Shown here: piece by piece, positions 1 through 32,968 of the stretch
Layout of the letters: each line of letters starts with the position of its first letter
Position numbering within the stretch: position 1 is the first letter of the stretch
Source of the DNA: Sulfurimonadaceae bacterium
GTDB taxonomy: Bacteria > Campylobacterota > Campylobacteria > Campylobacterales > Sulfurimonadaceae
Assembly: GCA_041562555.1 (NCBI GenBank)
Contig: JBFEXS010000014.1
Coordinates: 1 to 32,968 of the forward strand
Reading direction: 5' to 3'
DNA: 32,968 bases
The notes under the pieces: generated by a model
Told to the model about the DNA's origin: nothing
Databases searched by the model: none
What the model saw: only the letters and a program-made list of their open reading frames with translations
Position numbers and translations under genes: made by a program

Positions 1-1
1 T

Positions 2-646
2 AAGCTCCTTAACGAAGAGTTTAAAGAAGAGATGAATACCGGTAGACTCGAACTTCGCTGTGGCGATGTGCTTGAGCACTGGAAGGCTAATTTATTAGAG
101 AGTAATTACGATTTAGTGGCAAATCTGCCCTACTATATCGCGACGAATATCATATTAAAAGCATTGGCCGACCCTCATTGTGAATCTTTACTCGTTATGG
201 TTCAGCGCGAGGTCGCAGAGAAGTTCTCTGCCCAGCCTGGCGACAAAGACTTTGGTGCTCTTTCTGTCATAACCCAGACAGTTGGAAGTGCCGGCATTGT
301 TATAGAAGTACCGCCAGAGGCGTTTAACCCACCACCGAAGATCCATTCGGCTGTGTTGAAGATCGTTAAACGTGAGAGTCGTAGTACGGATACTGGTTTT
401 GAAGATATGTTGCGCGTGGCTTTTGCTCAGCCGCGTAAGACACTGCTCAAAAATCTTTCTGCCATCTATAACAAAGAAGAAGTCAGTAATGCTTTGGAGG
501 CTATGAGCCTGTCTCCCACAATTCGTCCGCATCAAACAACAACGGCTAATTATCACCAACTCTATAAGATACTACCAAGGAGTTTGGATGGAAGAAAACA
601 ACATAAGCGCGACAGAGAGTCGTCCACAAAGCGAAAACAAAACTAA
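2..646 (+). CDS. rsmA: 16S rRNA adenine dimethyltransferase RsmA/KsgA, 5'-truncated by the window edge
   Basis: Frame is open from position 2 (KLLNEEFKEEM...). Motifs VANLPYYI, MVQREVAE and FNPPPKIHSAV, plus AFAQPRKTL, are typical of KsgA. Confidence 0.93.
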   Translation, partial: KLLNEEFKEEMNTGRLELRCGDVLEHWKANLLESNYDLVANLPYYIATNIILKALADPHCESLLVMVQREVAEKFSAQPGDKDFGALSVITQTVGSAGIVIEVPPEAFNPPPKIHSAVLKIVKRESRSTDTGFEDMLRVAFAQPRKTLLKNLSAIYNKEEVSNALEAMSLSPTIRPHQTTTANYHQLYKILPRSLDGRKQHKRDRESSTKRKQN

Positions 647-2645
647 TAATCGTCGACAAGGAAACAGAAACCGTCGTCCAAATGGCAATAGAAAGCCAAG
701 AGAGAATAATGTAGATGGAAATGTTCAGCCTAAAGAGGTCGATGGCAATAAAGTTGAAGGCACTAACCAAGGCGGCAATCGTCAGGGTGGAAGCCGCAGC
801 AATCAAAACCGTCAGGGTGCTAACCGCCAAGGCGCTAATCGTCAGAGTGGCGGAAACAAAAATCGTTACCGTCGCGGGTTCAACCCGGGCGGAGTACAAT
901 CGGACAAGGCGCTCAAAGAGTGTGTGATCAGAAACCAGGAAGTTCATAAAGAGCGTCTAAACCCTCATCATAAACTGGACCTTAATACAAAGGCAAAAGT
1001 GCGTATTACGCCACTTGGCGGTTTGAATGAGATCGGCGGAAACATTACGGTGATCGAAACAGAGAACGAAGCGATTCTGGTTGATATCGGGATGTCATTC
1101 CCGGATGAAGAGATGCACGGTGTTGATATCCTGGTACCGGACTTCTCGTATTTACGTGAGATCAAAGACAAGATCGTCGCTGTAATCATTACACACGCCC
1201 ATGAAGACCACATCGGTGCAGTCCCGTATTTTTATAAAGAGATGCAGTATCCTATCTATGGAACGGCATTCCCATTGGCGATGATCGCAAACAAATTTGA
1301 TGAACATCATATTAAGCAATATAAATCTTTCTTCCGCCCAATCGAGAAGCGTAAGGTCTATAAGATAGGAAATGATTTTGAGATCGAGTGGATGCATATG
1401 ACCCACTCAATTATTGATTCTTCTTCTCTGGCGATCACAACGGAAGCAGGAACGGTTATCCATACGGGTGACTTTAAAATAGATCATACTCCTGTAGATG
1501 GGTATCCTACGGATATTCATCGTTTGGCACATTACGGCGAGAAGGGTGTTCTATGTCTTCTTTCAGATTCAACAAACTCCTATAACCCAGGCTCAACACC
1601 ATCTGAGTTGTCTGTAGCACCGGGTCTAGACAGGTTGTTCGCAAAGGCTGAAGGGCGTGTTATCCTTTCAACGTTTAGTTCGAATATCCACCGATTGCAG
1701 CAGGCGATCGCATATGCTACAAAGTACAACAGAAAGATCTGTGTCATCGGACGATCTATGGAACGTAACCTTGAAGTGGCACTGGCTTACGATTATATCC
1801 GCTTTGATAAGAGGATCTTTGTCGATCCGGATGATGTCAGCCGTATGGAAGATAAGCAGGTAATGATCATTACAACAGGTTCACAGGGTGAACCGAGTTC
1901 AGCACTCTTTAGAATGGCAACAGGTGAACACAGACACATCAAGATCAAACCGACGGATACAATCGTGCTTTCATCACGTGCAATCCCGGGTAATGAAGGC
2001 TCTATATCAGGAATGCTTAACCACCTTCAGCGTGCAGGTGCAAGAGTGGAGCAGGCAAGGGATATTCACGTCTCCGGGCATGCCGCGCAAGAAGAACAAA
2101 AACTGATGCTACGCCTTACGAATCCGAAATTCTTCTTACCGATCCACGGTGAGTTCAATCATACGATGAAGCACAGAGAGACAGGTATGCAGTGTGGTGT
2201 TCCTGAACGCAATATCCTGATCATGGGTGACGGAGAGACGATCGAAGTCAGTCCTAAGTATATGCGCAAGGTTAAAAAAGTACGTTCAGGTAAAACCTAT
2301 ATCGATAACCAGAACAATCATCAGATTGCGGATGATATCGTTATTGACAGACAAAAACTTGCCAATGAAGGTATCGTAATGATCGTAGCACAGGTAAACG
2401 AAGCAGACTCAGGTCTGATCACGAAACCTCGTGTCACTTCATTTGGTCTGGTCGCAGATAAAAATGACAAAGCTTTTGCAAAAGAGATGGAGGATGTCTT
2501 AGAACATTTCCTTCTGAACTTGAAGCCGGGGCTTATTGAAAACCAGAGAGCTTTGGAAAATGACCTGCGTCAAGTAGTGCGCAAACACATTTATCGCAAG
2601 ATGAAGAAATATCCACTTATTGTTCCGACCGTATTTGTGATGTAA
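588..2645 (+). CDS. rnj: Ribonuclease J with a long low-complexity N-terminal extension
   Basis: PLGGLNEIGGN, metallo-beta-lactamase motif THAHEDHIG, HTGDFK, HVSGHA and PIHGE. SD AAGGAG lies upstream, inside rsmA. Confidence 0.96.
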   Translation: MEENNISATESRPQSENKTNNRRQGNRNRRPNGNRKPRENNVDGNVQPKEVDGNKVEGTNQGGNRQGGSRSNQNRQGANRQGANRQSGGNKNRYRRGFNPGGVQSDKALKECVIRNQEVHKERLNPHHKLDLNTKAKVRITPLGGLNEIGGNITVIETENEAILVDIGMSFPDEEMHGVDILVPDFSYLREIKDKIVAVIITHAHEDHIGAVPYFYKEMQYPIYGTAFPLAMIANKFDEHHIKQYKSFFRPIEKRKVYKIGNDFEIEWMHMTHSIIDSSSLAITTEAGTVIHTGDFKIDHTPVDGYPTDIHRLAHYGEKGVLCLLSDSTNSYNPGSTPSELSVAPGLDRLFAKAEGRVILSTFSSNIHRLQQAIAYATKYNRKICVIGRSMERNLEVALAYDYIRFDKRIFVDPDDVSRMEDKQVMIITTGSQGEPSSALFRMATGEHRHIKIKPTDTIVLSSRAIPGNEGSISGMLNHLQRAGARVEQARDIHVSGHAAQEEQKLMLRLTNPKFFLPIHGEFNHTMKHRETGMQCGVPERNILIMGDGETIEVSPKYMRKVKKVRSGKTYIDNQNNHQIADDIVIDRQKLANEGIVMIVAQVNEADSGLITKPRVTSFGLVADKNDKAFAKEMEDVLEHFLLNLKPGLIENQRALENDLRQVVRKHIYRKMKKYPLIVPTVFVM
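807..851 (+). repeat. Three degenerate 15-bp tandem units encoding NRQGA-NRQGA-NRQSG in the rnj N-terminus
   Basis: aaccgtcagggtgct / aaccgccaaggcgct / aatcgtcagagtggc. A further NRQGG copy is at 777-791. Confidence 0.8.
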
Positions 2646-2668
2646 GTTAGCCTTCGGGCTTATCTTAC
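2642..2668 (+). terminator. Hairpin with a C(UUCG)G tetraloop overlapping the rnj stop; possible terminator or 3' stabiliser
   Basis: GTAAG-TTAGCC-TTCG-GGCT-TAT-CTTAC. No U-tract follows immediately. Confidence 0.45.
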
Positions 2669-2773
2669 CGGCACACTCTTTTACAATTCCCCAATTCCAA
2701 TCAGTATAGATTATTATTTTAACGATGCCTTTGATATCAATATGTTATACAAAGCGATACATCAGTCCTATTG

Positions 2774-2782
2774 TGATAGAAT
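2774..2782 (+). promoter_or_regulatory. Extended -10 promoter (TGaTAGAAT) for kdsD
   Basis: Matches TGnTAnAAT and ends 6 nt before the ATG at 2789. Confidence 0.55.
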
Positions 2783-2788
2783 CATCGT

Positions 2789-3766
2789 ATGAAAAATAGA
2801 CGCCATGATTATATCGCTATAGCCAAAGAGACACTACAAATTGAAGCGGATGCTTTATTGGACGCGCAGGAGCGCCTTTCTGACGAGATCAACGAAGCAG
2901 TAGAGTGCTTACTGCAGTGCCGGGGTAAGTTGATCATAACCGGTGTGGGGAAATCCGGTCTCATCGGAGCTAAGATGGCAGCCACGTTTGCCTCCACGGG
3001 AACGCCGAGTTTCTTCTTGCACCCGACGGAAGCGCTACATGGTGATCTGGGTATGATAGGATCGGAAGACGTGGTCCTGGCGATCTCATACAGCGGAGAG
3101 AGCGGTGAATTGTCCGCAATCCTGCCTCATATCAAACGATTTGATATCCCTCTGATCGGGATGACACGTAATACACAATCTACCTTGGGAAAATTCGCCG
3201 ACATTGTCTTAGGAATTGAGATTGCCAAAGAGGCATGTCCGCTTGGTATTGCACCAACTTCTTCAACTACTCTGACGTTGGCGCTTGGAGATGCATTGGC
3301 AATCTGTATGATGCATGCACGGGATTTCCAAAAAGAGGATTTTGCATCCTTTCATCCGGGCGGTTCTCTTGGCCGACAGTTGTTTGTCAAAGTATCTGAC
3401 TTGATGCGCAAGGATGATCTTCCGTGTGTGAATCTTGACACACCGGTCAAAGAGGCCATTTTAAAGATAAGCGAAGGGCGTTTAGGGACAGCACTTTTGG
3501 TCGATACCGATCACAGACTTGTAGGGCTTGTCTCTGACGGTGATATCCGTAGAGCCCTGATGCAGGAAAATTTCTCTTTGGATGAGAAGATCTCTGCGTA
3601 TGCGACGATGGATCCGATGACGATCAAAGATGAAAACATGTTGGCATCGGATGCCTTAGTGCTCATTGAGCAAAAGAAGATACAACTGATGGTTGTAACG
3701 GATGAAAACAGTAGAGTTAAGGGTGTCTTGCATATTCATAAACTCATAGAAGAGGGAATAAAATAA
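2789..3766 (+). CDS. kdsD: KpsF/GutQ/KdsD family arabinose-5-phosphate isomerase (SIS + 2 CBS)
   Basis: TGVGKSG, HPTEALHGDLG, APTSSTT, FHPGGSLG and a CBS pair (SDGDIRR). Confidence 0.92.
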   Translation: MKNRRHDYIAIAKETLQIEADALLDAQERLSDEINEAVECLLQCRGKLIITGVGKSGLIGAKMAATFASTGTPSFFLHPTEALHGDLGMIGSEDVVLAISYSGESGELSAILPHIKRFDIPLIGMTRNTQSTLGKFADIVLGIEIAKEACPLGIAPTSSTTLTLALGDALAICMMHARDFQKEDFASFHPGGSLGRQLFVKVSDLMRKDDLPCVNLDTPVKEAILKISEGRLGTALLVDTDHRLVGLVSDGDIRRALMQENFSLDEKISAYATMDPMTIKDENMLASDALVLIEQKKIQLMVVTDENSRVKGVLHIHKLIEEGIK

Positions 3767-4713
3767 TGATGCGACTCAATAAGTTCATCGCACACTACTC
3801 TACCTACTCACGTAGAGAGGCAGATAAGGCAGTGTTTGACGGTGCGGTGAAGATTGGTGGCAAGGTGGAAACGAACCCTGCAACACAGGTAGATGAGCAT
3901 CGTGCCGAGGTCTATGTACATGGGAAGAAAGTCTCTCCAAAAGACATCATAACCGTGATCGCTTATAATAAGCGAAAAGGTGAGCTTGTGACCAAGAAAG
4001 ATCCCCGTGGAAGAAGGATCATCTATGATACCCTGGATCATAAGTTTAGACACTTTATACCGGTAGGGCGTTTGGACTTTGCGACGGAAGGACTGCTTCT
4101 TTTGACGGACTCATCTGTCGTCGCGACGGTATTGATGAACTCTGATCTGGAACGTATTTACAAGGTCAAGATCAAGGGTCCTGTCACGGAAGCTATGGAA
4201 GAGGCGATGAAAAAGGGGTTGGAGCTCGAAGATGCTTCAGCAGGAGGACATGAACACTCTGAGGTGACTTCGATGACCTTCGCACCTTTTGCGGGATATC
4301 GTGTTGAGAAGAACAGTGAGAAGTTCTCTATTCTGAAAGTAGGAATTACAGAGGGTAAAAACCGTGAATTACGTCGGTTTTTTGCCCATTTTGGAGCTGA
4401 GGTGGCAGACCTTAAACGTCTCTCCTACGGAGGTATTGAACTGAACAATCTCCCCGATGGGAAGAGCCGTTATCTTACACGAAGCGAGTATACCTCCGTT
4501 CGTGATTATGTCGATCAGCAGACGAAGACACAGAGCCAGCGTGATAATTTTAAGAAACGTCAAGAAGAGAAGGCTCAGAAAGAGAAGGCTCAGGCTGAAT
4601 CAGATAATGAAAAACTCAATGCGATGGAAGAGGATAAAGAGAAACGCAAACGTATCAATAAGGTAAAGAATAGACTTCAAAACATACTAAAGGATGACAA
4701 AGACTATGACTAA
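3766..4713 (+). CDS. rluB: RsuA/RluB-family rRNA pseudouridine synthase with S4 domain and charged C-terminal tail
   Basis: S4 start MRLNKFIA..SRREAD, catalytic GRLD, GLLLLT and EGKNRELRR. Confidence 0.85.
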   Translation: MMRLNKFIAHYSTYSRREADKAVFDGAVKIGGKVETNPATQVDEHRAEVYVHGKKVSPKDIITVIAYNKRKGELVTKKDPRGRRIIYDTLDHKFRHFIPVGRLDFATEGLLLLTDSSVVATVLMNSDLERIYKVKIKGPVTEAMEEAMKKGLELEDASAGGHEHSEVTSMTFAPFAGYRVEKNSEKFSILKVGITEGKNRELRRFFAHFGAEVADLKRLSYGGIELNNLPDGKSRYLTRSEYTSVRDYVDQQTKTQSQRDNFKKRQEEKAQKEKAQAESDNEKLNAMEEDKEKRKRINKVKNRLQNILKDDKDYD

Positions 4714-5101
4714 ACTTCAACTTCAAACTGCACATACGACACAGATGATCAATATTACTAAAGAGGTCAAAGAAGCCGTTATCACTTCCGGTGTAAAAGA
4801 GGGGATAGTAGTCGTATTTACCCCACATACCACAGCATCAGTAGTCCTTTTTGAGAATGTCGACCAAAACCTGCGACGTGATTATTTAAAGCTTTTAAAG
4901 ACGTACGTTTCTACACAGGAGTATTCCCACAAGGGCGGAAATGCTGCCGGTCATCTTAAAGCAGCTATGACGGGAGCTTCTGTGAGTATCCCCGTTGTAG
5001 ACGGTCATCCACTTTTTGGTGAATGGCAAGGAGCCTTTTTCTGTGAGTTTGACGGTCCTCGCGAGCAAAGGGATGTTATTATCAAAGTAATCAACGGCTG
5101 A
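4694..5101 (+). CDS. yjbQ: YjbQ/UPF0047 family protein (alternative start 4706)
   Basis: PHTTAS, NAAGHLKA and GEWQGAFFCEFDGPR are UPF0047 signatures. Confidence 0.88.
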   Translation: MTKTMTKLQLQTAHTTQMINITKEVKEAVITSGVKEGIVVVFTPHTTASVVLFENVDQNLRRDYLKLLKTYVSTQEYSHKGGNAAGHLKAAMTGASVSIPVVDGHPLFGEWQGAFFCEFDGPREQRDVIIKVING

Positions 5102-5114
5102 TACAGATATAGAC

Positions 5115-6293
5115 GTGGCTGACTTTACTTATCTTCTTCGTCCAAAAGTCTTTGATGACTTTGTCGGACAGGCACATATAGCCTCACAAGACTCTCCTCT
5201 ACGACAACTCTTGAAAAATGCGCAGATGCCCCATGCTTTTTTTTACGGTCCTCCCGGTTGCGGTAAAACGACGTTGGCACGCATTATTGCCAATGAGATG
5301 GATTCCCCGTTTTATGAGTTTAATGCCACTTCGTTAAAGATCGATCAGTTGCGAAGAATATTCACACAATATGAAAATGCATTGCAAAAACCGTTGATTT
5401 TTATTGATGAGGTTCACCGTTTGGCAAAAAACCAGCAAGAGGTATTATTGCCGGTGATGGAGAACAATCTGGTCATTGTTATCGGTGCCTCGACAGAAAA
5501 CCCCTATTTCTCTTTGACGGCAGCCATGCGTTCACGATCGATGCTTTTTGAGTTAAAAGCGCATAGCGATGAAGACTTAAAAGAACTTGCTAAACGGGCA
5601 TGTGACAGGGAACAGCTGAATCTGGAAACGGAGGCAATGCGTTATCTTGTTGTCTCAAGTAACGGGGATGCCAGAGCGATGTTAAAGCTTTTGGAGTTTG
5701 TTTCCGTAGGAAAGAAAGATATCTCACTCGATGATCTGAAAGCTTTACGCCCTTATTCACTCAATGACGGCACGGGAGAGGCTTCGGTGCATTATGATCT
5801 GATATCAGCGATGATCAAGTCCATACGCGGTTCTGATCCGGATGCAGCAGTCTACTATCTTGCACGATTGATCGAAGGAGGGGAGAATCCCGCATTTATT
5901 GCAAGACGGCTGGTGATCTTGGCTTCAGAAGACATTGGTAATGCCAATCCTCAAGCCTTGACTTTGTGTACCTCGGCTATGACCTCCGTGGCACAGATCG
6001 GTTATCCCGAAGCACGTATTATCCTTTCTCAAGCCGTCATCTATCTTTGTGCCTCACCAAAGTCGAACTCAGCCTACAATGCTATCAACCAGGCTCAAGC
6101 GGCAATTAGAGCAGGAGAGATACTGGATATTCCCAAAACTATTCAGCAGCAAAACGAGGGTTATCTATATCCTCATGATTTTGGAGGATGGGTCAAGCAG
6201 CAATATTTGAGTAAAGACCTGAAGTTCGTTGAATTCAAACCTATCGGGTATGAACAGAAGATGGGAGAGTGGCTCGGGAAGATCCGCCAATAG
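5115..6293 (+). CDS. rarA: Replication-associated recombination protein A (RarA/MgsA AAA+ ATPase)
   Basis: Walker A GPPGCGKT, Walker B IFIDEVHR, ASTENP, KSIRGSDPDAA, ASEDIGNA and YLYPHD. GTG start. Confidence 0.95.
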   Translation: MADFTYLLRPKVFDDFVGQAHIASQDSPLRQLLKNAQMPHAFFYGPPGCGKTTLARIIANEMDSPFYEFNATSLKIDQLRRIFTQYENALQKPLIFIDEVHRLAKNQQEVLLPVMENNLVIVIGASTENPYFSLTAAMRSRSMLFELKAHSDEDLKELAKRACDREQLNLETEAMRYLVVSSNGDARAMLKLLEFVSVGKKDISLDDLKALRPYSLNDGTGEASVHYDLISAMIKSIRGSDPDAAVYYLARLIEGGENPAFIARRLVILASEDIGNANPQALTLCTSAMTSVAQIGYPEARIILSQAVIYLCASPKSNSAYNAINQAQAAIRAGEILDIPKTIQQQNEGYLYPHDFGGWVKQQYLSKDLKFVEFKPIGYEQKMGEWLGKIRQ

Positions 6294-6307
6294 TACTTTC
6301 TTATTTA

Positions 6308-6316
6308 TGCTAAAAT
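6308..6316 (+). promoter_or_regulatory. Extended -10 promoter (TGcTAAAAT) for the HD-GYP gene
   Basis: Consensus match ~30 nt upstream of the ATG, with SD AAGGA in between. Confidence 0.55.
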
Positions 6317-6346
6317 GGGTCTTATTGTCTTTATAAGGATATAGCC

Positions 6347-8707
6347 ATGACTTATCGCAAGGTCTCGATCCGTATCAATATCCTCACCAATTTTCTTATT
6401 TTGATCGGCATAATCTCTGTATCCTTGCTAGGATTAGAATACTATTTCAGTCAAAAACTGAGTCTTTCCGCTACTCAACAGACATTTACCAAACTTGCCC
6501 AGAACGTTACGCAGCTTTTTCAATCAAAAGATGAAAATGTCAAGAACATGCTCTATCTAAGTGAGCACTATAGCGATCTTCTTTTTTCTGCCAATGCCAA
6601 GGAGCATCAGGTGACCTTTGAGCGGTTTGCCTATCATATGAAGCGCAGACCTGCTATATATGCGATGTATATGGGATATGAAAACGGGGATATGTATGAG
6701 GTGATCAACATGCATGTCAGTAAGGACCTATATGTGCATTATAAAGCTCCCGAACAGACACGATGGATAGTATTAAAGATCTTTGGTGCAGAGACAAACA
6801 GGATAAAGTTTTTAGAATATTACGATAAAGAGTTCAGGTTGTTAAACAAGTCGTCTGAACCTTCCGACTATAAGGTTACTACCCGTCCATGGTACATAGA
6901 AGCTATTCAAAGCGATAAGGCTATACGGACAGACCCCTATCTTTATAGTAATCTTCAGCAGATGGGGATTACCTATTCAAAGCAGGTACATGACTCTAAG
7001 GCGGTATTGGCGATCGACTTTACCTTAGATGAATTGACCTCGATATTGAAGCAACATAAAATGGACCCAAGTAATACGATATCGATGTTTACTAAGGACA
7101 TAGGTATTGTTGTATCAACAGATGAGAATCAAGACAATCTCAAAGATAAACTGTTTAACAAAGTCCTTTTAGAAGACAATGTCGGCAAGTTGGTACAATA
7201 TGAAGAGAAAGAAATAGCAAAATTTGCCATGCTTAGCCCAATCTCCCAAGAGGCAGATGAAGATACCTATATCGGTATCACATTAAACACGGATGTTATG
7301 CTGGACCCCTATATGCAGCAGGTCTACTATTCTCTCGTCATTGCTTTCGTTTTCTTGATCTTGTCCATTCCTTTGATCTTGTATACAACAGCACGTATCG
7401 TCAGACCGGTAAAGAGTCTGATGGAGCAAAATGAAAAAGTGGAGCTACGAGCCTTTGATGAGGTAAAACATATTGGTACACATATAACAGAGTTGGCAGA
7501 ACTATCGGATTCACTGGTCTCTATGGCCAAAAGCATACAGTCTTATCAAAGAGCACAAGCAGAATTGATGGACTCCTTTATCGAATTGATCGCGGATGCG
7601 ATTGATGCAAAATCTCACTATACTGGTGGACATTGTCAGCGTGTTCCTGAGATCGCTATGATGCTTGCAAAGAGCGCTGAAGAGTCCAAGGAAGGAGCGT
7701 TTAAAGATTTCCGTTTCAAGAATGAGGATGCATGGAGAGAATTTAAGATCGGTGCATGGTTGCACGATTGCGGGAAGATAACGACACCTGAGTATGTAGT
7801 AGATAAGGCAACAAAACTAGAGACGATCTATAATCGTATACACGAGATACGGACACGCTTTGAAGTGATCTGGCGCGATATAGAGATAGAAGGGTATGAA
7901 CGTCGTTTGCAGGGTGATTCAAAAGAAGATGTTGAGGCCTGGAAAGAAAATGAGCACAGCGTGCTTCTGGATGAGTTTAACTTTATCGCAGAGTGTAATA
8001 TCGGTGGGGAGTTTATGAGTGAAGAGAAACAGGAACGGGTTAAAGATATTGCCAAACGCAGATGGCAAGCTCATTTTGACAAACGTGCAGGTCTATCTGA
8101 TCTTGAACTGATGCGTTATGTGGATCAAGATGACACGCAAGAGTATTTACTGCACGACAGTAGTGAACATGTCATCAAGCGGGAACATTTTGATCAAGAG
8201 GGATATGAGAAGGATGGCTTTAAACTAGAAGTGCCTCAAAAACTTTATGATTATGGGGAGGTCTATAATCTATGTATACAAAAAGGTACACTGAGTCATG
8301 AGGAACGTTTTAAGATACAAGAGCACGTGATCATGACGATTAAGATGCTTGAAAAGCTTCCCTATCCTGAGGGAATGGAGAATATCCCTGAATATGCGGG
8401 AACCCATCATGAGACGATGATTGGGACGGGGTATCCAAAAGGACTTAGCAGAGATGACTTGTCCATTCCTGCACGTATTATGGCTTTGGCAGATATATTT
8501 GAAGCGTTGACGGCTTCTGACCGTCCGTATAAAAAAGGCAAGACACTCAGCGAAGCGCTCAAGATCATGAGTTTTATGAAAAAGGATGAGGATATCGACG
8601 CTGATGTCTTTGAGCTTTTCTTACGCTCAGGTGTGTATCTTGAGTATGCGAAGATGTATCTCAAGCCTGAGCAGATCGATGAGGTGGATATCGAGACCTA
8701 TCTTTAA
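6347..8707 (+). CDS. Membrane-anchored HD-GYP cyclic-dinucleotide phosphodiesterase (periplasmic Cache-like domain, HAMP, HD-GYP)
   Basis: Two TM helices flank a Cache-type region (TRPWY, DPYLY). Catalytic part has YTGGHCQRV, LHDCGK, HHETMIGTGYP and ADIFEALTASDRPYK. Confidence 0.9.
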   Translation: MTYRKVSIRINILTNFLILIGIISVSLLGLEYYFSQKLSLSATQQTFTKLAQNVTQLFQSKDENVKNMLYLSEHYSDLLFSANAKEHQVTFERFAYHMKRRPAIYAMYMGYENGDMYEVINMHVSKDLYVHYKAPEQTRWIVLKIFGAETNRIKFLEYYDKEFRLLNKSSEPSDYKVTTRPWYIEAIQSDKAIRTDPYLYSNLQQMGITYSKQVHDSKAVLAIDFTLDELTSILKQHKMDPSNTISMFTKDIGIVVSTDENQDNLKDKLFNKVLLEDNVGKLVQYEEKEIAKFAMLSPISQEADEDTYIGITLNTDVMLDPYMQQVYYSLVIAFVFLILSIPLILYTTARIVRPVKSLMEQNEKVELRAFDEVKHIGTHITELAELSDSLVSMAKSIQSYQRAQAELMDSFIELIADAIDAKSHYTGGHCQRVPEIAMMLAKSAEESKEGAFKDFRFKNEDAWREFKIGAWLHDCGKITTPEYVVDKATKLETIYNRIHEIRTRFEVIWRDIEIEGYERRLQGDSKEDVEAWKENEHSVLLDEFNFIAECNIGGEFMSEEKQERVKDIAKRRWQAHFDKRAGLSDLELMRYVDQDDTQEYLLHDSSEHVIKREHFDQEGYEKDGFKLEVPQKLYDYGEVYNLCIQKGTLSHEERFKIQEHVIMTIKMLEKLPYPEGMENIPEYAGTHHETMIGTGYPKGLSRDDLSIPARIMALADIFEALTASDRPYKKGKTLSEALKIMSFMKKDEDIDADVFELFLRSGVYLEYAKMYLKPEQIDEVDIETYL

Positions 8708-8711
8708 AAGG

Positions 8712-10028
8712 TCAAATAAGTTTTTTCTTTCTAAGGTAACGCATTGTCCCGGTAATTCCCAGCATGAGTAATAAGACGGCAGCAATATCATTGATCCAAA
8801 CCCACCAAGACGAGAAAAATGTTCCATCATGCAAGGCAAGCAAAAGGGAGTAGAGTGTTGCACTCTCAGACTTTGGAAGTGCAAGTTGACTTTTGTGGGA
8901 CAGAAACACTTTTTCATTATCCACAAGATTGATATCCTTGAACATATGCGGTGTTTTAGGAAGAACCTTCAGTGTGCCATTATGCAATATTCTGTTTGGT
9001 GCACCCATGCCGCTGATATACAAGGTGTCATCAATACGTTTCATCCTGTAGGCAAATCCTTTGGCAGTCATCTTCCAATCGACAAGGTTCGTACTCTCAT
9101 AGACACCATAGCGGTTTCCGATTCTATAGCTGTTCTTATCCAGATCTACAGACCAGATGTCCTCTTTGAGTGTTCCGTATACCGGCGGCAAGATAGCATG
9201 AGGTATATGTACGGAACGCATAAAAGCACCAAGAAGTTTAGGATGATCCAGGAAGATACCCGTCACCAACAGGATAATGAAAGGGATGATCGCAAGCAGG
9301 ACGAACACGTTTGCATGTAGACGTATGAGCCTGCGGGAGATGGTTGCACTCTTTTTATGTTTGATGAGATACCAGATAATATAACCGCTCAAGGAGAGAA
9401 ATACCAGGATCAATGCGGCGTAATCATTGATAAGCAACGAGGCAATACCATCAAAGAGACCACGACCATAATGTAAATCTCTTACAAAACGACCCAGAGA
9501 TATTTCATGCCTGAGGTCCTCTTCAGGTATAGAGACTTCGGTCTGTGTCAAGACTTTTCCACTCTTAATATCAATTAATGTCAATAGCTTCTTATCAATA
9601 GAGACAAGGAGTTTATCGTCATAGACAGCAATCGCATTAATGTACAAGCCTTTAAGGGAGAAGGACCTCCATTGAGCATTCTCGAGGATGTATATCCCAT
9701 CATTTGTAGCCGCATAGAGTGCATTATTATCAGAACGAAGACCAAGACATTGTTTATCCAGGGTTTTCATAAAGCCTGATTCATGCTTCTCAAAAACCCC
9801 TCGGCGGCTTCCGACAACGATATGGGTAGGATCCTTTGGATCTATCCAATATGCTTCCACAAGACGTTTCTCATGTTTATATACGGAATCCGGAACATGT
9901 TCAAAGGAGATGTCATACATGAATGACCAGTTTTTATGATCAAGGAAAAAACCTGTGAGGGAAAGTATGAAAAGGAGTACACCGGCAGTCAAGCCGGAGT
10001 ATTTGTGAAGTCTAAAGAGTTTTACCAT
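8712..10028 (-). CDS. PepSY-associated TM domain protein, internally duplicated
   Basis: RLHKYSGL...SLTGFFLDH...DLHYG is repeated as RLHANVFV...VTGIFLDH...ALHDG. Overlaps the TonB receptor stop by 7 nt. Confidence 0.8.
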   Translation of the reverse strand: MVKLFRLHKYSGLTAGVLLFILSLTGFFLDHKNWSFMYDISFEHVPDSVYKHEKRLVEAYWIDPKDPTHIVVGSRRGVFEKHESGFMKTLDKQCLGLRSDNNALYAATNDGIYILENAQWRSFSLKGLYINAIAVYDDKLLVSIDKKLLTLIDIKSGKVLTQTEVSIPEEDLRHEISLGRFVRDLHYGRGLFDGIASLLINDYAALILVFLSLSGYIIWYLIKHKKSATISRRLIRLHANVFVLLAIIPFIILLVTGIFLDHPKLLGAFMRSVHIPHAILPPVYGTLKEDIWSVDLDKNSYRIGNRYGVYESTNLVDWKMTAKGFAYRMKRIDDTLYISGMGAPNRILHNGTLKVLPKTPHMFKDINLVDNEKVFLSHKSQLALPKSESATLYSLLLALHDGTFFSSWWVWINDIAAVLLLMLGITGTMRYLRKKKLI

Positions 10029-12109
10029 CTATACTCAAGACCTGCATAGAATTGACGTGGGTCCCCCGGAGAGAAAGCATCGCTGTATTTTGAACTGGCA
10101 CTCACTGCATATGCCTCATCGGTAATATTATTTACTTTGCCAAAGATAGAGATATGATCATCATATCGGTAATCTGCTTTTAGATTCCCTATGCTGTACC
10201 CACCATATTTGGCATGATTGATCCCTCTTGCAGGATTGGTCTCATGAAGGTCGTTCATCCAATATGAACCGACATATTGCCATTCACCCATGATGCGAAG
10301 ACCGTTCACCGCGCTTGGAGTATAGATCAGGCGGACATTTGCCAAATGGTTCGGTGCCTGAGCGATCTCATTGTCATTGAAAGTTGTATCGTCTACATAA
10401 TTGTGTTTGGAGTAGGAGTAAGCGATATGTGTTCCCCACTCATCTGTGATCTGTGTATTAAGGGTTGCTTCAATACCTTGGTGAATTGTTTCTCCACCAT
10501 TGGCATAATAGCGTGTTCCGCCAACTCTATACGAGGTGATCGTATCATCTACCGTCATGTAATACAAGGCTATTTCCAGGAAACTCTTTTCAGCAAAAAG
10601 TTTTTTAATACCGATCTCGAAGGTATCAGATATTTCAGGATCGAGTTCTACCTGGCTATAACCGGCCTTCATTGAGTAGAGGGTCACTGCCTGGGGAATA
10701 CGGAATCCATTGGCGTAGCGGGCATATATATTGATATCTTTATCTGCTTGATATTGCAACGAGAGTTTTGGACTCAGGTGAGAAAAACTATCTGTGCGGT
10801 CTGCAGGACGAAAATAGACACCTGAAGGATCTGTTGTATTGTCGGCAAGGTTGTTTTGGTAGTCATAATGATTGTAATCGTAGCGCAGACCTGCTGTCAG
10901 CATCATCGCTTCGGTTATGTCATATTCTGTATGAATGTATGGTGCGATAGCCATATAGTCGACGTCATAATCATACAGCTTACCTGTCGTATAGGTGGCT
11001 CCTCCAAAACCTGTTGTTGTGATGTCAAAGTCCTGGGCATAGTTGAGAGAAGATTGTGTATATTCCCCATCAAAACCGGTGATAAGTCTGCCCCATGACG
11101 CATCATAGGTGTTCTTTTCCATTAAACCTGCTGTTTGGATTGTATTATCACTACTTGGATAGTTGCCTTCCCAGGTAGCAACATAGCGGTTTCGGTTATA
11201 ACGCAAATATGGAGTTAAAGAGATCTCAAGATTATCAAAAGAGTAATTGCTCCACTCTGCACTGAGTCGCGCATAATCAAATTCGCGTTTGATGTCAGTG
11301 GCATCTAATGCTGCAAAATAGTCTGCATCGTCGCTTGCATCTTTGGAAACATTTTCAATGTTTTCATAATCATGGAAAGAGTCTGCCTGTTCAGCATCTG
11401 TCTTACTTGTATTGAAGATGATTTTTAGTTCATTCTCGTCGTTGATCTCCTGATCATAACGAAGATTGGCTTCGATACGGTCTGTTGAGGTATGATCACG
11501 CCAACCGTCGCTATGCATGTATCCTACATTGGCACGGTATGCGCTTGTACCATCAATAGTATCGCTCATCTCTACCGAGCCAGAAGCAAAGCCATAGCTT
11601 CCTTCCATACCTTTCAGGGAAATTTCCTGCTCTTTTGACGGTTTTTTGAGTGACTCTACATTGATTACGGCAGCAACTGCATCTGAACCGTATAGAGCGG
11701 TTCCCGCACCTTTTAATACTTCAACGGATGTCGCAGACTGGTAAGTCGTATACGCGAGCCCGTTATGATTGAAAAATCCTGATGATTGTACGGGGATGCC
11801 ATCTTGCATAAAAAGGTAATAAGAACTCTTGTTCTCTGGCATACGGATAGCAGTCGTATGTCCAATAACAGAGCCGGTCTGTTCGATCTGTACACCGGCA
11901 ATAGAATTAAGCAGGTCTTTTTGAACGATGACCTGATCAAGCTTGATCTCACTCTCTTCCTTGGTCGAGATACTTAAGGCTTGGTCAATGACTTTTTCTT
12001 CAGATTTTGTTCCTGTGACACTGACAGGCTCTAAATTGATGACTTCTGCGTAGGTACCGGTTGCACATAACGCTGCAATAATACTGATTTTAATTCTGTG
12101 CATTTTCAT
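10022..12109 (-). CDS. TonB-dependent outer-membrane receptor, substrate unknown
   Basis: Signal peptide, TonB box (EPVSVTG), plug motif VEVLKGAGTALYGSDA, and C-terminal NITDEAY...PRQFYAGLEYRW. SD AGGAG. Confidence 0.95.
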   Translation of the reverse strand: MKMHRIKISIIAALCATGTYAEVINLEPVSVTGTKSEEKVIDQALSISTKEESEIKLDQVIVQKDLLNSIAGVQIEQTGSVIGHTTAIRMPENKSSYYLFMQDGIPVQSSGFFNHNGLAYTTYQSATSVEVLKGAGTALYGSDAVAAVINVESLKKPSKEQEISLKGMEGSYGFASGSVEMSDTIDGTSAYRANVGYMHSDGWRDHTSTDRIEANLRYDQEINDENELKIIFNTSKTDAEQADSFHDYENIENVSKDASDDADYFAALDATDIKREFDYARLSAEWSNYSFDNLEISLTPYLRYNRNRYVATWEGNYPSSDNTIQTAGLMEKNTYDASWGRLITGFDGEYTQSSLNYAQDFDITTTGFGGATYTTGKLYDYDVDYMAIAPYIHTEYDITEAMMLTAGLRYDYNHYDYQNNLADNTTDPSGVYFRPADRTDSFSHLSPKLSLQYQADKDINIYARYANGFRIPQAVTLYSMKAGYSQVELDPEISDTFEIGIKKLFAEKSFLEIALYYMTVDDTITSYRVGGTRYYANGGETIHQGIEATLNTQITDEWGTHIAYSYSKHNYVDDTTFNDNEIAQAPNHLANVRLIYTPSAVNGLRIMGEWQYVGSYWMNDLHETNPARGINHAKYGGYSIGNLKADYRYDDHISIFGKVNNITDEAYAVSASSKYSDAFSPGDPRQFYAGLEYRW

Positions 12110-12131
12110 AGATTCTCCTGATTAGGAAGGG

Positions 12132-12164
12132 ATTATTTCAAAAAATTGTTACAGAAGTGTTAAA
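12132..12164 (-). promoter_or_regulatory. Putative TonB-receptor promoter: 11-bp-period direct repeat (TTTAACA-n4-TGTAACA) upstream of a TGaAATAAT -10-like element
   Basis: Half-sites at 12164-12158 and 12153-12147; the -10-like hexamer is at 12137-12132. Confidence 0.4.
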
Positions 12165-12217
12165 TTTAAAAAATAAAGTAAAAATAAGTTTGGAGGTAAA
12201 ACATGAAGTTTCAAGAG

Positions 12218-12238
12218 GTATCAGGACATTTGTCCTGA
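12218..12238 (+). repeat. GTAT-led perfect palindrome (REP-like element, operator or terminator)
   Basis: GTA-TCAGGACA-TT-TGTCCTGA, with 8-bp arms. Confidence 0.45.
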
Positions 12239-12363
12239 AATAAAGGCTTACTCTCAGGGAGTCGCTTAATTACGATAGATAAGATATGTTCTAGAGGAGT
12301 TCAATGCCCTTCAGTATCCACTATGAGTCAAGCTCTAGTAGGGTTTCCATAGACTGGAATCAA

Positions 12364-12459
12364 GGTTTGCATCTGCTCACGGCCTATAACACTCTTTCCA
12401 TTAAGGTGTACTATAAGACACACATGTCAGTGTGCCCGTATCGCTCTGCGATATGCACC
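12364..12459 (-). ncRNA. Candidate structured RNA (five abutting stems), family not recognised
   Basis: By-eye fold on the minus strand: TGCAT/ATGCA, ATCGC/GCGAT, ACGG/CCGT, GCACAC/GTGTGT and CTTATA..ACAC/GTGT-TATAGG. G-U pairs work only on the minus strand. Confidence 0.5.
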
Positions 12460-12473
12460 AATAGCAAAAATAG

Positions 12474-12599
12474 TTATAGACTATCTTCTCTGTACTCACC
12501 CGATCTATTCTTGTTTTCAAGCGGAAGAACGCTCAATCCACTAGAACGTGCTTGAAGAAACAAGTCAAGACCTAAAGCCGTAAAAATTATTTGTATCAT
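12474..12599 (-). CDS. Small hypothetical protein, 41 aa (MIQIIFTALGLDLFLQARSSGLSVLPLENKNRSGEYREDSL)
   Basis: ATG with SD AAGGAAG just upstream and a TATACT -10 about 55 nt upstream. Below the ORF-track length cutoff. Confidence 0.5.
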   Translation of the reverse strand: MIQIIFTALGLDLFLQARSSGLSVLPLENKNRSGEYREDSL

Positions 12600-12782
12600 T
12601 GGCTTCCTTGTGGTTCTTAATTAGTAGCTACAAGAACAATGTTACTCCTTATAGTATAAATAACAACTTAAGAAAACAGGTTGCCTTTTTTAATACCTCA
12701 TAGAACTAAAATATTTACAAAATACCATTTTTTGGTTATTATTCTTAAACAAACCATATGGTCTGTAAGTGAGGAGAAAAGT

Positions 12783-13796
12783 ATGACAAGGGTATTGATA
12801 TTAGGAGCGACAGGTTTTGTCGGGACACATGTATCCCGTGCACTAAAGGAAAATCGAAATGTAAGGATGATACTTGGATGCAGGAACAGTGCACGTTTGT
12901 GTCCATCTCTTCAGGGTGAGGAGCTGAGAGTAGGGGATATTCGGGATGAGGTCTATTTAGAAACGCTTTTTGAGGGGATAGATATATTGGTGAACCTTGC
13001 CTCTTGGACAGCATTGTATGCACAGGAGGAAAACTCAAAAGCACTCTATTTGGATCCGACGCTCAATCTCATTGACAAAGCAAAAAAAGCAGGTGTGAAG
13101 AGGTATCTTAATTTGTCTACGTTAAGCGCGGGATGTCGCGGTGAGGAAGCAGATGAAAACAGTTTGGGCTGTTTTCGGCCATTCTGGCCTCATTTAAACA
13201 ATGTCATACGCATAGAAGATCATCTCCGTCGTCTCTCCTGTGAGAGTTTTGAAGTGATCAATCTGCGATGTGGTCTTTTTGTAGGAGAGGATTATTCTCT
13301 GGGGCTTTTACCGATTCTCTTACCGAGGCTTAAAACGCATCTCGTCCCTTTGGTAAAGGGAGGGAATACACCTATGCCACTGATAGACGGAAGAGATATC
13401 GCACAGGCATTTTGCAAGGCGGTCATGTATGACAAACAGATGCCTAACCATTTTGAGGGATTTCATATCCTGGGTAAAGATGTCCCCAAGGTCAAGGAGG
13501 TGTTGCAATATTTGCATCACAAGTATAAGTATCCTTATCCCCATTTCTCTGTCTCCTTTCCCATTGCCTATGGGTTTGCGCGCTGTATGGAGCTAATAGA
13601 CCCTATATTACCCAATGACCCCCTGATCGTTCGTTCCATCGTCTATCTGCTTGAAGATACCAAGTCCACTAATGCCAAAGCAGAGGAGATCTTGGGATAT
13701 ATGCCGGAGCATACATGGCAAGATGGTATTGACCGCCAGATCAAGGAGATGAGTATACGACAAAAGGAAATGATGGGCATGGCAAAGGCTGTATAA
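12783..13796 (+). CDS. NAD(P)-dependent epimerase/dehydratase (extended/atypical SDR)
   Basis: Rossmann motif ILGATGFVG immediately follows the ATG at 12783, which has SD GAGGAG. The ORF-track start at 12681 is probably too long. Confidence 0.85.
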   Translation: MTRVLILGATGFVGTHVSRALKENRNVRMILGCRNSARLCPSLQGEELRVGDIRDEVYLETLFEGIDILVNLASWTALYAQEENSKALYLDPTLNLIDKAKKAGVKRYLNLSTLSAGCRGEEADENSLGCFRPFWPHLNNVIRIEDHLRRLSCESFEVINLRCGLFVGEDYSLGLLPILLPRLKTHLVPLVKGGNTPMPLIDGRDIAQAFCKAVMYDKQMPNHFEGFHILGKDVPKVKEVLQYLHHKYKYPYPHFSVSFPIAYGFARCMELIDPILPNDPLIVRSIVYLLEDTKSTNAKAEEILGYMPEHTWQDGIDRQIKEMSIRQKEMMGMAKAV

Positions 13797-13804
13797 AGGA
13801 GCAT

Positions 13805-13837
13805 TTGCAAGATCGTTATATACTTTGGTATACTACG
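13805..13837 (+). promoter_or_regulatory. mod operon promoter overlapped by a ModE-type operator
   Basis: -35 TTGCAA (13805-13810), 18 nt spacer, TGg-TATACT (-10 at 13829-13834). ATCGTTATATA-n6-TATACTACG at 13812-13837 resembles the ModE box. Confidence 0.75.
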
Positions 13838-13881
13838 CCTCTAGAATGAAAATTGTATATTCATATTAAAAAGGGCATAGG

Positions 13882-14625
13882 GTGATACGGATCAGTCTCT
13901 TGGTACTTCTTGTAATGCAAACGTTGACGGCGCAGCAGTTGACGATTGCCGTGGCAGCGAATGTCTCCTATGCGATTGAAGAGCTGAAAGGAGAGTTCTT
14001 AAAGGCTCATCCTGAAACCAAGATTGATATTATCTTGGGCAGTAGTGGGAAACTTTCCGCACAGATACAGCATGGGGCGCCTTACGGTCTATTTATGTCT
14101 GCGGACATGCAATATCCACAAAGCCTGTTCGACAGGGGATTGGCGATGGCGCCTCCCCAAGTGTATGCACAGGGGGCTTTGGCACTTTTTAGTGTAAGTC
14201 CAAGAGATTTTACGCTGGGTCTGGGGTTACTGGCGGATCAAGAGGTAGAGACTATTGCCTTGGCCAATCCAAAGACTGCTCCCTATGGACAGGCAGCGAT
14301 TGAAGCGATGGAAGATGCGGAGGTATTGGCGATAGCAAGGCCAAAGTTCATTTTTTCCGAATCAATATCACAAACACTCTCTTATGCGCTGACTGCTGTA
14401 CATATCGGGATCATATCCAAGGCGGCATTGTATAGTCATAGGATGCAGGCATATCATGAGGGTGTACATTGGAAAGAGATTGATATTAAACACTATGAGC
14501 CTATAAAGCAGGGAATCATCCTTCTTAAAACCTCTCATGAAGAACCTTTGTATAAGGCATTCTATGACTTTGTCCTGAGTGGGACGGGACAGGGGATCTT
14601 AAAGAAATACGGGTACATTATATAA
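13882..14625 (+). CDS. modA: Molybdate ABC transporter periplasmic binding protein
   Basis: AVAAN, GSSGKL..QI..GAP, FMSAD and ANPKTAPYG. Signal peptide; GTG start. Confidence 0.95.
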   Translation: MIRISLLVLLVMQTLTAQQLTIAVAANVSYAIEELKGEFLKAHPETKIDIILGSSGKLSAQIQHGAPYGLFMSADMQYPQSLFDRGLAMAPPQVYAQGALALFSVSPRDFTLGLGLLADQEVETIALANPKTAPYGQAAIEAMEDAEVLAIARPKFIFSESISQTLSYALTAVHIGIISKAALYSHRMQAYHEGVHWKEIDIKHYEPIKQGIILLKTSHEEPLYKAFYDFVLSGTGQGILKKYGYII

Positions 14626-15020
14626 TGAATTATATAAAAGCAGAGATCTCGGCGATTGACTCCATCGGTACTATCAACCTGGTCCATTTTAAGGTGCAAA
14701 CAGAGGTTATGAAGATGATCTCTCTGGAGTTGGATCAATCCCTGAAGGTAGGTACGCATGTACATTTGGGCGCGAAGGCAACCAATATCGCCATTGCCAA
14801 GACGTTCTCAGGAGAACTGAGTATCTCCAATCAGTTAAGCTCAGTGATCACTTCTTTGCAGATGGGAGAGTTACTGTGCAGTGTCAAGTTTGATTTTTTA
14901 GGGACATCGCTTGAGAGCATTATCACGAAAGACTCGGCAATGAAGATGAACTTGAAAGAGGGAGACGCTATCACCGCATTGATCAAGTCAAGTGAACTGT
15001 CGATTGTGGAGGTGTTATGA
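14625..15020 (+). CDS. Di-TOBE/Mop (molbindin-like) protein
   Basis: [27 protein letters not shown]. Lies between modA and modB, as in Campylobacter mod operons. Confidence 0.85.
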
Positions 15021-15703
15021 TGCAGGAATTTGATCTCACACCTTTTTTACTCTCATTTAAGCTAGCAGGGCTCACGACTGTAATCCTCTTTTTGATCGCT
15101 TTACCTTTGGCCTGGTGGCTTTCTCAAAGCCGGTGCCGATGCAAACCCTTTATAGAAGCGATTACTTCTTTGCCGATTGTATTACCTCCATCGGTGATAG
15201 GGTTTTATCTTTTGTATGCGCTTTCTTATAATTCGCCCATAGGAGCGTTCTTTCAAGAACAGTTTGGTATCAAACTTGTGTTCAATTTTACAGGGTTGGT
15301 GATCGCAAGCTGTTTTTACTCTTTTCCTTTTATGGTGCAGCCTTTGCAAAGCGGATTCGAGTCGATTAACAAAAACATACTCGAAGCTTCATATCTGGCG
15401 GGAAAATCAAAGTTTCAGACTTTGGTATATATTGCATTGCCTAATATCAAACCGGCACTTCTCACGGCACTTATTGTGACTTTTGCGCACACGGTAGGTG
15501 AATTCGGAGTTGTGCTGATGGTAGGGGGATCGATTCCGGGAGAAACGAAAGTGGCTTCTGTCGCGATTTATGAGTTTGTTGAGATCCTTGATTATAGCAT
15601 GGCACATATCTATTCGGGAATCATGATCGTGATGAGTTTTATCGTGCTCTTGGGTGTCTATAGTTTTAACCGTCGTCATTCACATAGATTGGGGACAGCC
15701 TGA
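15017..15703 (+). CDS. modB: Molybdate ABC transporter permease
   Basis: [18 protein letters not shown]-like loop (EASYLAG) and FAHTVGEFG. Confidence 0.95.
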
Positions 15704-16551
15704 TGCTTACAATCGATATTGAAAAAAAAATCCAGGGGAGCGAAGGGAAGATGGACCTGAAGGTCTGTCTTGAAATGGCAGAACAGGGGTTCATTGCACT
15801 CAGTGGTGAGAGTGGAGCCGGAAAGAGTACGCTACTTCGCATTTTGGCAGGGCTTGAAGATGCTAGCGGAAAGATCCAGTTGGGAGAGACATCATGGCTT
15901 GACGGTAAAAAGAGTCTTTCACCACAACAGCGTGACATAGGTTTTGTTTTTCAAGATTACGCACTTTTTGACAATATGAGTGTAGAACAAAACCTTCTTT
16001 ATGTCAGTAAAGACAAGGTGTTGGCGGAACATCTGTTGGAGTTGACCCATATGACAGAGTTGAAAAAACGTCGTCCTCACATGCTGAGCGGAGGTCAAAA
16101 ACAGAGGGTCTCCCTGTGCAGGGCTTTGATGCGCAGGCCTAAGCTGCTCTTGATGGATGAACCTTTGTCCGCGCTGGATCCGCAGATGCGTTCAAAGCTT
16201 CAACAGGATATTTTGAATCTGCACCAGGAATTTGGGACGACGACGATTATGGTCTCCCATGATCCGAGTGAAATATATAAGCTGGCAGATCGGGTGATCA
16301 CTCTCAAGCACGGTAAAGTAGTTCAGGATGGTACGGCCAAAGAGGTCTTCTTGCAGGCACGCGGAAGTCAGAAGTTCTCACTTCAAGGAGAGTTGCTCGA
16401 GATCGTAAAAGCGGATGTGATCTATATTGCCGTAGTCGCTATAGGACAGCAACTTGTGGAGATCGTCCTTGACGAAGATGAGGCAAAAGACCTTGAAATA
16501 GGGCAGCGTGTAGAGGTTAGTACGAAACCATTCTCTCCTTTTATCAACTAG
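15703..16551 (+). CDS. modC: Molybdate ABC transporter ATP-binding protein
   Basis: GESGAGKST, VFQDYALF, LSGGQKQR and LLLMDEP, with a C-terminal TOBE-like region. Confidence 0.92.
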   Translation: MLTIDIEKKIQGSEGKMDLKVCLEMAEQGFIALSGESGAGKSTLLRILAGLEDASGKIQLGETSWLDGKKSLSPQQRDIGFVFQDYALFDNMSVEQNLLYVSKDKVLAEHLLELTHMTELKKRRPHMLSGGQKQRVSLCRALMRRPKLLLMDEPLSALDPQMRSKLQQDILNLHQEFGTTTIMVSHDPSEIYKLADRVITLKHGKVVQDGTAKEVFLQARGSQKFSLQGELLEIVKADVIYIAVVAIGQQLVEIVLDEDEAKDLEIGQRVEVSTKPFSPFIN

Positions 16552-16597
16552 TATTCCCATATACGTTTCTCTTCTTTTAGTGATATAATGAGTCAAT

Positions 16598-18253
16598 ATG
16601 ACAATGATGATAATTGAAGCACTTTCAGGTCTGGGCATTTTTCTATTCGGTATGGCCTATATGGAATCAGCACTTAAAGAGATGGCCGGTATCCGACTCA
16701 AGCGTTGGATAAAAAATTCTACGTCTACGACCTTCAAGGCGATCCTGACCGGTACAATAGTGACTGCAGCTTTGCAAAGTTCATCGGTGGTGACACTGTT
16801 GACACTCTCCTTTGTATCGGCTTCATTGATATCTCTGAGTTCGGGCATCGGCGTGATCTTCGGCTCTAATCTTGGGACAACGGTGACTGCCTGGATAGTG
16901 GCCACTTTGGGATTTAAGGTAAAGATCGAGCTTTTTGCCCTGCCGATGATAGGTGCAGGCGGTTTTGGATTGATCTTCTCAGCTAATCGGCATATTGTCG
17001 TGTTTTCGAAGGTCCTGATAGGTTTTGGGTTGCTTTTTTTTGGCTTGGAGCTGATGAAAGAGGCCATTGAGACGGTCGCCCAAAGTATTGATCTGGCGCA
17101 GTATATCTACCTGCCTCTTATCGTGTTTGTTTTACTGGGTCTTTTTATCACGGCTCTTATTCAGTCGAGTTCGGCTGCAACAGCGATTGTATTATCAGCG
17201 ATATATGCGAATATCCTCAGTTTTGACCAGGCGGCAGCCATGGTGATCGGTACGAATATCGGTACAACCGTGACGGCTTTATTGGGGAGTATTGGGGGTA
17301 TTCCCGATAAAAAAAGAGCAGCCGTAGCGCATCTGTTTTTTAATCTTCTGACGGCGATTGTCGCTTTTATGATACTTCCTTTTTCGACGAGCTTTTTATT
17401 GGATACCCTTGCATTAAAAGATGACCTTATCATCGCCCTGGCACTTTTTCATACTATCTTCAATCTCTTGGGAGTAGTGTTGCTGGCTTCTTTTATCCCA
17501 TTGATAGCACATTACCTTGAACGGCTTTTCAAGCATCAGCAACAAGTGGCAACAAAATATATACACAAGGTAGATGCACATATCCCTGATACTGCAATGG
17601 TCGCTCTGCGGGATGAGGTTAGCCGGCTTTTTTCAAAGACGATGAAGTTTGCACTTCTGGTGGCAAATATCAAACCCAATGATGTGCTTAAAAAGGGATA
17701 CGATGTGAAATCCGTTATAGAGCAAAATCCGATGAAGATCGACTTTGACCATCATAAGGCCTATGAGAAGATCAAAGAGATAGAGCTGAGCACCTTAGTC
17801 TTTACGAATATTTTGAACCAGCAAAACCTTACCCGTGACCAGAGTCATAAGCTTGATACGCTTATGACATCTATCCGGGAGAGTGTATATGCGGCAAAAC
17901 TGCTCAAGGATGTGCGAGAGAACATGAATGAGTTTTATGAGAGTGACAATAAAAGCATGCTCTATTTTTATAACGAACTCCGACAGAACCTGGCCTTTGC
18001 TTTGAATATTTTTCAGCATTATATCCAGGAGAGTTGGTCCCTTGAAGAGTGTAAGGAGAAATTCCAAAAAGCCCAAGACGCAAATAACCTGATCTTAAAA
18101 GAAGCGACATCGATGATGAGCAGTGACAGGATGAATAAAACAATGCTCATCTCACTGCTTAACACCAATCGCAGTGTTTATATTGCCATCACTTCCCTGT
18201 TCTCCGCTTCCAAAGGGGCAAGGGTACATTTTCTGTTGGAGCATGAGGAGTAG
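16598..18253 (+). CDS. Na/Pi cotransporter family protein (NptA/YjbB-like)
   Basis: Two QSSS...G(S/T)N(L/I)GTT repeats followed by a helical soluble C-terminal domain. Confidence 0.92.
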   Translation: MTMMIIEALSGLGIFLFGMAYMESALKEMAGIRLKRWIKNSTSTTFKAILTGTIVTAALQSSSVVTLLTLSFVSASLISLSSGIGVIFGSNLGTTVTAWIVATLGFKVKIELFALPMIGAGGFGLIFSANRHIVVFSKVLIGFGLLFFGLELMKEAIETVAQSIDLAQYIYLPLIVFVLLGLFITALIQSSSAATAIVLSAIYANILSFDQAAAMVIGTNIGTTVTALLGSIGGIPDKKRAAVAHLFFNLLTAIVAFMILPFSTSFLLDTLALKDDLIIALALFHTIFNLLGVVLLASFIPLIAHYLERLFKHQQQVATKYIHKVDAHIPDTAMVALRDEVSRLFSKTMKFALLVANIKPNDVLKKGYDVKSVIEQNPMKIDFDHHKAYEKIKEIELSTLVFTNILNQQNLTRDQSHKLDTLMTSIRESVYAAKLLKDVRENMNEFYESDNKSMLYFYNELRQNLAFALNIFQHYIQESWSLEECKEKFQKAQDANNLILKEATSMMSSDRMNKTMLISLLNTNRSVYIAITSLFSASKGARVHFLLEHEE

Positions 18254-18257
18254 CTCT

Positions 18258-19364
18258 TCAGGTGTTAAAGTCCTGGTTGAGAAGATAGTAGACAGCTCTT
18301 CCTTTTCCGTGGGATGTTAAAAAGCCTTTATGTGCCAGGTCACTCAGATCACGGGCTGCGGTAGGCTTGGAGGTGTTAAAACGCTGTGCATAATAGGCCG
18401 TCTTTAACTGTTTTTTTTGTATGCCGTCTTCCAAAAGGAGACCTAAGAGCGAGCGTTGCCGTGCATTAAGGACATAGGATTGCATCCCTTCGGCGATGAG
18501 GCGTTTATATCGCAGGGTCTGCACTCGCAATAGGGCATTTCCCAATGCATTTTCAAACATCATCAAGTACCACTCGACCCAGGATGAGATGTCCATAGTA
18601 TCAGCAGTACAGTTTTGATCGAGCATCTCATAATAACTCTGTTTCATAGCGTGAATTTCATGGGCCAGTGTGAATAGATTCGAGGGGGCAAGGTCGGATC
18701 CGGAGAGAATATAGTCGCTGATATCTCTGGCCAGACGCCGATTCCCGTCATCGAAGGGATGAATGAGTAGGAACCAGAGATGGGCAATAGCAGATTTGAT
18801 GATGGCATCGATTTGATGCTCCTCATTGATCCATGTCAGAAGCTGCTGCATCTGATCATTTACGGTGGACGCAGGAGGGGCGATATAATGAACGATCTCA
18901 TGATGCCACGTTCCGGAGATGATCTTTACCTCTCCCTCTTCTTCTGTCCGAAACGAGGCGATTCTGACAGGATGAGATAGGTGTTGTTCCTGAATAAACA
19001 TGGCTTGATGCCAGGCGAAAAGGCGCGCTTTGCTTAAGGGCTCATCAGTGCGTTTGGTGTCCAATAAGATATCTAAAAGGGATTCGGGTTTCGGATCACG
19101 ATTGCGTTGGGGGTTATTGGGTCTGAATCGGCTTTCCAGGGCAATCCTGAGGTGTTTAGGCTCTATATGATCCCCTTCCAAAAGAGAAGTGGCAATGGCT
19201 TCTTGATAGAGGGACTCTTTTTGTAACAACAGGTATTCCCGCTTAGACAGAGTGGTCTCCGCCATTTTGAGTTGGCCCAATTGATGATACAGATGATTGA
19301 GGTTCTTATGCCCATAAGTAAAGTCAGGCCATTGCCTGTGTTGCCATTTCCACACTTTTTTCAT
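18258..19364 (-). CDS. Fic family protein (DUF4172-like N-terminus, C-terminal HTH) with a variant catalytic motif
   Basis: WKWQHRQWPDF N-terminus, alpha-inh-like TSLLEG, HPFDDGNRRLAR and HTH SKPTAARDLSDL..KG..GKGRAVYY. Confidence 0.9.
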   Translation of the reverse strand: MKKVWKWQHRQWPDFTYGHKNLNHLYHQLGQLKMAETTLSKREYLLLQKESLYQEAIATSLLEGDHIEPKHLRIALESRFRPNNPQRNRDPKPESLLDILLDTKRTDEPLSKARLFAWHQAMFIQEQHLSHPVRIASFRTEEEGEVKIISGTWHHEIVHYIAPPASTVNDQMQQLLTWINEEHQIDAIIKSAIAHLWFLLIHPFDDGNRRLARDISDYILSGSDLAPSNLFTLAHEIHAMKQSYYEMLDQNCTADTMDISSWVEWYLMMFENALGNALLRVQTLRYKRLIAEGMQSYVLNARQRSLLGLLLEDGIQKKQLKTAYYAQRFNTSKPTAARDLSDLAHKGFLTSHGKGRAVYYLLNQDFNT

Positions 19365-19399
19365 CTGATAATCATATCAATATATGATTTGATTATCAA
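19365..19399 (-). promoter_or_regulatory. fic promoter (-35 TTGATA, 17 nt, -10 TATGAT) embedded in an inverted repeat
   Basis: -35 at 19399-19394, -10 at 19376-19371, ATG 6 nt later. Inverted repeat TGATAATCA (19366-19374) / TGATTATCA (19390-19398). Confidence 0.65.
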
Positions 19400-19472
19400 G
19401 TATCTTCTCTCTTTTCATGATTATGGGTTGGCTCGACAGGGGTGTAGACAAGGCTGTCTTATACATAGAATA

Positions 19473-19481
19473 TGCTAGAAT
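19473..19481 (+). promoter_or_regulatory. Extended -10 (TGcTAGAAT) upstream of the porin-like gene
   Basis: Consensus match ~85 nt upstream of the ATG at 19566. Confidence 0.4.
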
Positions 19482-19565
19482 AAGCAGATATGAATTTGTG
19501 CAGAAGATCTAGGTCTAACAATGTCTTTTCCATATTTGTAATACTTTTTTAGCAGGTGTATACCG

Positions 19566-20564
19566 ATGAAACGTTTTTTGTGTATATCTTATTTTTGTCT
19601 GGTCTCACTCTTTGCTTCAGAGTCGGAATATCAACTTGGACATGGCCTTAAATTAGGTGAACTTCCTTTGTATATGGGAGGTTATTTCTCTTTGGATTAT
19701 GAACATGGATACGGTAAGGAACGTGTACTTGAACTGGACGAATTAGCCATTATGTTCTATGGCGAGTATGAGCATCTCTCGTATATGTTGGAGTTGGAGG
19801 GAGAAGAGATATACCGTGAATCTTTTGGTGATAATGCCAATGCAAGTCATCAGGACCGTGTACATCTTGAACGGCTTTATGTCAATTATAACTTCAATGA
19901 CAACTACGATCTAAAGACAGGTAAGTTCAACTCGATTATAGGGTTATGGAACCAAAATCCCATCAATGTACTCAGAGACACGAGTTCTAACCCCCGTATT
20001 ACGGAGCAGATCTTTCCCAAGTTTACTACAGGGGCAGAGTTTAAATACCAGCAGTTTGGCGAGGATAGGTTTACCCTTCACCTTATGGTCCAAGAGAGTG
20101 AAGATATGGATGAACTCTTTAACAGAGACGAGGTTTACAACAATTTTGATACGAATCGTCATTATGGCATGGGAACTTCTTTTTTGTATAAGCAAACGCT
20201 TTTTCAGTTTAATGCAGGCTATTTTGAAGTCAAGCCTGATCAAGAGTATACCTATCTCCTCGGAGCATTCCAGTATGAGTTGGATACATTGCGACTGCAA
20301 GGAGAGTTTGGTTCGCAGTTTGACGATGATGAGACAGTCGCGACTTCAGGGTATCTTCAAGGGGTGTACCGTATCGTCCAAGATCATGAGGGAATCCTCC
20401 GAGTGGAGAGTTGTGATGATGAAAAGACAGGGATAAAAGACAGTTTTGGTGTATTTGGATATACCTATAGACCCTATTATTCCATTGCCATCAAGAGTGA
20501 GTACCAGTGGCACTCCTATAAAAAGGAGAATAAGTTTCTTCTTTCATTCTCGGCACTATTTTAG
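19566..20564 (+). CDS. Putative outer-membrane beta-barrel (porin-like) protein
   Basis: Signal peptide, alternating aromatic-rich beta strands, LERLYVNY/KTGKFNSIIGLWN and a C-terminal ...KSEYQ...LSFSALF with terminal Phe. Confidence 0.75.
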   Translation: MKRFLCISYFCLVSLFASESEYQLGHGLKLGELPLYMGGYFSLDYEHGYGKERVLELDELAIMFYGEYEHLSYMLELEGEEIYRESFGDNANASHQDRVHLERLYVNYNFNDNYDLKTGKFNSIIGLWNQNPINVLRDTSSNPRITEQIFPKFTTGAEFKYQQFGEDRFTLHLMVQESEDMDELFNRDEVYNNFDTNRHYGMGTSFLYKQTLFQFNAGYFEVKPDQEYTYLLGAFQYELDTLRLQGEFGSQFDDDETVATSGYLQGVYRIVQDHEGILRVESCDDEKTGIKDSFGVFGYTYRPYYSIAIKSEYQWHSYKKENKFLLSFSALF

Positions 20565-20566
20565 GG

Positions 20567-20989
20567 ATGCGTGCCATGATGAAAGCCTTAAGTGTCATGC
20601 TCGTACTTTTAAGTGCACTCAATGCTGAACCGTTTGTGCTTGTGACCCACCCCGATAGTCCGATAGAAAGTCTGGATGAATCGCAGGTCAAGATGATCTA
20701 TCTCAAACAAAGACGGTACTGGGAAGGGGTCAAGCTCAAACCGATCAACCTTGCCGCAGAGAGTGATGTGCGTCACTCCTTTGAAAAGAATATCTTGAAA
20801 ATGAGTCATGCTCAGCTGGAGAGCTATTGGCTGAAACAGCATTACAAGGGGCTTCGACCTCCATACAGAGTCGAATCGGTTCAGAGCCTGTTGATGTTCA
20901 TTCAAAAAGTCGAAGGTGCAATCGGGTATATTCCCATAAGCAGTGTGAATGATGAGGTAAAAGTCATATACAAAGAGCAGATACAATGA
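20567..20989 (+). CDS. Small periplasmic protein, PstS/phosphate-binding-like single domain (start may be 20576 or 20579)
   Basis: Signal peptide, LVTHPDSPIESL..QVKMIYL and EGAIGYI resemble short type-2 periplasmic-binding-fold proteins. Confidence 0.7.
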   Translation: MRAMMKALSVMLVLLSALNAEPFVLVTHPDSPIESLDESQVKMIYLKQRRYWEGVKLKPINLAAESDVRHSFEKNILKMSHAQLESYWLKQHYKGLRPPYRVESVQSLLMFIQKVEGAIGYIPISSVNDEVKVIYKEQIQ

Positions 20990-23073
20990 AGCTGTTACGA
21001 TGGATCTTGCCGCAAACGTTGAAGACAAAGCTCTTGATAGCGCTGTTCAGTGTCGGCTTCTTTCCTTATTTGCTTATTCTTATCTATAGTCAAAACCTGG
21101 GAAAAGAGAAGATCCTGGAGTCTACACTGACGACGCATCATCTACAGATACATCAGATGAAACAGCAGTTGGAATCCCAGATGGTCACGTTGCAAAAAGA
21201 GCTTGGGTTTTTAGCCTCTTTGGATATGATGAATGATATGCTTGTCGCAGATATCGACAAGCGAATCGCCCAACTGCTTGTGCAAAAACACAAGGACCTC
21301 TCCCTTGATGTACATCTGTTTGCAATCGATAGGGATCTTCAGATGGTCTCTTCTTCTGATACCGAAAAGATACATAGTTTTCATTATCACAAAAAATTTT
21401 TACAGGCACAACACGAGAAAAAGAAATACTTTTTTACTTATAAGAGTATTGTCATGTTTACCCCCATTCACGGTAGTTTTGAAAAAGAACAGGATTTGGG
21501 ATATATGTTTATGGAGTATGCTTTTTCTAACTTCAAGTCTTTTACCGTGGATAAATATGGAGTACGTTCTACCATCTATAGTCGTGACAATGCACAGCAG
21601 GTCGGGTACCAACTGGATGAGCCATTGCTACAGGCCATTGATGATCAGTCAACGTACATAAACAAGCAGTATGTCATCATCAAAGAAGGGTTTGAAGGAG
21701 TGCTTCAAGGATGGTTTATCGTCTATGTCATCCAAAAAACAGAGGCCTTTAAATTTCTAGATACTTTTGTATATCTTATTTGGGCGCTGTTCGGATTTGG
21801 TACAGTGATCATCGCATTGATAGCTTCCTGGATCAGTAAACGTATTCTAGAGCCGATCGCCAAGTTGACAAAAGCTACAAAGTCCATCATATCAACACAG
21901 GACTATACGACGCAGGTGACAATCGAATCACAGGGAGAGATCACTGAACTTGCCCATGATTTCAACAGTATGGTTCAGGCGACGAATCATGCTTTTAGTG
22001 TTCTTGAAGAGGAGAACAGACTTCGACTCCTTCGTTTTACACAGTTGATCAATATCTTTAATCATCTTATCTCAACACAAAGTGAACGGGAGTGTATCGA
22101 GGTGGTTATGGACGAACTTCATCGTCTGATGCCTGAAAAAAGATTTTCTTTCTCCAGTGAATATGATGCATCGGAGCATGAGATCCCTCCGATGCAATGC
22201 ATGATGCTCTTCGTCAAAGACTTTGAAAAGGATACAGACGAGTTCTATGGAAAGATCACTTCTGAGACAGGGGATGCATCACATGATCCGAATGAGAACA
22301 CCTTTTATCAATCAATCGCGACTATGATCATGTTACAGTTAAACCAAATACGCCTTATTGAACGTACTCAGGAAGTTTCACGGGCAAAATCTACGTTTAT
22401 CTCTTTGATGTCTCATGAACTTCGTACTCCTTTACACACCATATTGAGTGCAGCACAATATTTGATCGGATATGAGAACACGACCCCTCAGCAGCAGGAT
22501 AAGATAGCCATTATGGAGTCTTCAGCTGAGCATCTTTTAGGTATGATCAACGATATTTTGGACCTTGTACAGATAGAAGCGGGCAAGGTGACAGCCAATA
22601 TCGAAGTACAGCAAAGTACAGCGTTGTATCTATCGATCAAAGAGACGGTGGAGATGCTGGAGGTACTGGCTGAGGAAAAAGGAATTAGCTTGACATTGGA
22701 AAACCGGCTTGACAGGGAAGAAGATGTCTTGCTTGATAAGCGCTTGTGTAAACAGATCGTGATGAACCTTATCTCCAATGCGATCAAGTTTACGGACAGC
22801 GGTTCGATCGAGGTCAGACTTGGAAAGTGTGAGAAATATATTTGTGTTGAGATCAAAGACAGCGGAATCGGAATCAGCAGTGAGAACCTAAAACGACTTT
22901 TTGAGGATTTTACACAGGTGAAAAATCGCAGTCAGAATAAACACAAAGGGAGCGGTTTAGGCCTGGCAATAAGCAGAAAACTTGCCCATCTGTTCAAGGC
23001 AGAACTGACTTTGGAAAGTGATGGGGAAGGTAAAGGAACAAGGGCTATACTCCAATTAGAAACTAATCTCTGA
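20986..23073 (+). CDS. Membrane sensor histidine kinase (periplasmic domain, HAMP, HisKA, HATPase)
   Basis: Two TM helices, HAMP (EITELAHDFNSM), H-box MSHELRTPL, N-box NLISNAIKFT, G1 DSGIG and G2 GSGLGLAIS. Confidence 0.95.
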   Translation: MKLLRWILPQTLKTKLLIALFSVGFFPYLLILIYSQNLGKEKILESTLTTHHLQIHQMKQQLESQMVTLQKELGFLASLDMMNDMLVADIDKRIAQLLVQKHKDLSLDVHLFAIDRDLQMVSSSDTEKIHSFHYHKKFLQAQHEKKKYFFTYKSIVMFTPIHGSFEKEQDLGYMFMEYAFSNFKSFTVDKYGVRSTIYSRDNAQQVGYQLDEPLLQAIDDQSTYINKQYVIIKEGFEGVLQGWFIVYVIQKTEAFKFLDTFVYLIWALFGFGTVIIALIASWISKRILEPIAKLTKATKSIISTQDYTTQVTIESQGEITELAHDFNSMVQATNHAFSVLEEENRLRLLRFTQLINIFNHLISTQSERECIEVVMDELHRLMPEKRFSFSSEYDASEHEIPPMQCMMLFVKDFEKDTDEFYGKITSETGDASHDPNENTFYQSIATMIMLQLNQIRLIERTQEVSRAKSTFISLMSHELRTPLHTILSAAQYLIGYENTTPQQQDKIAIMESSAEHLLGMINDILDLVQIEAGKVTANIEVQQSTALYLSIKETVEMLEVLAEEKGISLTLENRLDREEDVLLDKRLCKQIVMNLISNAIKFTDSGSIEVRLGKCEKYICVEIKDSGIGISSENLKRLFEDFTQVKNRSQNKHKGSGLGLAISRKLAHLFKAELTLESDGEGKGTRAILQLETNL

Positions 23074-23725
23074 TTGTATAACCTACACCGCGAACGGTTG
23101 TGATAAAGTTCTCTATATTGATCTTTTTTCGCAGGTTTTTAATGTGAACATCAACGAGGTTACTTTGTTTAAACCCATCATATTCACGGCATAGATGCTC
23201 ATTAAGCTGATAGCGGGTGAGTACGACATTCTTGTTTTGTAGAAGGATCTCAAGAAGATCAAATTCGGATTGGCTCAGTTTGACGGGTTCACCTTGTAGG
23301 CGGACATCCCTGCTTGTGGTATCCAAGGTTAAGTCACCAATGGAGATGACGGTACTCTTATGGGGTGATTCACGTCTTAAAAGAGCTCTGATCCGTGCCA
23401 ATAGTTCTATGTTGGAGTAAGGCTTGCAGAGATAATCATCACCCCCTGCATCCAGTACACGGACACGATCATCTACCTGGGTATTGGCTGAGAGCATAAG
23501 TACGGGCGTACTCAAGCCATCTTCACGTATTGATCTGAGAAGACTAAGGCCATCTCCATCCGGCAGGTTCCAATCAAGTAGAATAAGGTCAAAACGCTTT
23601 TCATCAATATATTTCAAGGCGCTTTCATAGTCATAGGCAACATCACAATGATAATGCTCATGTTCAAGCAGTTGTTTGAGCTGATCTGCTATGGCAATCT
23701 CATCTTCTACGATCAGTAGATACAT
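23063..23725 (-). CDS. OmpR/PhoB-family response regulator
   Basis: LIVEDE, LLDWNLPDGDG, DDYLCKPY and wHTH VDVHIKNLRKK..TVRGVGY. Confidence 0.96.
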   Translation of the reverse strand: MYLLIVEDEIAIADQLKQLLEHEHYHCDVAYDYESALKYIDEKRFDLILLDWNLPDGDGLSLLRSIREDGLSTPVLMLSANTQVDDRVRVLDAGGDDYLCKPYSNIELLARIRALLRRESPHKSTVISIGDLTLDTTSRDVRLQGEPVKLSQSEFDLLEILLQNKNVVLTRYQLNEHLCREYDGFKQSNLVDVHIKNLRKKINIENFITTVRGVGYTIRD

Positions 23726-23790
23726 CCAGAACCTTTTTATGTGAATAGTGTATTATAAAGTGTGTCAGCTTAATGGATTGTATCCGCCTT

Positions 23791-23822
23791 TTCATCAAAT
23801 CTTCATAATTGTCCTTTATACT
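23791..23822 (+). promoter_or_regulatory. Putative OmpR-type binding site (TTCAT-n6-TTCAT) 10 nt upstream of a TATACT -10
   Basis: TTCAT at 23791-23795 and 23802-23806; TATACT at 23817-23822, with a second TATACT at 23830-23835. Confidence 0.5.
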
Positions 23823-23854
23823 TCTTGTATATACTATAAAAAAGGAGAGCTATA

Positions 23855-24892
23855 ATGCAACTCCCAACAAAAATACCTGTGCATCAGTGGGCGTTTTTAT
23901 TTCTGTTCGCCTCAGAGTTTACCTATTATCTACTGATACTGCAGACAGGTATCGTTGAGTATCACCATTCCCTTATGGAAGAGATATGGATAATCCCTGT
24001 AGGAGGGATCTTGGGTATTATCCTCTCCATAGCGGCACACAAAGAGCGTCAGTGGTTGATACCATCTTTATTGTTGATACAGTTGATCTTGTCTTTTGAT
24101 TATGCACATGCTGGTGTTCTTGAGTTGTTCGTACTCGGCCTCATCAGTGGATTGACCGCACCGATGCTGATCGCAAGAATAGACCATTTTTGGATGGTGA
24201 TCGCTGCCTTGGCCCTCTCATACAGTTACGGGACGTACTATTTTGATGTTCCTGCCCAAGATCGTACAGGCATTGCAGTTTTCCTGTCCCTGGTTGCTTT
24301 TACTACCTCTTTGTTCTCTCAGATGAAGCAGACAAAGAGCCAGACAACACAGATGACACTTTTTGGTGCGGGTACCATCTTTTTGTGGCTGCTTCTGGAT
24401 GCATCACTTTTTGAGACGCTTTCACGTAATGATATGATGAAGATATGGGGAGAAGGCAGTTTTACCTATAGTATCATCGCCTCACATATCCTTGGACTGG
24501 TAGCGGCGTACAAAGCCAGAGACTGGAAACATACAGAAGTTTTTTTATTGGGATTATTCACGGTGACCTATTTGGTGTATAGTATAGGTTGGCAATGGGG
24601 TTTAGGTGTGGTTTATCCGTTTGTGATTTCGTACTACAACGTGATTATCCTCAAGGAGCTGATGCGTCTGTCTTATGTACTATTGGCAGTGATGGCATTA
24701 AGCCTATGGATGGCTTCGGGCTCTGGGCTTATGATAGCACTATCGGGTTCTTTTGTCTCCGCCTGGATTGCACTGGGGGCATTGGGAGTGATCTATGTCT
24801 ATAAAAAACTGGATCTGCCTATGATGCAGATGGCAGAAGAGGTATTTTCACGTATACAGCTGTATATACAGGGTATGTATGAGATGAAATAA
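23855..24892 (+). CDS. Polytopic membrane protein of unknown function (about 12 short TM segments, possibly MFS-like)
   Basis: Almost entirely hydrophobic, with SD AAGGAG. No family motif recognised. Confidence 0.75.
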   Translation: MQLPTKIPVHQWAFLFLFASEFTYYLLILQTGIVEYHHSLMEEIWIIPVGGILGIILSIAAHKERQWLIPSLLLIQLILSFDYAHAGVLELFVLGLISGLTAPMLIARIDHFWMVIAALALSYSYGTYYFDVPAQDRTGIAVFLSLVAFTTSLFSQMKQTKSQTTQMTLFGAGTIFLWLLLDASLFETLSRNDMMKIWGEGSFTYSIIASHILGLVAAYKARDWKHTEVFLLGLFTVTYLVYSIGWQWGLGVVYPFVISYYNVIILKELMRLSYVLLAVMALSLWMASGSGLMIALSGSFVSAWIALGALGVIYVYKKLDLPMMQMAEEVFSRIQLYIQGMYEMK

Positions 24893-24943
24893 GGTTTCTT
24901 CCCACCGGGTCGAATCTGTCAATTCTAATTTGAAGGAGAGATT

Positions 24944-25471
24944 ATGAAAAAGTTTTTATTACTTGTTGCCATGAGTGTGTCAGTACTGATGGGAGGCAAT
25001 CTCAGTGTAGTCACGGGTGTTGTGAAAGCACATACCGAGGTCTTTGGTGATTCACAGATAGACCCTGAAACCAGCGGTATTACATCGCATTTGAGTATAG
25101 CAGAGGGTATCGAATCGTTGAGCGGTTCAGTTGACATTTCTATGAAAGGCCTTAGAAGCGATGAAGAGAGCCGGGATGAGAATATGATGGAGACGATCGA
25201 AAGTGAGAAGTTCCCTTTTGCCACCTATACACTCACAAAAGTTGAAAAAGTCGAAATCGGTTACCTGATTCATGGAGTTCTGGATTTTCACGGAGTGAAA
25301 AATCCATTGACGATGGTCGTAGACATCGAGCAAGAGGGTAAAACAGTGATGATCAAAGGCAAGAGCTCGTTTAAGATGTCAAGTTTTGGTGTTGAACCTC
25401 CTGTTCTTCTGTTTTTGACGGTGCGCGATAAGGTTGATATCATTGTCGATGCAACATTTAAAGAGGAGTAA
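24944..25471 (+). CDS. YceI-like periplasmic lipid/polyisoprenoid-binding protein
   Basis: Signal peptide, SDEESRDENM, EKFP.ATY, GVLDFHGVKNP and MSSFGVEPP. Confidence 0.85.
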   Translation: MKKFLLLVAMSVSVLMGGNLSVVTGVVKAHTEVFGDSQIDPETSGITSHLSIAEGIESLSGSVDISMKGLRSDEESRDENMMETIESEKFPFATYTLTKVEKVEIGYLIHGVLDFHGVKNPLTMVVDIEQEGKTVMIKGKSSFKMSSFGVEPPVLLFLTVRDKVDIIVDATFKEE

Positions 25472-25479
25472 GAACACGG

Positions 25480-26550
25480 ATGTTCAAATCCTTTTTAAAG
25501 TATAGGTACAAGACGAGTCTGATCCTGATTTCGGCGACGGCGGCTATTGCATCGATCTTCCTTATTACGGCTTTAGGCAACGGTATCATCAGCATGTATG
25601 CATCCATGCTTAAAACAGACGGGGACATCATTGTGATGCAAAAGGGCGTTGCGGATACTTTTTTCAGCGATGTTGACCGTTCGTTGATAGACCCTATATC
25701 AAAGATAGAAGGTGTCAAAGAGGCACAGGGTGTCATCGTGGGTGTCGGTGCTATCGGAGCAGTCCCTATTGCCGGCATCTATGGGGTGACACAAAACCGT
25801 TTGTCAAACTATACCTTGAGTCAGGGAAGCTATCCCAAAGAGGGTGAAGTGATGGTGGGTGACACCGTTGCATCCATATTGAAGCGTCCGGAGGTCATTA
25901 CCTTGCTCGGGACGGATTTTCAGGTATCGGGTATCTATGAAAGTGATATCGGTTTCGAAAATGGCGGTGTCGTCATTCCTATAGGTGATGCGCAAAAGCT
26001 CTTCAAGAAGAGTGCTTCATTCTTGCTGGTATCTCTGGAGGATATTCAAAAAGATAATGAAGTGATCATTCGTCAGATTCAATCTCTGAATGAAGGAATA
26101 GAGGTAAAATCCACTACGGAGTTTATTGACAATTATAATCAGTTTAAGATCATACGTATTTCCAGCGGCGTCATCGCTTCGATCTCTTTTTTTATGGGGT
26201 TTTTGGCTATCGTGAGTCTCATGAGTATGATGATCAATGACAGACGGTATGAATTTGGTATCAAGCGGGCAGTCGGAATCTCAAAGTCACGCATAGTACT
26301 GCACATCGTGGTGGAGGTCATCGTGTTGACCCTGATAGCATTTGTCCTGGCCTACGGTATCAGTCTTGTTTTACTGGAGCAGCTTCAGCATATTGAGAAG
26401 TTTCAAGGCTATCTTAGCGGACGGATCGATATGGTGCTTTTCATAGAGCTTCTTCTTGGTTCGGTAAGCATGGCATTGATAGGAGCACTTATTCCTGCAC
26501 TACTTGCTGCACGGGTAGATCCTATTATATTGATCAACAGGGGCCAGTAG
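25480..26550 (+). CDS. ABC transporter permease, MacB/FtsX/LolE type
   Basis: TM1, periplasmic domain, then DRRYEFGIKRAVG and PALLAARVDP. Confidence 0.9.
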   Translation: MFKSFLKYRYKTSLILISATAAIASIFLITALGNGIISMYASMLKTDGDIIVMQKGVADTFFSDVDRSLIDPISKIEGVKEAQGVIVGVGAIGAVPIAGIYGVTQNRLSNYTLSQGSYPKEGEVMVGDTVASILKRPEVITLLGTDFQVSGIYESDIGFENGGVVIPIGDAQKLFKKSASFLLVSLEDIQKDNEVIIRQIQSLNEGIEVKSTTEFIDNYNQFKIIRISSGVIASISFFMGFLAIVSLMSMMINDRRYEFGIKRAVGISKSRIVLHIVVEVIVLTLIAFVLAYGISLVLLEQLQHIEKFQGYLSGRIDMVLFIELLLGSVSMALIGALIPALLAARVDPIILINRGQ

Positions 26551-27162
26551 ATGATAGAGATGAAGCATGTCAGTCATGACTATGATCAGGAACGTATATT
26601 ACATAATATCACCCTGCATATCCCTGATGATCAATTTACGGTGATTACCGGTGAAAGCGGGAGTGGGAAGTCCACCCTGCTCTCGATAATCTCTACATTG
26701 TTGAATCCGACAGAGGGTGAGCTTCTGTTCGACGGAAAGTCGGTAGAGGATTTGGGCAATATCAATCATTTCCGCAATCAGGAGATAGGTTTTGTCTTTC
26801 AGTTCCATTATCTGATCTCGCATCTGACAGTCTATGAGAACATTGCTATGGTCACACAGCGCCCCAAAGAGGAAATTGATGCACTGTTGGATCGCCTCGA
26901 TATCGCACAACTGCAACATAAATATCCTGATCAGATATCCGGTGGCCAGCGTCAACGTGCTGCGATTGCCCGTGCCGTTATCAACCAGCCCAAATATATC
27001 TTTGCAGATGAGCCTACGGGAAACTTGGATTCTAAAAACTCGGACAAGGTGTTTGAATTATTACGAAGTCTCGATGCTACGGTCATCGTAGCCACCCATG
27101 ACCACTCTCACATCAGATCAGACGATACGATTATCTCCCTGAAGGATGGACACTTATGTTAA
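26551..27162 (+). CDS. ABC transporter ATP-binding protein, LolD/MacB type
   Basis: GESGSGKST, GFVFQFHYL, ISGGQRQR and ADEPTGNLD. Confidence 0.95.
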   Translation: MIEMKHVSHDYDQERILHNITLHIPDDQFTVITGESGSGKSTLLSIISTLLNPTEGELLFDGKSVEDLGNINHFRNQEIGFVFQFHYLISHLTVYENIAMVTQRPKEEIDALLDRLDIAQLQHKYPDQISGGQRQRAAIARAVINQPKYIFADEPTGNLDSKNSDKVFELLRSLDATVIVATHDHSHIRSDDTIISLKDGHLC

Positions 27163-28712
27163 AGAGACACATCTCTATCTCGTACGTTTTTTTAATTTTG
27201 GCTGCCTTATTTGGCCTGGTATATGCATTTCAGTTGATTGATATCGGTACAGGGCTAATGCGCCCGGACATTGCACGTAGCTTGCACATCTCACTGATGT
27301 TGTACGGATTTATGCCGTTGATGCTGTCGGTACTTCCTTTTGCCTTGTTTGACAAAGAGAATATTCTTAAAGATGAGGCCCTGGGGTATTTAGAAAAGTA
27401 TTTCATGCTCTGGTATGTCTTTTTAGTATTTATGATCATCTCACTACTTGCCGGGAATACACGCGCACTTCCTTTTTATGATTTTCCGTATGCGCTAAAC
27501 GGCATTCTTGCCTTTGCCGGTGTATTTTATATCATTGCACTTTTCAAGAGTATCCAACACTACGCCGTCAAACCGCTGTGGGTAAAGGTGTCTCTTGTAT
27601 TGGTGACGATCAGTCCGTTTATGCTTTTACTCCTTATGAACCCTGAATACGGCCAGGTCGAACAGATGCATTACGGGCCACACGGGGACAATACCCTGGG
27701 TATGAGCTTTGCCCTGATGGCGATCTATTACCTTGCGATCAAGCTTTCTTCGCCCAAGGTCTCTTTTGAGACTCGTTGGCATATCCTTTGGATCATCCCT
27801 CTCGGGTTTTATCTGCTCAGTGTCTTGTATCGAAGTTTTATAGGACCTATCAGTTATGAAGCGGAGTGGTTCTTACAGTATCTGACACTTCTGTATATCC
27901 CGACACTGTATCGATGGTGGAAGGATGCAGGCTTGAATATAAAAACACATATGACGCTCTTTATCTCCATCGTGGCATTTATTTTGATCGATGTGGAAGG
28001 AAACATTCTGTTTATCCCTGAGCTTCGGGCAATTTTTCACCGCAATGACCTGGTTGTCGGACATTCACATATTGCGGTAGGAATAGGATTACTGTTTCTT
28101 GCTTTTGCCATTGTCGAGTCCTATTTTAAATTATCTCTGATCAAGCGTTACGGATTGGTCCTTACGCTTGGTTTGATGTCACTCGTGCTTAGTATCAGCG
28201 GGTTCTCGCAAGCAGGATATATCGAGACAGACATCATGTCGATGTGGCAGTGGCGAACATTTTTTGGTTTACTTTTTTTTATTATTGTTGTACTGTCAAG
28301 CGGATATATACAGAGTAAGGACCTGCGTCAGCTAACGCCTTTGAAGCTGTATCATTTGGTCGCCTTCAGTTCCGATGGATTGGGTGGTCTGATGTTGATC
28401 TTCTTTGGGGAAGCACTGTTTTCCTTAATCGGACAGGCTTTTGTAGGTAGCTATCAGTATATTGTCTTTGGTTTTGTAGCAGGTGTCGGAATATCGCACC
28501 TTATCGGATATCTGTTTGCGGCGTATGCTCATTCTATGGGTCTGGCGACATCCGTTATTCGAATTATAACTGCAGCAGGTTTTTTCGCGCTTTATCAGGC
28601 GGGAACATTGGGATGGATCGCCTTAGTGATCTCAGCTTTTGACCTTGCTTTTGCCCTGGTCTATTTACTTTATTTACAAAAGGACAATCATGAAAAAACT
28701 CGTGTGGCTTAG
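27156..28712 (+). CDS. Divergent heme-copper oxidase subunit I-like (cbb3 CcoN-like) membrane protein lacking the helix-VII His-His pair, with a C-terminal extension of about 4 TM helices
   Basis: RSLH44 resembles CcoN RPLH; YGPH176GDNTLG resembles YGHNAVG; EGN..FHRNDLVVGH303SH305 resembles EGP..SHYTDWTIGHVH; SGFSQ and WRTFFG resemble helices XI and XII. Confidence 0.78.
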   Translation: MLKRHISISYVFLILAALFGLVYAFQLIDIGTGLMRPDIARSLHISLMLYGFMPLMLSVLPFALFDKENILKDEALGYLEKYFMLWYVFLVFMIISLLAGNTRALPFYDFPYALNGILAFAGVFYIIALFKSIQHYAVKPLWVKVSLVLVTISPFMLLLLMNPEYGQVEQMHYGPHGDNTLGMSFALMAIYYLAIKLSSPKVSFETRWHILWIIPLGFYLLSVLYRSFIGPISYEAEWFLQYLTLLYIPTLYRWWKDAGLNIKTHMTLFISIVAFILIDVEGNILFIPELRAIFHRNDLVVGHSHIAVGIGLLFLAFAIVESYFKLSLIKRYGLVLTLGLMSLVLSISGFSQAGYIETDIMSMWQWRTFFGLLFFIIVVLSSGYIQSKDLRQLTPLKLYHLVAFSSDGLGGLMLIFFGEALFSLIGQAFVGSYQYIVFGFVAGVGISHLIGYLFAAYAHSMGLATSVIRIITAAGFFALYQAGTLGWIALVISAFDLAFALVYLLYLQKDNHEKTRVA

Positions 28713-29142
28713 CCTGATGTGTGCAGTAGGACTGTATGCACGTTTGGAGGTGGAAAAGGATTTTCCGGCGATCACCCTTCCGGATCAATTTGAAAAACAA
28801 CATACGATTTCTAAGGATCAAAAGATAATCATCATGGCCTTTGAAAAGGATATCTCGGTGGCGGTAAATGACTTCCTCAAAGAGAAGCCTTCAGGCTATC
28901 TGGATGAACACCATGCCAAGTATATCTCCGATATCAGTTCGATGCCATCTGTGATCACATGGATGTTTGCGATGCCAAAGATGAAAAAATACCCGTTTTC
29001 GCTGATGCTGATCAATGATGATTCGGGCAAGCAGTTCGATAGAGAAGCAGGGAAAATAACGGTGTATAGACTCCGGGAACAGGAGATCAGGTCCATAGAG
29101 TTTATTTCACCGAAAGATATCGCTTCGATTTTTAAAGAGTAA
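28690..29142 (+). CDS. Exported thioredoxin-like-fold protein without CxxC (YtfJ/ATP10-like)
   Basis: SD AAGGA then ATG 28690 (MKKLVW signal peptide). FPAITLPDQF resembles AhpC/TSA N-termini; the mature part has no Cys. Confidence 0.65.
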   Translation: MKKLVWLSLMCAVGLYARLEVEKDFPAITLPDQFEKQHTISKDQKIIIMAFEKDISVAVNDFLKEKPSGYLDEHHAKYISDISSMPSVITWMFAMPKMKKYPFSLMLINDDSGKQFDREAGKITVYRLREQEIRSIEFISPKDIASIFKE

Positions 29143-29160
29143 TAAGAAGTACTCCAAGGT

Positions 29161-29182
29161 GTATGTCGGATACACTCCGACA
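29161..29182 (+). repeat. GTAT-led palindrome (REP-like) between convergent genes
   Basis: GTA-TGTCGGA-TACAC-TCCGACA. Confidence 0.5.
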
Positions 29183-29190
29183 AGGCCATG

Positions 29191-29207
29191 AAGGGCTTTC
29201 CCTTTTT
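29191..29207 (+). terminator. Weak intrinsic terminator candidate
   Basis: AAGGG-CTTT-CCCTT followed by T residues, downstream of the six-gene operon. Confidence 0.35.
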
Positions 29208-29233
29208 ACTCTCCTCCTTTTATTTTCAACACC

Positions 29234-31168
29234 TTAGGAATCATAATCCCTTAATGTCAGTGGTAAACGCAGAGTCGCTGCGACAGCATGAAGGATCTCC
29301 ATGTCAAAGTGGGAGATATTGTCATCTTCGCTTAAACAGGTGACGACCATCTGAAGGACTTTCTTTCGTACCGGTGCCTTTGCCTGTGAGATCAAGGAAA
29401 TCGATTTGTCAAGTTGTGTGTAATCGATGCTCTCAAAAGCAATGAAGCGTAAGATATCGATTCCGGCCGCCTTTGTCGCTGCATCAAAGAAGTGTTTGGC
29501 TTTGTCGTTGTCTAATGTCTGTGTGCGTGTCAATATGGAGAGAAAGGTCTGGACTTCACCTGTGATGTCTCGTATGTGATTGTAGGTCTCTTTTGTCGGT
29601 TTTTTCAAGGCAAAGGATATATCCAACGGATTCAATACAATGTGTTTGAGGTTCCATTCGAAAAAAGAGATCTGATCATCCATATCGATAAAGGCGATGG
29701 CAAAAGCTCTGAACTGTCTGTATTGTTGCAAAGACATCATCTTTAAAGAGCTGATGCTCAGCTGCATCAGATGCAGACGTGTACTGTGGGAGAGAGATTT
29801 AAGAAGGGTAAATGCCTCCTCCGTTTTTTCCAGCAGCCTGAGAGGGGTATGCTCAAGGAGCTGAAGTTGTCTTTCACGAATTGTATGAAAATCACTGCAT
29901 AATAAGGCGAGGATGACGGCTTGTGCACTGAGTGGGTTCTTCGTCATCTCCTGCAGCTGTGCAGGCAGGGAATGTAGGATAGAGGCGGCTTCATCGATCT
30001 GTTGGGGAGAGGGTTGCCCGATATGCTCGATACTTTCGAGTGCGGTAGCAACAGCCACCGTCTGCATTATCTTCCTTTTGCGTTCTTCCGGTTGATAATG
30101 TCTGGCAGTTTTACGGGTGGTTTTTTTTGGCGTAATAAAACTGCCGTTCCAGCGGGGGTCAATCCTTAGGATGCGCTCTTTCAGGGGAGGGTGTGTAGAA
30201 AAGAGGTTGTCCCAAAAGTCCTTGACACCGTCAGAAAAATAGAGATGACTGAAGGTGCCGGCTGCGGGGGTCTTGATCACAGATCCACCGGCATGGCCAC
30301 CTATCTTTTTCAGTGCATTGGCAATACCATCGGGATAGCGTGTAAACTGTACTGCAGAGGCGTCAGCGAGGTATTCACGCTGTTGACTGATCAGTGCTTT
30401 GATCCATTCGCCCACCGTTGTACCAACTGCTCCGATCACAGTGAAGCCTATACCGATAAGGACAATAGCGCCAACGGCATCACCGCCTTTTTTATTATTA
30501 CTTCCCCGACTGGATCGGACTTTCACATTATCCAGTGCATTGAGTATTCCCCGACCGATGAGCCCTATTAGCAAGATTCCATGCAATAATCCCGTAATAT
30601 GGAGGTTTAGACGCATGTCCCCATTGAATATATGACTGAATTCATGGGCGATGACCCCTTGAAGTTCTTCTCTGTTGAGAAGTTCGACAGAGCCTTTTGT
30701 AATTCCGATCACAGCATCTTCATAGCTTAATCCCGCGGCAAAGGCATTGATACCGGGTTGATCGAGTATATAGATCGGAGGTGCCGGTATACCGGAAGCG
30801 ATAGCCATCTCATCGACTACGTTAATCAGTATACGTTCTTGTTCATCGGAGGTATTTGAAGGCAGTAGCCTTCCTCCAAGGGCTTCAGCGACAACGTGTC
30901 CTCCCGAAGAAAGCTGGTTGAGTTTATAGATACTTCCCAGCGCAACAATCGCGATGACAATGCCCGAAGCCTTGTAAAAGTGTTCCCACGCAAATAGTTG
31001 CATGAGCTGACCTGGGGAGACAACCAGTTCTCCCGTGTTGTAATAGGCCAGTACCATCAATAAAAAGATATTCGTCACAAGGATGATACCGCCTACTCCC
31101 GATAAGAAGAGAAGATGCAATACAAAGGTGCTCTGCCTAGCCTTTCTCTGTGCCTCAAAAAAGTTCAT
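29234..31168 (-). CDS. M48 family zinc metallopeptidase (long HtpX-like form with C-terminal helical extension)
   Basis: INAFAAG, GVIAHEFSH (HExxH), REYLADASAV and THPPLKERI. Confidence 0.93.
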   Translation of the reverse strand: MNFFEAQRKARQSTFVLHLLFLSGVGGIILVTNIFLLMVLAYYNTGELVVSPGQLMQLFAWEHFYKASGIVIAIVALGSIYKLNQLSSGGHVVAEALGGRLLPSNTSDEQERILINVVDEMAIASGIPAPPIYILDQPGINAFAAGLSYEDAVIGITKGSVELLNREELQGVIAHEFSHIFNGDMRLNLHITGLLHGILLIGLIGRGILNALDNVKVRSSRGSNNKKGGDAVGAIVLIGIGFTVIGAVGTTVGEWIKALISQQREYLADASAVQFTRYPDGIANALKKIGGHAGGSVIKTPAAGTFSHLYFSDGVKDFWDNLFSTHPPLKERILRIDPRWNGSFITPKKTTRKTARHYQPEERKRKIMQTVAVATALESIEHIGQPSPQQIDEAASILHSLPAQLQEMTKNPLSAQAVILALLCSDFHTIRERQLQLLEHTPLRLLEKTEEAFTLLKSLSHSTRLHLMQLSISSLKMMSLQQYRQFRAFAIAFIDMDDQISFFEWNLKHIVLNPLDISFALKKPTKETYNHIRDITGEVQTFLSILTRTQTLDNDKAKHFFDAATKAAGIDILRFIAFESIDYTQLDKSISLISQAKAPVRKKVLQMVVTCLSEDDNISHFDMEILHAVAATLRLPLTLRDYDS

Positions 31169-31175
31169 CTAGGTA

Positions 31176-31766
31176 TTAAAACTCAATCTTTGGCGCATCT
31201 TGCATCTGAACTGAATCATCGAATTCAAGCATTGCCGCATCGTTTGGATGTCCAAAGCTCGTGCTGAAAAGCACTTGAGGGAATGACTGACGGTAGGTAT
31301 TATAGGACATGACGGAGTCGTTGTAAAACTGTCGTGCGAAGGCGACCTTGTTTTCAGTTGTAGCGACTTCCTCATGCAGTTTGATCATGTTTTCGTTGGC
31401 CTTGAGATCAGGATAGTCCTCCATGACAAAATTCAGTTTTCCCAGAGCACCTACGAGGCCTTGCTCTGCTTGGGCCAGTCCTTCGATCATAGCCGGGTCA
31501 GATGGGTCTTTTGTCGCTTGTGAGAGGCTTTTGGAAGCGAGATTACGTGCAGAGATGACTGCTTCAAGTGTCTCACTCTCATGTTTGAGGTAGCCCTTCG
31601 CGATCTCCACAAGGGAGGGGATAAGGTCATAGCGGCGTTTGAGCTGTACCTCAATCTGTGCAAATCCATTAAGATAATGGTTTTTGAGGGCAACTAAACG
31701 ATTGTATATGTTCATGATATATAATCCAAGTGCAAAAAGGATCACAACGGTAATGATAGTGGACAT
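31176..31766 (-). CDS. lemA: LemA family protein
   Basis: N-terminal TM, YNRLV, QLKRRYDLIP, YPDLKAN, ENKVAFARQFYND. The start at 31766 has SD GGAG; the ORF-track start at 31805 is probably too long. Confidence 0.95.
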   Translation of the reverse strand: MSTIITVVILFALGLYIMNIYNRLVALKNHYLNGFAQIEVQLKRRYDLIPSLVEIAKGYLKHESETLEAVISARNLASKSLSQATKDPSDPAMIEGLAQAEQGLVGALGKLNFVMEDYPDLKANENMIKLHEEVATTENKVAFARQFYNDSVMSYNTYRQSFPQVLFSTSFGHPNDAAMLEFDDSVQMQDAPKIEF

Positions 31767-31889
31767 AAGCTTGCTCCATACGTGGTTTTTATAGATTATA
31801 GTCAATCTATTATTAAATCAAATATAACATAGGCCGGTCTAAATCTGTGGCTATACCAGACCTGTCCGGCGTGAAGAAGGGGTCTCCGC

Positions 31890-32420
31890 TTAAAGAAGTT
31901 TTTGGATATCTGCTTCGATCTCGCGCGGCTTGACAGAGGGGGCATATCGCATGATCACTTGTCCTTTTTTGTCTACAAGAAACTTGGTGAAGTTCCATTT
32001 GATCGTGTCAACGACAAATCCCTCTGCGTGTTCTTTTAAATAGACATAGAGTGGATGCGTGTTATTACCATTGACATCAATCTTGGAAAACATGTCAAAA
32101 CTCACACCAAAGTTGCTCATGCAGAAGTTTTTGATCTCTTCTTCTGTACCGGGTTCCTGAGATAGAAACTGATTGCAGGGAAAGCCCAGGACGCTCAGAC
32201 CCTTGTCTTCATATTTTTCGTGCAGGGTTTGTAAACCTTTATATTGTCCGGTGTATCCGCATTTGCTGGCGACGTTGACAATCAACATAACGCGGCCTCG
32301 GTATTTGTCCATAGACAGGGTTTTCCCGTCGATATCTTTGACGTGAATGTCATATATGCTCATTTGGTCTCCTGCGATTAGATTGAGGCAAAGTAGTAAT
32401 ATAGGAACAATGTACTTCAT
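31890..32420 (-). CDS. gpx: Cys-type glutathione peroxidase family protein with a signal-peptide-like N-terminus
   Basis: VNVASKCGYT, GFPCNQF..QEPG and WNFTKFLV. No in-frame TGA. Confidence 0.95.
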   Translation of the reverse strand: MKYIVPILLLCLNLIAGDQMSIYDIHVKDIDGKTLSMDKYRGRVMLIVNVASKCGYTGQYKGLQTLHEKYEDKGLSVLGFPCNQFLSQEPGTEEEIKNFCMSNFGVSFDMFSKIDVNGNNTHPLYVYLKEHAEGFVVDTIKWNFTKFLVDKKGQVIMRYAPSVKPREIEADIQKLL

Positions 32421-32516
32421 TGATGCTTCCTTATGATGAGTATCTAATATACTTCATATCCTATCGAATTTCGAGAGTTTTTAGTAGAGTTAAACGTAGA
32501 TTTGATGTTTTGAGGA

Positions 32517-32530
32517 TGGTGGAGCATAGC
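32517..32530 (-). mobile_element. tRNA 3'-end fragment (GCTATGCTCCACCA, tRNA-Ala-like); probable att site bounding an island to the right
   Basis: Ends in discriminator A + CCA with a T-stem/acceptor 3' strand, but there is no T-loop or 5' half. AT-rich DNA begins right next to it. Confidence 0.6.
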
Positions 32531-32776
32531 TCAATCGGAATAATCTTTATAAATACATAATAATAGGTATTTGTTTTAGAAATAGATAAGTTGAAGTACA
32601 TTATAAAGTACATTAAAGATTTTGTTACTATTAAAACTAGCCTGTATTCTACTGTAACAAAATCTTATTTTATTTTAATGGTATTTAAGAAGGAATATTC
32701 ACAAACCTTTTAAATGTAGGAACTAACAGTCTTAAAAAATAGAATGATTTAAATTGGATGCCTTTGCCATACTCTT

Positions 32777-32968
32777 TTAGTTGTTTATAAGATCAATGAT
32801 ACCAGGAAGAAAACCAAAATTTATGGATTGTTTGACCATTGAGTGGTAGATAGTTTCGGCAACATCGACGCCTCCTTCTGAAAGAAAGTCTGTCTTTACA
32901 TTGGTAATAACATTGGTATCAGGGCTAACATAAAATGTGTCATTGCCCAAAGTCAAGGTCCCATCAGA
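32777..32968 (-). CDS. C-terminal 63 aa of a protein that starts beyond the window
   Basis: Open frame from the window edge: SDGTLTLGNDTFYVSPDTNVITNVKTDFLSEGGVDVAETIYHSMVKQSINFGFLPGIIDLINN*. Confidence 0.65.
   Translation of the reverse strand, partial: SDGTLTLGNDTFYVSPDTNVITNVKTDFLSEGGVDVAETIYHSMVKQSINFGFLPGIIDLINN

What the first reader, a model, noticed from the sequence alone, without database searches (positions are those of the whole stretch)
12291..12459. Unrecognised, densely paired multi-stem RNA upstream of the TonB receptor
Seen on the minus strand: P1 TGCAT (12457-12453)/ATGCA (12372-12368) encloses hairpin ATCGC-aga-GCGAT. Next, ACGG/CCGT closes a junction of GCACAC-tgacat-GTGTGT and CTTATA..ACAC-CTT-aatgga-AAG-a-GTGT-TATAGG. 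The stems abut with zero-nucleotide linkers and leave one single-stranded GAGCAG. G-U pairs favour this strand, the same one as the receptor. Further stems follow (TTCCA/TGGAA, CTAGAG/CTCTAG). I could not match it to cobalamin, Moco, TPP, c-di-GMP or 6S consensus. Inference: a novel cis-regulatory RNA or riboswitch, an sRNA, or the structured 3' UTR of the upstream 41-aa ORF.
Basis: partly seen in the sequence, partly recalled or inferred. Interest (0 to 1): 0.7.

Follow-up and report, generated by a model that had tools for sequence, protein, structure and literature searches.

The report
New structured RNA carrying a mini-gene
The flagged stretch is the middle of a previously undescribed RNA gene of about 415 bases, found in sulfur-oxidising Sulfurimonadaceae bacteria, that keeps an elaborate fold and also contains a 41-codon reading frame built into that fold.

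Summary
It has its own -10 box, a strong ribosome-binding site, a 41-codon ORF (12599-12474), about 20 conserved helices and a terminal hairpin.

- **Homologues:** own genome, 15 of 16 other same-genus genomes and 8 further genera of the family. No convincing match in 140 genomes of other families, and none in Rfam 15.
- **Structure:** two sequence sets analysed separately give the same architecture. 92% and 87% of cells pair, against 38-49% when partners are slid. 57 and 75 pairs carry compensatory changes, against 23-35.
- **ORF:** open for 33 codons or more in 51 of 53 distinct sequences; other frames reach 19 at most. From codon 7 to the stop it is base-paired in the fold.
two of nine are clearly conserved, a third is probably real, and the rest are replaced by long-range helices.
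- **Context:** the downstream gene varies and is often convergent, so this is not a leader of the TonB receptor.
- **Expression:** metatranscriptome contigs of relatives cover only the element.

Best reading: an independent dual-function RNA, both small mRNA and structured RNA, in which translation and fold exclude each other. Its function and targets are unknown.

The parts
12215..12631 (-). Whole RNA gene as inferred, about 415 nt, from the probable transcription start at the palindrome to just past the terminal hairpin.
   Evidence: A DNA profile of 16 homologues hits the own genome once, at 12213-12661 (E 1.4e-115; next hit E 0.73). Conservation in 15 of 16 other same-genus genomes covers this span. 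RNA-library contigs of relatives lie within 12247-12609. The ends are inferred, not mapped.
12639..12644 (-). -10-like promoter hexamer TAACAT (pattern TAnnAT), 7 nt upstream of the palindrome.
   Evidence: The same alignment position holds TAACAT, TACCAT, TAAGAT, TACTAT, TATCAT or TATACT in the 30 + 24 homologues. The consensus scanner, which demands a -35 box, reports nothing here. Inferred.
12624..12631 (-). 8-nt palindrome GTAGCTAC (GTACGTAC in most homologues) at the predicted transcription start. It could be an operator or a 5'-terminal RNA element.
   Evidence: Present in 29 of 29 rows of A3 that reach this far, as one of two variants, both palindromic. It extends to 12-14 nt in some rows. 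It is invariant GTACGTAC in 24 of 24 sequences of other genera. Coordinates checked. Function unknown.
12601..12609 (-). Ribosome-binding site AAGGAAGCC, 1 nt before the ATG. It is unpaired in the conserved fold. Its GAAGCC can alternatively pair with GGCTTT of codons 8-9.
   Evidence: AAGGA is invariant in A3 and AAGGAAGC is invariant in A5. The alternative hairpin is chosen by the single-sequence fold and by RNAalifold, but it has no covariation and cannot form in L003 and L005.
12474..12599 (-). Small ORF of 41 codons plus the TAA stop.
   Evidence: Open for 33 codons or more in 51 of 53 distinct homologues, while the other two frames reach at most 19 codons. Within the genus set every gap inside the ORF is a multiple of three. 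Variability by codon position is 0.50/0.40/0.57. Synonymous single-base differences are 35.5%, against 16.6% and 23.4% in the shifted frames. No family in Pfam or NCBIfam. 42 unnamed or 'hypothetical' clusters in the protein collection.
12574..12580 (-). 5' strand of the long-range closing helix (CGGCTTT, codons 7-9).
   Evidence: It pairs with 12245-12250. In the other genera the pair at columns 111/474 is U-A in 16 and C-G in 8 of 24 with no mismatch, and 108/477 is C-G in 12 and U-A in 10. The core GGCU:AGCC pairs in 27-29 of 30 genus-set rows.
12245..12250 (-). 3' strand of the long-range closing helix (TAAGCC). It is a second copy of the AAGCC that follows the ribosome-binding site.
12502..12572 (-). 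Domain I: a long irregular hairpin of four helices made entirely of ORF codons 10-33.
   Evidence: Helices at A3 columns 113-116/186-189, 121-126/173-178, 131-135/166-170 and 137-141/154-158 are 94-100% paired, and 13 of 20 pairs carry compensatory changes. The same domain is found in the other genera (helices 4-5). Its tip is missing in the 33-codon versions.
12256..12501 (-). Domain II: a multi-branch domain closed by three stacked long-range helices. Their 5' strands are the last 9 codons and the stop codon of the ORF (GGGTGAG, AGAGAAGATA, GTCTATAA).
   Evidence: Closing helices 12501-12495/12261-12256, 12491-12482/12286-12277 and 12481-12474/12389-12382, plus inner helices and hairpins. 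Per-helix pairing is 86-100%, except the variable hairpin. The same order of helices appears in the other genera. L062 carries a 38-nt extra hairpin in the junction.
12221..12238 (-). Terminal hairpin TCAGGAC-loop-GTCCTGA; probable 3' end or terminator in this genus.
   Evidence: 96.7% paired, with 5 of 7 pairs carrying compensatory changes. No T-run follows, and the terminator scan finds nothing. In the other genera the homologous hairpin is followed by a GC-rich hairpin plus T-run (helix 20).

Best explanation
This is an independently transcribed RNA gene, about 415 nt here and about 480 nt in other genera, restricted to part of the family Sulfurimonadaceae. It is both a small mRNA and a conserved structured RNA.

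Shown:
- It has its own -10 box, an invariant strong ribosome-binding site and a 33-45-codon ORF.
- About 20 helices are kept by compensatory changes.
- It ends in a terminal hairpin, and in other genera in a canonical terminator.
- Its gene neighbours vary.

The anatomy is unusual. Only the leader, the ribosome-binding site and the first six codons are single-stranded. From codon 7 to the stop codon the ORF is base-paired. Codons 7-9 pair with a site near the 3' end, codons 10-33 form Domain I, and the last nine codons plus the stop form the three helices that close the roughly 250-nt Domain II.

Inferred:
- A ribosome can load on the free 5' segment, but reading the ORF must melt the closing helices. 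The translated state and the folded state therefore exclude each other.
- A second copy of AAGCC next to the ribosome-binding site can compete for the same GGCUU partner. This hairpin could hold back translation while the RNA is still being made.
- I read the element as a dual-function RNA of the RNAIII/SgrS kind. Its folded 3' domain would act on a protein or RNA partner that is still unknown, and translation of the embedded ORF would gate or reset that activity.

The peptide may add a function of its own, but its sequence is only weakly constrained.
For: **Real, conserved, single-copy gene**
- A 324-572-nt match at 66-81% identity occurs in 15 of 16 other same-genus genomes.
- The own genome has one copy.
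- The covariance model of the 5' half hits 39 of 151 family genomes, in 9 of 23 genera.
- Across the order there are only 3 weak hits in 140 genomes of other families, and all three are ordinary gene starts.

**Structure**
- Genus set (30 sequences): 92.0-92.8% of cells paired against 41-49% when slid. 57 pairs carry double changes against 23-32 slid and 25 +/- 2.7 in shuffles, 0 of 500 reaching the observed value.
- Other genera (24 sequences, folded separately): 87.4% against 38-44%; 75 pairs against 27-35 slid and 43.7 +/- 3.5 in shuffles, 0 of 500.
- Both sets give the same order of helices.
- The long-range closing helix covaries (U-A 16, C-G 8, no mismatch).
- An extra hairpin is inserted in a junction in L062.
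- Whole-element fold: z = -2.78.

**ORF**
- Open in 51 of 53 sequences, while other frames reach 19 codons at most.
- Gaps in the ORF are multiples of three in the genus set.
- There is a codon-position and synonymous-change signature.
- The SD-ATG is invariant.

**RNA constraint beyond coding**
- Radical paired amino-acid swaps follow helix covariation (CACTC/GAGTG giving H-S...S-V, against CCCC/GGGG giving A-P...G-Y).
- Two genomes have a broken ORF but an intact fold (L100, L101).

**Independent unit**
- Downstream genes are variable and often convergent.
- Other genera have an intrinsic terminator.

**RNA**
- 17 metatranscriptome runs hold words of the element.
- In 4 of 4 runs laid, contigs of 66-340 nt from relatives cover only 12247-12609. 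None covers 11900-12158 or 12640-13000. Depth reaches 399.
Against: - No target, partner or phenotype is known, so the trans-acting role of the fold is inference only.
- I found no pseudoknot or conserved seed-like loop.
- Translation of the ORF is not shown.
- The RNA evidence comes from assembled contigs of relatives at 80-95% identity. They give no strand and no ends, DNA can be present in such libraries, and flanks of relatives would not align anyway.
- The start and end of the transcript are inferred from sequence.
- The strong ribosome-binding site and the kept frame fit equally well with a plain, very stable small-protein mRNA.
- The hairpin that would sequester the ribosome-binding site has no covariation and cannot form in 2 of 30 genus-set sequences.
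- The sequences are related, so shuffle controls overstate significance. The slid-partner controls are the fairer comparison.
Confidence: 0.5

Rival explanations
1. It is only an mRNA. The product that matters is the 33-45-aa peptide, and the elaborate fold serves to stabilise the message and to control its translation, for example through the competition between the two AAGCC copies for GGCUU.
For: - The strong ribosome-binding site is invariant, and the frame is kept in 51 of 53 sequences.
- There is a coding signature.
- The ORF is physically part of the fold.
- 42 clusters of this ORF have been called as proteins in public data.
Against: - The conserved peptide positions coincide with RNA-constrained segments: GGYTTTRGG gives A/V-L-G and GATCGGGT gives R/K-S-G.
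- Paired radical substitutions follow helix covariation.
- The ORF is truncated to 20 codons in L100 and L101, and frame-shifted at its end in L105 and L106, while the fold persists.
- About 250-300 nt of conserved multi-branch structure, with conserved unpaired bases, is far more than known stabilising 3' UTRs need. That last point is my judgement.
Confidence: 0.25
2. It is a structured non-coding RNA, such as a protein-binding or otherwise functional 'ornate' RNA, in which the ORF encodes nothing useful. The frame would be kept only because ribosome passage helps the RNA, for instance by protecting it from Rho or nucleases during synthesis or by refolding it.
For: - The peptide sequence is weakly conserved and mostly explained by RNA constraints.
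- The ORF is broken in 2 of 53 sequences.
- The peptide has no family and no recognisable features.
Against: - The synonymous excess in the real frame (35.5% against 16.6% and 23.4%) and the position-3 > position-1 > position-2 variability indicate some selection on the amino-acid sequence.
- The frame is kept across 9 genera.
Confidence: 0.12
3. It is a type I toxin-antitoxin-like locus: a small toxic peptide whose compactly folded mRNA is kept translationally silent by 5'-3' pairing, as in hok or aapA.
For: It has a small ORF in a compact mRNA, a long-range helix joining the 5' part to the 3' end, and an alternative hairpin over the ribosome-binding site.
Against: - The peptide has no membrane-spanning stretch. 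The hydrophobic run is about 14 residues in this genus and is absent in others.
- No antisense ORF is conserved. I did not systematically look for an antisense promoter.
- There is one copy at a syntenic core-genome site, not the multi-copy, patchy pattern typical of these loci; that typical pattern is from my recall.
- In the conserved fold the ribosome-binding site is open.
- Domain II has no counterpart in those mRNAs; this too is from my recall.
Confidence: 0.05
4. It is a cis-regulatory leader or riboswitch (with a leader peptide) controlling the TonB-dependent receptor and PepSY genes downstream.
For: - In the window and in 6 other same-genus genomes a TonB receptor gene follows on the same strand, about 110 nt after the terminal hairpin.
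- In this genus the hairpin lacks a T-run, so read-through cannot be excluded.
Against: - 9 of 16 same-genus loci have a gene on the opposite strand next. So do most loci in the other genera, where a canonical terminator ends the element.
- The TonB genes have their own conserved upstream block with a promoter-like site.
- No known riboswitch family matches.
Confidence: 0.03

Closest known systems
RNAIII of Staphylococcus aureus (514 nt, encodes delta-haemolysin) and other dual-function RNAs such as SgrS/SgrT, SR1/SR1P and AzuCR. Recalled from my own knowledge; of the review PMC12310071 I saw only the search listing and the start of the abstract.
   Same: It is an independent transcript of several hundred nucleotides with a short ORF in the 5' part. 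It has many hairpins plus long-range helices that tie the 5' and 3' parts together. Coding and folded states compete.
   Different: There is no sequence or Rfam relationship. Here nearly the whole ORF (codon 7 to the stop) is itself part of the conserved helices. No base-pairing seed or target is known. It occurs in a different phylum (Campylobacterota), and the peptide is not conserved as a functional toxin or regulator.
hok-type and aapA-type type I toxin mRNAs (recalled)
   Same: It is a compact mRNA for a peptide of under 50 aa. A long-range helix runs between the 5' region and the 3' end. A local hairpin can cover the ribosome-binding site and could act during transcription.
   Different: The peptide is not hydrophobic. 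No antisense partner was found. It is a single syntenic copy. The conserved fold leaves the ribosome-binding site open. There is a large extra 3' domain.
Orphan large structured bacterial RNAs of unknown function (OLE, raiA motif, ROOL, GOLLD). Recalled; all are in Rfam.
   Same: It is a multi-domain RNA of several hundred nucleotides, kept by covariation, lineage-restricted, abundant in RNA libraries, and of unknown function.
   Different: None matches. Those RNAs have no conserved translated frame, whereas this one has a strong ribosome-binding site and a kept ORF.
Riboswitches and leader-peptide attenuators
   Same: It has a structured RNA with conserved junction nucleotides, a short ORF upstream of the structure, and a terminal hairpin or terminator.
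   Different: No gene is consistently regulated downstream. The structure lies after and within the ORF rather than before a gene. There are no runs of regulatory codons in the ORF.

Membership tests
   The window gives 0 matches at gathering scores. For 12050-12800 at E up to 10 there are 4 matches, the best 17.3 bits against a cut-off of 50, and none is a bacterial regulatory family on the right strand and place. Eleven homologues from other genera at E up to 1 give 2 stray matches far below cut-off.
Riboswitch / cis-regulatory 5' leader | It sits in the 5' UTR of the same, or a functionally related, downstream gene across species. | tested here: not met
   Among the 16 same-genus loci a TonB receptor follows in 7, a convergent rarA-type gene in 7, and another opposite-strand gene in 2. 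In the other genera the neighbours are unrelated and mostly convergent.
Riboswitch / cis-regulatory 5' leader | A ligand-binding aptamer with an expression platform that switches on ligand binding. | not testable with these tools
   This needs in-line or SHAPE probing with candidate ligands.
Dual-function (coding + regulatory) small RNA | An independent transcription unit with its own promoter and terminator. | tested here: met
   There is a conserved -10 hexamer and a terminal hairpin, with a canonical terminator in the other genera. The neighbours vary. RNA-library contigs are confined to the element. The ends are not mapped.
Dual-function (coding + regulatory) small RNA | A short ORF that is translated. 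| tested here: inconclusive
   Comparative signs favour it: open in 51 of 53 sequences, in-frame gaps, a synonymous excess and an invariant SD. No ribosome or peptide data are available.
Dual-function (coding + regulatory) small RNA | A regulatory activity of the RNA itself, by base-pairing with targets or by binding a protein. | not testable with these tools
   The only indirect support is that the fold is more constrained than the peptide and persists where the ORF is broken. No seed or pseudoknot was found.
Type I toxin-antitoxin | A small hydrophobic, membrane-active peptide. | tested here: not met
   The peptides of 9 genera are mostly hydrophilic, and none has a run long enough to span a membrane.
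Type I toxin-antitoxin | A cis- or trans-encoded antisense RNA antitoxin. | not tested
   No antisense ORF is conserved. I did not systematically search for an antisense promoter, and strand-specific reads were not available.
tmRNA / RNase P RNA / 6S RNA (housekeeping RNAs of similar size) | It would be the genome's only copy of that RNA, with that RNA's architecture. | tested here: not met
   tmRNA is found elsewhere in 5 of 5 genomes, including the own genome. RNase P RNA is found elsewhere in 4 of 5; it is missing only in the 89%-complete own assembly. The Rfam 6S model finds nothing in any of the 5, with or without the element, so that test is uninformative. However, the 6S RNA of C. jejuni and H. 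pylori is a 185-nt rod upstream of purD (passages of PMC3847290), unlike this branched, ORF-bearing RNA.

The most novel reading that the evidence does not exclude
This is a new class of riboregulator that reads the cell's translational state. Because the ORF forms the closing helices of the functional 3' domain, the domain would exist only on copies that are not being translated. The RNA's activity on an unknown protein or RNA partner would then rise when ribosomes or initiation become limiting and fall when translation is brisk. The twin AAGCC copies would act as the timing device during synthesis.
Probability: 0.2. Interest if true: 0.85.

Novelty: new variant of a known kind. Interest (0 to 1): 0.68.

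Why it matters
- It adds an undescribed, well-supported structured RNA family to Campylobacterota outside the pathogens. Almost no RNA biology is known for this group. My two full-text searches found no paper on RNAs of Sulfurimonas or Sulfuricurvum beyond a comparative survey (PMC3847290).
- It is an unusually clean natural case of overlapping constraints. The same 120 nt are kept both as a reading frame and as four helical regions, and amino-acid pairs change in step with base pairs.
- If translation gates the fold, this would be a simple, testable model for how ribosome traffic controls an RNA's other job.
- The family occurs in five single-contig genomes (G041, G076, G085, G092, G107). These may be cultured strains, which would make experiments feasible.
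- Relatives appear in salt-marsh and sediment metatranscriptomes, so the RNA is probably expressed in nature.

Tried and rejected
- **Rfam:** gathering and E-value modes on the window and on 11 distant homologues gave nothing.
- **Peptide:** nothing usable in Pfam, NCBIfam or the ESM Atlas. The large protein collection holds only unnamed or 'hypothetical' ORFs of the same family.
- **Earlier findings of this scan:** none for this genome or sequence. The word search returned only unrelated phage and archaeal RNAs.
- **DNA alignment as a genome-search query:** not accepted. I used the peptide profile and a covariance model instead.
- **Joint MAFFT alignment of the 3' domain across all genera (A6):** too poorly aligned to fold, with only 3 pairs predicted. 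I therefore analysed the two sequence sets separately and did not build a 3'-domain model.
- **Pseudoknot scan:** no extra helix between unpaired regions was convincing; only G/U-rich alternatives turned up. A possible contact between the Domain I loop (GAGUU) and AACUC in Domain II was considered by eye and dropped because the other genera do not keep it.
- **Palindrome as a regulon operator:** the own genome has no second extended site. GTAGCTAC occurs 7 times and GTACGTAC 24 times, against about 29 expected by composition.
- **Link to molybdate uptake:** the divergent neighbour is modA plus a Mop/TOBE gene in 7 loci directly, and in 2 more beyond an epimerase gene. The link is absent in other same-genus loci and in other genera, so I read it as inherited gene order.
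- **Order-level search:** the 3 hits at E 0.005-0.009 are ordinary signal-peptide gene starts.
- **Viral contigs:** no match to the motif pattern.
- **Chance matches of the motif scans:** 4 of 17 genome-contig loci and 7 of 19 metagenome loci were chance matches and were dropped before any count.
- **RNA libraries:** parts of the laid stretch without cover (flanks 11900-12158 and 12640-13000) are not evidence that the neighbours are silent. The contigs come from relatives whose flanks differ.
Full report
**1. Check of the observation**

Taken alone, the 169-nt interval is not special. Its minimum free energy has z = -0.65 on the minus strand, with 53 of 200 dinucleotide shuffles folding as well, and z = -0.38 on the plus strand. 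Rfam 15 gives no match at gathering scores anywhere in the window. In E-value mode on 12050-12800 it gives four stray matches far below their cut-offs. The comparative evidence rescues it and enlarges it.

**2. A conserved element larger than the flagged interval**

- BLAST of the 681-nt intergenic region against 41 related genomes found a 324-572-nt match at 66-81% identity in 15 of the 16 other genomes of the same genus. The sixteenth (G004, 86% complete) has only a 34-nt match outside the element.
- A DNA profile built from these sequences hits the own genome once, at 12213-12661 on the minus strand (E 1.4e-115; next hit E 0.73).
- Titles of 13 named records that carry the element place it in MAGs labelled Sulfurimonadaceae, Sulfurimonas, Campylobacterales or 'Arcobacter'. 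That is 13 of 17 loci from the pattern scan; the other 4 were chance matches and were dropped.
- A metagenome pattern scan added 12 real copies out of 19 loci; the other 7 were chance matches.
- A covariance model of the 5' half then found the element in 39 of 151 genomes of the family, in 9 of 23 genera. Per genus: g1 15/16, g3 1/4, g5 4/6, g7 7/16, g8 3/3, g9 1/1, g26 5/10, g28 1/1, g34 1/2. It found none in the larger genera sampled: g2 0/29, g33 0/29, g37 0/12.
- Across the order, 140 genomes of other families gave 3 matches at E 0.005-0.009. On inspection all three are ordinary gene starts.
- Two genomes (G107, G133) carry two copies about 2.4 kb apart.
- No match was found in viral contigs for the motif pattern.

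**3. Structure**

I analysed two sequence sets separately.

*Set 1* is alignment A3, 30 non-identical sequences. It holds the own sequence, 15 from other genomes of the genus and 12 from metagenome contigs, plus the copies of the two nearest other genera (L037, L038). The consensus structure has 107-111 pairs in 20-22 helices.
- 92.0-92.8% of cells form a standard pair, against 41-49% when every 3' partner is slid by 1-3 columns.
- 57 pairs carry a change on both sides, against 23-32 when slid and 25 +/- 2.7 in column shuffles (0 of 500 reach the observed value).

*Set 2* is alignment A5, 24 sequences from 8 other genera, folded on its own. It gives 120 pairs in 20 helices.
- 87.4% of cells pair, against 38-44% slid.
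- 75 pairs carry double changes, against 27-35 slid and 43.7 +/- 3.5 shuffled (0 of 500).

The sequences are related, so the shuffle figures are not probabilities. The slid controls are the fair comparison, and they are clear. Both sets give the same order of helices. One metagenome copy (L062) has a 38-nt extra hairpin inserted in a junction, as structured RNAs often do. The whole element in the window folds with z = -2.78, with 0 of 100 shuffles as good.

**4. Anatomy in window coordinates (minus strand)**

- **Promoter and leader.** A -10-like hexamer TAACAT (12644-12639) lies 7 nt before an 8-nt palindrome GTAGCTAC (12631-12624). The palindrome is GTACGTAC in most homologues and invariant in all 24 of set 2. 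Both variants are palindromes.
- **Translation start.** Next come an unpaired leader, the ribosome-binding site AAGGAAGCC (12609-12601) and the ATG (12599).
- **Long-range closing helix.** Codons 7-9 (CGGCTTT, 12580-12574) pair with TAAGCC (12250-12245) near the 3' end. Within the genus this helix does not vary (core GGCU:AGCC paired in 27-29 of 30). Across the other genera it covaries: one pair is U-A in 16 and C-G in 8 of 24 with no mismatch, and the next but two is C-G in 12 and U-A in 10.
- **Domain I.** Codons 10-33 form a four-helix hairpin (12572-12502).
- **Domain II.** The last nine codons and the TAA stop form the 5' strands of three stacked long-range helices: 12501-12495 with 12261-12256, 12491-12482 with 12286-12277, and 12481-12474 with 12389-12382.
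- **3' end.** A terminal hairpin (12238-12221) ends the element. In the other genera it is followed by a GC-rich hairpin and a T-run, a canonical intrinsic terminator (helix 20).
- **Alternative hairpin.** The GAAGCC that follows the ribosome-binding site can pair with the same GGCTTT. The single-sequence fold and RNAalifold choose this hairpin. It has no covariation and cannot form in L003 and L005.

**5.

- ATCGC/GCGAT (90.7%) and TTCCA/TGGAA (100%) are confirmed, with compensatory changes.
- The GCACAC/GTGTGT hairpin lies where every homologue has a hairpin of different sequence.
- P1 (68%), ACGG/CCGT (47.4%) and the CTTATA...TATAGG block (58.5%) are not conserved. Their bases belong to the long-range helices above.
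- CTAGAG/CTCTAG can form in only 11 of 30 sequences.
- The strand is right (G-U pairs).

**6. The small ORF**

- The frame that starts at the ribosome-binding site is open for 33-45 codons in 51 of 53 distinct sequences. From the same start the other two frames never exceed 19 codons.
- In the genus set every length difference inside the ORF is a multiple of three, at four or more places. Downstream of the stop, 1- and 2-nt gaps are common.
- Column variability by codon position is 0.50/0.40/0.57. Among single-base codon differences 35.5% are synonymous, against 16.6% and 23.4% in the shifted frames.
- The frame is therefore kept, and there is some selection on the peptide.
- The peptide is weakly conserved, however. 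The positions shared across genera (A/V-L-G and R/K-S-G) are encoded by RNA-constrained segments (GGYTTTRGG, GATCGGGT). Helix covariation drags radical paired substitutions with it, for example H-S...S-V in one group against A-P...G-Y in another.
- In two genomes (L100, L101) a 1-nt insertion truncates the ORF to 20 codons. In the second copies of G107 and G133 (L105, L106) a 1-nt deletion shifts its end to 37 codons. The fold is kept in all four.
- The peptide matches no Pfam or NCBIfam family and nothing usable in the ESM Atlas. The 5.8-billion-protein collection holds 42 clusters of it, all unnamed or 'hypothetical'.

**7. An independent gene, not a leader**

In the 16 same-genus loci the next gene downstream is:
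- a TonB receptor on the same strand in 7 (including G003, whose contig break is bridged by L019);
- a convergent rarA/mgsA-type ATPase in 7;
- another opposite-strand gene in 2.

Upstream, the divergent neighbour is modA plus a Mop/TOBE gene in 7, an epimerase gene in 3, and a Na/Pi transporter in 2. In the window the order is rarA, an HD-domain (HD_5) sensor protein, PepSY, TonB receptor, the RNA, epimerase, modA-mop-modB-modC, Na/Pi. This looks like inherited gene order with insertions.

In the other genera the neighbours are unrelated (LigD-N, PEBP, nitroreductase, deformylase, KARI, OmpA and others), and the downstream gene is mostly convergent. Where present, the TonB genes have their own conserved upstream block with a promoter-like site.

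**8. RNA evidence**

Seventeen metatranscriptome runs (salt marsh; one sediment) hold a small share of the element's words. I laid four of them at 80% likeness on 11900-13000. All four gave contigs of 66-340 nt at 80-95% identity, that is, from relatives. These lie only within 12247-12609. There is none on 11900-12158 or 12640-13000, and word depth reaches 399 for one short contig. Several contigs stop 4-13 nt beyond 12609, close to the predicted start. This fits a discrete, abundant RNA. It is weak evidence, though: contigs carry no strand or true ends, DNA can be present in such libraries, and the flanks of relatives would not align in any case.

**9. How it most likely works**

Shown:
- The unit has its own signals.
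- A conserved fold uses the ORF from codon 7 to the stop as one strand of its closing helices.
- A 29-nt single-stranded landing pad runs from the ribosome-binding site through codon 6.
- The frame is kept.

Inferred from established ribosome behaviour (recalled: an initiating ribosome covers the mRNA to roughly +19, and an elongating ribosome unwinds helices):
- The long-range helix begins at +20, so initiation is possible on the folded RNA.
- Elongation must then open the long-range helix, Domain I and the three helices that close Domain II. A given molecule is therefore either being translated or folded.
- The duplicated AAGCC offers a local hairpin that can cover the ribosome-binding site before the 3' partner has been transcribed. 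This is a plausible delay device, like the metastable hairpins of hok mRNA and the delayed translation of hld in RNAIII (both recalled).
- The fold is more constrained than the peptide and survives loss of the frame. I therefore put the main function in the folded RNA, with translation as its gate. In short, it is a dual-function RNA.
- My confidence is about 0.85 that this is an independent structured RNA gene with a maintained ORF. It is about 0.5 for the dual-function, translation-gated reading.

Rivals: a plain, very stable small-protein mRNA (0.25); a non-coding RNA whose frame is kept only for ribosome passage (0.12); a type I toxin-like locus (0.05); a leader of the TonB receptor (0.03).

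**10. Comparison with what is known**

- It works most like RNAIII and other dual-function RNAs, but it shares no sequence or model with them. It differs in that almost the whole ORF is structural.
- It resembles type I toxin mRNAs in its 5'-3' closure, but it fails their defining feature of a hydrophobic peptide.
- It is not tmRNA or RNase P RNA. tmRNA is found elsewhere in all 5 genomes tested, including the own genome. RNase P RNA is found elsewhere in 4 of 5, and is missing only from the 89%-complete own assembly.
- The Rfam 6S model finds nothing in 5 family genomes, with or without the element, so that test is uninformative.
- However, 6S RNA in C. jejuni and H. pylori is a 185-nt rod upstream of purD (passages of PMC3847290), and this RNA is not like that.
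- Two full-text searches found no description of such an RNA in Sulfurimonas or Sulfuricurvum. I saw only listings and abstracts, plus passages of PMC3847290. Supplements were not consulted.

**11. Limits**

- Transcript ends, translation and any target are untested.
- The covariance model's E-values are rough, and it covers only the 5' half. 'Not found' in g2, g33 and g37 therefore means not found by that model in the genomes sampled.
- The two alignments were folded with RNAalifold and then tested on the same alignments, which favours the structure. The slid controls and the agreement between the two independent sets are the main safeguards.

Noticed in passing
window 12624-12631 (-); all homologous loci: An 8-nt palindrome sits at the predicted transcription start. 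It is GTACGTAC in most sequences and GTAGCTAC in a subclade, and both variants are palindromic. It extends to TTTGTAGCTACAAA in several copies. In the other genera it is followed by a conserved AAGGTACC. It may be the operator of an unknown dimeric regulator or a 5'-terminal RNA element.
   Followed up: partly
window about 12120-12175 (-); also L006, L008, L013, L014, L019: A conserved block (TTAACACTTnTGTAACA...TTTTTGAAATA) lies just upstream of the TonB receptor gene in the genomes that have that gene there. It overlaps the promoter-like site reported, and is probably the receptor's own promoter or operator.
   Followed up: no
L062:226-538 (metagenome contig): One copy of the RNA carries a 38-nt insertion that forms its own hairpin (ATCGCTCGCGAAGCGAT) in the single-stranded junction of Domain II.
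   Followed up: no
G107:C1:2583731-2586302 and G133:C7:492345-494918: Two genomes of genus g7 carry two copies about 2.4 kb apart. The second copy has a 1-nt deletion that moves the stop codon, giving 37 codons. In two further species (G060, G084) this copy type also has a 1-nt insertion that truncates the ORF to 20 codons, while the fold is kept.
   Followed up: partly
L102, L112, L113, L115 (genus g5): These are short versions of the RNA. The tip of Domain I (about 30 nt, in frame) is missing, which gives a 33-codon ORF.
   Followed up: no
window 8712-12109 (-) and 13882-16551 (+): A TonB-dependent receptor plus a PepSY-TM protein lie beside a modA-mop-modB-modC molybdate transporter operon. 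Between rarA and the RNA this genome has gained an HD-domain (HD_5) sensor protein, PepSY and the receptor, relative to relatives in which rarA abuts the RNA.
   Followed up: partly
own assembly G000: The Rfam RNase P RNA model finds no match in the own 89%-complete assembly, though it finds one in 4 of 4 other family genomes tested. This is probably an assembly gap.
   Followed up: no

Follow-up and report, generated by a model that had tools for sequence, protein, structure and literature searches.

Several described systems have parts in common with the locus studied here. In E. coli, yceJ-yceI encodes an exported YceI together with a membrane b-type (dihaem) cytochrome of the cytochrome b561 fold. 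The type VII systems MacB, LolCDE and FtsEX combine a four-helix FtsX permease carrying a periplasmic MacB_PCD domain with a separate LolD/FtsE-like ATPase. CopRS of Corynebacterium glutamicum and systems of the CusRS/HprRS type have an OmpR-family regulator that is divergent from its target operon. CcoN and NorB (PDB 3mk7, 8smr, 9g6b, 4xyd, 3o0r) are built on a twelve-helix core with a low-spin haem histidine pair, a high-spin haem histidine and an H-x2-D-x4-H-x-H motif. Newly described, divergent members of the haem-copper oxidases (HCOs; eNOR, sNOR, gNOR, nNOR, NOD and a putative N2O reductase; PMC11214002) lack the active-site tyrosine and have altered active sites. The excerpted text of that paper presents other families without the tyrosine as proposed NO or N2O reductases, and eNOR, sNOR, nNOR and gNOR as encoding homologues of a CuA-type second subunit.

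We analysed a window of 32,968 nucleotides from a Sulfurimonadaceae bacterium (contig JBFEXS010000014.1), in which a first-pass annotation had proposed a ten-gene system of sensor and operon. The ORF listing showed that the ten genes are real and reproduced all their coordinates, overlaps and gaps. On the forward strand, the gene of a 332-aa, Porin_O_P-like outer-membrane beta-barrel (19566..20564) is followed by those of a small exported PBP-like protein with a signal peptide (140 aa, 20567..20989) and of a sensor histidine kinase (695 aa, 20986..23073). The latter converges with the reverse-strand gene of an OmpR/PhoB-family response regulator (220 aa, 23063..23725; Response_reg and Trans_reg_C in Pfam), the two overlapping by 11 nt (23063-23073), and the regulator is divergent from the first operon gene, with 129 bp in between. 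As read from sequence and models, the operon consists of six forward-strand genes with junctions of 51, 8, 0, -7 and -23 nt: an MFS-fold transporter (345 aa, 23855..24892), an exported YceI-family protein (175 aa, 24944..25471), a type VII permease of the FtsX/MacB type (356 aa, 25480..26550), an ABC ATPase (203 aa, 26551..27162), an HCO-fold dihaem protein (518 aa, 27156..28712) and a putative small exported protein with an N-terminal signal-like sequence (150 aa, 28690..29142). For this last gene the family alignment backs an ATG start at 28690, the listed ORF beginning at a TTG at 28639; a terminator-like hairpin found by consensus scan only lies 3′ of it (29182..29199, forward strand). The locus had been said to encode no cytochrome c subunit, membrane-fusion protein or TolC. 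In agreement, the CxxCH motif was absent from the eight window proteins scanned (all of the ten but regulator and ATPase), and the genes predicted in the window gave no Pfam match to membrane-fusion or TolC-type proteins.

Synteny was compared across 42 Campylobacterota loci, which fall into three gene orders. FtsX permease, ATPase and HCO-like protein occur in that order in all 42, contiguous and overlapping, while MFS and YceI genes form a direct pair in 38, contig ends cutting three of the other four. The small exported protein is present at shifting positions in 33 loci and missing in nine. A phosphoesterase gene lies adjacent in 37 loci (Metallophos in 29, MBL-fold in 8), the products being cytoplasmic and LpxG/YaeI-like or MBL-fold; the window itself has none adjoining the operon. 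Our comparison of gene content shows that the operon core recurs in environmental Campylobacterota, and a literature search found no published description of the cluster and no characterised pathway matching it, in line with the original proposal. The ten-gene system as such, on the other hand, proved to be one lineage variant. Kinase type and accessory genes differ by lineage, and the porin-like gene adjoins the cluster, and is combined with PBP-like protein and dCache kinase, at only 4/42 loci, the PBP-like gene being accompanied by the other two in every case.

The 518-aa protein had been described as CcoN-like, and it does have an HCO subunit-I fold near NorB and CcoN, but without their helix-VII His-His pair and conserved cross-link tyrosine. 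Pfam gives COX1 only (E 2.5e-4, 20.5 bits against a cut-off of 34.8), identity to CcoN and NorB is about 13%, and a PDB profile search returned no match. Its AlphaFold2 model (pLDDT 85.8) was assigned to the HCO fold by Foldseek (E 4e-6, TM 0.55-0.63), and VIA aligned 368-388 residues to 4xyd_A, 9g6b_A, 8smr_E, 3mk7_A and 3o0r_B with Z of 26.6-28.4, cNOR NorB and cbb3 CcoN being closest. Residues 1 to about 390 of the model make up the matched part; a further C-terminal stretch of about 120 residues, absent from CcoN and NorB, carries invariant D407, H448, R469 and D496. For ligand mapping, hhalign was run against 20 CcoN sequences and its output combined with an alignment of CcoN to 3mk7. H44 aligned to the haem histidine of helix II, the GHVH pair was matched by H303 and H305 (within FHRNDLVVGHxH), H176 fell one column off the helix-VI histidine, and the His-His pair of CcoN stood opposite Gly-Pro. 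Three haem histidines are kept in this mapping, and one of three CuB/FeB histidines. H44, H176, H295, H303, H305 and H448 are invariant in 42/42 sequences, as is the loop G174-S184. The H176 loop, modelled at pLDDT below 50, could bind a metal via H176, D178, N179 and E237.

From this alignment at about 13% identity we infer that haem is bound and that the second metal centre is missing. Because the haem sites are kept and the CuB/FeB centre is not, the protein would not be a proton-pumping O2 or NO reductase. A quinol-linked redox enzyme at the periplasmic membrane face is more likely. The gene shares its operon with an ABC transporter and not with ccoOQP or norC, and a canonical ccoN lies elsewhere in the genome. 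A phmmer search of 1.84 billion representatives yielded 52 matches, of which the full-length ones are at least 40% identical, the others are short fragments and none reads as another HCO family; by this search the family is isolated. There is some chance, though we think it unlikely, that the protein reduces a small molecule such as NO, N2O, H2O2 or O2, as a terminal or detoxifying enzyme, by means of haem only or of a non-histidine metal site, with the ABC, MFS, YceI and small exported proteins serving its maturation or cofactor supply. The assembly factors of cbb3, CcoA (an MFS protein), CcoI, SenC and PCuAC, provide a parallel. Such a reductase would fit a core fold nearest cNOR and cbb3, the invariance of all haem ligands and of a polar set near the distal side (H176, D178, N179, R226, Y234, E237, Q241), the unbroken FtsX-ABC-HCO arrangement and the roles proposed for tyrosine-less families. 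However, two of its three active-site histidines are missing, whereas gNOR, with one substitution, is presented in the excerpt of PMC11214002 as the first HCO family to have any replaced. Set against the descriptions given there, ours replaces two histidines and has no CuA-type subunit, though it may itself be among the sequences of that paper. Neither a cytochrome c nor a cupredoxin partner accompanies it, the accessory proteins all lack copper-chaperone Cys/His/Met motifs, and their maturation roles are argued by analogy.

The first operon gene, originally just a membrane protein, is one, and structure comparison refines it to the MFS fold. Without a Pfam or NCBIfam match, its AlphaFold2 model (pLDDT 88.3) aligned over 305-313 residues to SV2A, SotB, EfpA and MelB (VIA Z 24-25), the matches being tied over many MFS subfamilies; invariant residues include Q30, D182, E187, R191, H211 and N262. 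YceI matches PF04264 (E 9e-17, 62.3 bits against 23.7) and solved chains at E 0.014-0.36, YceI ligands being known for distant relatives only. As in E. coli yceJ-yceI, the gene of a predicted lipid- or isoprenoid-binding protein accompanies that of a b-type haem protein of the membrane, but here the haem partner has the HCO fold, not that of cytochrome b561, and YceI is paired with an MFS-fold protein. The permease matches FtsX (E 6e-17) and MacB_PCD (E 4.9e-12), with 5xu1_M and MacB as nearest solved chains, and the ATPase matches ABC_tran (E 4e-36), its best NCBIfam models, LolD and FtsE, being under cut-off. All type VII equivalog models score far below cut-off for these two proteins. Unlike MacB, LolCDE and FtsEX, they have no membrane-fusion protein, TolC, LolA/B or EnvC-type partner here, their constant partner being the HCO-like gene immediately downstream. 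The last gene had been called Trx-like, a label that has a weak feature-space lead behind it and found no support in hhalign, and Pfam and NCBIfam scans gave it no family match.

Upstream of the operon lies the sole window match to a TTCAT-N6-TTCAT repeat (23791..23806, forward strand), beginning 64 bp ahead of the first start codon and unchanged across an alignment of three such intergenic regions. It is a direct repeat of the kind that OmpR/PhoB-family regulators bind, and hence a putative operator. As for CopRS, the period is 11 bp and the half-site contains AAATCTTCA, the reverse complement of the CopR-box half-site; the excerpt of PMC3140484 gives the footprinted CopR box as TGAAGATTTnnTGAAGATTT. 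The exact repeat occurs in 24 of the 42 loci, on the operon strand and starting 53-91 bp ahead of the first core gene; the two strands of the 743 kb searched contain just 44 matches. In 19 loci a related OmpR-family regulator adjoins the cluster, and FastTree clusters the window regulator with cluster-adjacent regulators of other genomes (tree printed without support values). All 18 loci in which the regulator directly flanks the core genes carry the repeat there; in the 19th (L081) it is found about 5.6 kb upstream, next to the regulator. Synteny, adjacent regulator and shared repeat together support both the co-conservation and the regulator-operon link proposed by the first-pass annotation, and the two-component sensor probably switches the operon on. 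The sensor genes could instead be mere neighbours, with a regulator that acts on its own gene or on others and an operon that is constitutive or controlled elsewhere, as the 17 loci with neither regulator nor repeat might suggest. This is very improbable given that the repeat keeps its position in at least four families and across three gene orders, that it coincides with every directly flanking regulator, and that the L080 operon encloses porin, PBP-like gene, kinase and regulator. Those 17 loci nonetheless place regulation outside the conserved core.

The window kinase is arranged as TM, periplasmic domain of about 220 aa, TM, HAMP, about 130 unassigned aa, HisKA and HATPase_c (the domains by Pfam), with hydrophobic segments at 14-36 and 257-285 and a dCache_1 match (E 8e-4) under its cut-off. 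Twelve other loci have a conserved 458-aa-type kinase, CopS/CusS-like by score in the sole example scanned (L078), where kinase (265 against 292.6) and regulator (256 against 279) come just under the heavy-metal cut-offs. The window regulator reaches 171.5 against 279.2 for the heavy-metal model and 192 bits against 296 for PhoB, all its best NCBIfam models being below cut-off, and the target genes include none of those in known copper regulons, such as P-type ATPase or multicopper oxidase. Since the window kinase differs in type from the CopS-like kinases, its signal may differ too. Unlike CopRS, it has a large dCache-like sensor and two companions that hint at an oxyanion instead: the porin-like protein (Porin_O_P E 0.0019, a weak 17.9 bits against 20.9; 21.4 bits in the L017 orthologue) and the PBP-like protein, single-copy in the genome, with an N-terminal hydrophobic segment (residues 7-28) and a weak match to the PstS-family model TIGR02136 (E 1.6e-6, positions 124-235 of 295 only).

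These hints, with PhoB as best regulator model, phosphoesterases adjacent in 37/42 loci and a Na/Pi transporter encoded about 1.3 kb before the porin-like gene, would suit a phosphate-starvation module, in which a PhoB-like regulator, pho-box-like repeat, PstS-like protein and phosphate-porin-like channel sense phosphate while the operon, together with the phosphoesterases of other genomes, remodels phospholipids. We regard it as quite unlikely, every supporting match being below cut-off, L078 scoring as heavy-metal type, and an equally PhoB-like regulator, the likelier Pho regulator, being encoded on contig C5 at about 1 kb from the sole full PstS gene. Comparably doubtful is tetrapyrrole or haem handling, induced when metal stress disturbs haem synthesis. 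Like HrtBA, MacAB and FLVCR, the type VII ABC transporter and the MFS protein would export haem or porphyrin or shift it elsewhere, with YceI carrying it in the periplasm and the HCO-like protein serving as a haem-binding sink or modifier. A copper-type operator, copper-type kinases and regulators in other lineages, FLVCR2 among the MFS fold matches, and a ChaN-type haem-binding gene (PF04187, E 4.9e-22) divergent from the L017 operon and sharing its operator region point this way. Yet that adjacency is seen in only one of eight loci with flanking genes scanned, HrtB is not among the permease's solved relatives at E up to 1, and the MFS matches are tied across many subfamilies.

We favour a two-component-controlled envelope redox and lipid-handling module, a reading to which we give a probability of roughly 0.4; its regulatory and anatomical part is highly probable, its functional part tentative. 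The kinase would sense a periplasmic signal, probably envelope stress of metal or oxidant type, through its large periplasmic domain, probably with assistance from its companions, the PBP-like protein and the Porin_O_P-like channel, and would phosphorylate the regulator, which would then bind the repeat and activate the operon. The HCO-like haem protein would carry out quinol-linked redox chemistry at the periplasmic membrane face and may act on a lipophilic envelope molecule, for example an isoprenoid, quinone, lipid or tetrapyrrole, that its partners would handle, the MFS protein as flippase, the type VII ABC transporter as extractor and YceI as carrier; in most genomes the neighbouring cytoplasmic phosphoesterase may make or trim this molecule. 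The first-pass idea of a haem enzyme acting on a lipophilic molecule that ABC and YceI move draws at most indirect support from the MFS-YceI pairing and the neighbouring phosphoesterases. The operon would represent a stress-induced envelope redox and lipid-handling module and not a respiratory oxidase.

ORF calling recovered all ten genes of the 19566..29142 region where the first-pass annotation had placed them: those for a porin-like protein, a PBP-like protein, a kinase and a minus-strand regulator, followed by an operon for an MFS-fold protein, YceI, an FtsX permease, an ABC ATPase, a haem-copper oxidase (HCO)-like protein and a small exported protein. The finer architecture was borne out as well, since the convergent genes for the kinase (20986-23073, +) and the regulator (23063-23725, -) share 11 nt at their 3′ ends, the operon junctions measure 51, 8, 0, -7 and -23 nt, and the regulator is divergent from the operon, 129 bp from its first gene. 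A terminator-like hairpin, called by consensus scan only, lies 3′ of the last operon gene (29182-29199). The kinase carries HAMP, HisKA and HATPase_c domains with a weak dCache match (Pfam), and the two genes 5′ of it gave weak Porin_O_P and PstS-family hints (Pfam, NCBIfam). The regulator belongs to the OmpR/PhoB type (Pfam, NCBIfam), with a receiver domain (105.6 bits) and a winged-helix Trans_reg_C domain (73 bits; both Pfam).

Several other genes of the window were noted in passing. A 786-aa HD-GYP-type (HD_5) protein with a Cache/PDC-like sensor domain is encoded at 6347-8707 (+), a TonB-dependent receptor followed by a PepSY_TM protein at 8712-12109 (-), and, at 13882-16551 (+), four genes of an ABC importer that include one for a TOBE-domain protein and resemble molybdate or tungstate uptake systems. 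Between the Na/Pi cotransporter and porin-like genes lies a gene for a Fic/DOC protein that also carries DUF4172 and, at its C-terminus, an HTH domain (18258-19364, -).

The HCO-like protein (518 aa; 27156..28712, +) had been labelled CcoN-like, that is, akin to subunit I of cbb3 oxidases. Its COX1 score is below gathering (20.5 bits against 34.8, Pfam), and a precomputed PF00115 match is present on some of its relatives. The family is isolated and tight: phmmer against 1.84 billion representatives returned 52 matches, the full-length ones at least 40% identical and the remainder short fragments, and none of them looks like a member of a different HCO family. The 120 relatives listed by a word-indexed search, with 47-100% identity, are mostly without a name or "hypothetical", from Sulfurovum, Hydrogenimonas, Sulfuricurvum and Malaciobacter (among them Sulfurovum sp. 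NBC37-1, Hydrogenimonas spp. and Malaciobacter mytili); one is annotated as cbb3 subunit I. A search of PDB sequences with the family profile found no oxidase. Kinship to the oxidases is visible by fold only. An AlphaFold2 model (37-row alignment, pLDDT 85.8) matched cbb3 CcoN in Foldseek (E about 4e-6, probability 1.00), and VIA-align gave Z 26.6-28.4 over 368-388 residues (rmsd 3.6-4.9) for the NorB subunit of cNOR (4xyd_A, 3o0r_B) and for cbb3 CcoN (9g6b_A, 8smr_E, 3mk7_A), as compared with about 22 for qNOR and about 20 for A-type oxidases. All these matches span residues 1 to about 390, and extra helices occupy the model from about 395 to 518. The predicted structure is a twelve-helix HCO subunit-I fold closest to NorB and CcoN.

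To examine the active site we built an alignment of the family with 20 CcoN sequences, one of them the canonical CcoN of the same genome, with ligand roles that we take to be those of the cbb3 structure. H44 aligns to the helix-II haem histidine, and the FHRNDLVVGHxH segment falls on AHFTEWIVGHVH of CcoN, which places H303 and H305 at the two haem histidines of helix X. Judging from this alignment, the putative ligands of both the low-spin haem (helices II and X: H44 and H305) and the high-spin haem (helix X: H303) are present. Set against the HCO superfamily, the protein has the fold and the haem ligands but lacks the full set of CuB ligands, the conserved tyrosine and an encoded partner subunit. 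Of the three CuB/FeB histidines the sole candidate is H176, one column off the helix-VI histidine; Gly-Pro occupies the aligned position of the helix-VII His-His pair, and the stretch from residue 177 to 294 contains no conserved histidine. At the position of the cross-link tyrosine, Y225 varies between Y, L, I and H across the family. Neither CcoO/CcoP nor NorC was found as a partner, and the canonical ccoN locus is on another contig. The residues H44, H176, H295, H303, H305 and H448 are invariant in 42/42 family sequences, as is the loop G174-P-H-G-D-N-T-L-G-M-S184 among the same 42 members, which is modelled at pLDDT <50.

According to the account in PMC11214002, at least two of the three active-site histidines are retained in each HCO family described there, gNOR being the first found with even one replaced, and O2 reduction is not expected of families without the tyrosine. 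The HCO-like family drops two histidines, which sets it apart from those families as they are described in that source. The lack of cysteines in the envelope proteins was considered as a stress signature and rejected: 131 of the 847 long ORFs of the genome have no cysteine, canonical CcoN has none either, and family members carry 0-5. Because by alignment it keeps two haem sites and lacks the binuclear centre, we read the HCO-like protein as a non-respiratory redox enzyme, probably quinol-linked; a rival explanation has it as a small-molecule reductase with a dedicated maturation set.

The permease (PF02687, 62.3 bits; PF12704, 47 bits) and the ATPase (PF00005, 125 bits) all exceed their Pfam cut-offs, and the combination of an FtsX domain, a periplasmic MacB_PCD domain and an ABC ATPase defines a type VII ABC transporter. 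The ATPase is LolD/FtsE-like (Pfam/NCBIfam), and the closest solved chains to the permease are 5xu1_M and MacB. In contrast to the MacAB-TolC pump, this transporter comes without MacA/TolC partners: as had been claimed, Pfam scans detected no membrane-fusion or TolC-type protein among the predicted genes of the window. The reported absence of a cytochrome c subunit agrees with the lack of CxxCH in the eight window proteins scanned, a set outside which the regulator and the ATPase fall. YceI exceeds the Pfam cut-off (PF04264, 62.3 bits vs 23.7), scores only 24 vs 232 on the E. coli YceI equivalog model (NCBIfam), and is only distantly akin to solved YceI proteins.

The 345-aa and 150-aa proteins match no Pfam or NCBIfam model, MFS models included for the former. 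The 345-aa protein is nevertheless predicted to adopt an MFS fold (model pLDDT 88.3, Foldseek E about 1e-4), with VIA Z values of 24-25 over 305-313 of its 345 residues, tied across SV2A, SotB, EfpA, MelB and MFSD2A, and its helices carry conserved polar residues. For the 150-aa small exported protein, likeness to the thioredoxin fold is limited to feature-space neighbours (AhpC-TSA, YtfJ; 0.90), the hhalign probability against a Redoxin is 0.2, and there is no cysteine beyond the signal sequence.

We compared 42 loci, namely the window and 41 others, of which L013, L014 and L011 are same-genus or named-record loci and the rest stretches of sampled genomes; one genome supplies two of them. Two cluster copies were seen on two contigs of one genome (L071 and L072), with HCO-like proteins about 45% identical to that of the window. 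Of 401 Campylobacterota genomes sampled, 37 carry the HCO-like family, as do 15 of 64 genera, against 0/118 and 0/158 genomes of the two largest families sampled; it is thus characteristic of one subset of the phylum. The names attached to the nearest relatives (Sulfurovum, Hydrogenimonas, Sulfurimonas, Sulfuricurvum, Malaciobacter) suggest free-living lineages.

Synteny was clear for the core, with FtsX, ABC and HCO-like genes in fixed order at 42/42 loci. YceI directly follows the MFS-fold gene in 38/42; three of the other loci end at contig ends, and the fourth (L079) lacks YceI there. In 33/42 loci the small exported protein is encoded, its gene either preceding FtsX or following the HCO-like or the YceI gene. 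A phosphoesterase gene is adjacent in 37/42 loci (Metallophos in 29, MBL-fold in 8), and in the window neither type adjoins the cluster. The two Metallophos proteins scanned matched the YaeI and LpxG models far below cut-off and showed no signal or membrane segment. Five loci (L022:1375-2607, -; L018, L019, L024, L080) encode after YceI a 410-aa protein, 62-100% identical among them, whose N-terminus resembles a signal sequence and which matches no family. LemA is encoded near the cluster in the window (29234-31805, -), beside a 644-aa M48/HtpX-like protease gene, and LemA with DUF3137 in two distant loci (L020:6680-8212, L024:8477-10008).

A regulator 36-81% identical to that of the window adjoins the cluster in 19/42 loci. 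Five loci have it upstream in the divergent arrangement seen in the window, and three of these also carry the porin-like, PBP-like and long-kinase genes; at the locus L080, porin, PBP-like, kinase and regulator genes stand between the HCO-like and MFS genes. In thirteen loci the regulator is at the downstream end of the operon, followed in 12 of the 13 by a 458-aa-type kinase 51-100% identical to the example at the locus L078. Of the ten-gene system proposed in the first-pass annotation, the core order stands, and among the 42 loci the porin-like, PBP-like and long-kinase set is confined to the three upstream-type loci and L080. On the heavy-metal models TIGR01386 and TIGR01387 the window pair scores 148.6 vs 292.55 and 171.5 vs 279.2, short of the cut-offs, and the L078 kinase and regulator, the sole downstream-type pair scanned, are just under them (265.2 vs 292.55, 256.4 vs 279.2). 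The ABC-3 permease and Redoxin genes neighbouring the L078 kinase are common to only one other locus, and at the locus L017 the kinase reading frame (14002-15699) has a stop codon near its 5′ end.

The window regulator also scores 192.2 bits on the PhoB equivalog model TIGR02154, below its cut-off of 296.2. A phosphate-starvation (Pho-regulon) module would be one explanation of the cluster, but we rank it low, as eight paralogues in the genome also match the PhoB model, one of them about 1 kb from pstS. In a FastTree tree, printed without support values, the cluster-linked regulators form two neighbouring groups, and the window regulator is the only paralogue of its genome inside either. SulRS was considered and is a different system, with TTACA repeats beside sox genes in the description of PMC12936845.

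The intergenic region of the window contains, at 23791-23806, the direct repeat TTCATCAAATCTTCAT, the sole TTCAT-N6-TTCAT match in the window. Taken alone this repeat is not significant, because 23 of 100 shuffles give at least one match. The repeat was invariant when three such intergenic regions were aligned, and the 42 loci hold 44 exact copies in 743 kb, counting both strands. At 24 loci the repeat shares the strand of the operon and starts 53-91 bp ahead of whichever core gene comes first, often as three half-sites with 11-bp spacing; one further locus has it with one mismatch per repeat. It is at the operon position in 18/18 loci where the regulator directly flanks the core genes, and at L081, the nineteenth locus with a regulator, it is found next to the regulator, ahead of four inserted genes. 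Another six loci carry the repeat without an adjacent regulator, and among the 17 loci without it the regulator is found in 0/17. In several loci a second copy sits just upstream of the regulator gene. This comparison supports the proposed regulator-operon link and argues for control of the operon by the regulator through a putative operator. The repeat contains AAATCTTCA; read on the opposite strand, this is the half-site of the CopR box TGAAGATTTnnTGAAGATTT, which in C. glutamicum was defined by EMSA, as reported in PMC3140484.

A genome-wide scan found 19 repeat matches against about 8.6 expected, and no second convincing target. A second repeat in the window's own genome (contig C100, around 5101-5116, -) lies between another OmpR-family regulator gene and a 910-aa ORF. 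The four same-strand genes that part regulator and repeat from the MFS-fold gene at L081 (L015:2496-7811, the same region) encode a 753-aa MtrC/MtrF-like multihaem cytochrome, a GT2 glycosyltransferase, a 221-aa unknown protein and a PMT/ArnT-like glycosyltransferase, and may belong to the same regulon. At L017 a ChaN-type haem-binding gene (8058-8819, -) is divergent from the operon, with the operator region in common.

Altogether, the evidence fits a conserved envelope module under the control of a sensor that varies between lineages. Judging from the copper-type operator, together with the copper-type kinase and regulator of other lineages, the usual trigger would be metal or oxidant stress. 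The window sensor differs in its dCache-like domain and its PBP-like and porin-like partners, and may read another signal. The constant FtsX-ABC-HCO block, the constant MFS-YceI pair and the frequent adjacent cytoplasmic phosphoesterase lead us to propose that the module would handle a lipophilic envelope molecule; a rival explanation is that the cluster serves tetrapyrrole handling. In its boldest form, to which we give roughly one chance in four, the reading is of a new envelope machine: a copper-independent HCO branch, drawn away from respiration, would carry out redox reactions on a lipid, quinone or tetrapyrrole of the membrane; a physically coupled type VII ABC mechanotransmitter, together with an MFS flippase and a YceI carrier, would deliver or take away this substrate; and metal or oxidant sensors particular to each lineage would turn the machine on via the shared operator. 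Literature searches, mainly at the level of titles and abstract openings, found no description of this cluster.

Aerobic respiration and denitrification have the haem-copper oxidase scaffold at their core. A family that keeps both haems, drops two histidines and is always co-encoded with an ABC extractor would show this scaffold serving something besides O2 or NO reduction. With the regulator and the precise candidate operator that the window contributes, the inducing signal can be tested directly, and by that route the function as well.

Follow-up and report, generated by a model that had tools for sequence, protein, structure and literature searches.

The stretch of DNA analysed here (the window) comprises positions 1 to 32,968 of contig JBFEXS010000014.1 in assembly GCA_041562555.1, from a Sulfurimonadaceae bacterium. 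It contains a six-gene operon on the forward strand, one member of which resembles subunit I of the heme-copper oxidoreductases (HCO) and is termed here HCOL (HCO-like; 27156 to 28712, 518 aa). Upstream of HCOL lie the genes for a 345-aa membrane protein of the MFS fold that belongs to no Pfam family (23855 to 24892), a YceI-like periplasmic protein (24944 to 25471), a MacB/FtsX-type ABC permease with MacB_PCD and FtsX domains (25480 to 26550), and a LolD/FtsE-like ABC ATPase (26551 to 27162). Downstream is the gene for p167 (28690 to 29142), a 150-aa secreted protein that shows weak signs of a thioredoxin fold and whose single Cys is located in the signal peptide. The gaps between the six genes are, in order, 51, 8, 0, −7, and −23 nt; the first 7 nt of HCOL overlap the stop of the ATPase gene, and the last 23 nt of HCOL are shared with p167. 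A hairpin with a T-rich tail, resembling a terminator by consensus match only (29182 to 29199, forward strand), lies 3′ of the last operon gene. An OmpR-type response regulator gene (23063 to 23725, reverse strand) is divergent from the operon, and a gene for a sensor histidine kinase with HAMP, HisKA, and HATPase domains and a weak dCache match is found at positions 20986 to 23073 (forward strand).

The same gene set is kept, in two different gene orders, around HCOL in related genomes. In 80 HCOL loci the neighbours include the ATPase (77 loci), the MFS-fold protein (76), YceI (76), the permease (74), p167 (57), and the response regulator (48), and clustering agrees with these counts. The MFS assignment rests on a predicted model (pLDDT 90.1) in which the 345-aa neighbour has a 12-helix MFS fold and whose top Foldseek matches are all MFS proteins (G6PT, VMAT2, GLUT, and NorA; E about 1e-4, TM 0.55 to 0.64). 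The nearest solved relatives of the permease are MacB-type; a heme-efflux role resembling that of HrtBA/HssRS was considered for the pump and two-component system and rejected, as these relatives are generic and nothing specific favours it. Relatives of p167 in metagenome contigs have HCOL nearby in 24 of the 37 loci with enough flanking DNA, the other 13 lying in unrelated, variable contexts, and the predicted complex of HCOL with mature p167 (score 0.00, mark 0.32) neither supports nor opposes binding.

No cytochrome c or cupredoxin subunit gene was found with HCOL among the conserved neighbours in the 80 loci. The same holds for CcoO- and CcoP-type genes, which an earlier note on this DNA had named as needed by cbb3, and the CxxCH motif is absent from all 10 proteins checked at the locus. 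An ordinary ccoNOP is present elsewhere in the same genome.

The earlier note had correctly placed the start of HCOL at position 27156 but ended it at 28310. The reading frame continues to 28712, and aa 386 to 518 supply four more helices (28314 to 28709, forward strand), an extension that is not present in CcoN or NorB, contains invariant Asp407, His448, Arg469, and Asp496, and on its own gave nothing credible in a Pfam search. In the AlphaFold model (pLDDT 83.8), helix I begins at residue 2 and the four additional helices follow a 12-helix core, giving 16 in all; the loop containing His176 and Asp178 is modelled at pLDDT <50 (residues 168 to 178).

HCOL is a homologue of HCO subunit I, with a similarity that chance does not explain. 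In Pfam, COX1 (PF00115) matches aa 4 to 385 with an E value of 2.5e-4, although the 20.5-bit score is under the gathering cut-off of 34.8 bits, and a precomputed PF00115 match exists for 26 of 120 homologues among the matches listed. Three hhalign alignments with CcoN of the same genome gave E values of 4.3e-5 to 1.4e-8, and Foldseek matched the model to cbb3 CcoN with an E value of 4e-7 (TM 0.57/0.62). Comparison of model residues 1 to 390 by VIA gave Z scores of 28.1 for cNOR, 27.4 for cbb3, about 21 to 23 for qNOR, and about 20 to 21 for A-type oxidases. Foldseek and VIA both find the 12-helix subunit I fold of the HCO superfamily in the predicted model, in agreement with the HCO membership proposed in the earlier note. 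The ccoN model TIGR00780, suggested there as a check, gave no such result: HCOL has no match at E ≤1 to any NCBIfam model, ccoN included, and none at E ≤10 in a PDB sequence search. The description "cbb3 CcoN-like" was too narrow, as the resemblance to cNOR is equally good (Z 27.4 versus 28.1 and 27.3, a tie). HCOL is by descent a heme-copper oxidoreductase catalytic subunit, with a fold nearest the cbb3/cNOR branch.

Conservation was counted over 80 HCOL family sequences, and residue equivalences were taken from four alignments (three by hhalign, one by MAFFT). His44 (27285 to 27287), aligned to the helix II His ligand of the low-spin heme, and His303 and His305, corresponding to the helix X heme ligands, are retained in all four alignments and in 80/80 sequences, as previously claimed. 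The latter two lie in the segment FHRNDLVVGHSH (28038 to 28070), in which His295, Arg296, and Asp298 are also invariant; His295, eight residues before the helix X HxH, aligns with a CcoN His. On these alignments the low-spin and high-spin heme sites appear intact. The codon positions given previously for His44 (27285), His176 (27681), His303/His305 (28062/28068), and Tyr225-Arg226 (27828 to 27833) are correct, and the residues are present.

At the active site, by contrast with the heme sites, none of the three canonical CuB/FeB His is at its aligned position. Helix VI begins within a signature loop of 24 almost invariant residues, M161 to S184 (MNPxYGQVE....GPHGDNTLGMS; 27636 to 27707), which includes His176-Gly177-Asp178 (27681 to 27689). 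His176 and Asp178 are both found in 80/80 sequences, but the claim that the helix VI His is retained as His176 fails, because the aligned position is Asp178 in all four alignments and His176 lies two residues upstream. Tyr219 of helix VII (27810 to 27812) is invariant; its identification with the helix VII Tyr of cbb3 holds in two hhalign alignments, but the third places Tyr225 and MAFFT places Phe218 at that position. The cross-link partner of this Tyr in cbb3 is the helix VI His, for which HCOL has Asp.

The periplasmic end of helix VII, Tyr225-Arg226 to Gly230-Pro231 (27828 to 27848), stands in place of His-His. The loss of His-His, reported earlier as a replacement by Tyr225 and Arg226, is borne out, but the equivalent residues depend on the alignment: Gly230/Pro231 by hhalign, Leu224/Tyr225 by MAFFT, and Tyr225/Arg226 in the earlier note. 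The protein contains 14 His and not one HH dipeptide, as stated in the earlier note, which had also reasoned that retention of HH in homologues would imply local decay; none of the 80 members has HH at this end of helix VII. Position 225 is Tyr in 48 sequences, His in 18, Ile in 12, and Cys and Glu in one each; all 12 sequences with Ile225 have His230, and position 225/230 is Tyr, His, Cys, or Glu in 80/80. This pairing and the restriction to four residue types argue that the former copper pocket holds a polar group with a function.

Tyr, His, Cys, and Glu are classical metal-ligand side chains, and the invariant His176 and Asp178, together with 225/230, could still bind a metal; the earlier statement that HCOL is without a binuclear centre was therefore too strong. 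HCOL could retain such a centre, with a non-heme metal (Fe or other) on His176, Asp178, Tyr/His225 (or His230), and perhaps Glu281, and reduce NO (or O2) with electrons from quinol, its novel ligand set going a step further than that of gNOR. We consider this quite unlikely. Asp178, which occupies the position of a CuB His, had been suggested as a ligand and remains a candidate, but His172 and His209, suggested with it, are not plausible because they are not conserved (5/80 and 29/80). His is present at one or more of positions 225, 230, and 231 in 43/80 sequences, and the helix IX "EG" glutamate, aligned to a Glu conserved in the compared CcoN sequences, is kept as Glu in 70 and Gln in 10. 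According to PMC11214002, the His-to-Asp change of gNOR is considered compatible with NO reduction. Nevertheless, the other 37 members, including the window protein, have no His at any of the three positions, which leaves the window protein only His, Asp, and Tyr as ligands, and the conserved Arg226 (78/80) would be unusual beside a cationic metal. Further, the conserved surroundings of the operon include no nor, nir, or nos genes, and several HCOL-encoding genomes already encode cNOR and/or gNOR.

Relatives of HCOL, searched for with the signature loop as pattern, are encoded in at least 196 species genomes; 596 of 8000 scored candidates match at E ≤1e-3, and 120 homologues among the matches listed are 47 to 100% identical, most of them full length. 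At 95 positions, including the 24-residue loop, 79 or more of the 80 sequences have the same residue. HCOL is its own tightly conserved family, confined to mostly environmental Campylobacterota; cultivable, non-pathogenic carriers include Sulfurovum sp. NBC37-1, Sulfurovum riftiae, and Malaciobacter halophilus. In a quick tree of limited sample, the family branches off as one monophyletic group with a long stem, the separate branch for which the earlier note had proposed to look.

Degeneration of a ccoN or norB duplicate without function of its own would be suggested by the few genomes with interrupted copies: HCOL has two TGA codons in one genome (G004) and an open reading frame of only 420 aa in S. 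cavolei (L081), and the MFS-fold gene has a stop or is split in two others (G166 and G070). Such copies indicate that the module is dispensable. As an account of the family, however, decay is refuted by the conservation data, and we regard it as hardly credible: the wide occurrence and near-invariant positions denote a constrained family, the operon keeps its gene set in two arrangements, and the clade is monophyletic. An apparent ATPase-HCOL fusion in another genome (G091, a 748-aa open frame) was rejected, as its upstream part is out-of-frame GC-rich read-through and the true start is MLKTRL.

Alternatively, HCOL may be no enzyme and instead serve the transporter module as a heme-binding subunit for electron relay, sensing, or handling. 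The second heme could, for example, be six-coordinate through residue 225/230, or HCOL could cooperate with YceI, the MFS protein, and the MacB-type pump to extract or shuttle a lipophilic compound (quinone, porphyrin, or polyprenyl lipid), much as LolA receives its cargo from LolCDE. The presence of transporters may hint at such a role, and several features of the locus agree with it. The ATPase and HCOL genes are translationally coupled, with an overlap of 7 nt here and 6 to 43 nt in most loci; HCOL and the MFS-fold gene co-occur strictly, in the identical 11 of 201 sampled genomes; and accessory metallo-hydrolase genes are found in 47/80 and 20/80 loci. In addition, other CuB-less HCO-like lineages exist (P0184, P0186, P0188, and P0192), which implies that a copper-independent role recurs. 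Against this, the polar residues at the old active site (H176, D178, N179, T180, Y219, R226, H295, R296, and D298) are extremely conserved, which makes a catalytic or binding pocket more likely than a wire, and no longer, fused forms of HCOL were found at E ≤1e-5, although this is weak evidence. We therefore judge a non-enzymatic role unlikely.

The loss of the CuB/FeB His and the fixed operon with transporters indicate that HCOL is probably not an ordinary respiratory enzyme. We tentatively favour, at somewhat less than even confidence, a copper-free, quinol-linked di-heme enzyme with a rebuilt pocket that acts in an inducible envelope module. We envisage the following. (i) HCOL would be a di-heme b cytochrome, its hemes being predicted from the aligned ligands. 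(ii) The former copper pocket would have been rebuilt from His176, Asp178, Tyr219, Tyr/His225 (or His230), and Arg226. (iii) Electrons would most likely be exchanged with menaquinol, because there is no cytochrome c partner and the neighbouring YceI belongs to a group whose ligands are isoprenoid. (iv) The high-spin heme would reduce a small oxidant by means of acid-base residues rather than copper, an action nearer that of a heme peroxidase or detoxifying reductase than that of a proton-pumping oxidase. (v) The transporters of the inducible module would carry the enzyme's substrate or product or else a lipophilic cofactor. The conservation pattern would be equally compatible with a non-heme metal site that has been kept or with a sixth ligand to a heme.

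A broader postulate, which is possible but doubtful, is that the HCOL family forms the catalytic core of a new HCO-derived functional class. This class would be copper-free, independent of cytochrome c, and quinol driven. Its high-spin heme would be assisted by a pocket of His, Asp, Tyr, and Arg or by a His-Asp-Tyr metal site without precedent, and its substrate would be neither O2 nor NO but, for example, peroxide, superoxide, or an N- or S-oxyanion; MFS, MacB-ABC, and YceI proteins would form its own trafficking module. In that case, no earlier HCO family would have been shown to lose all three active-site His.

A 2024 survey of HCO states that the active-site His are completely conserved in all families but gNOR, in which one is replaced (PMC11214002). 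The HCOL family, in at least 196 species genomes, keeps its heme ligands and has replacements at the aligned positions of all three, and the genome table of that classification does not count it. If HCOL is active, it would widen the chemistry supported by a respiratory scaffold and provide a natural test of heme alone without CuB or FeB. Within the searched literature, from which subscription journals fall outside, no description of the family or operon was found, including under Helicobacter pylori NorH, and neither was the combination of HCOL with a MacB-type pump, YceI, and an MFS-fold gene. This gene combination may reflect a new function in the envelope of sulfur-oxidizing Campylobacterota from vents, sediments, and sulfidic waters.

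Among known systems, cbb3 CcoN (C-family; 3mk7 and 6xkw) shares the 12-helix core with HCOL (Z 27.4, 370 aa aligned, rmsd 4.4), and its helix II His, helix X HxH, His295 equivalent, and helix IX "EG" glutamate all align. In contrast to CcoN, HCOL has Asp for the helix VI His, no helix VII His-His, no adjoining CcoO/CcoP genes, no NCBIfam ccoN match, four extra C-terminal helices, and only about 14% identity. NorB of cNOR (3o0r and 4xyd), of the same superfamily branch, matches HCOL equally well in structure (Z 28.1 and 27.3, 375 aa aligned, rmsd 4.1). However, cNOR genes of related genomes (L199 and L200) carry HLWVE and GHH, both absent from HCOL, which also lacks the three His, the Glu that lies four residues beyond the helix VI His, and a NorC gene. 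Like HCOL, qNOR (3ayf and 6l3h) is an HCO of one polypeptide that has no distinct cytochrome c subunit (fold Z about 21 to 23), but it has an N-terminal NorC-like domain and a full His3-Glu FeB site, neither of which HCOL possesses; the VIA match to qNOR chains begins at qNOR residue ~280. The earlier view that HCOL is not a standard oxidase or NOR is thus upheld by the family-wide loss of HH, the lack of a CcoO/CcoP gene, and the separate branch.

The likeness to gNOR is the replacement of the helix VI His by Asp in both (PMC11214002). According to the same paper, gNOR has a cupredoxin-like subunit II and a B-family origin and is proposed by its authors to oxidize quinol. Unlike HCOL, gNOR keeps His-His, as in the example L203 from a related genome (WWGLDLVADG and SHH); HCOL has no cupredoxin-like subunit II neighbour, has a fold nearest cNOR/cbb3 rather than the B-family, and falls apart from L203 in the quick tree of limited sample. 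The genome table of PMC11214002 does not count HCOL as gNOR for Malaciobacter mytili or Malaciobacter halophilus. The missing HH, the motif contrast with L203, and this table together rule out HCOL as a gNOR.

Beyond the HCO superfamily, the operon can be compared with two envelope systems, although we know of no MacB/LolCDE- or yceI-yceJ-type system that contains an HCO-fold protein or such an MFS-fold protein. Its permease, with MacB_PCD and FtsX domains and MacB-type nearest solved relatives, resembles those of MacB/LolCDE-type ABC systems. In Escherichia coli yceI-yceJ, YceI adjoins a cytochrome b561, and the HCOL operon likewise places YceI beside a membrane protein with two hemes, which in HCOL are predicted.

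The gene under study (HCOL, for heme-copper oxidoreductase-like) is an open reading frame on the + strand (positions 27156 to 28712) encoding 518 amino acids; 14 of these are His, but never two in succession, and Cys is absent. An earlier, sequence-only note ended the gene at 28310; that position is residue 385, the end of the 12-helix core, and the frame continues to 28712. The profile search proposed in that note gave a mixed answer: Pfam COX1 matched residues 4 to 385 over profile positions 5 to 404 of 436 (E 2.5e-4), but at 20.5 bits, below the cut-off of 34.8 bits, and searches of NCBIfam and of PDB sequences with HCOL returned no matches. The genome's own canonical CcoN, whose gene is adjoined by those for CcoO and CcoP, was compared with the family by profile-profile alignment (hhalign). 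This gave E 4.3e-5 with 24 family sequences and, globally with 80, E 1.4e-8 (probability 94.7%), pairing residues 1 to 398 with CcoN 11 to 491; against 30 CcoN sequences the values were 3.8e-7 (global) and 5.3e-5 (local). An AlphaFold2 model (24-sequence input; mean pLDDT 83.8, pTM 0.82) matched cbb3 CcoN chains first in Foldseek (E 4e-7 to 1e-5, TM 0.55 to 0.63), followed by ba3 and cNOR. In the VIA comparison, in which matches spanned model residues 1 to ∼390, cNOR and cbb3 tied (4xyd_A, Z 28.1; 3mk7_D, Z 27.4; 3o0r_B, a cNOR, Z 27.3), clearly ahead of qNOR (Z about 21 to 23) and A-type oxidases (about 19 to 21). Taken together, the Pfam, hhalign, Foldseek and VIA results establish the HCO fold claimed for HCOL, the model placing it nearest to the cbb3/cNOR branch.

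Ligand positions were assigned from three hhalign alignments (24-sequence family, 80-sequence family and family versus 30 CcoN) and one MAFFT L-INS-i alignment, with the own-genome CcoN numbered through Pseudomonas stutzeri CcoN, whose residue numbers and roles we assumed. In all four, His44 is aligned with the helix II heme ligand and His303/His305 with the helix X HxH, as the earlier note had placed them; its codon coordinates were also right for these residues, His176 and Tyr225-Arg226. The hhalign alignments pair His295 with the His eight residues before the helix X HxH and Glu281 with the helix IX "EG" glutamate. The helix VI CuB His, which had been read as retained in His176, is aligned with Asp178 in all four (GPHGDNTLG versus WWFGHNAVG); His176 precedes it by two residues and caps the N terminus of modeled helix VI (residues 177 to 198). 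The loop that carries both residues is poorly modeled (pLDDT of <50). A length difference of 5 to 6 residues causes the four alignments to diverge in helix VII. The cbb3 Tyr is matched by Tyr219 (hhalign with 80 sequences and versus 30 CcoN), Tyr225 (hhalign with 24) or Phe218 (MAFFT). The proposed replacement of His-His by Tyr225/Arg226 holds insofar as the region contains no His-His, but the counterpart is Gly230/Pro231 by hhalign and Leu224/Tyr225 by MAFFT. Since helix VII comprises residues 209 to 228 in the model, a former His-His site near 224 to 226 would be structurally reasonable. What can safely be said is that this part of helix VII has no His-His and that Asp takes the aligned position in helix VI.

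A search through a word index, in which 8000 candidates were scored, brought up 596 proteins at E ≤1e-3; among the matches listed (best 120 of 596), identity was 47 to 100%, lengths were mostly 500 to 537 amino acids, and source names included Sulfurovum, Hydrogenimonas, Malaciobacter and Sulfuricurvum. An exhaustive family-profile search of 1.84 billion representatives gave only 73 matches at E ≤1e-3, five of them full-length family clusters and the others mostly fragments. In a species-level genome set, 196 stretches encoded a relative. Names in the 80 loci kept were of Campylobacterota type in 76, and unspecific in 2; the other 2 loci belong to MAGs labeled Paceibacteria or Pseudomonadota, which nevertheless carry the same operon. 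The window protein and 79 loci were aligned, excluding L081 (Sulfurospirillum cavolei) because its motif-bearing ORF encodes only 420 amino acids.

Local decay of HCOL could account for missing His-His ligands, but at 95 positions the same residue is shared by 79 or all 80 of the sequences, and this conservation excludes decay, which we regard as wholly improbable. Invariant residues (80/80) include H44, M161-N162-P163, G166-Q167-V168, G174 to S184 (GPHGDNTLGMS), Y219, Y234, E237, W238, H295, R296, D298, H303, H305, D407, H448, R469 and D496; position 226 is R in 78 and K in 2. Loss of the helix VII HH is family-wide rather than local, as HH occurs somewhere in the protein in 7/80 and at the periplasmic end of helix VII in 0/80. 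Of the alternative ligands suggested earlier, Asp178 falls within an invariant block, while His172 and His209 are conserved in just 5/80 and 29/80. These comparisons show HCOL to be a distinct, constrained, HCO-derived family, with predicted heme ligands intact and the canonical CuB/FeB histidines gone.

Position 225 is Tyr in 48, His in 18, Ile in 12, and Cys and Glu in 1 each (n = 80); all 12 Ile225 sequences have His230, and in 43/80 one or more of residues 225, 230 and 231 is His. It therefore seems that a polar side chain capable of ligation is needed around 225 to 230 and can shift between neighboring positions. Such a pattern would suit a new non-heme metal site making HCOL a NOR-like reductase, a main rival that we consider rather doubtful. 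The pocket may bind a metal, ligate the heme or act in acid-base catalysis.

HCOL is the fifth gene of a six-gene operon encoding an MFS-fold protein (23855 to 24892), YceI (24944 to 25471), a MacB/FtsX-type permease (25480 to 26550), an ABC ATPase (26551 to 27162), HCOL and p167, a 150-amino-acid secreted protein (28690 to 29142). Intergenic gaps are 51, 8, 0, −7 and −23 nt, the ATPase stop and HCOL start codons overlapping by 7 nt, and a terminator-like hairpin follows (29182 to 29199). An OmpR-type response regulator gene lies upstream and divergent, preceded by that of a histidine kinase. The 345-amino-acid MFS-fold protein matched no Pfam family; its model (pLDDT 90) matched only MFS transporters in Foldseek. 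Cys is absent from the window's MFS-fold protein, YceI, permease and HCOL (23855 to 28712); a single Cys is present in the ATPase and another in p167, inside the signal peptide.

Across the 80 loci, several of which are truncated at contig edges, neighbors were the ATPase (77), MFS-fold protein (76), YceI (76), permease (74), p167 (57) and response regulator (48). There are two gene orders, the Sulfurovum type of the window and an Arcobacteraceae type (permease-ATPase-HCOL-MFS-YceI-p167), followed at many loci by genes for a calcineurin-like metallophosphoesterase (47/80), response regulator (46) and kinase (39); an MBL-fold hydrolase replaces the phosphoesterase at 20/80 (metallo-hydrolases at, e.g., L034:10469-11197, L003:9830-10744 and L206:3491-4057). 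The window operon lacks this following metallo-hydrolase gene. HCOL was found in 11 of 201 sampled genomes of the phylum, and exactly these 11 yielded the MFS-fold gene, with both at 0/64 and 0/83 in the two largest families sampled; CcoN, in contrast, was found in 56 of 61 genomes sampled. HCOL is part of an accessory module and is not the organism's oxidase. HCOL is interrupted by two in-frame TGA codons in one genome (G004) and is represented only by the 420-amino-acid ORF in S. cavolei; the MFS gene contains one TAA in G166 and is broken into two parts in G070. Some lineages can thus, it seems, dispense with the module.

The genes beside HCOL specify transporters but no c-type cytochrome or cupredoxin partner, and no CxxCH motif occurs in the 10 proteins checked. 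The transporters would fit a role of HCOL in their module as a subunit that relays electrons through heme or handles heme without catalysis; this other main rival, which we think unlikely though worth keeping in view, would have to accommodate the conserved pocket. Our tentative preference, held with somewhat less than even confidence, is that HCOL is a di-heme b protein that would pass electrons from menaquinol to a small oxidant at a remodeled pocket putatively formed by His176, Asp178, Tyr219, Tyr/His225 and Arg226, with the adjacent two-component system predicted to control the module. YceI family proteins bind polyisoprenoids and quinones.

Converging on the operon, and not among its conserved neighbors, are an M48 peptidase (644 amino acids) and LemA gene pair and then glutathione peroxidase (29234 to 32420, − strand). 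Upstream of the kinase (16598 to 20989 and 18258 to 19364) lie genes for a Na/Pi cotransporter, a Fic/DOC protein with DUF4172 (− strand), a weak phosphate-porin-like protein and a 140-amino-acid protein without a family. Relatives of p167 stand alone in unrelated contexts at 13 metagenome loci (within L145 to L171). The ESM Atlas holds a large Pseudomonadota cluster of look-alikes autonamed "FAD/FMN-containing dehydrogenase," probably a misnomer for a secreted protein of ∼150 amino acids.

The distant tail of the profile search (E 7e-6 to 5e-4) contained other odd HCO-like proteins. One, P0184 (707 amino acids), joins a CcoN-like core to FixO and cbb3-type cytochrome c domains in one polypeptide; the His of helix II and the HAH of helix X are retained, His-His is lacking and the aligned helix VI position is Gln (EGQNILG), making P0184 an HCO without CuB yet with c-type cytochrome (CxxCH) domains. 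Three GC-rich proteins (P0186, P0188 and P0192; 419 to 572 amino acids; COX1 match weak or none) have an NPxSGGATG motif at the start of helix VI and HAH in helix X and are missing the CuB histidines; they appear to be sister lineages in other phyla, and the alignment of P0186 with HCOL continues through the four C-terminal helices that extend beyond the core. An Arcobacteraceae-type genome carrying HCOL also encodes a polytopic 431-amino-acid frame (L204, G070:C1) that matches COX1 very weakly (20 bits, over profile positions 308 to 401).

In a quick IQ-TREE analysis of 24 rows (10 of 80 family cores, 6 of 30 CcoN, 2 cNOR, 1 gNOR and 5 distant matches), HCOL formed one long-stemmed clade (SH-aLRT 99) apart from CcoN, cNOR and gNOR and adjoining other non-canonical sequences (support 93, with a long-branch warning from the tool). 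The separate branch suggested earlier was recovered, in a tree without A-family, B-family and qNOR sequences. Murali et al. 2024 (PMC11214002) describe 12 HCO families plus NOD and N2Ored, with gNOR as the first family in which one active-site histidine is replaced. The genome table of that paper lists only C=1 and cNOR=1 for Malaciobacter mytili and only C=1 for M. halophilus; both encode HCOL (P0114 and L025), so the models used in that paper missed this family. Nor is HCOL the gNOR counted there for some Campylobacterota, which is a different gene. One genome (G091) encodes a gNOR-like protein of 565 amino acids (WWGLDLVADG and SHH motifs) beside cNOR, CcoN and HCOL, so that HCO paralogues number up to four per genome. 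That gNOR-like protein (L203) has Asp instead of the helix VI His, whereas the cNORs of HCOL-carrying genomes (L199 in G009 and L200 in G091) have the HLWVE and GHH motifs.
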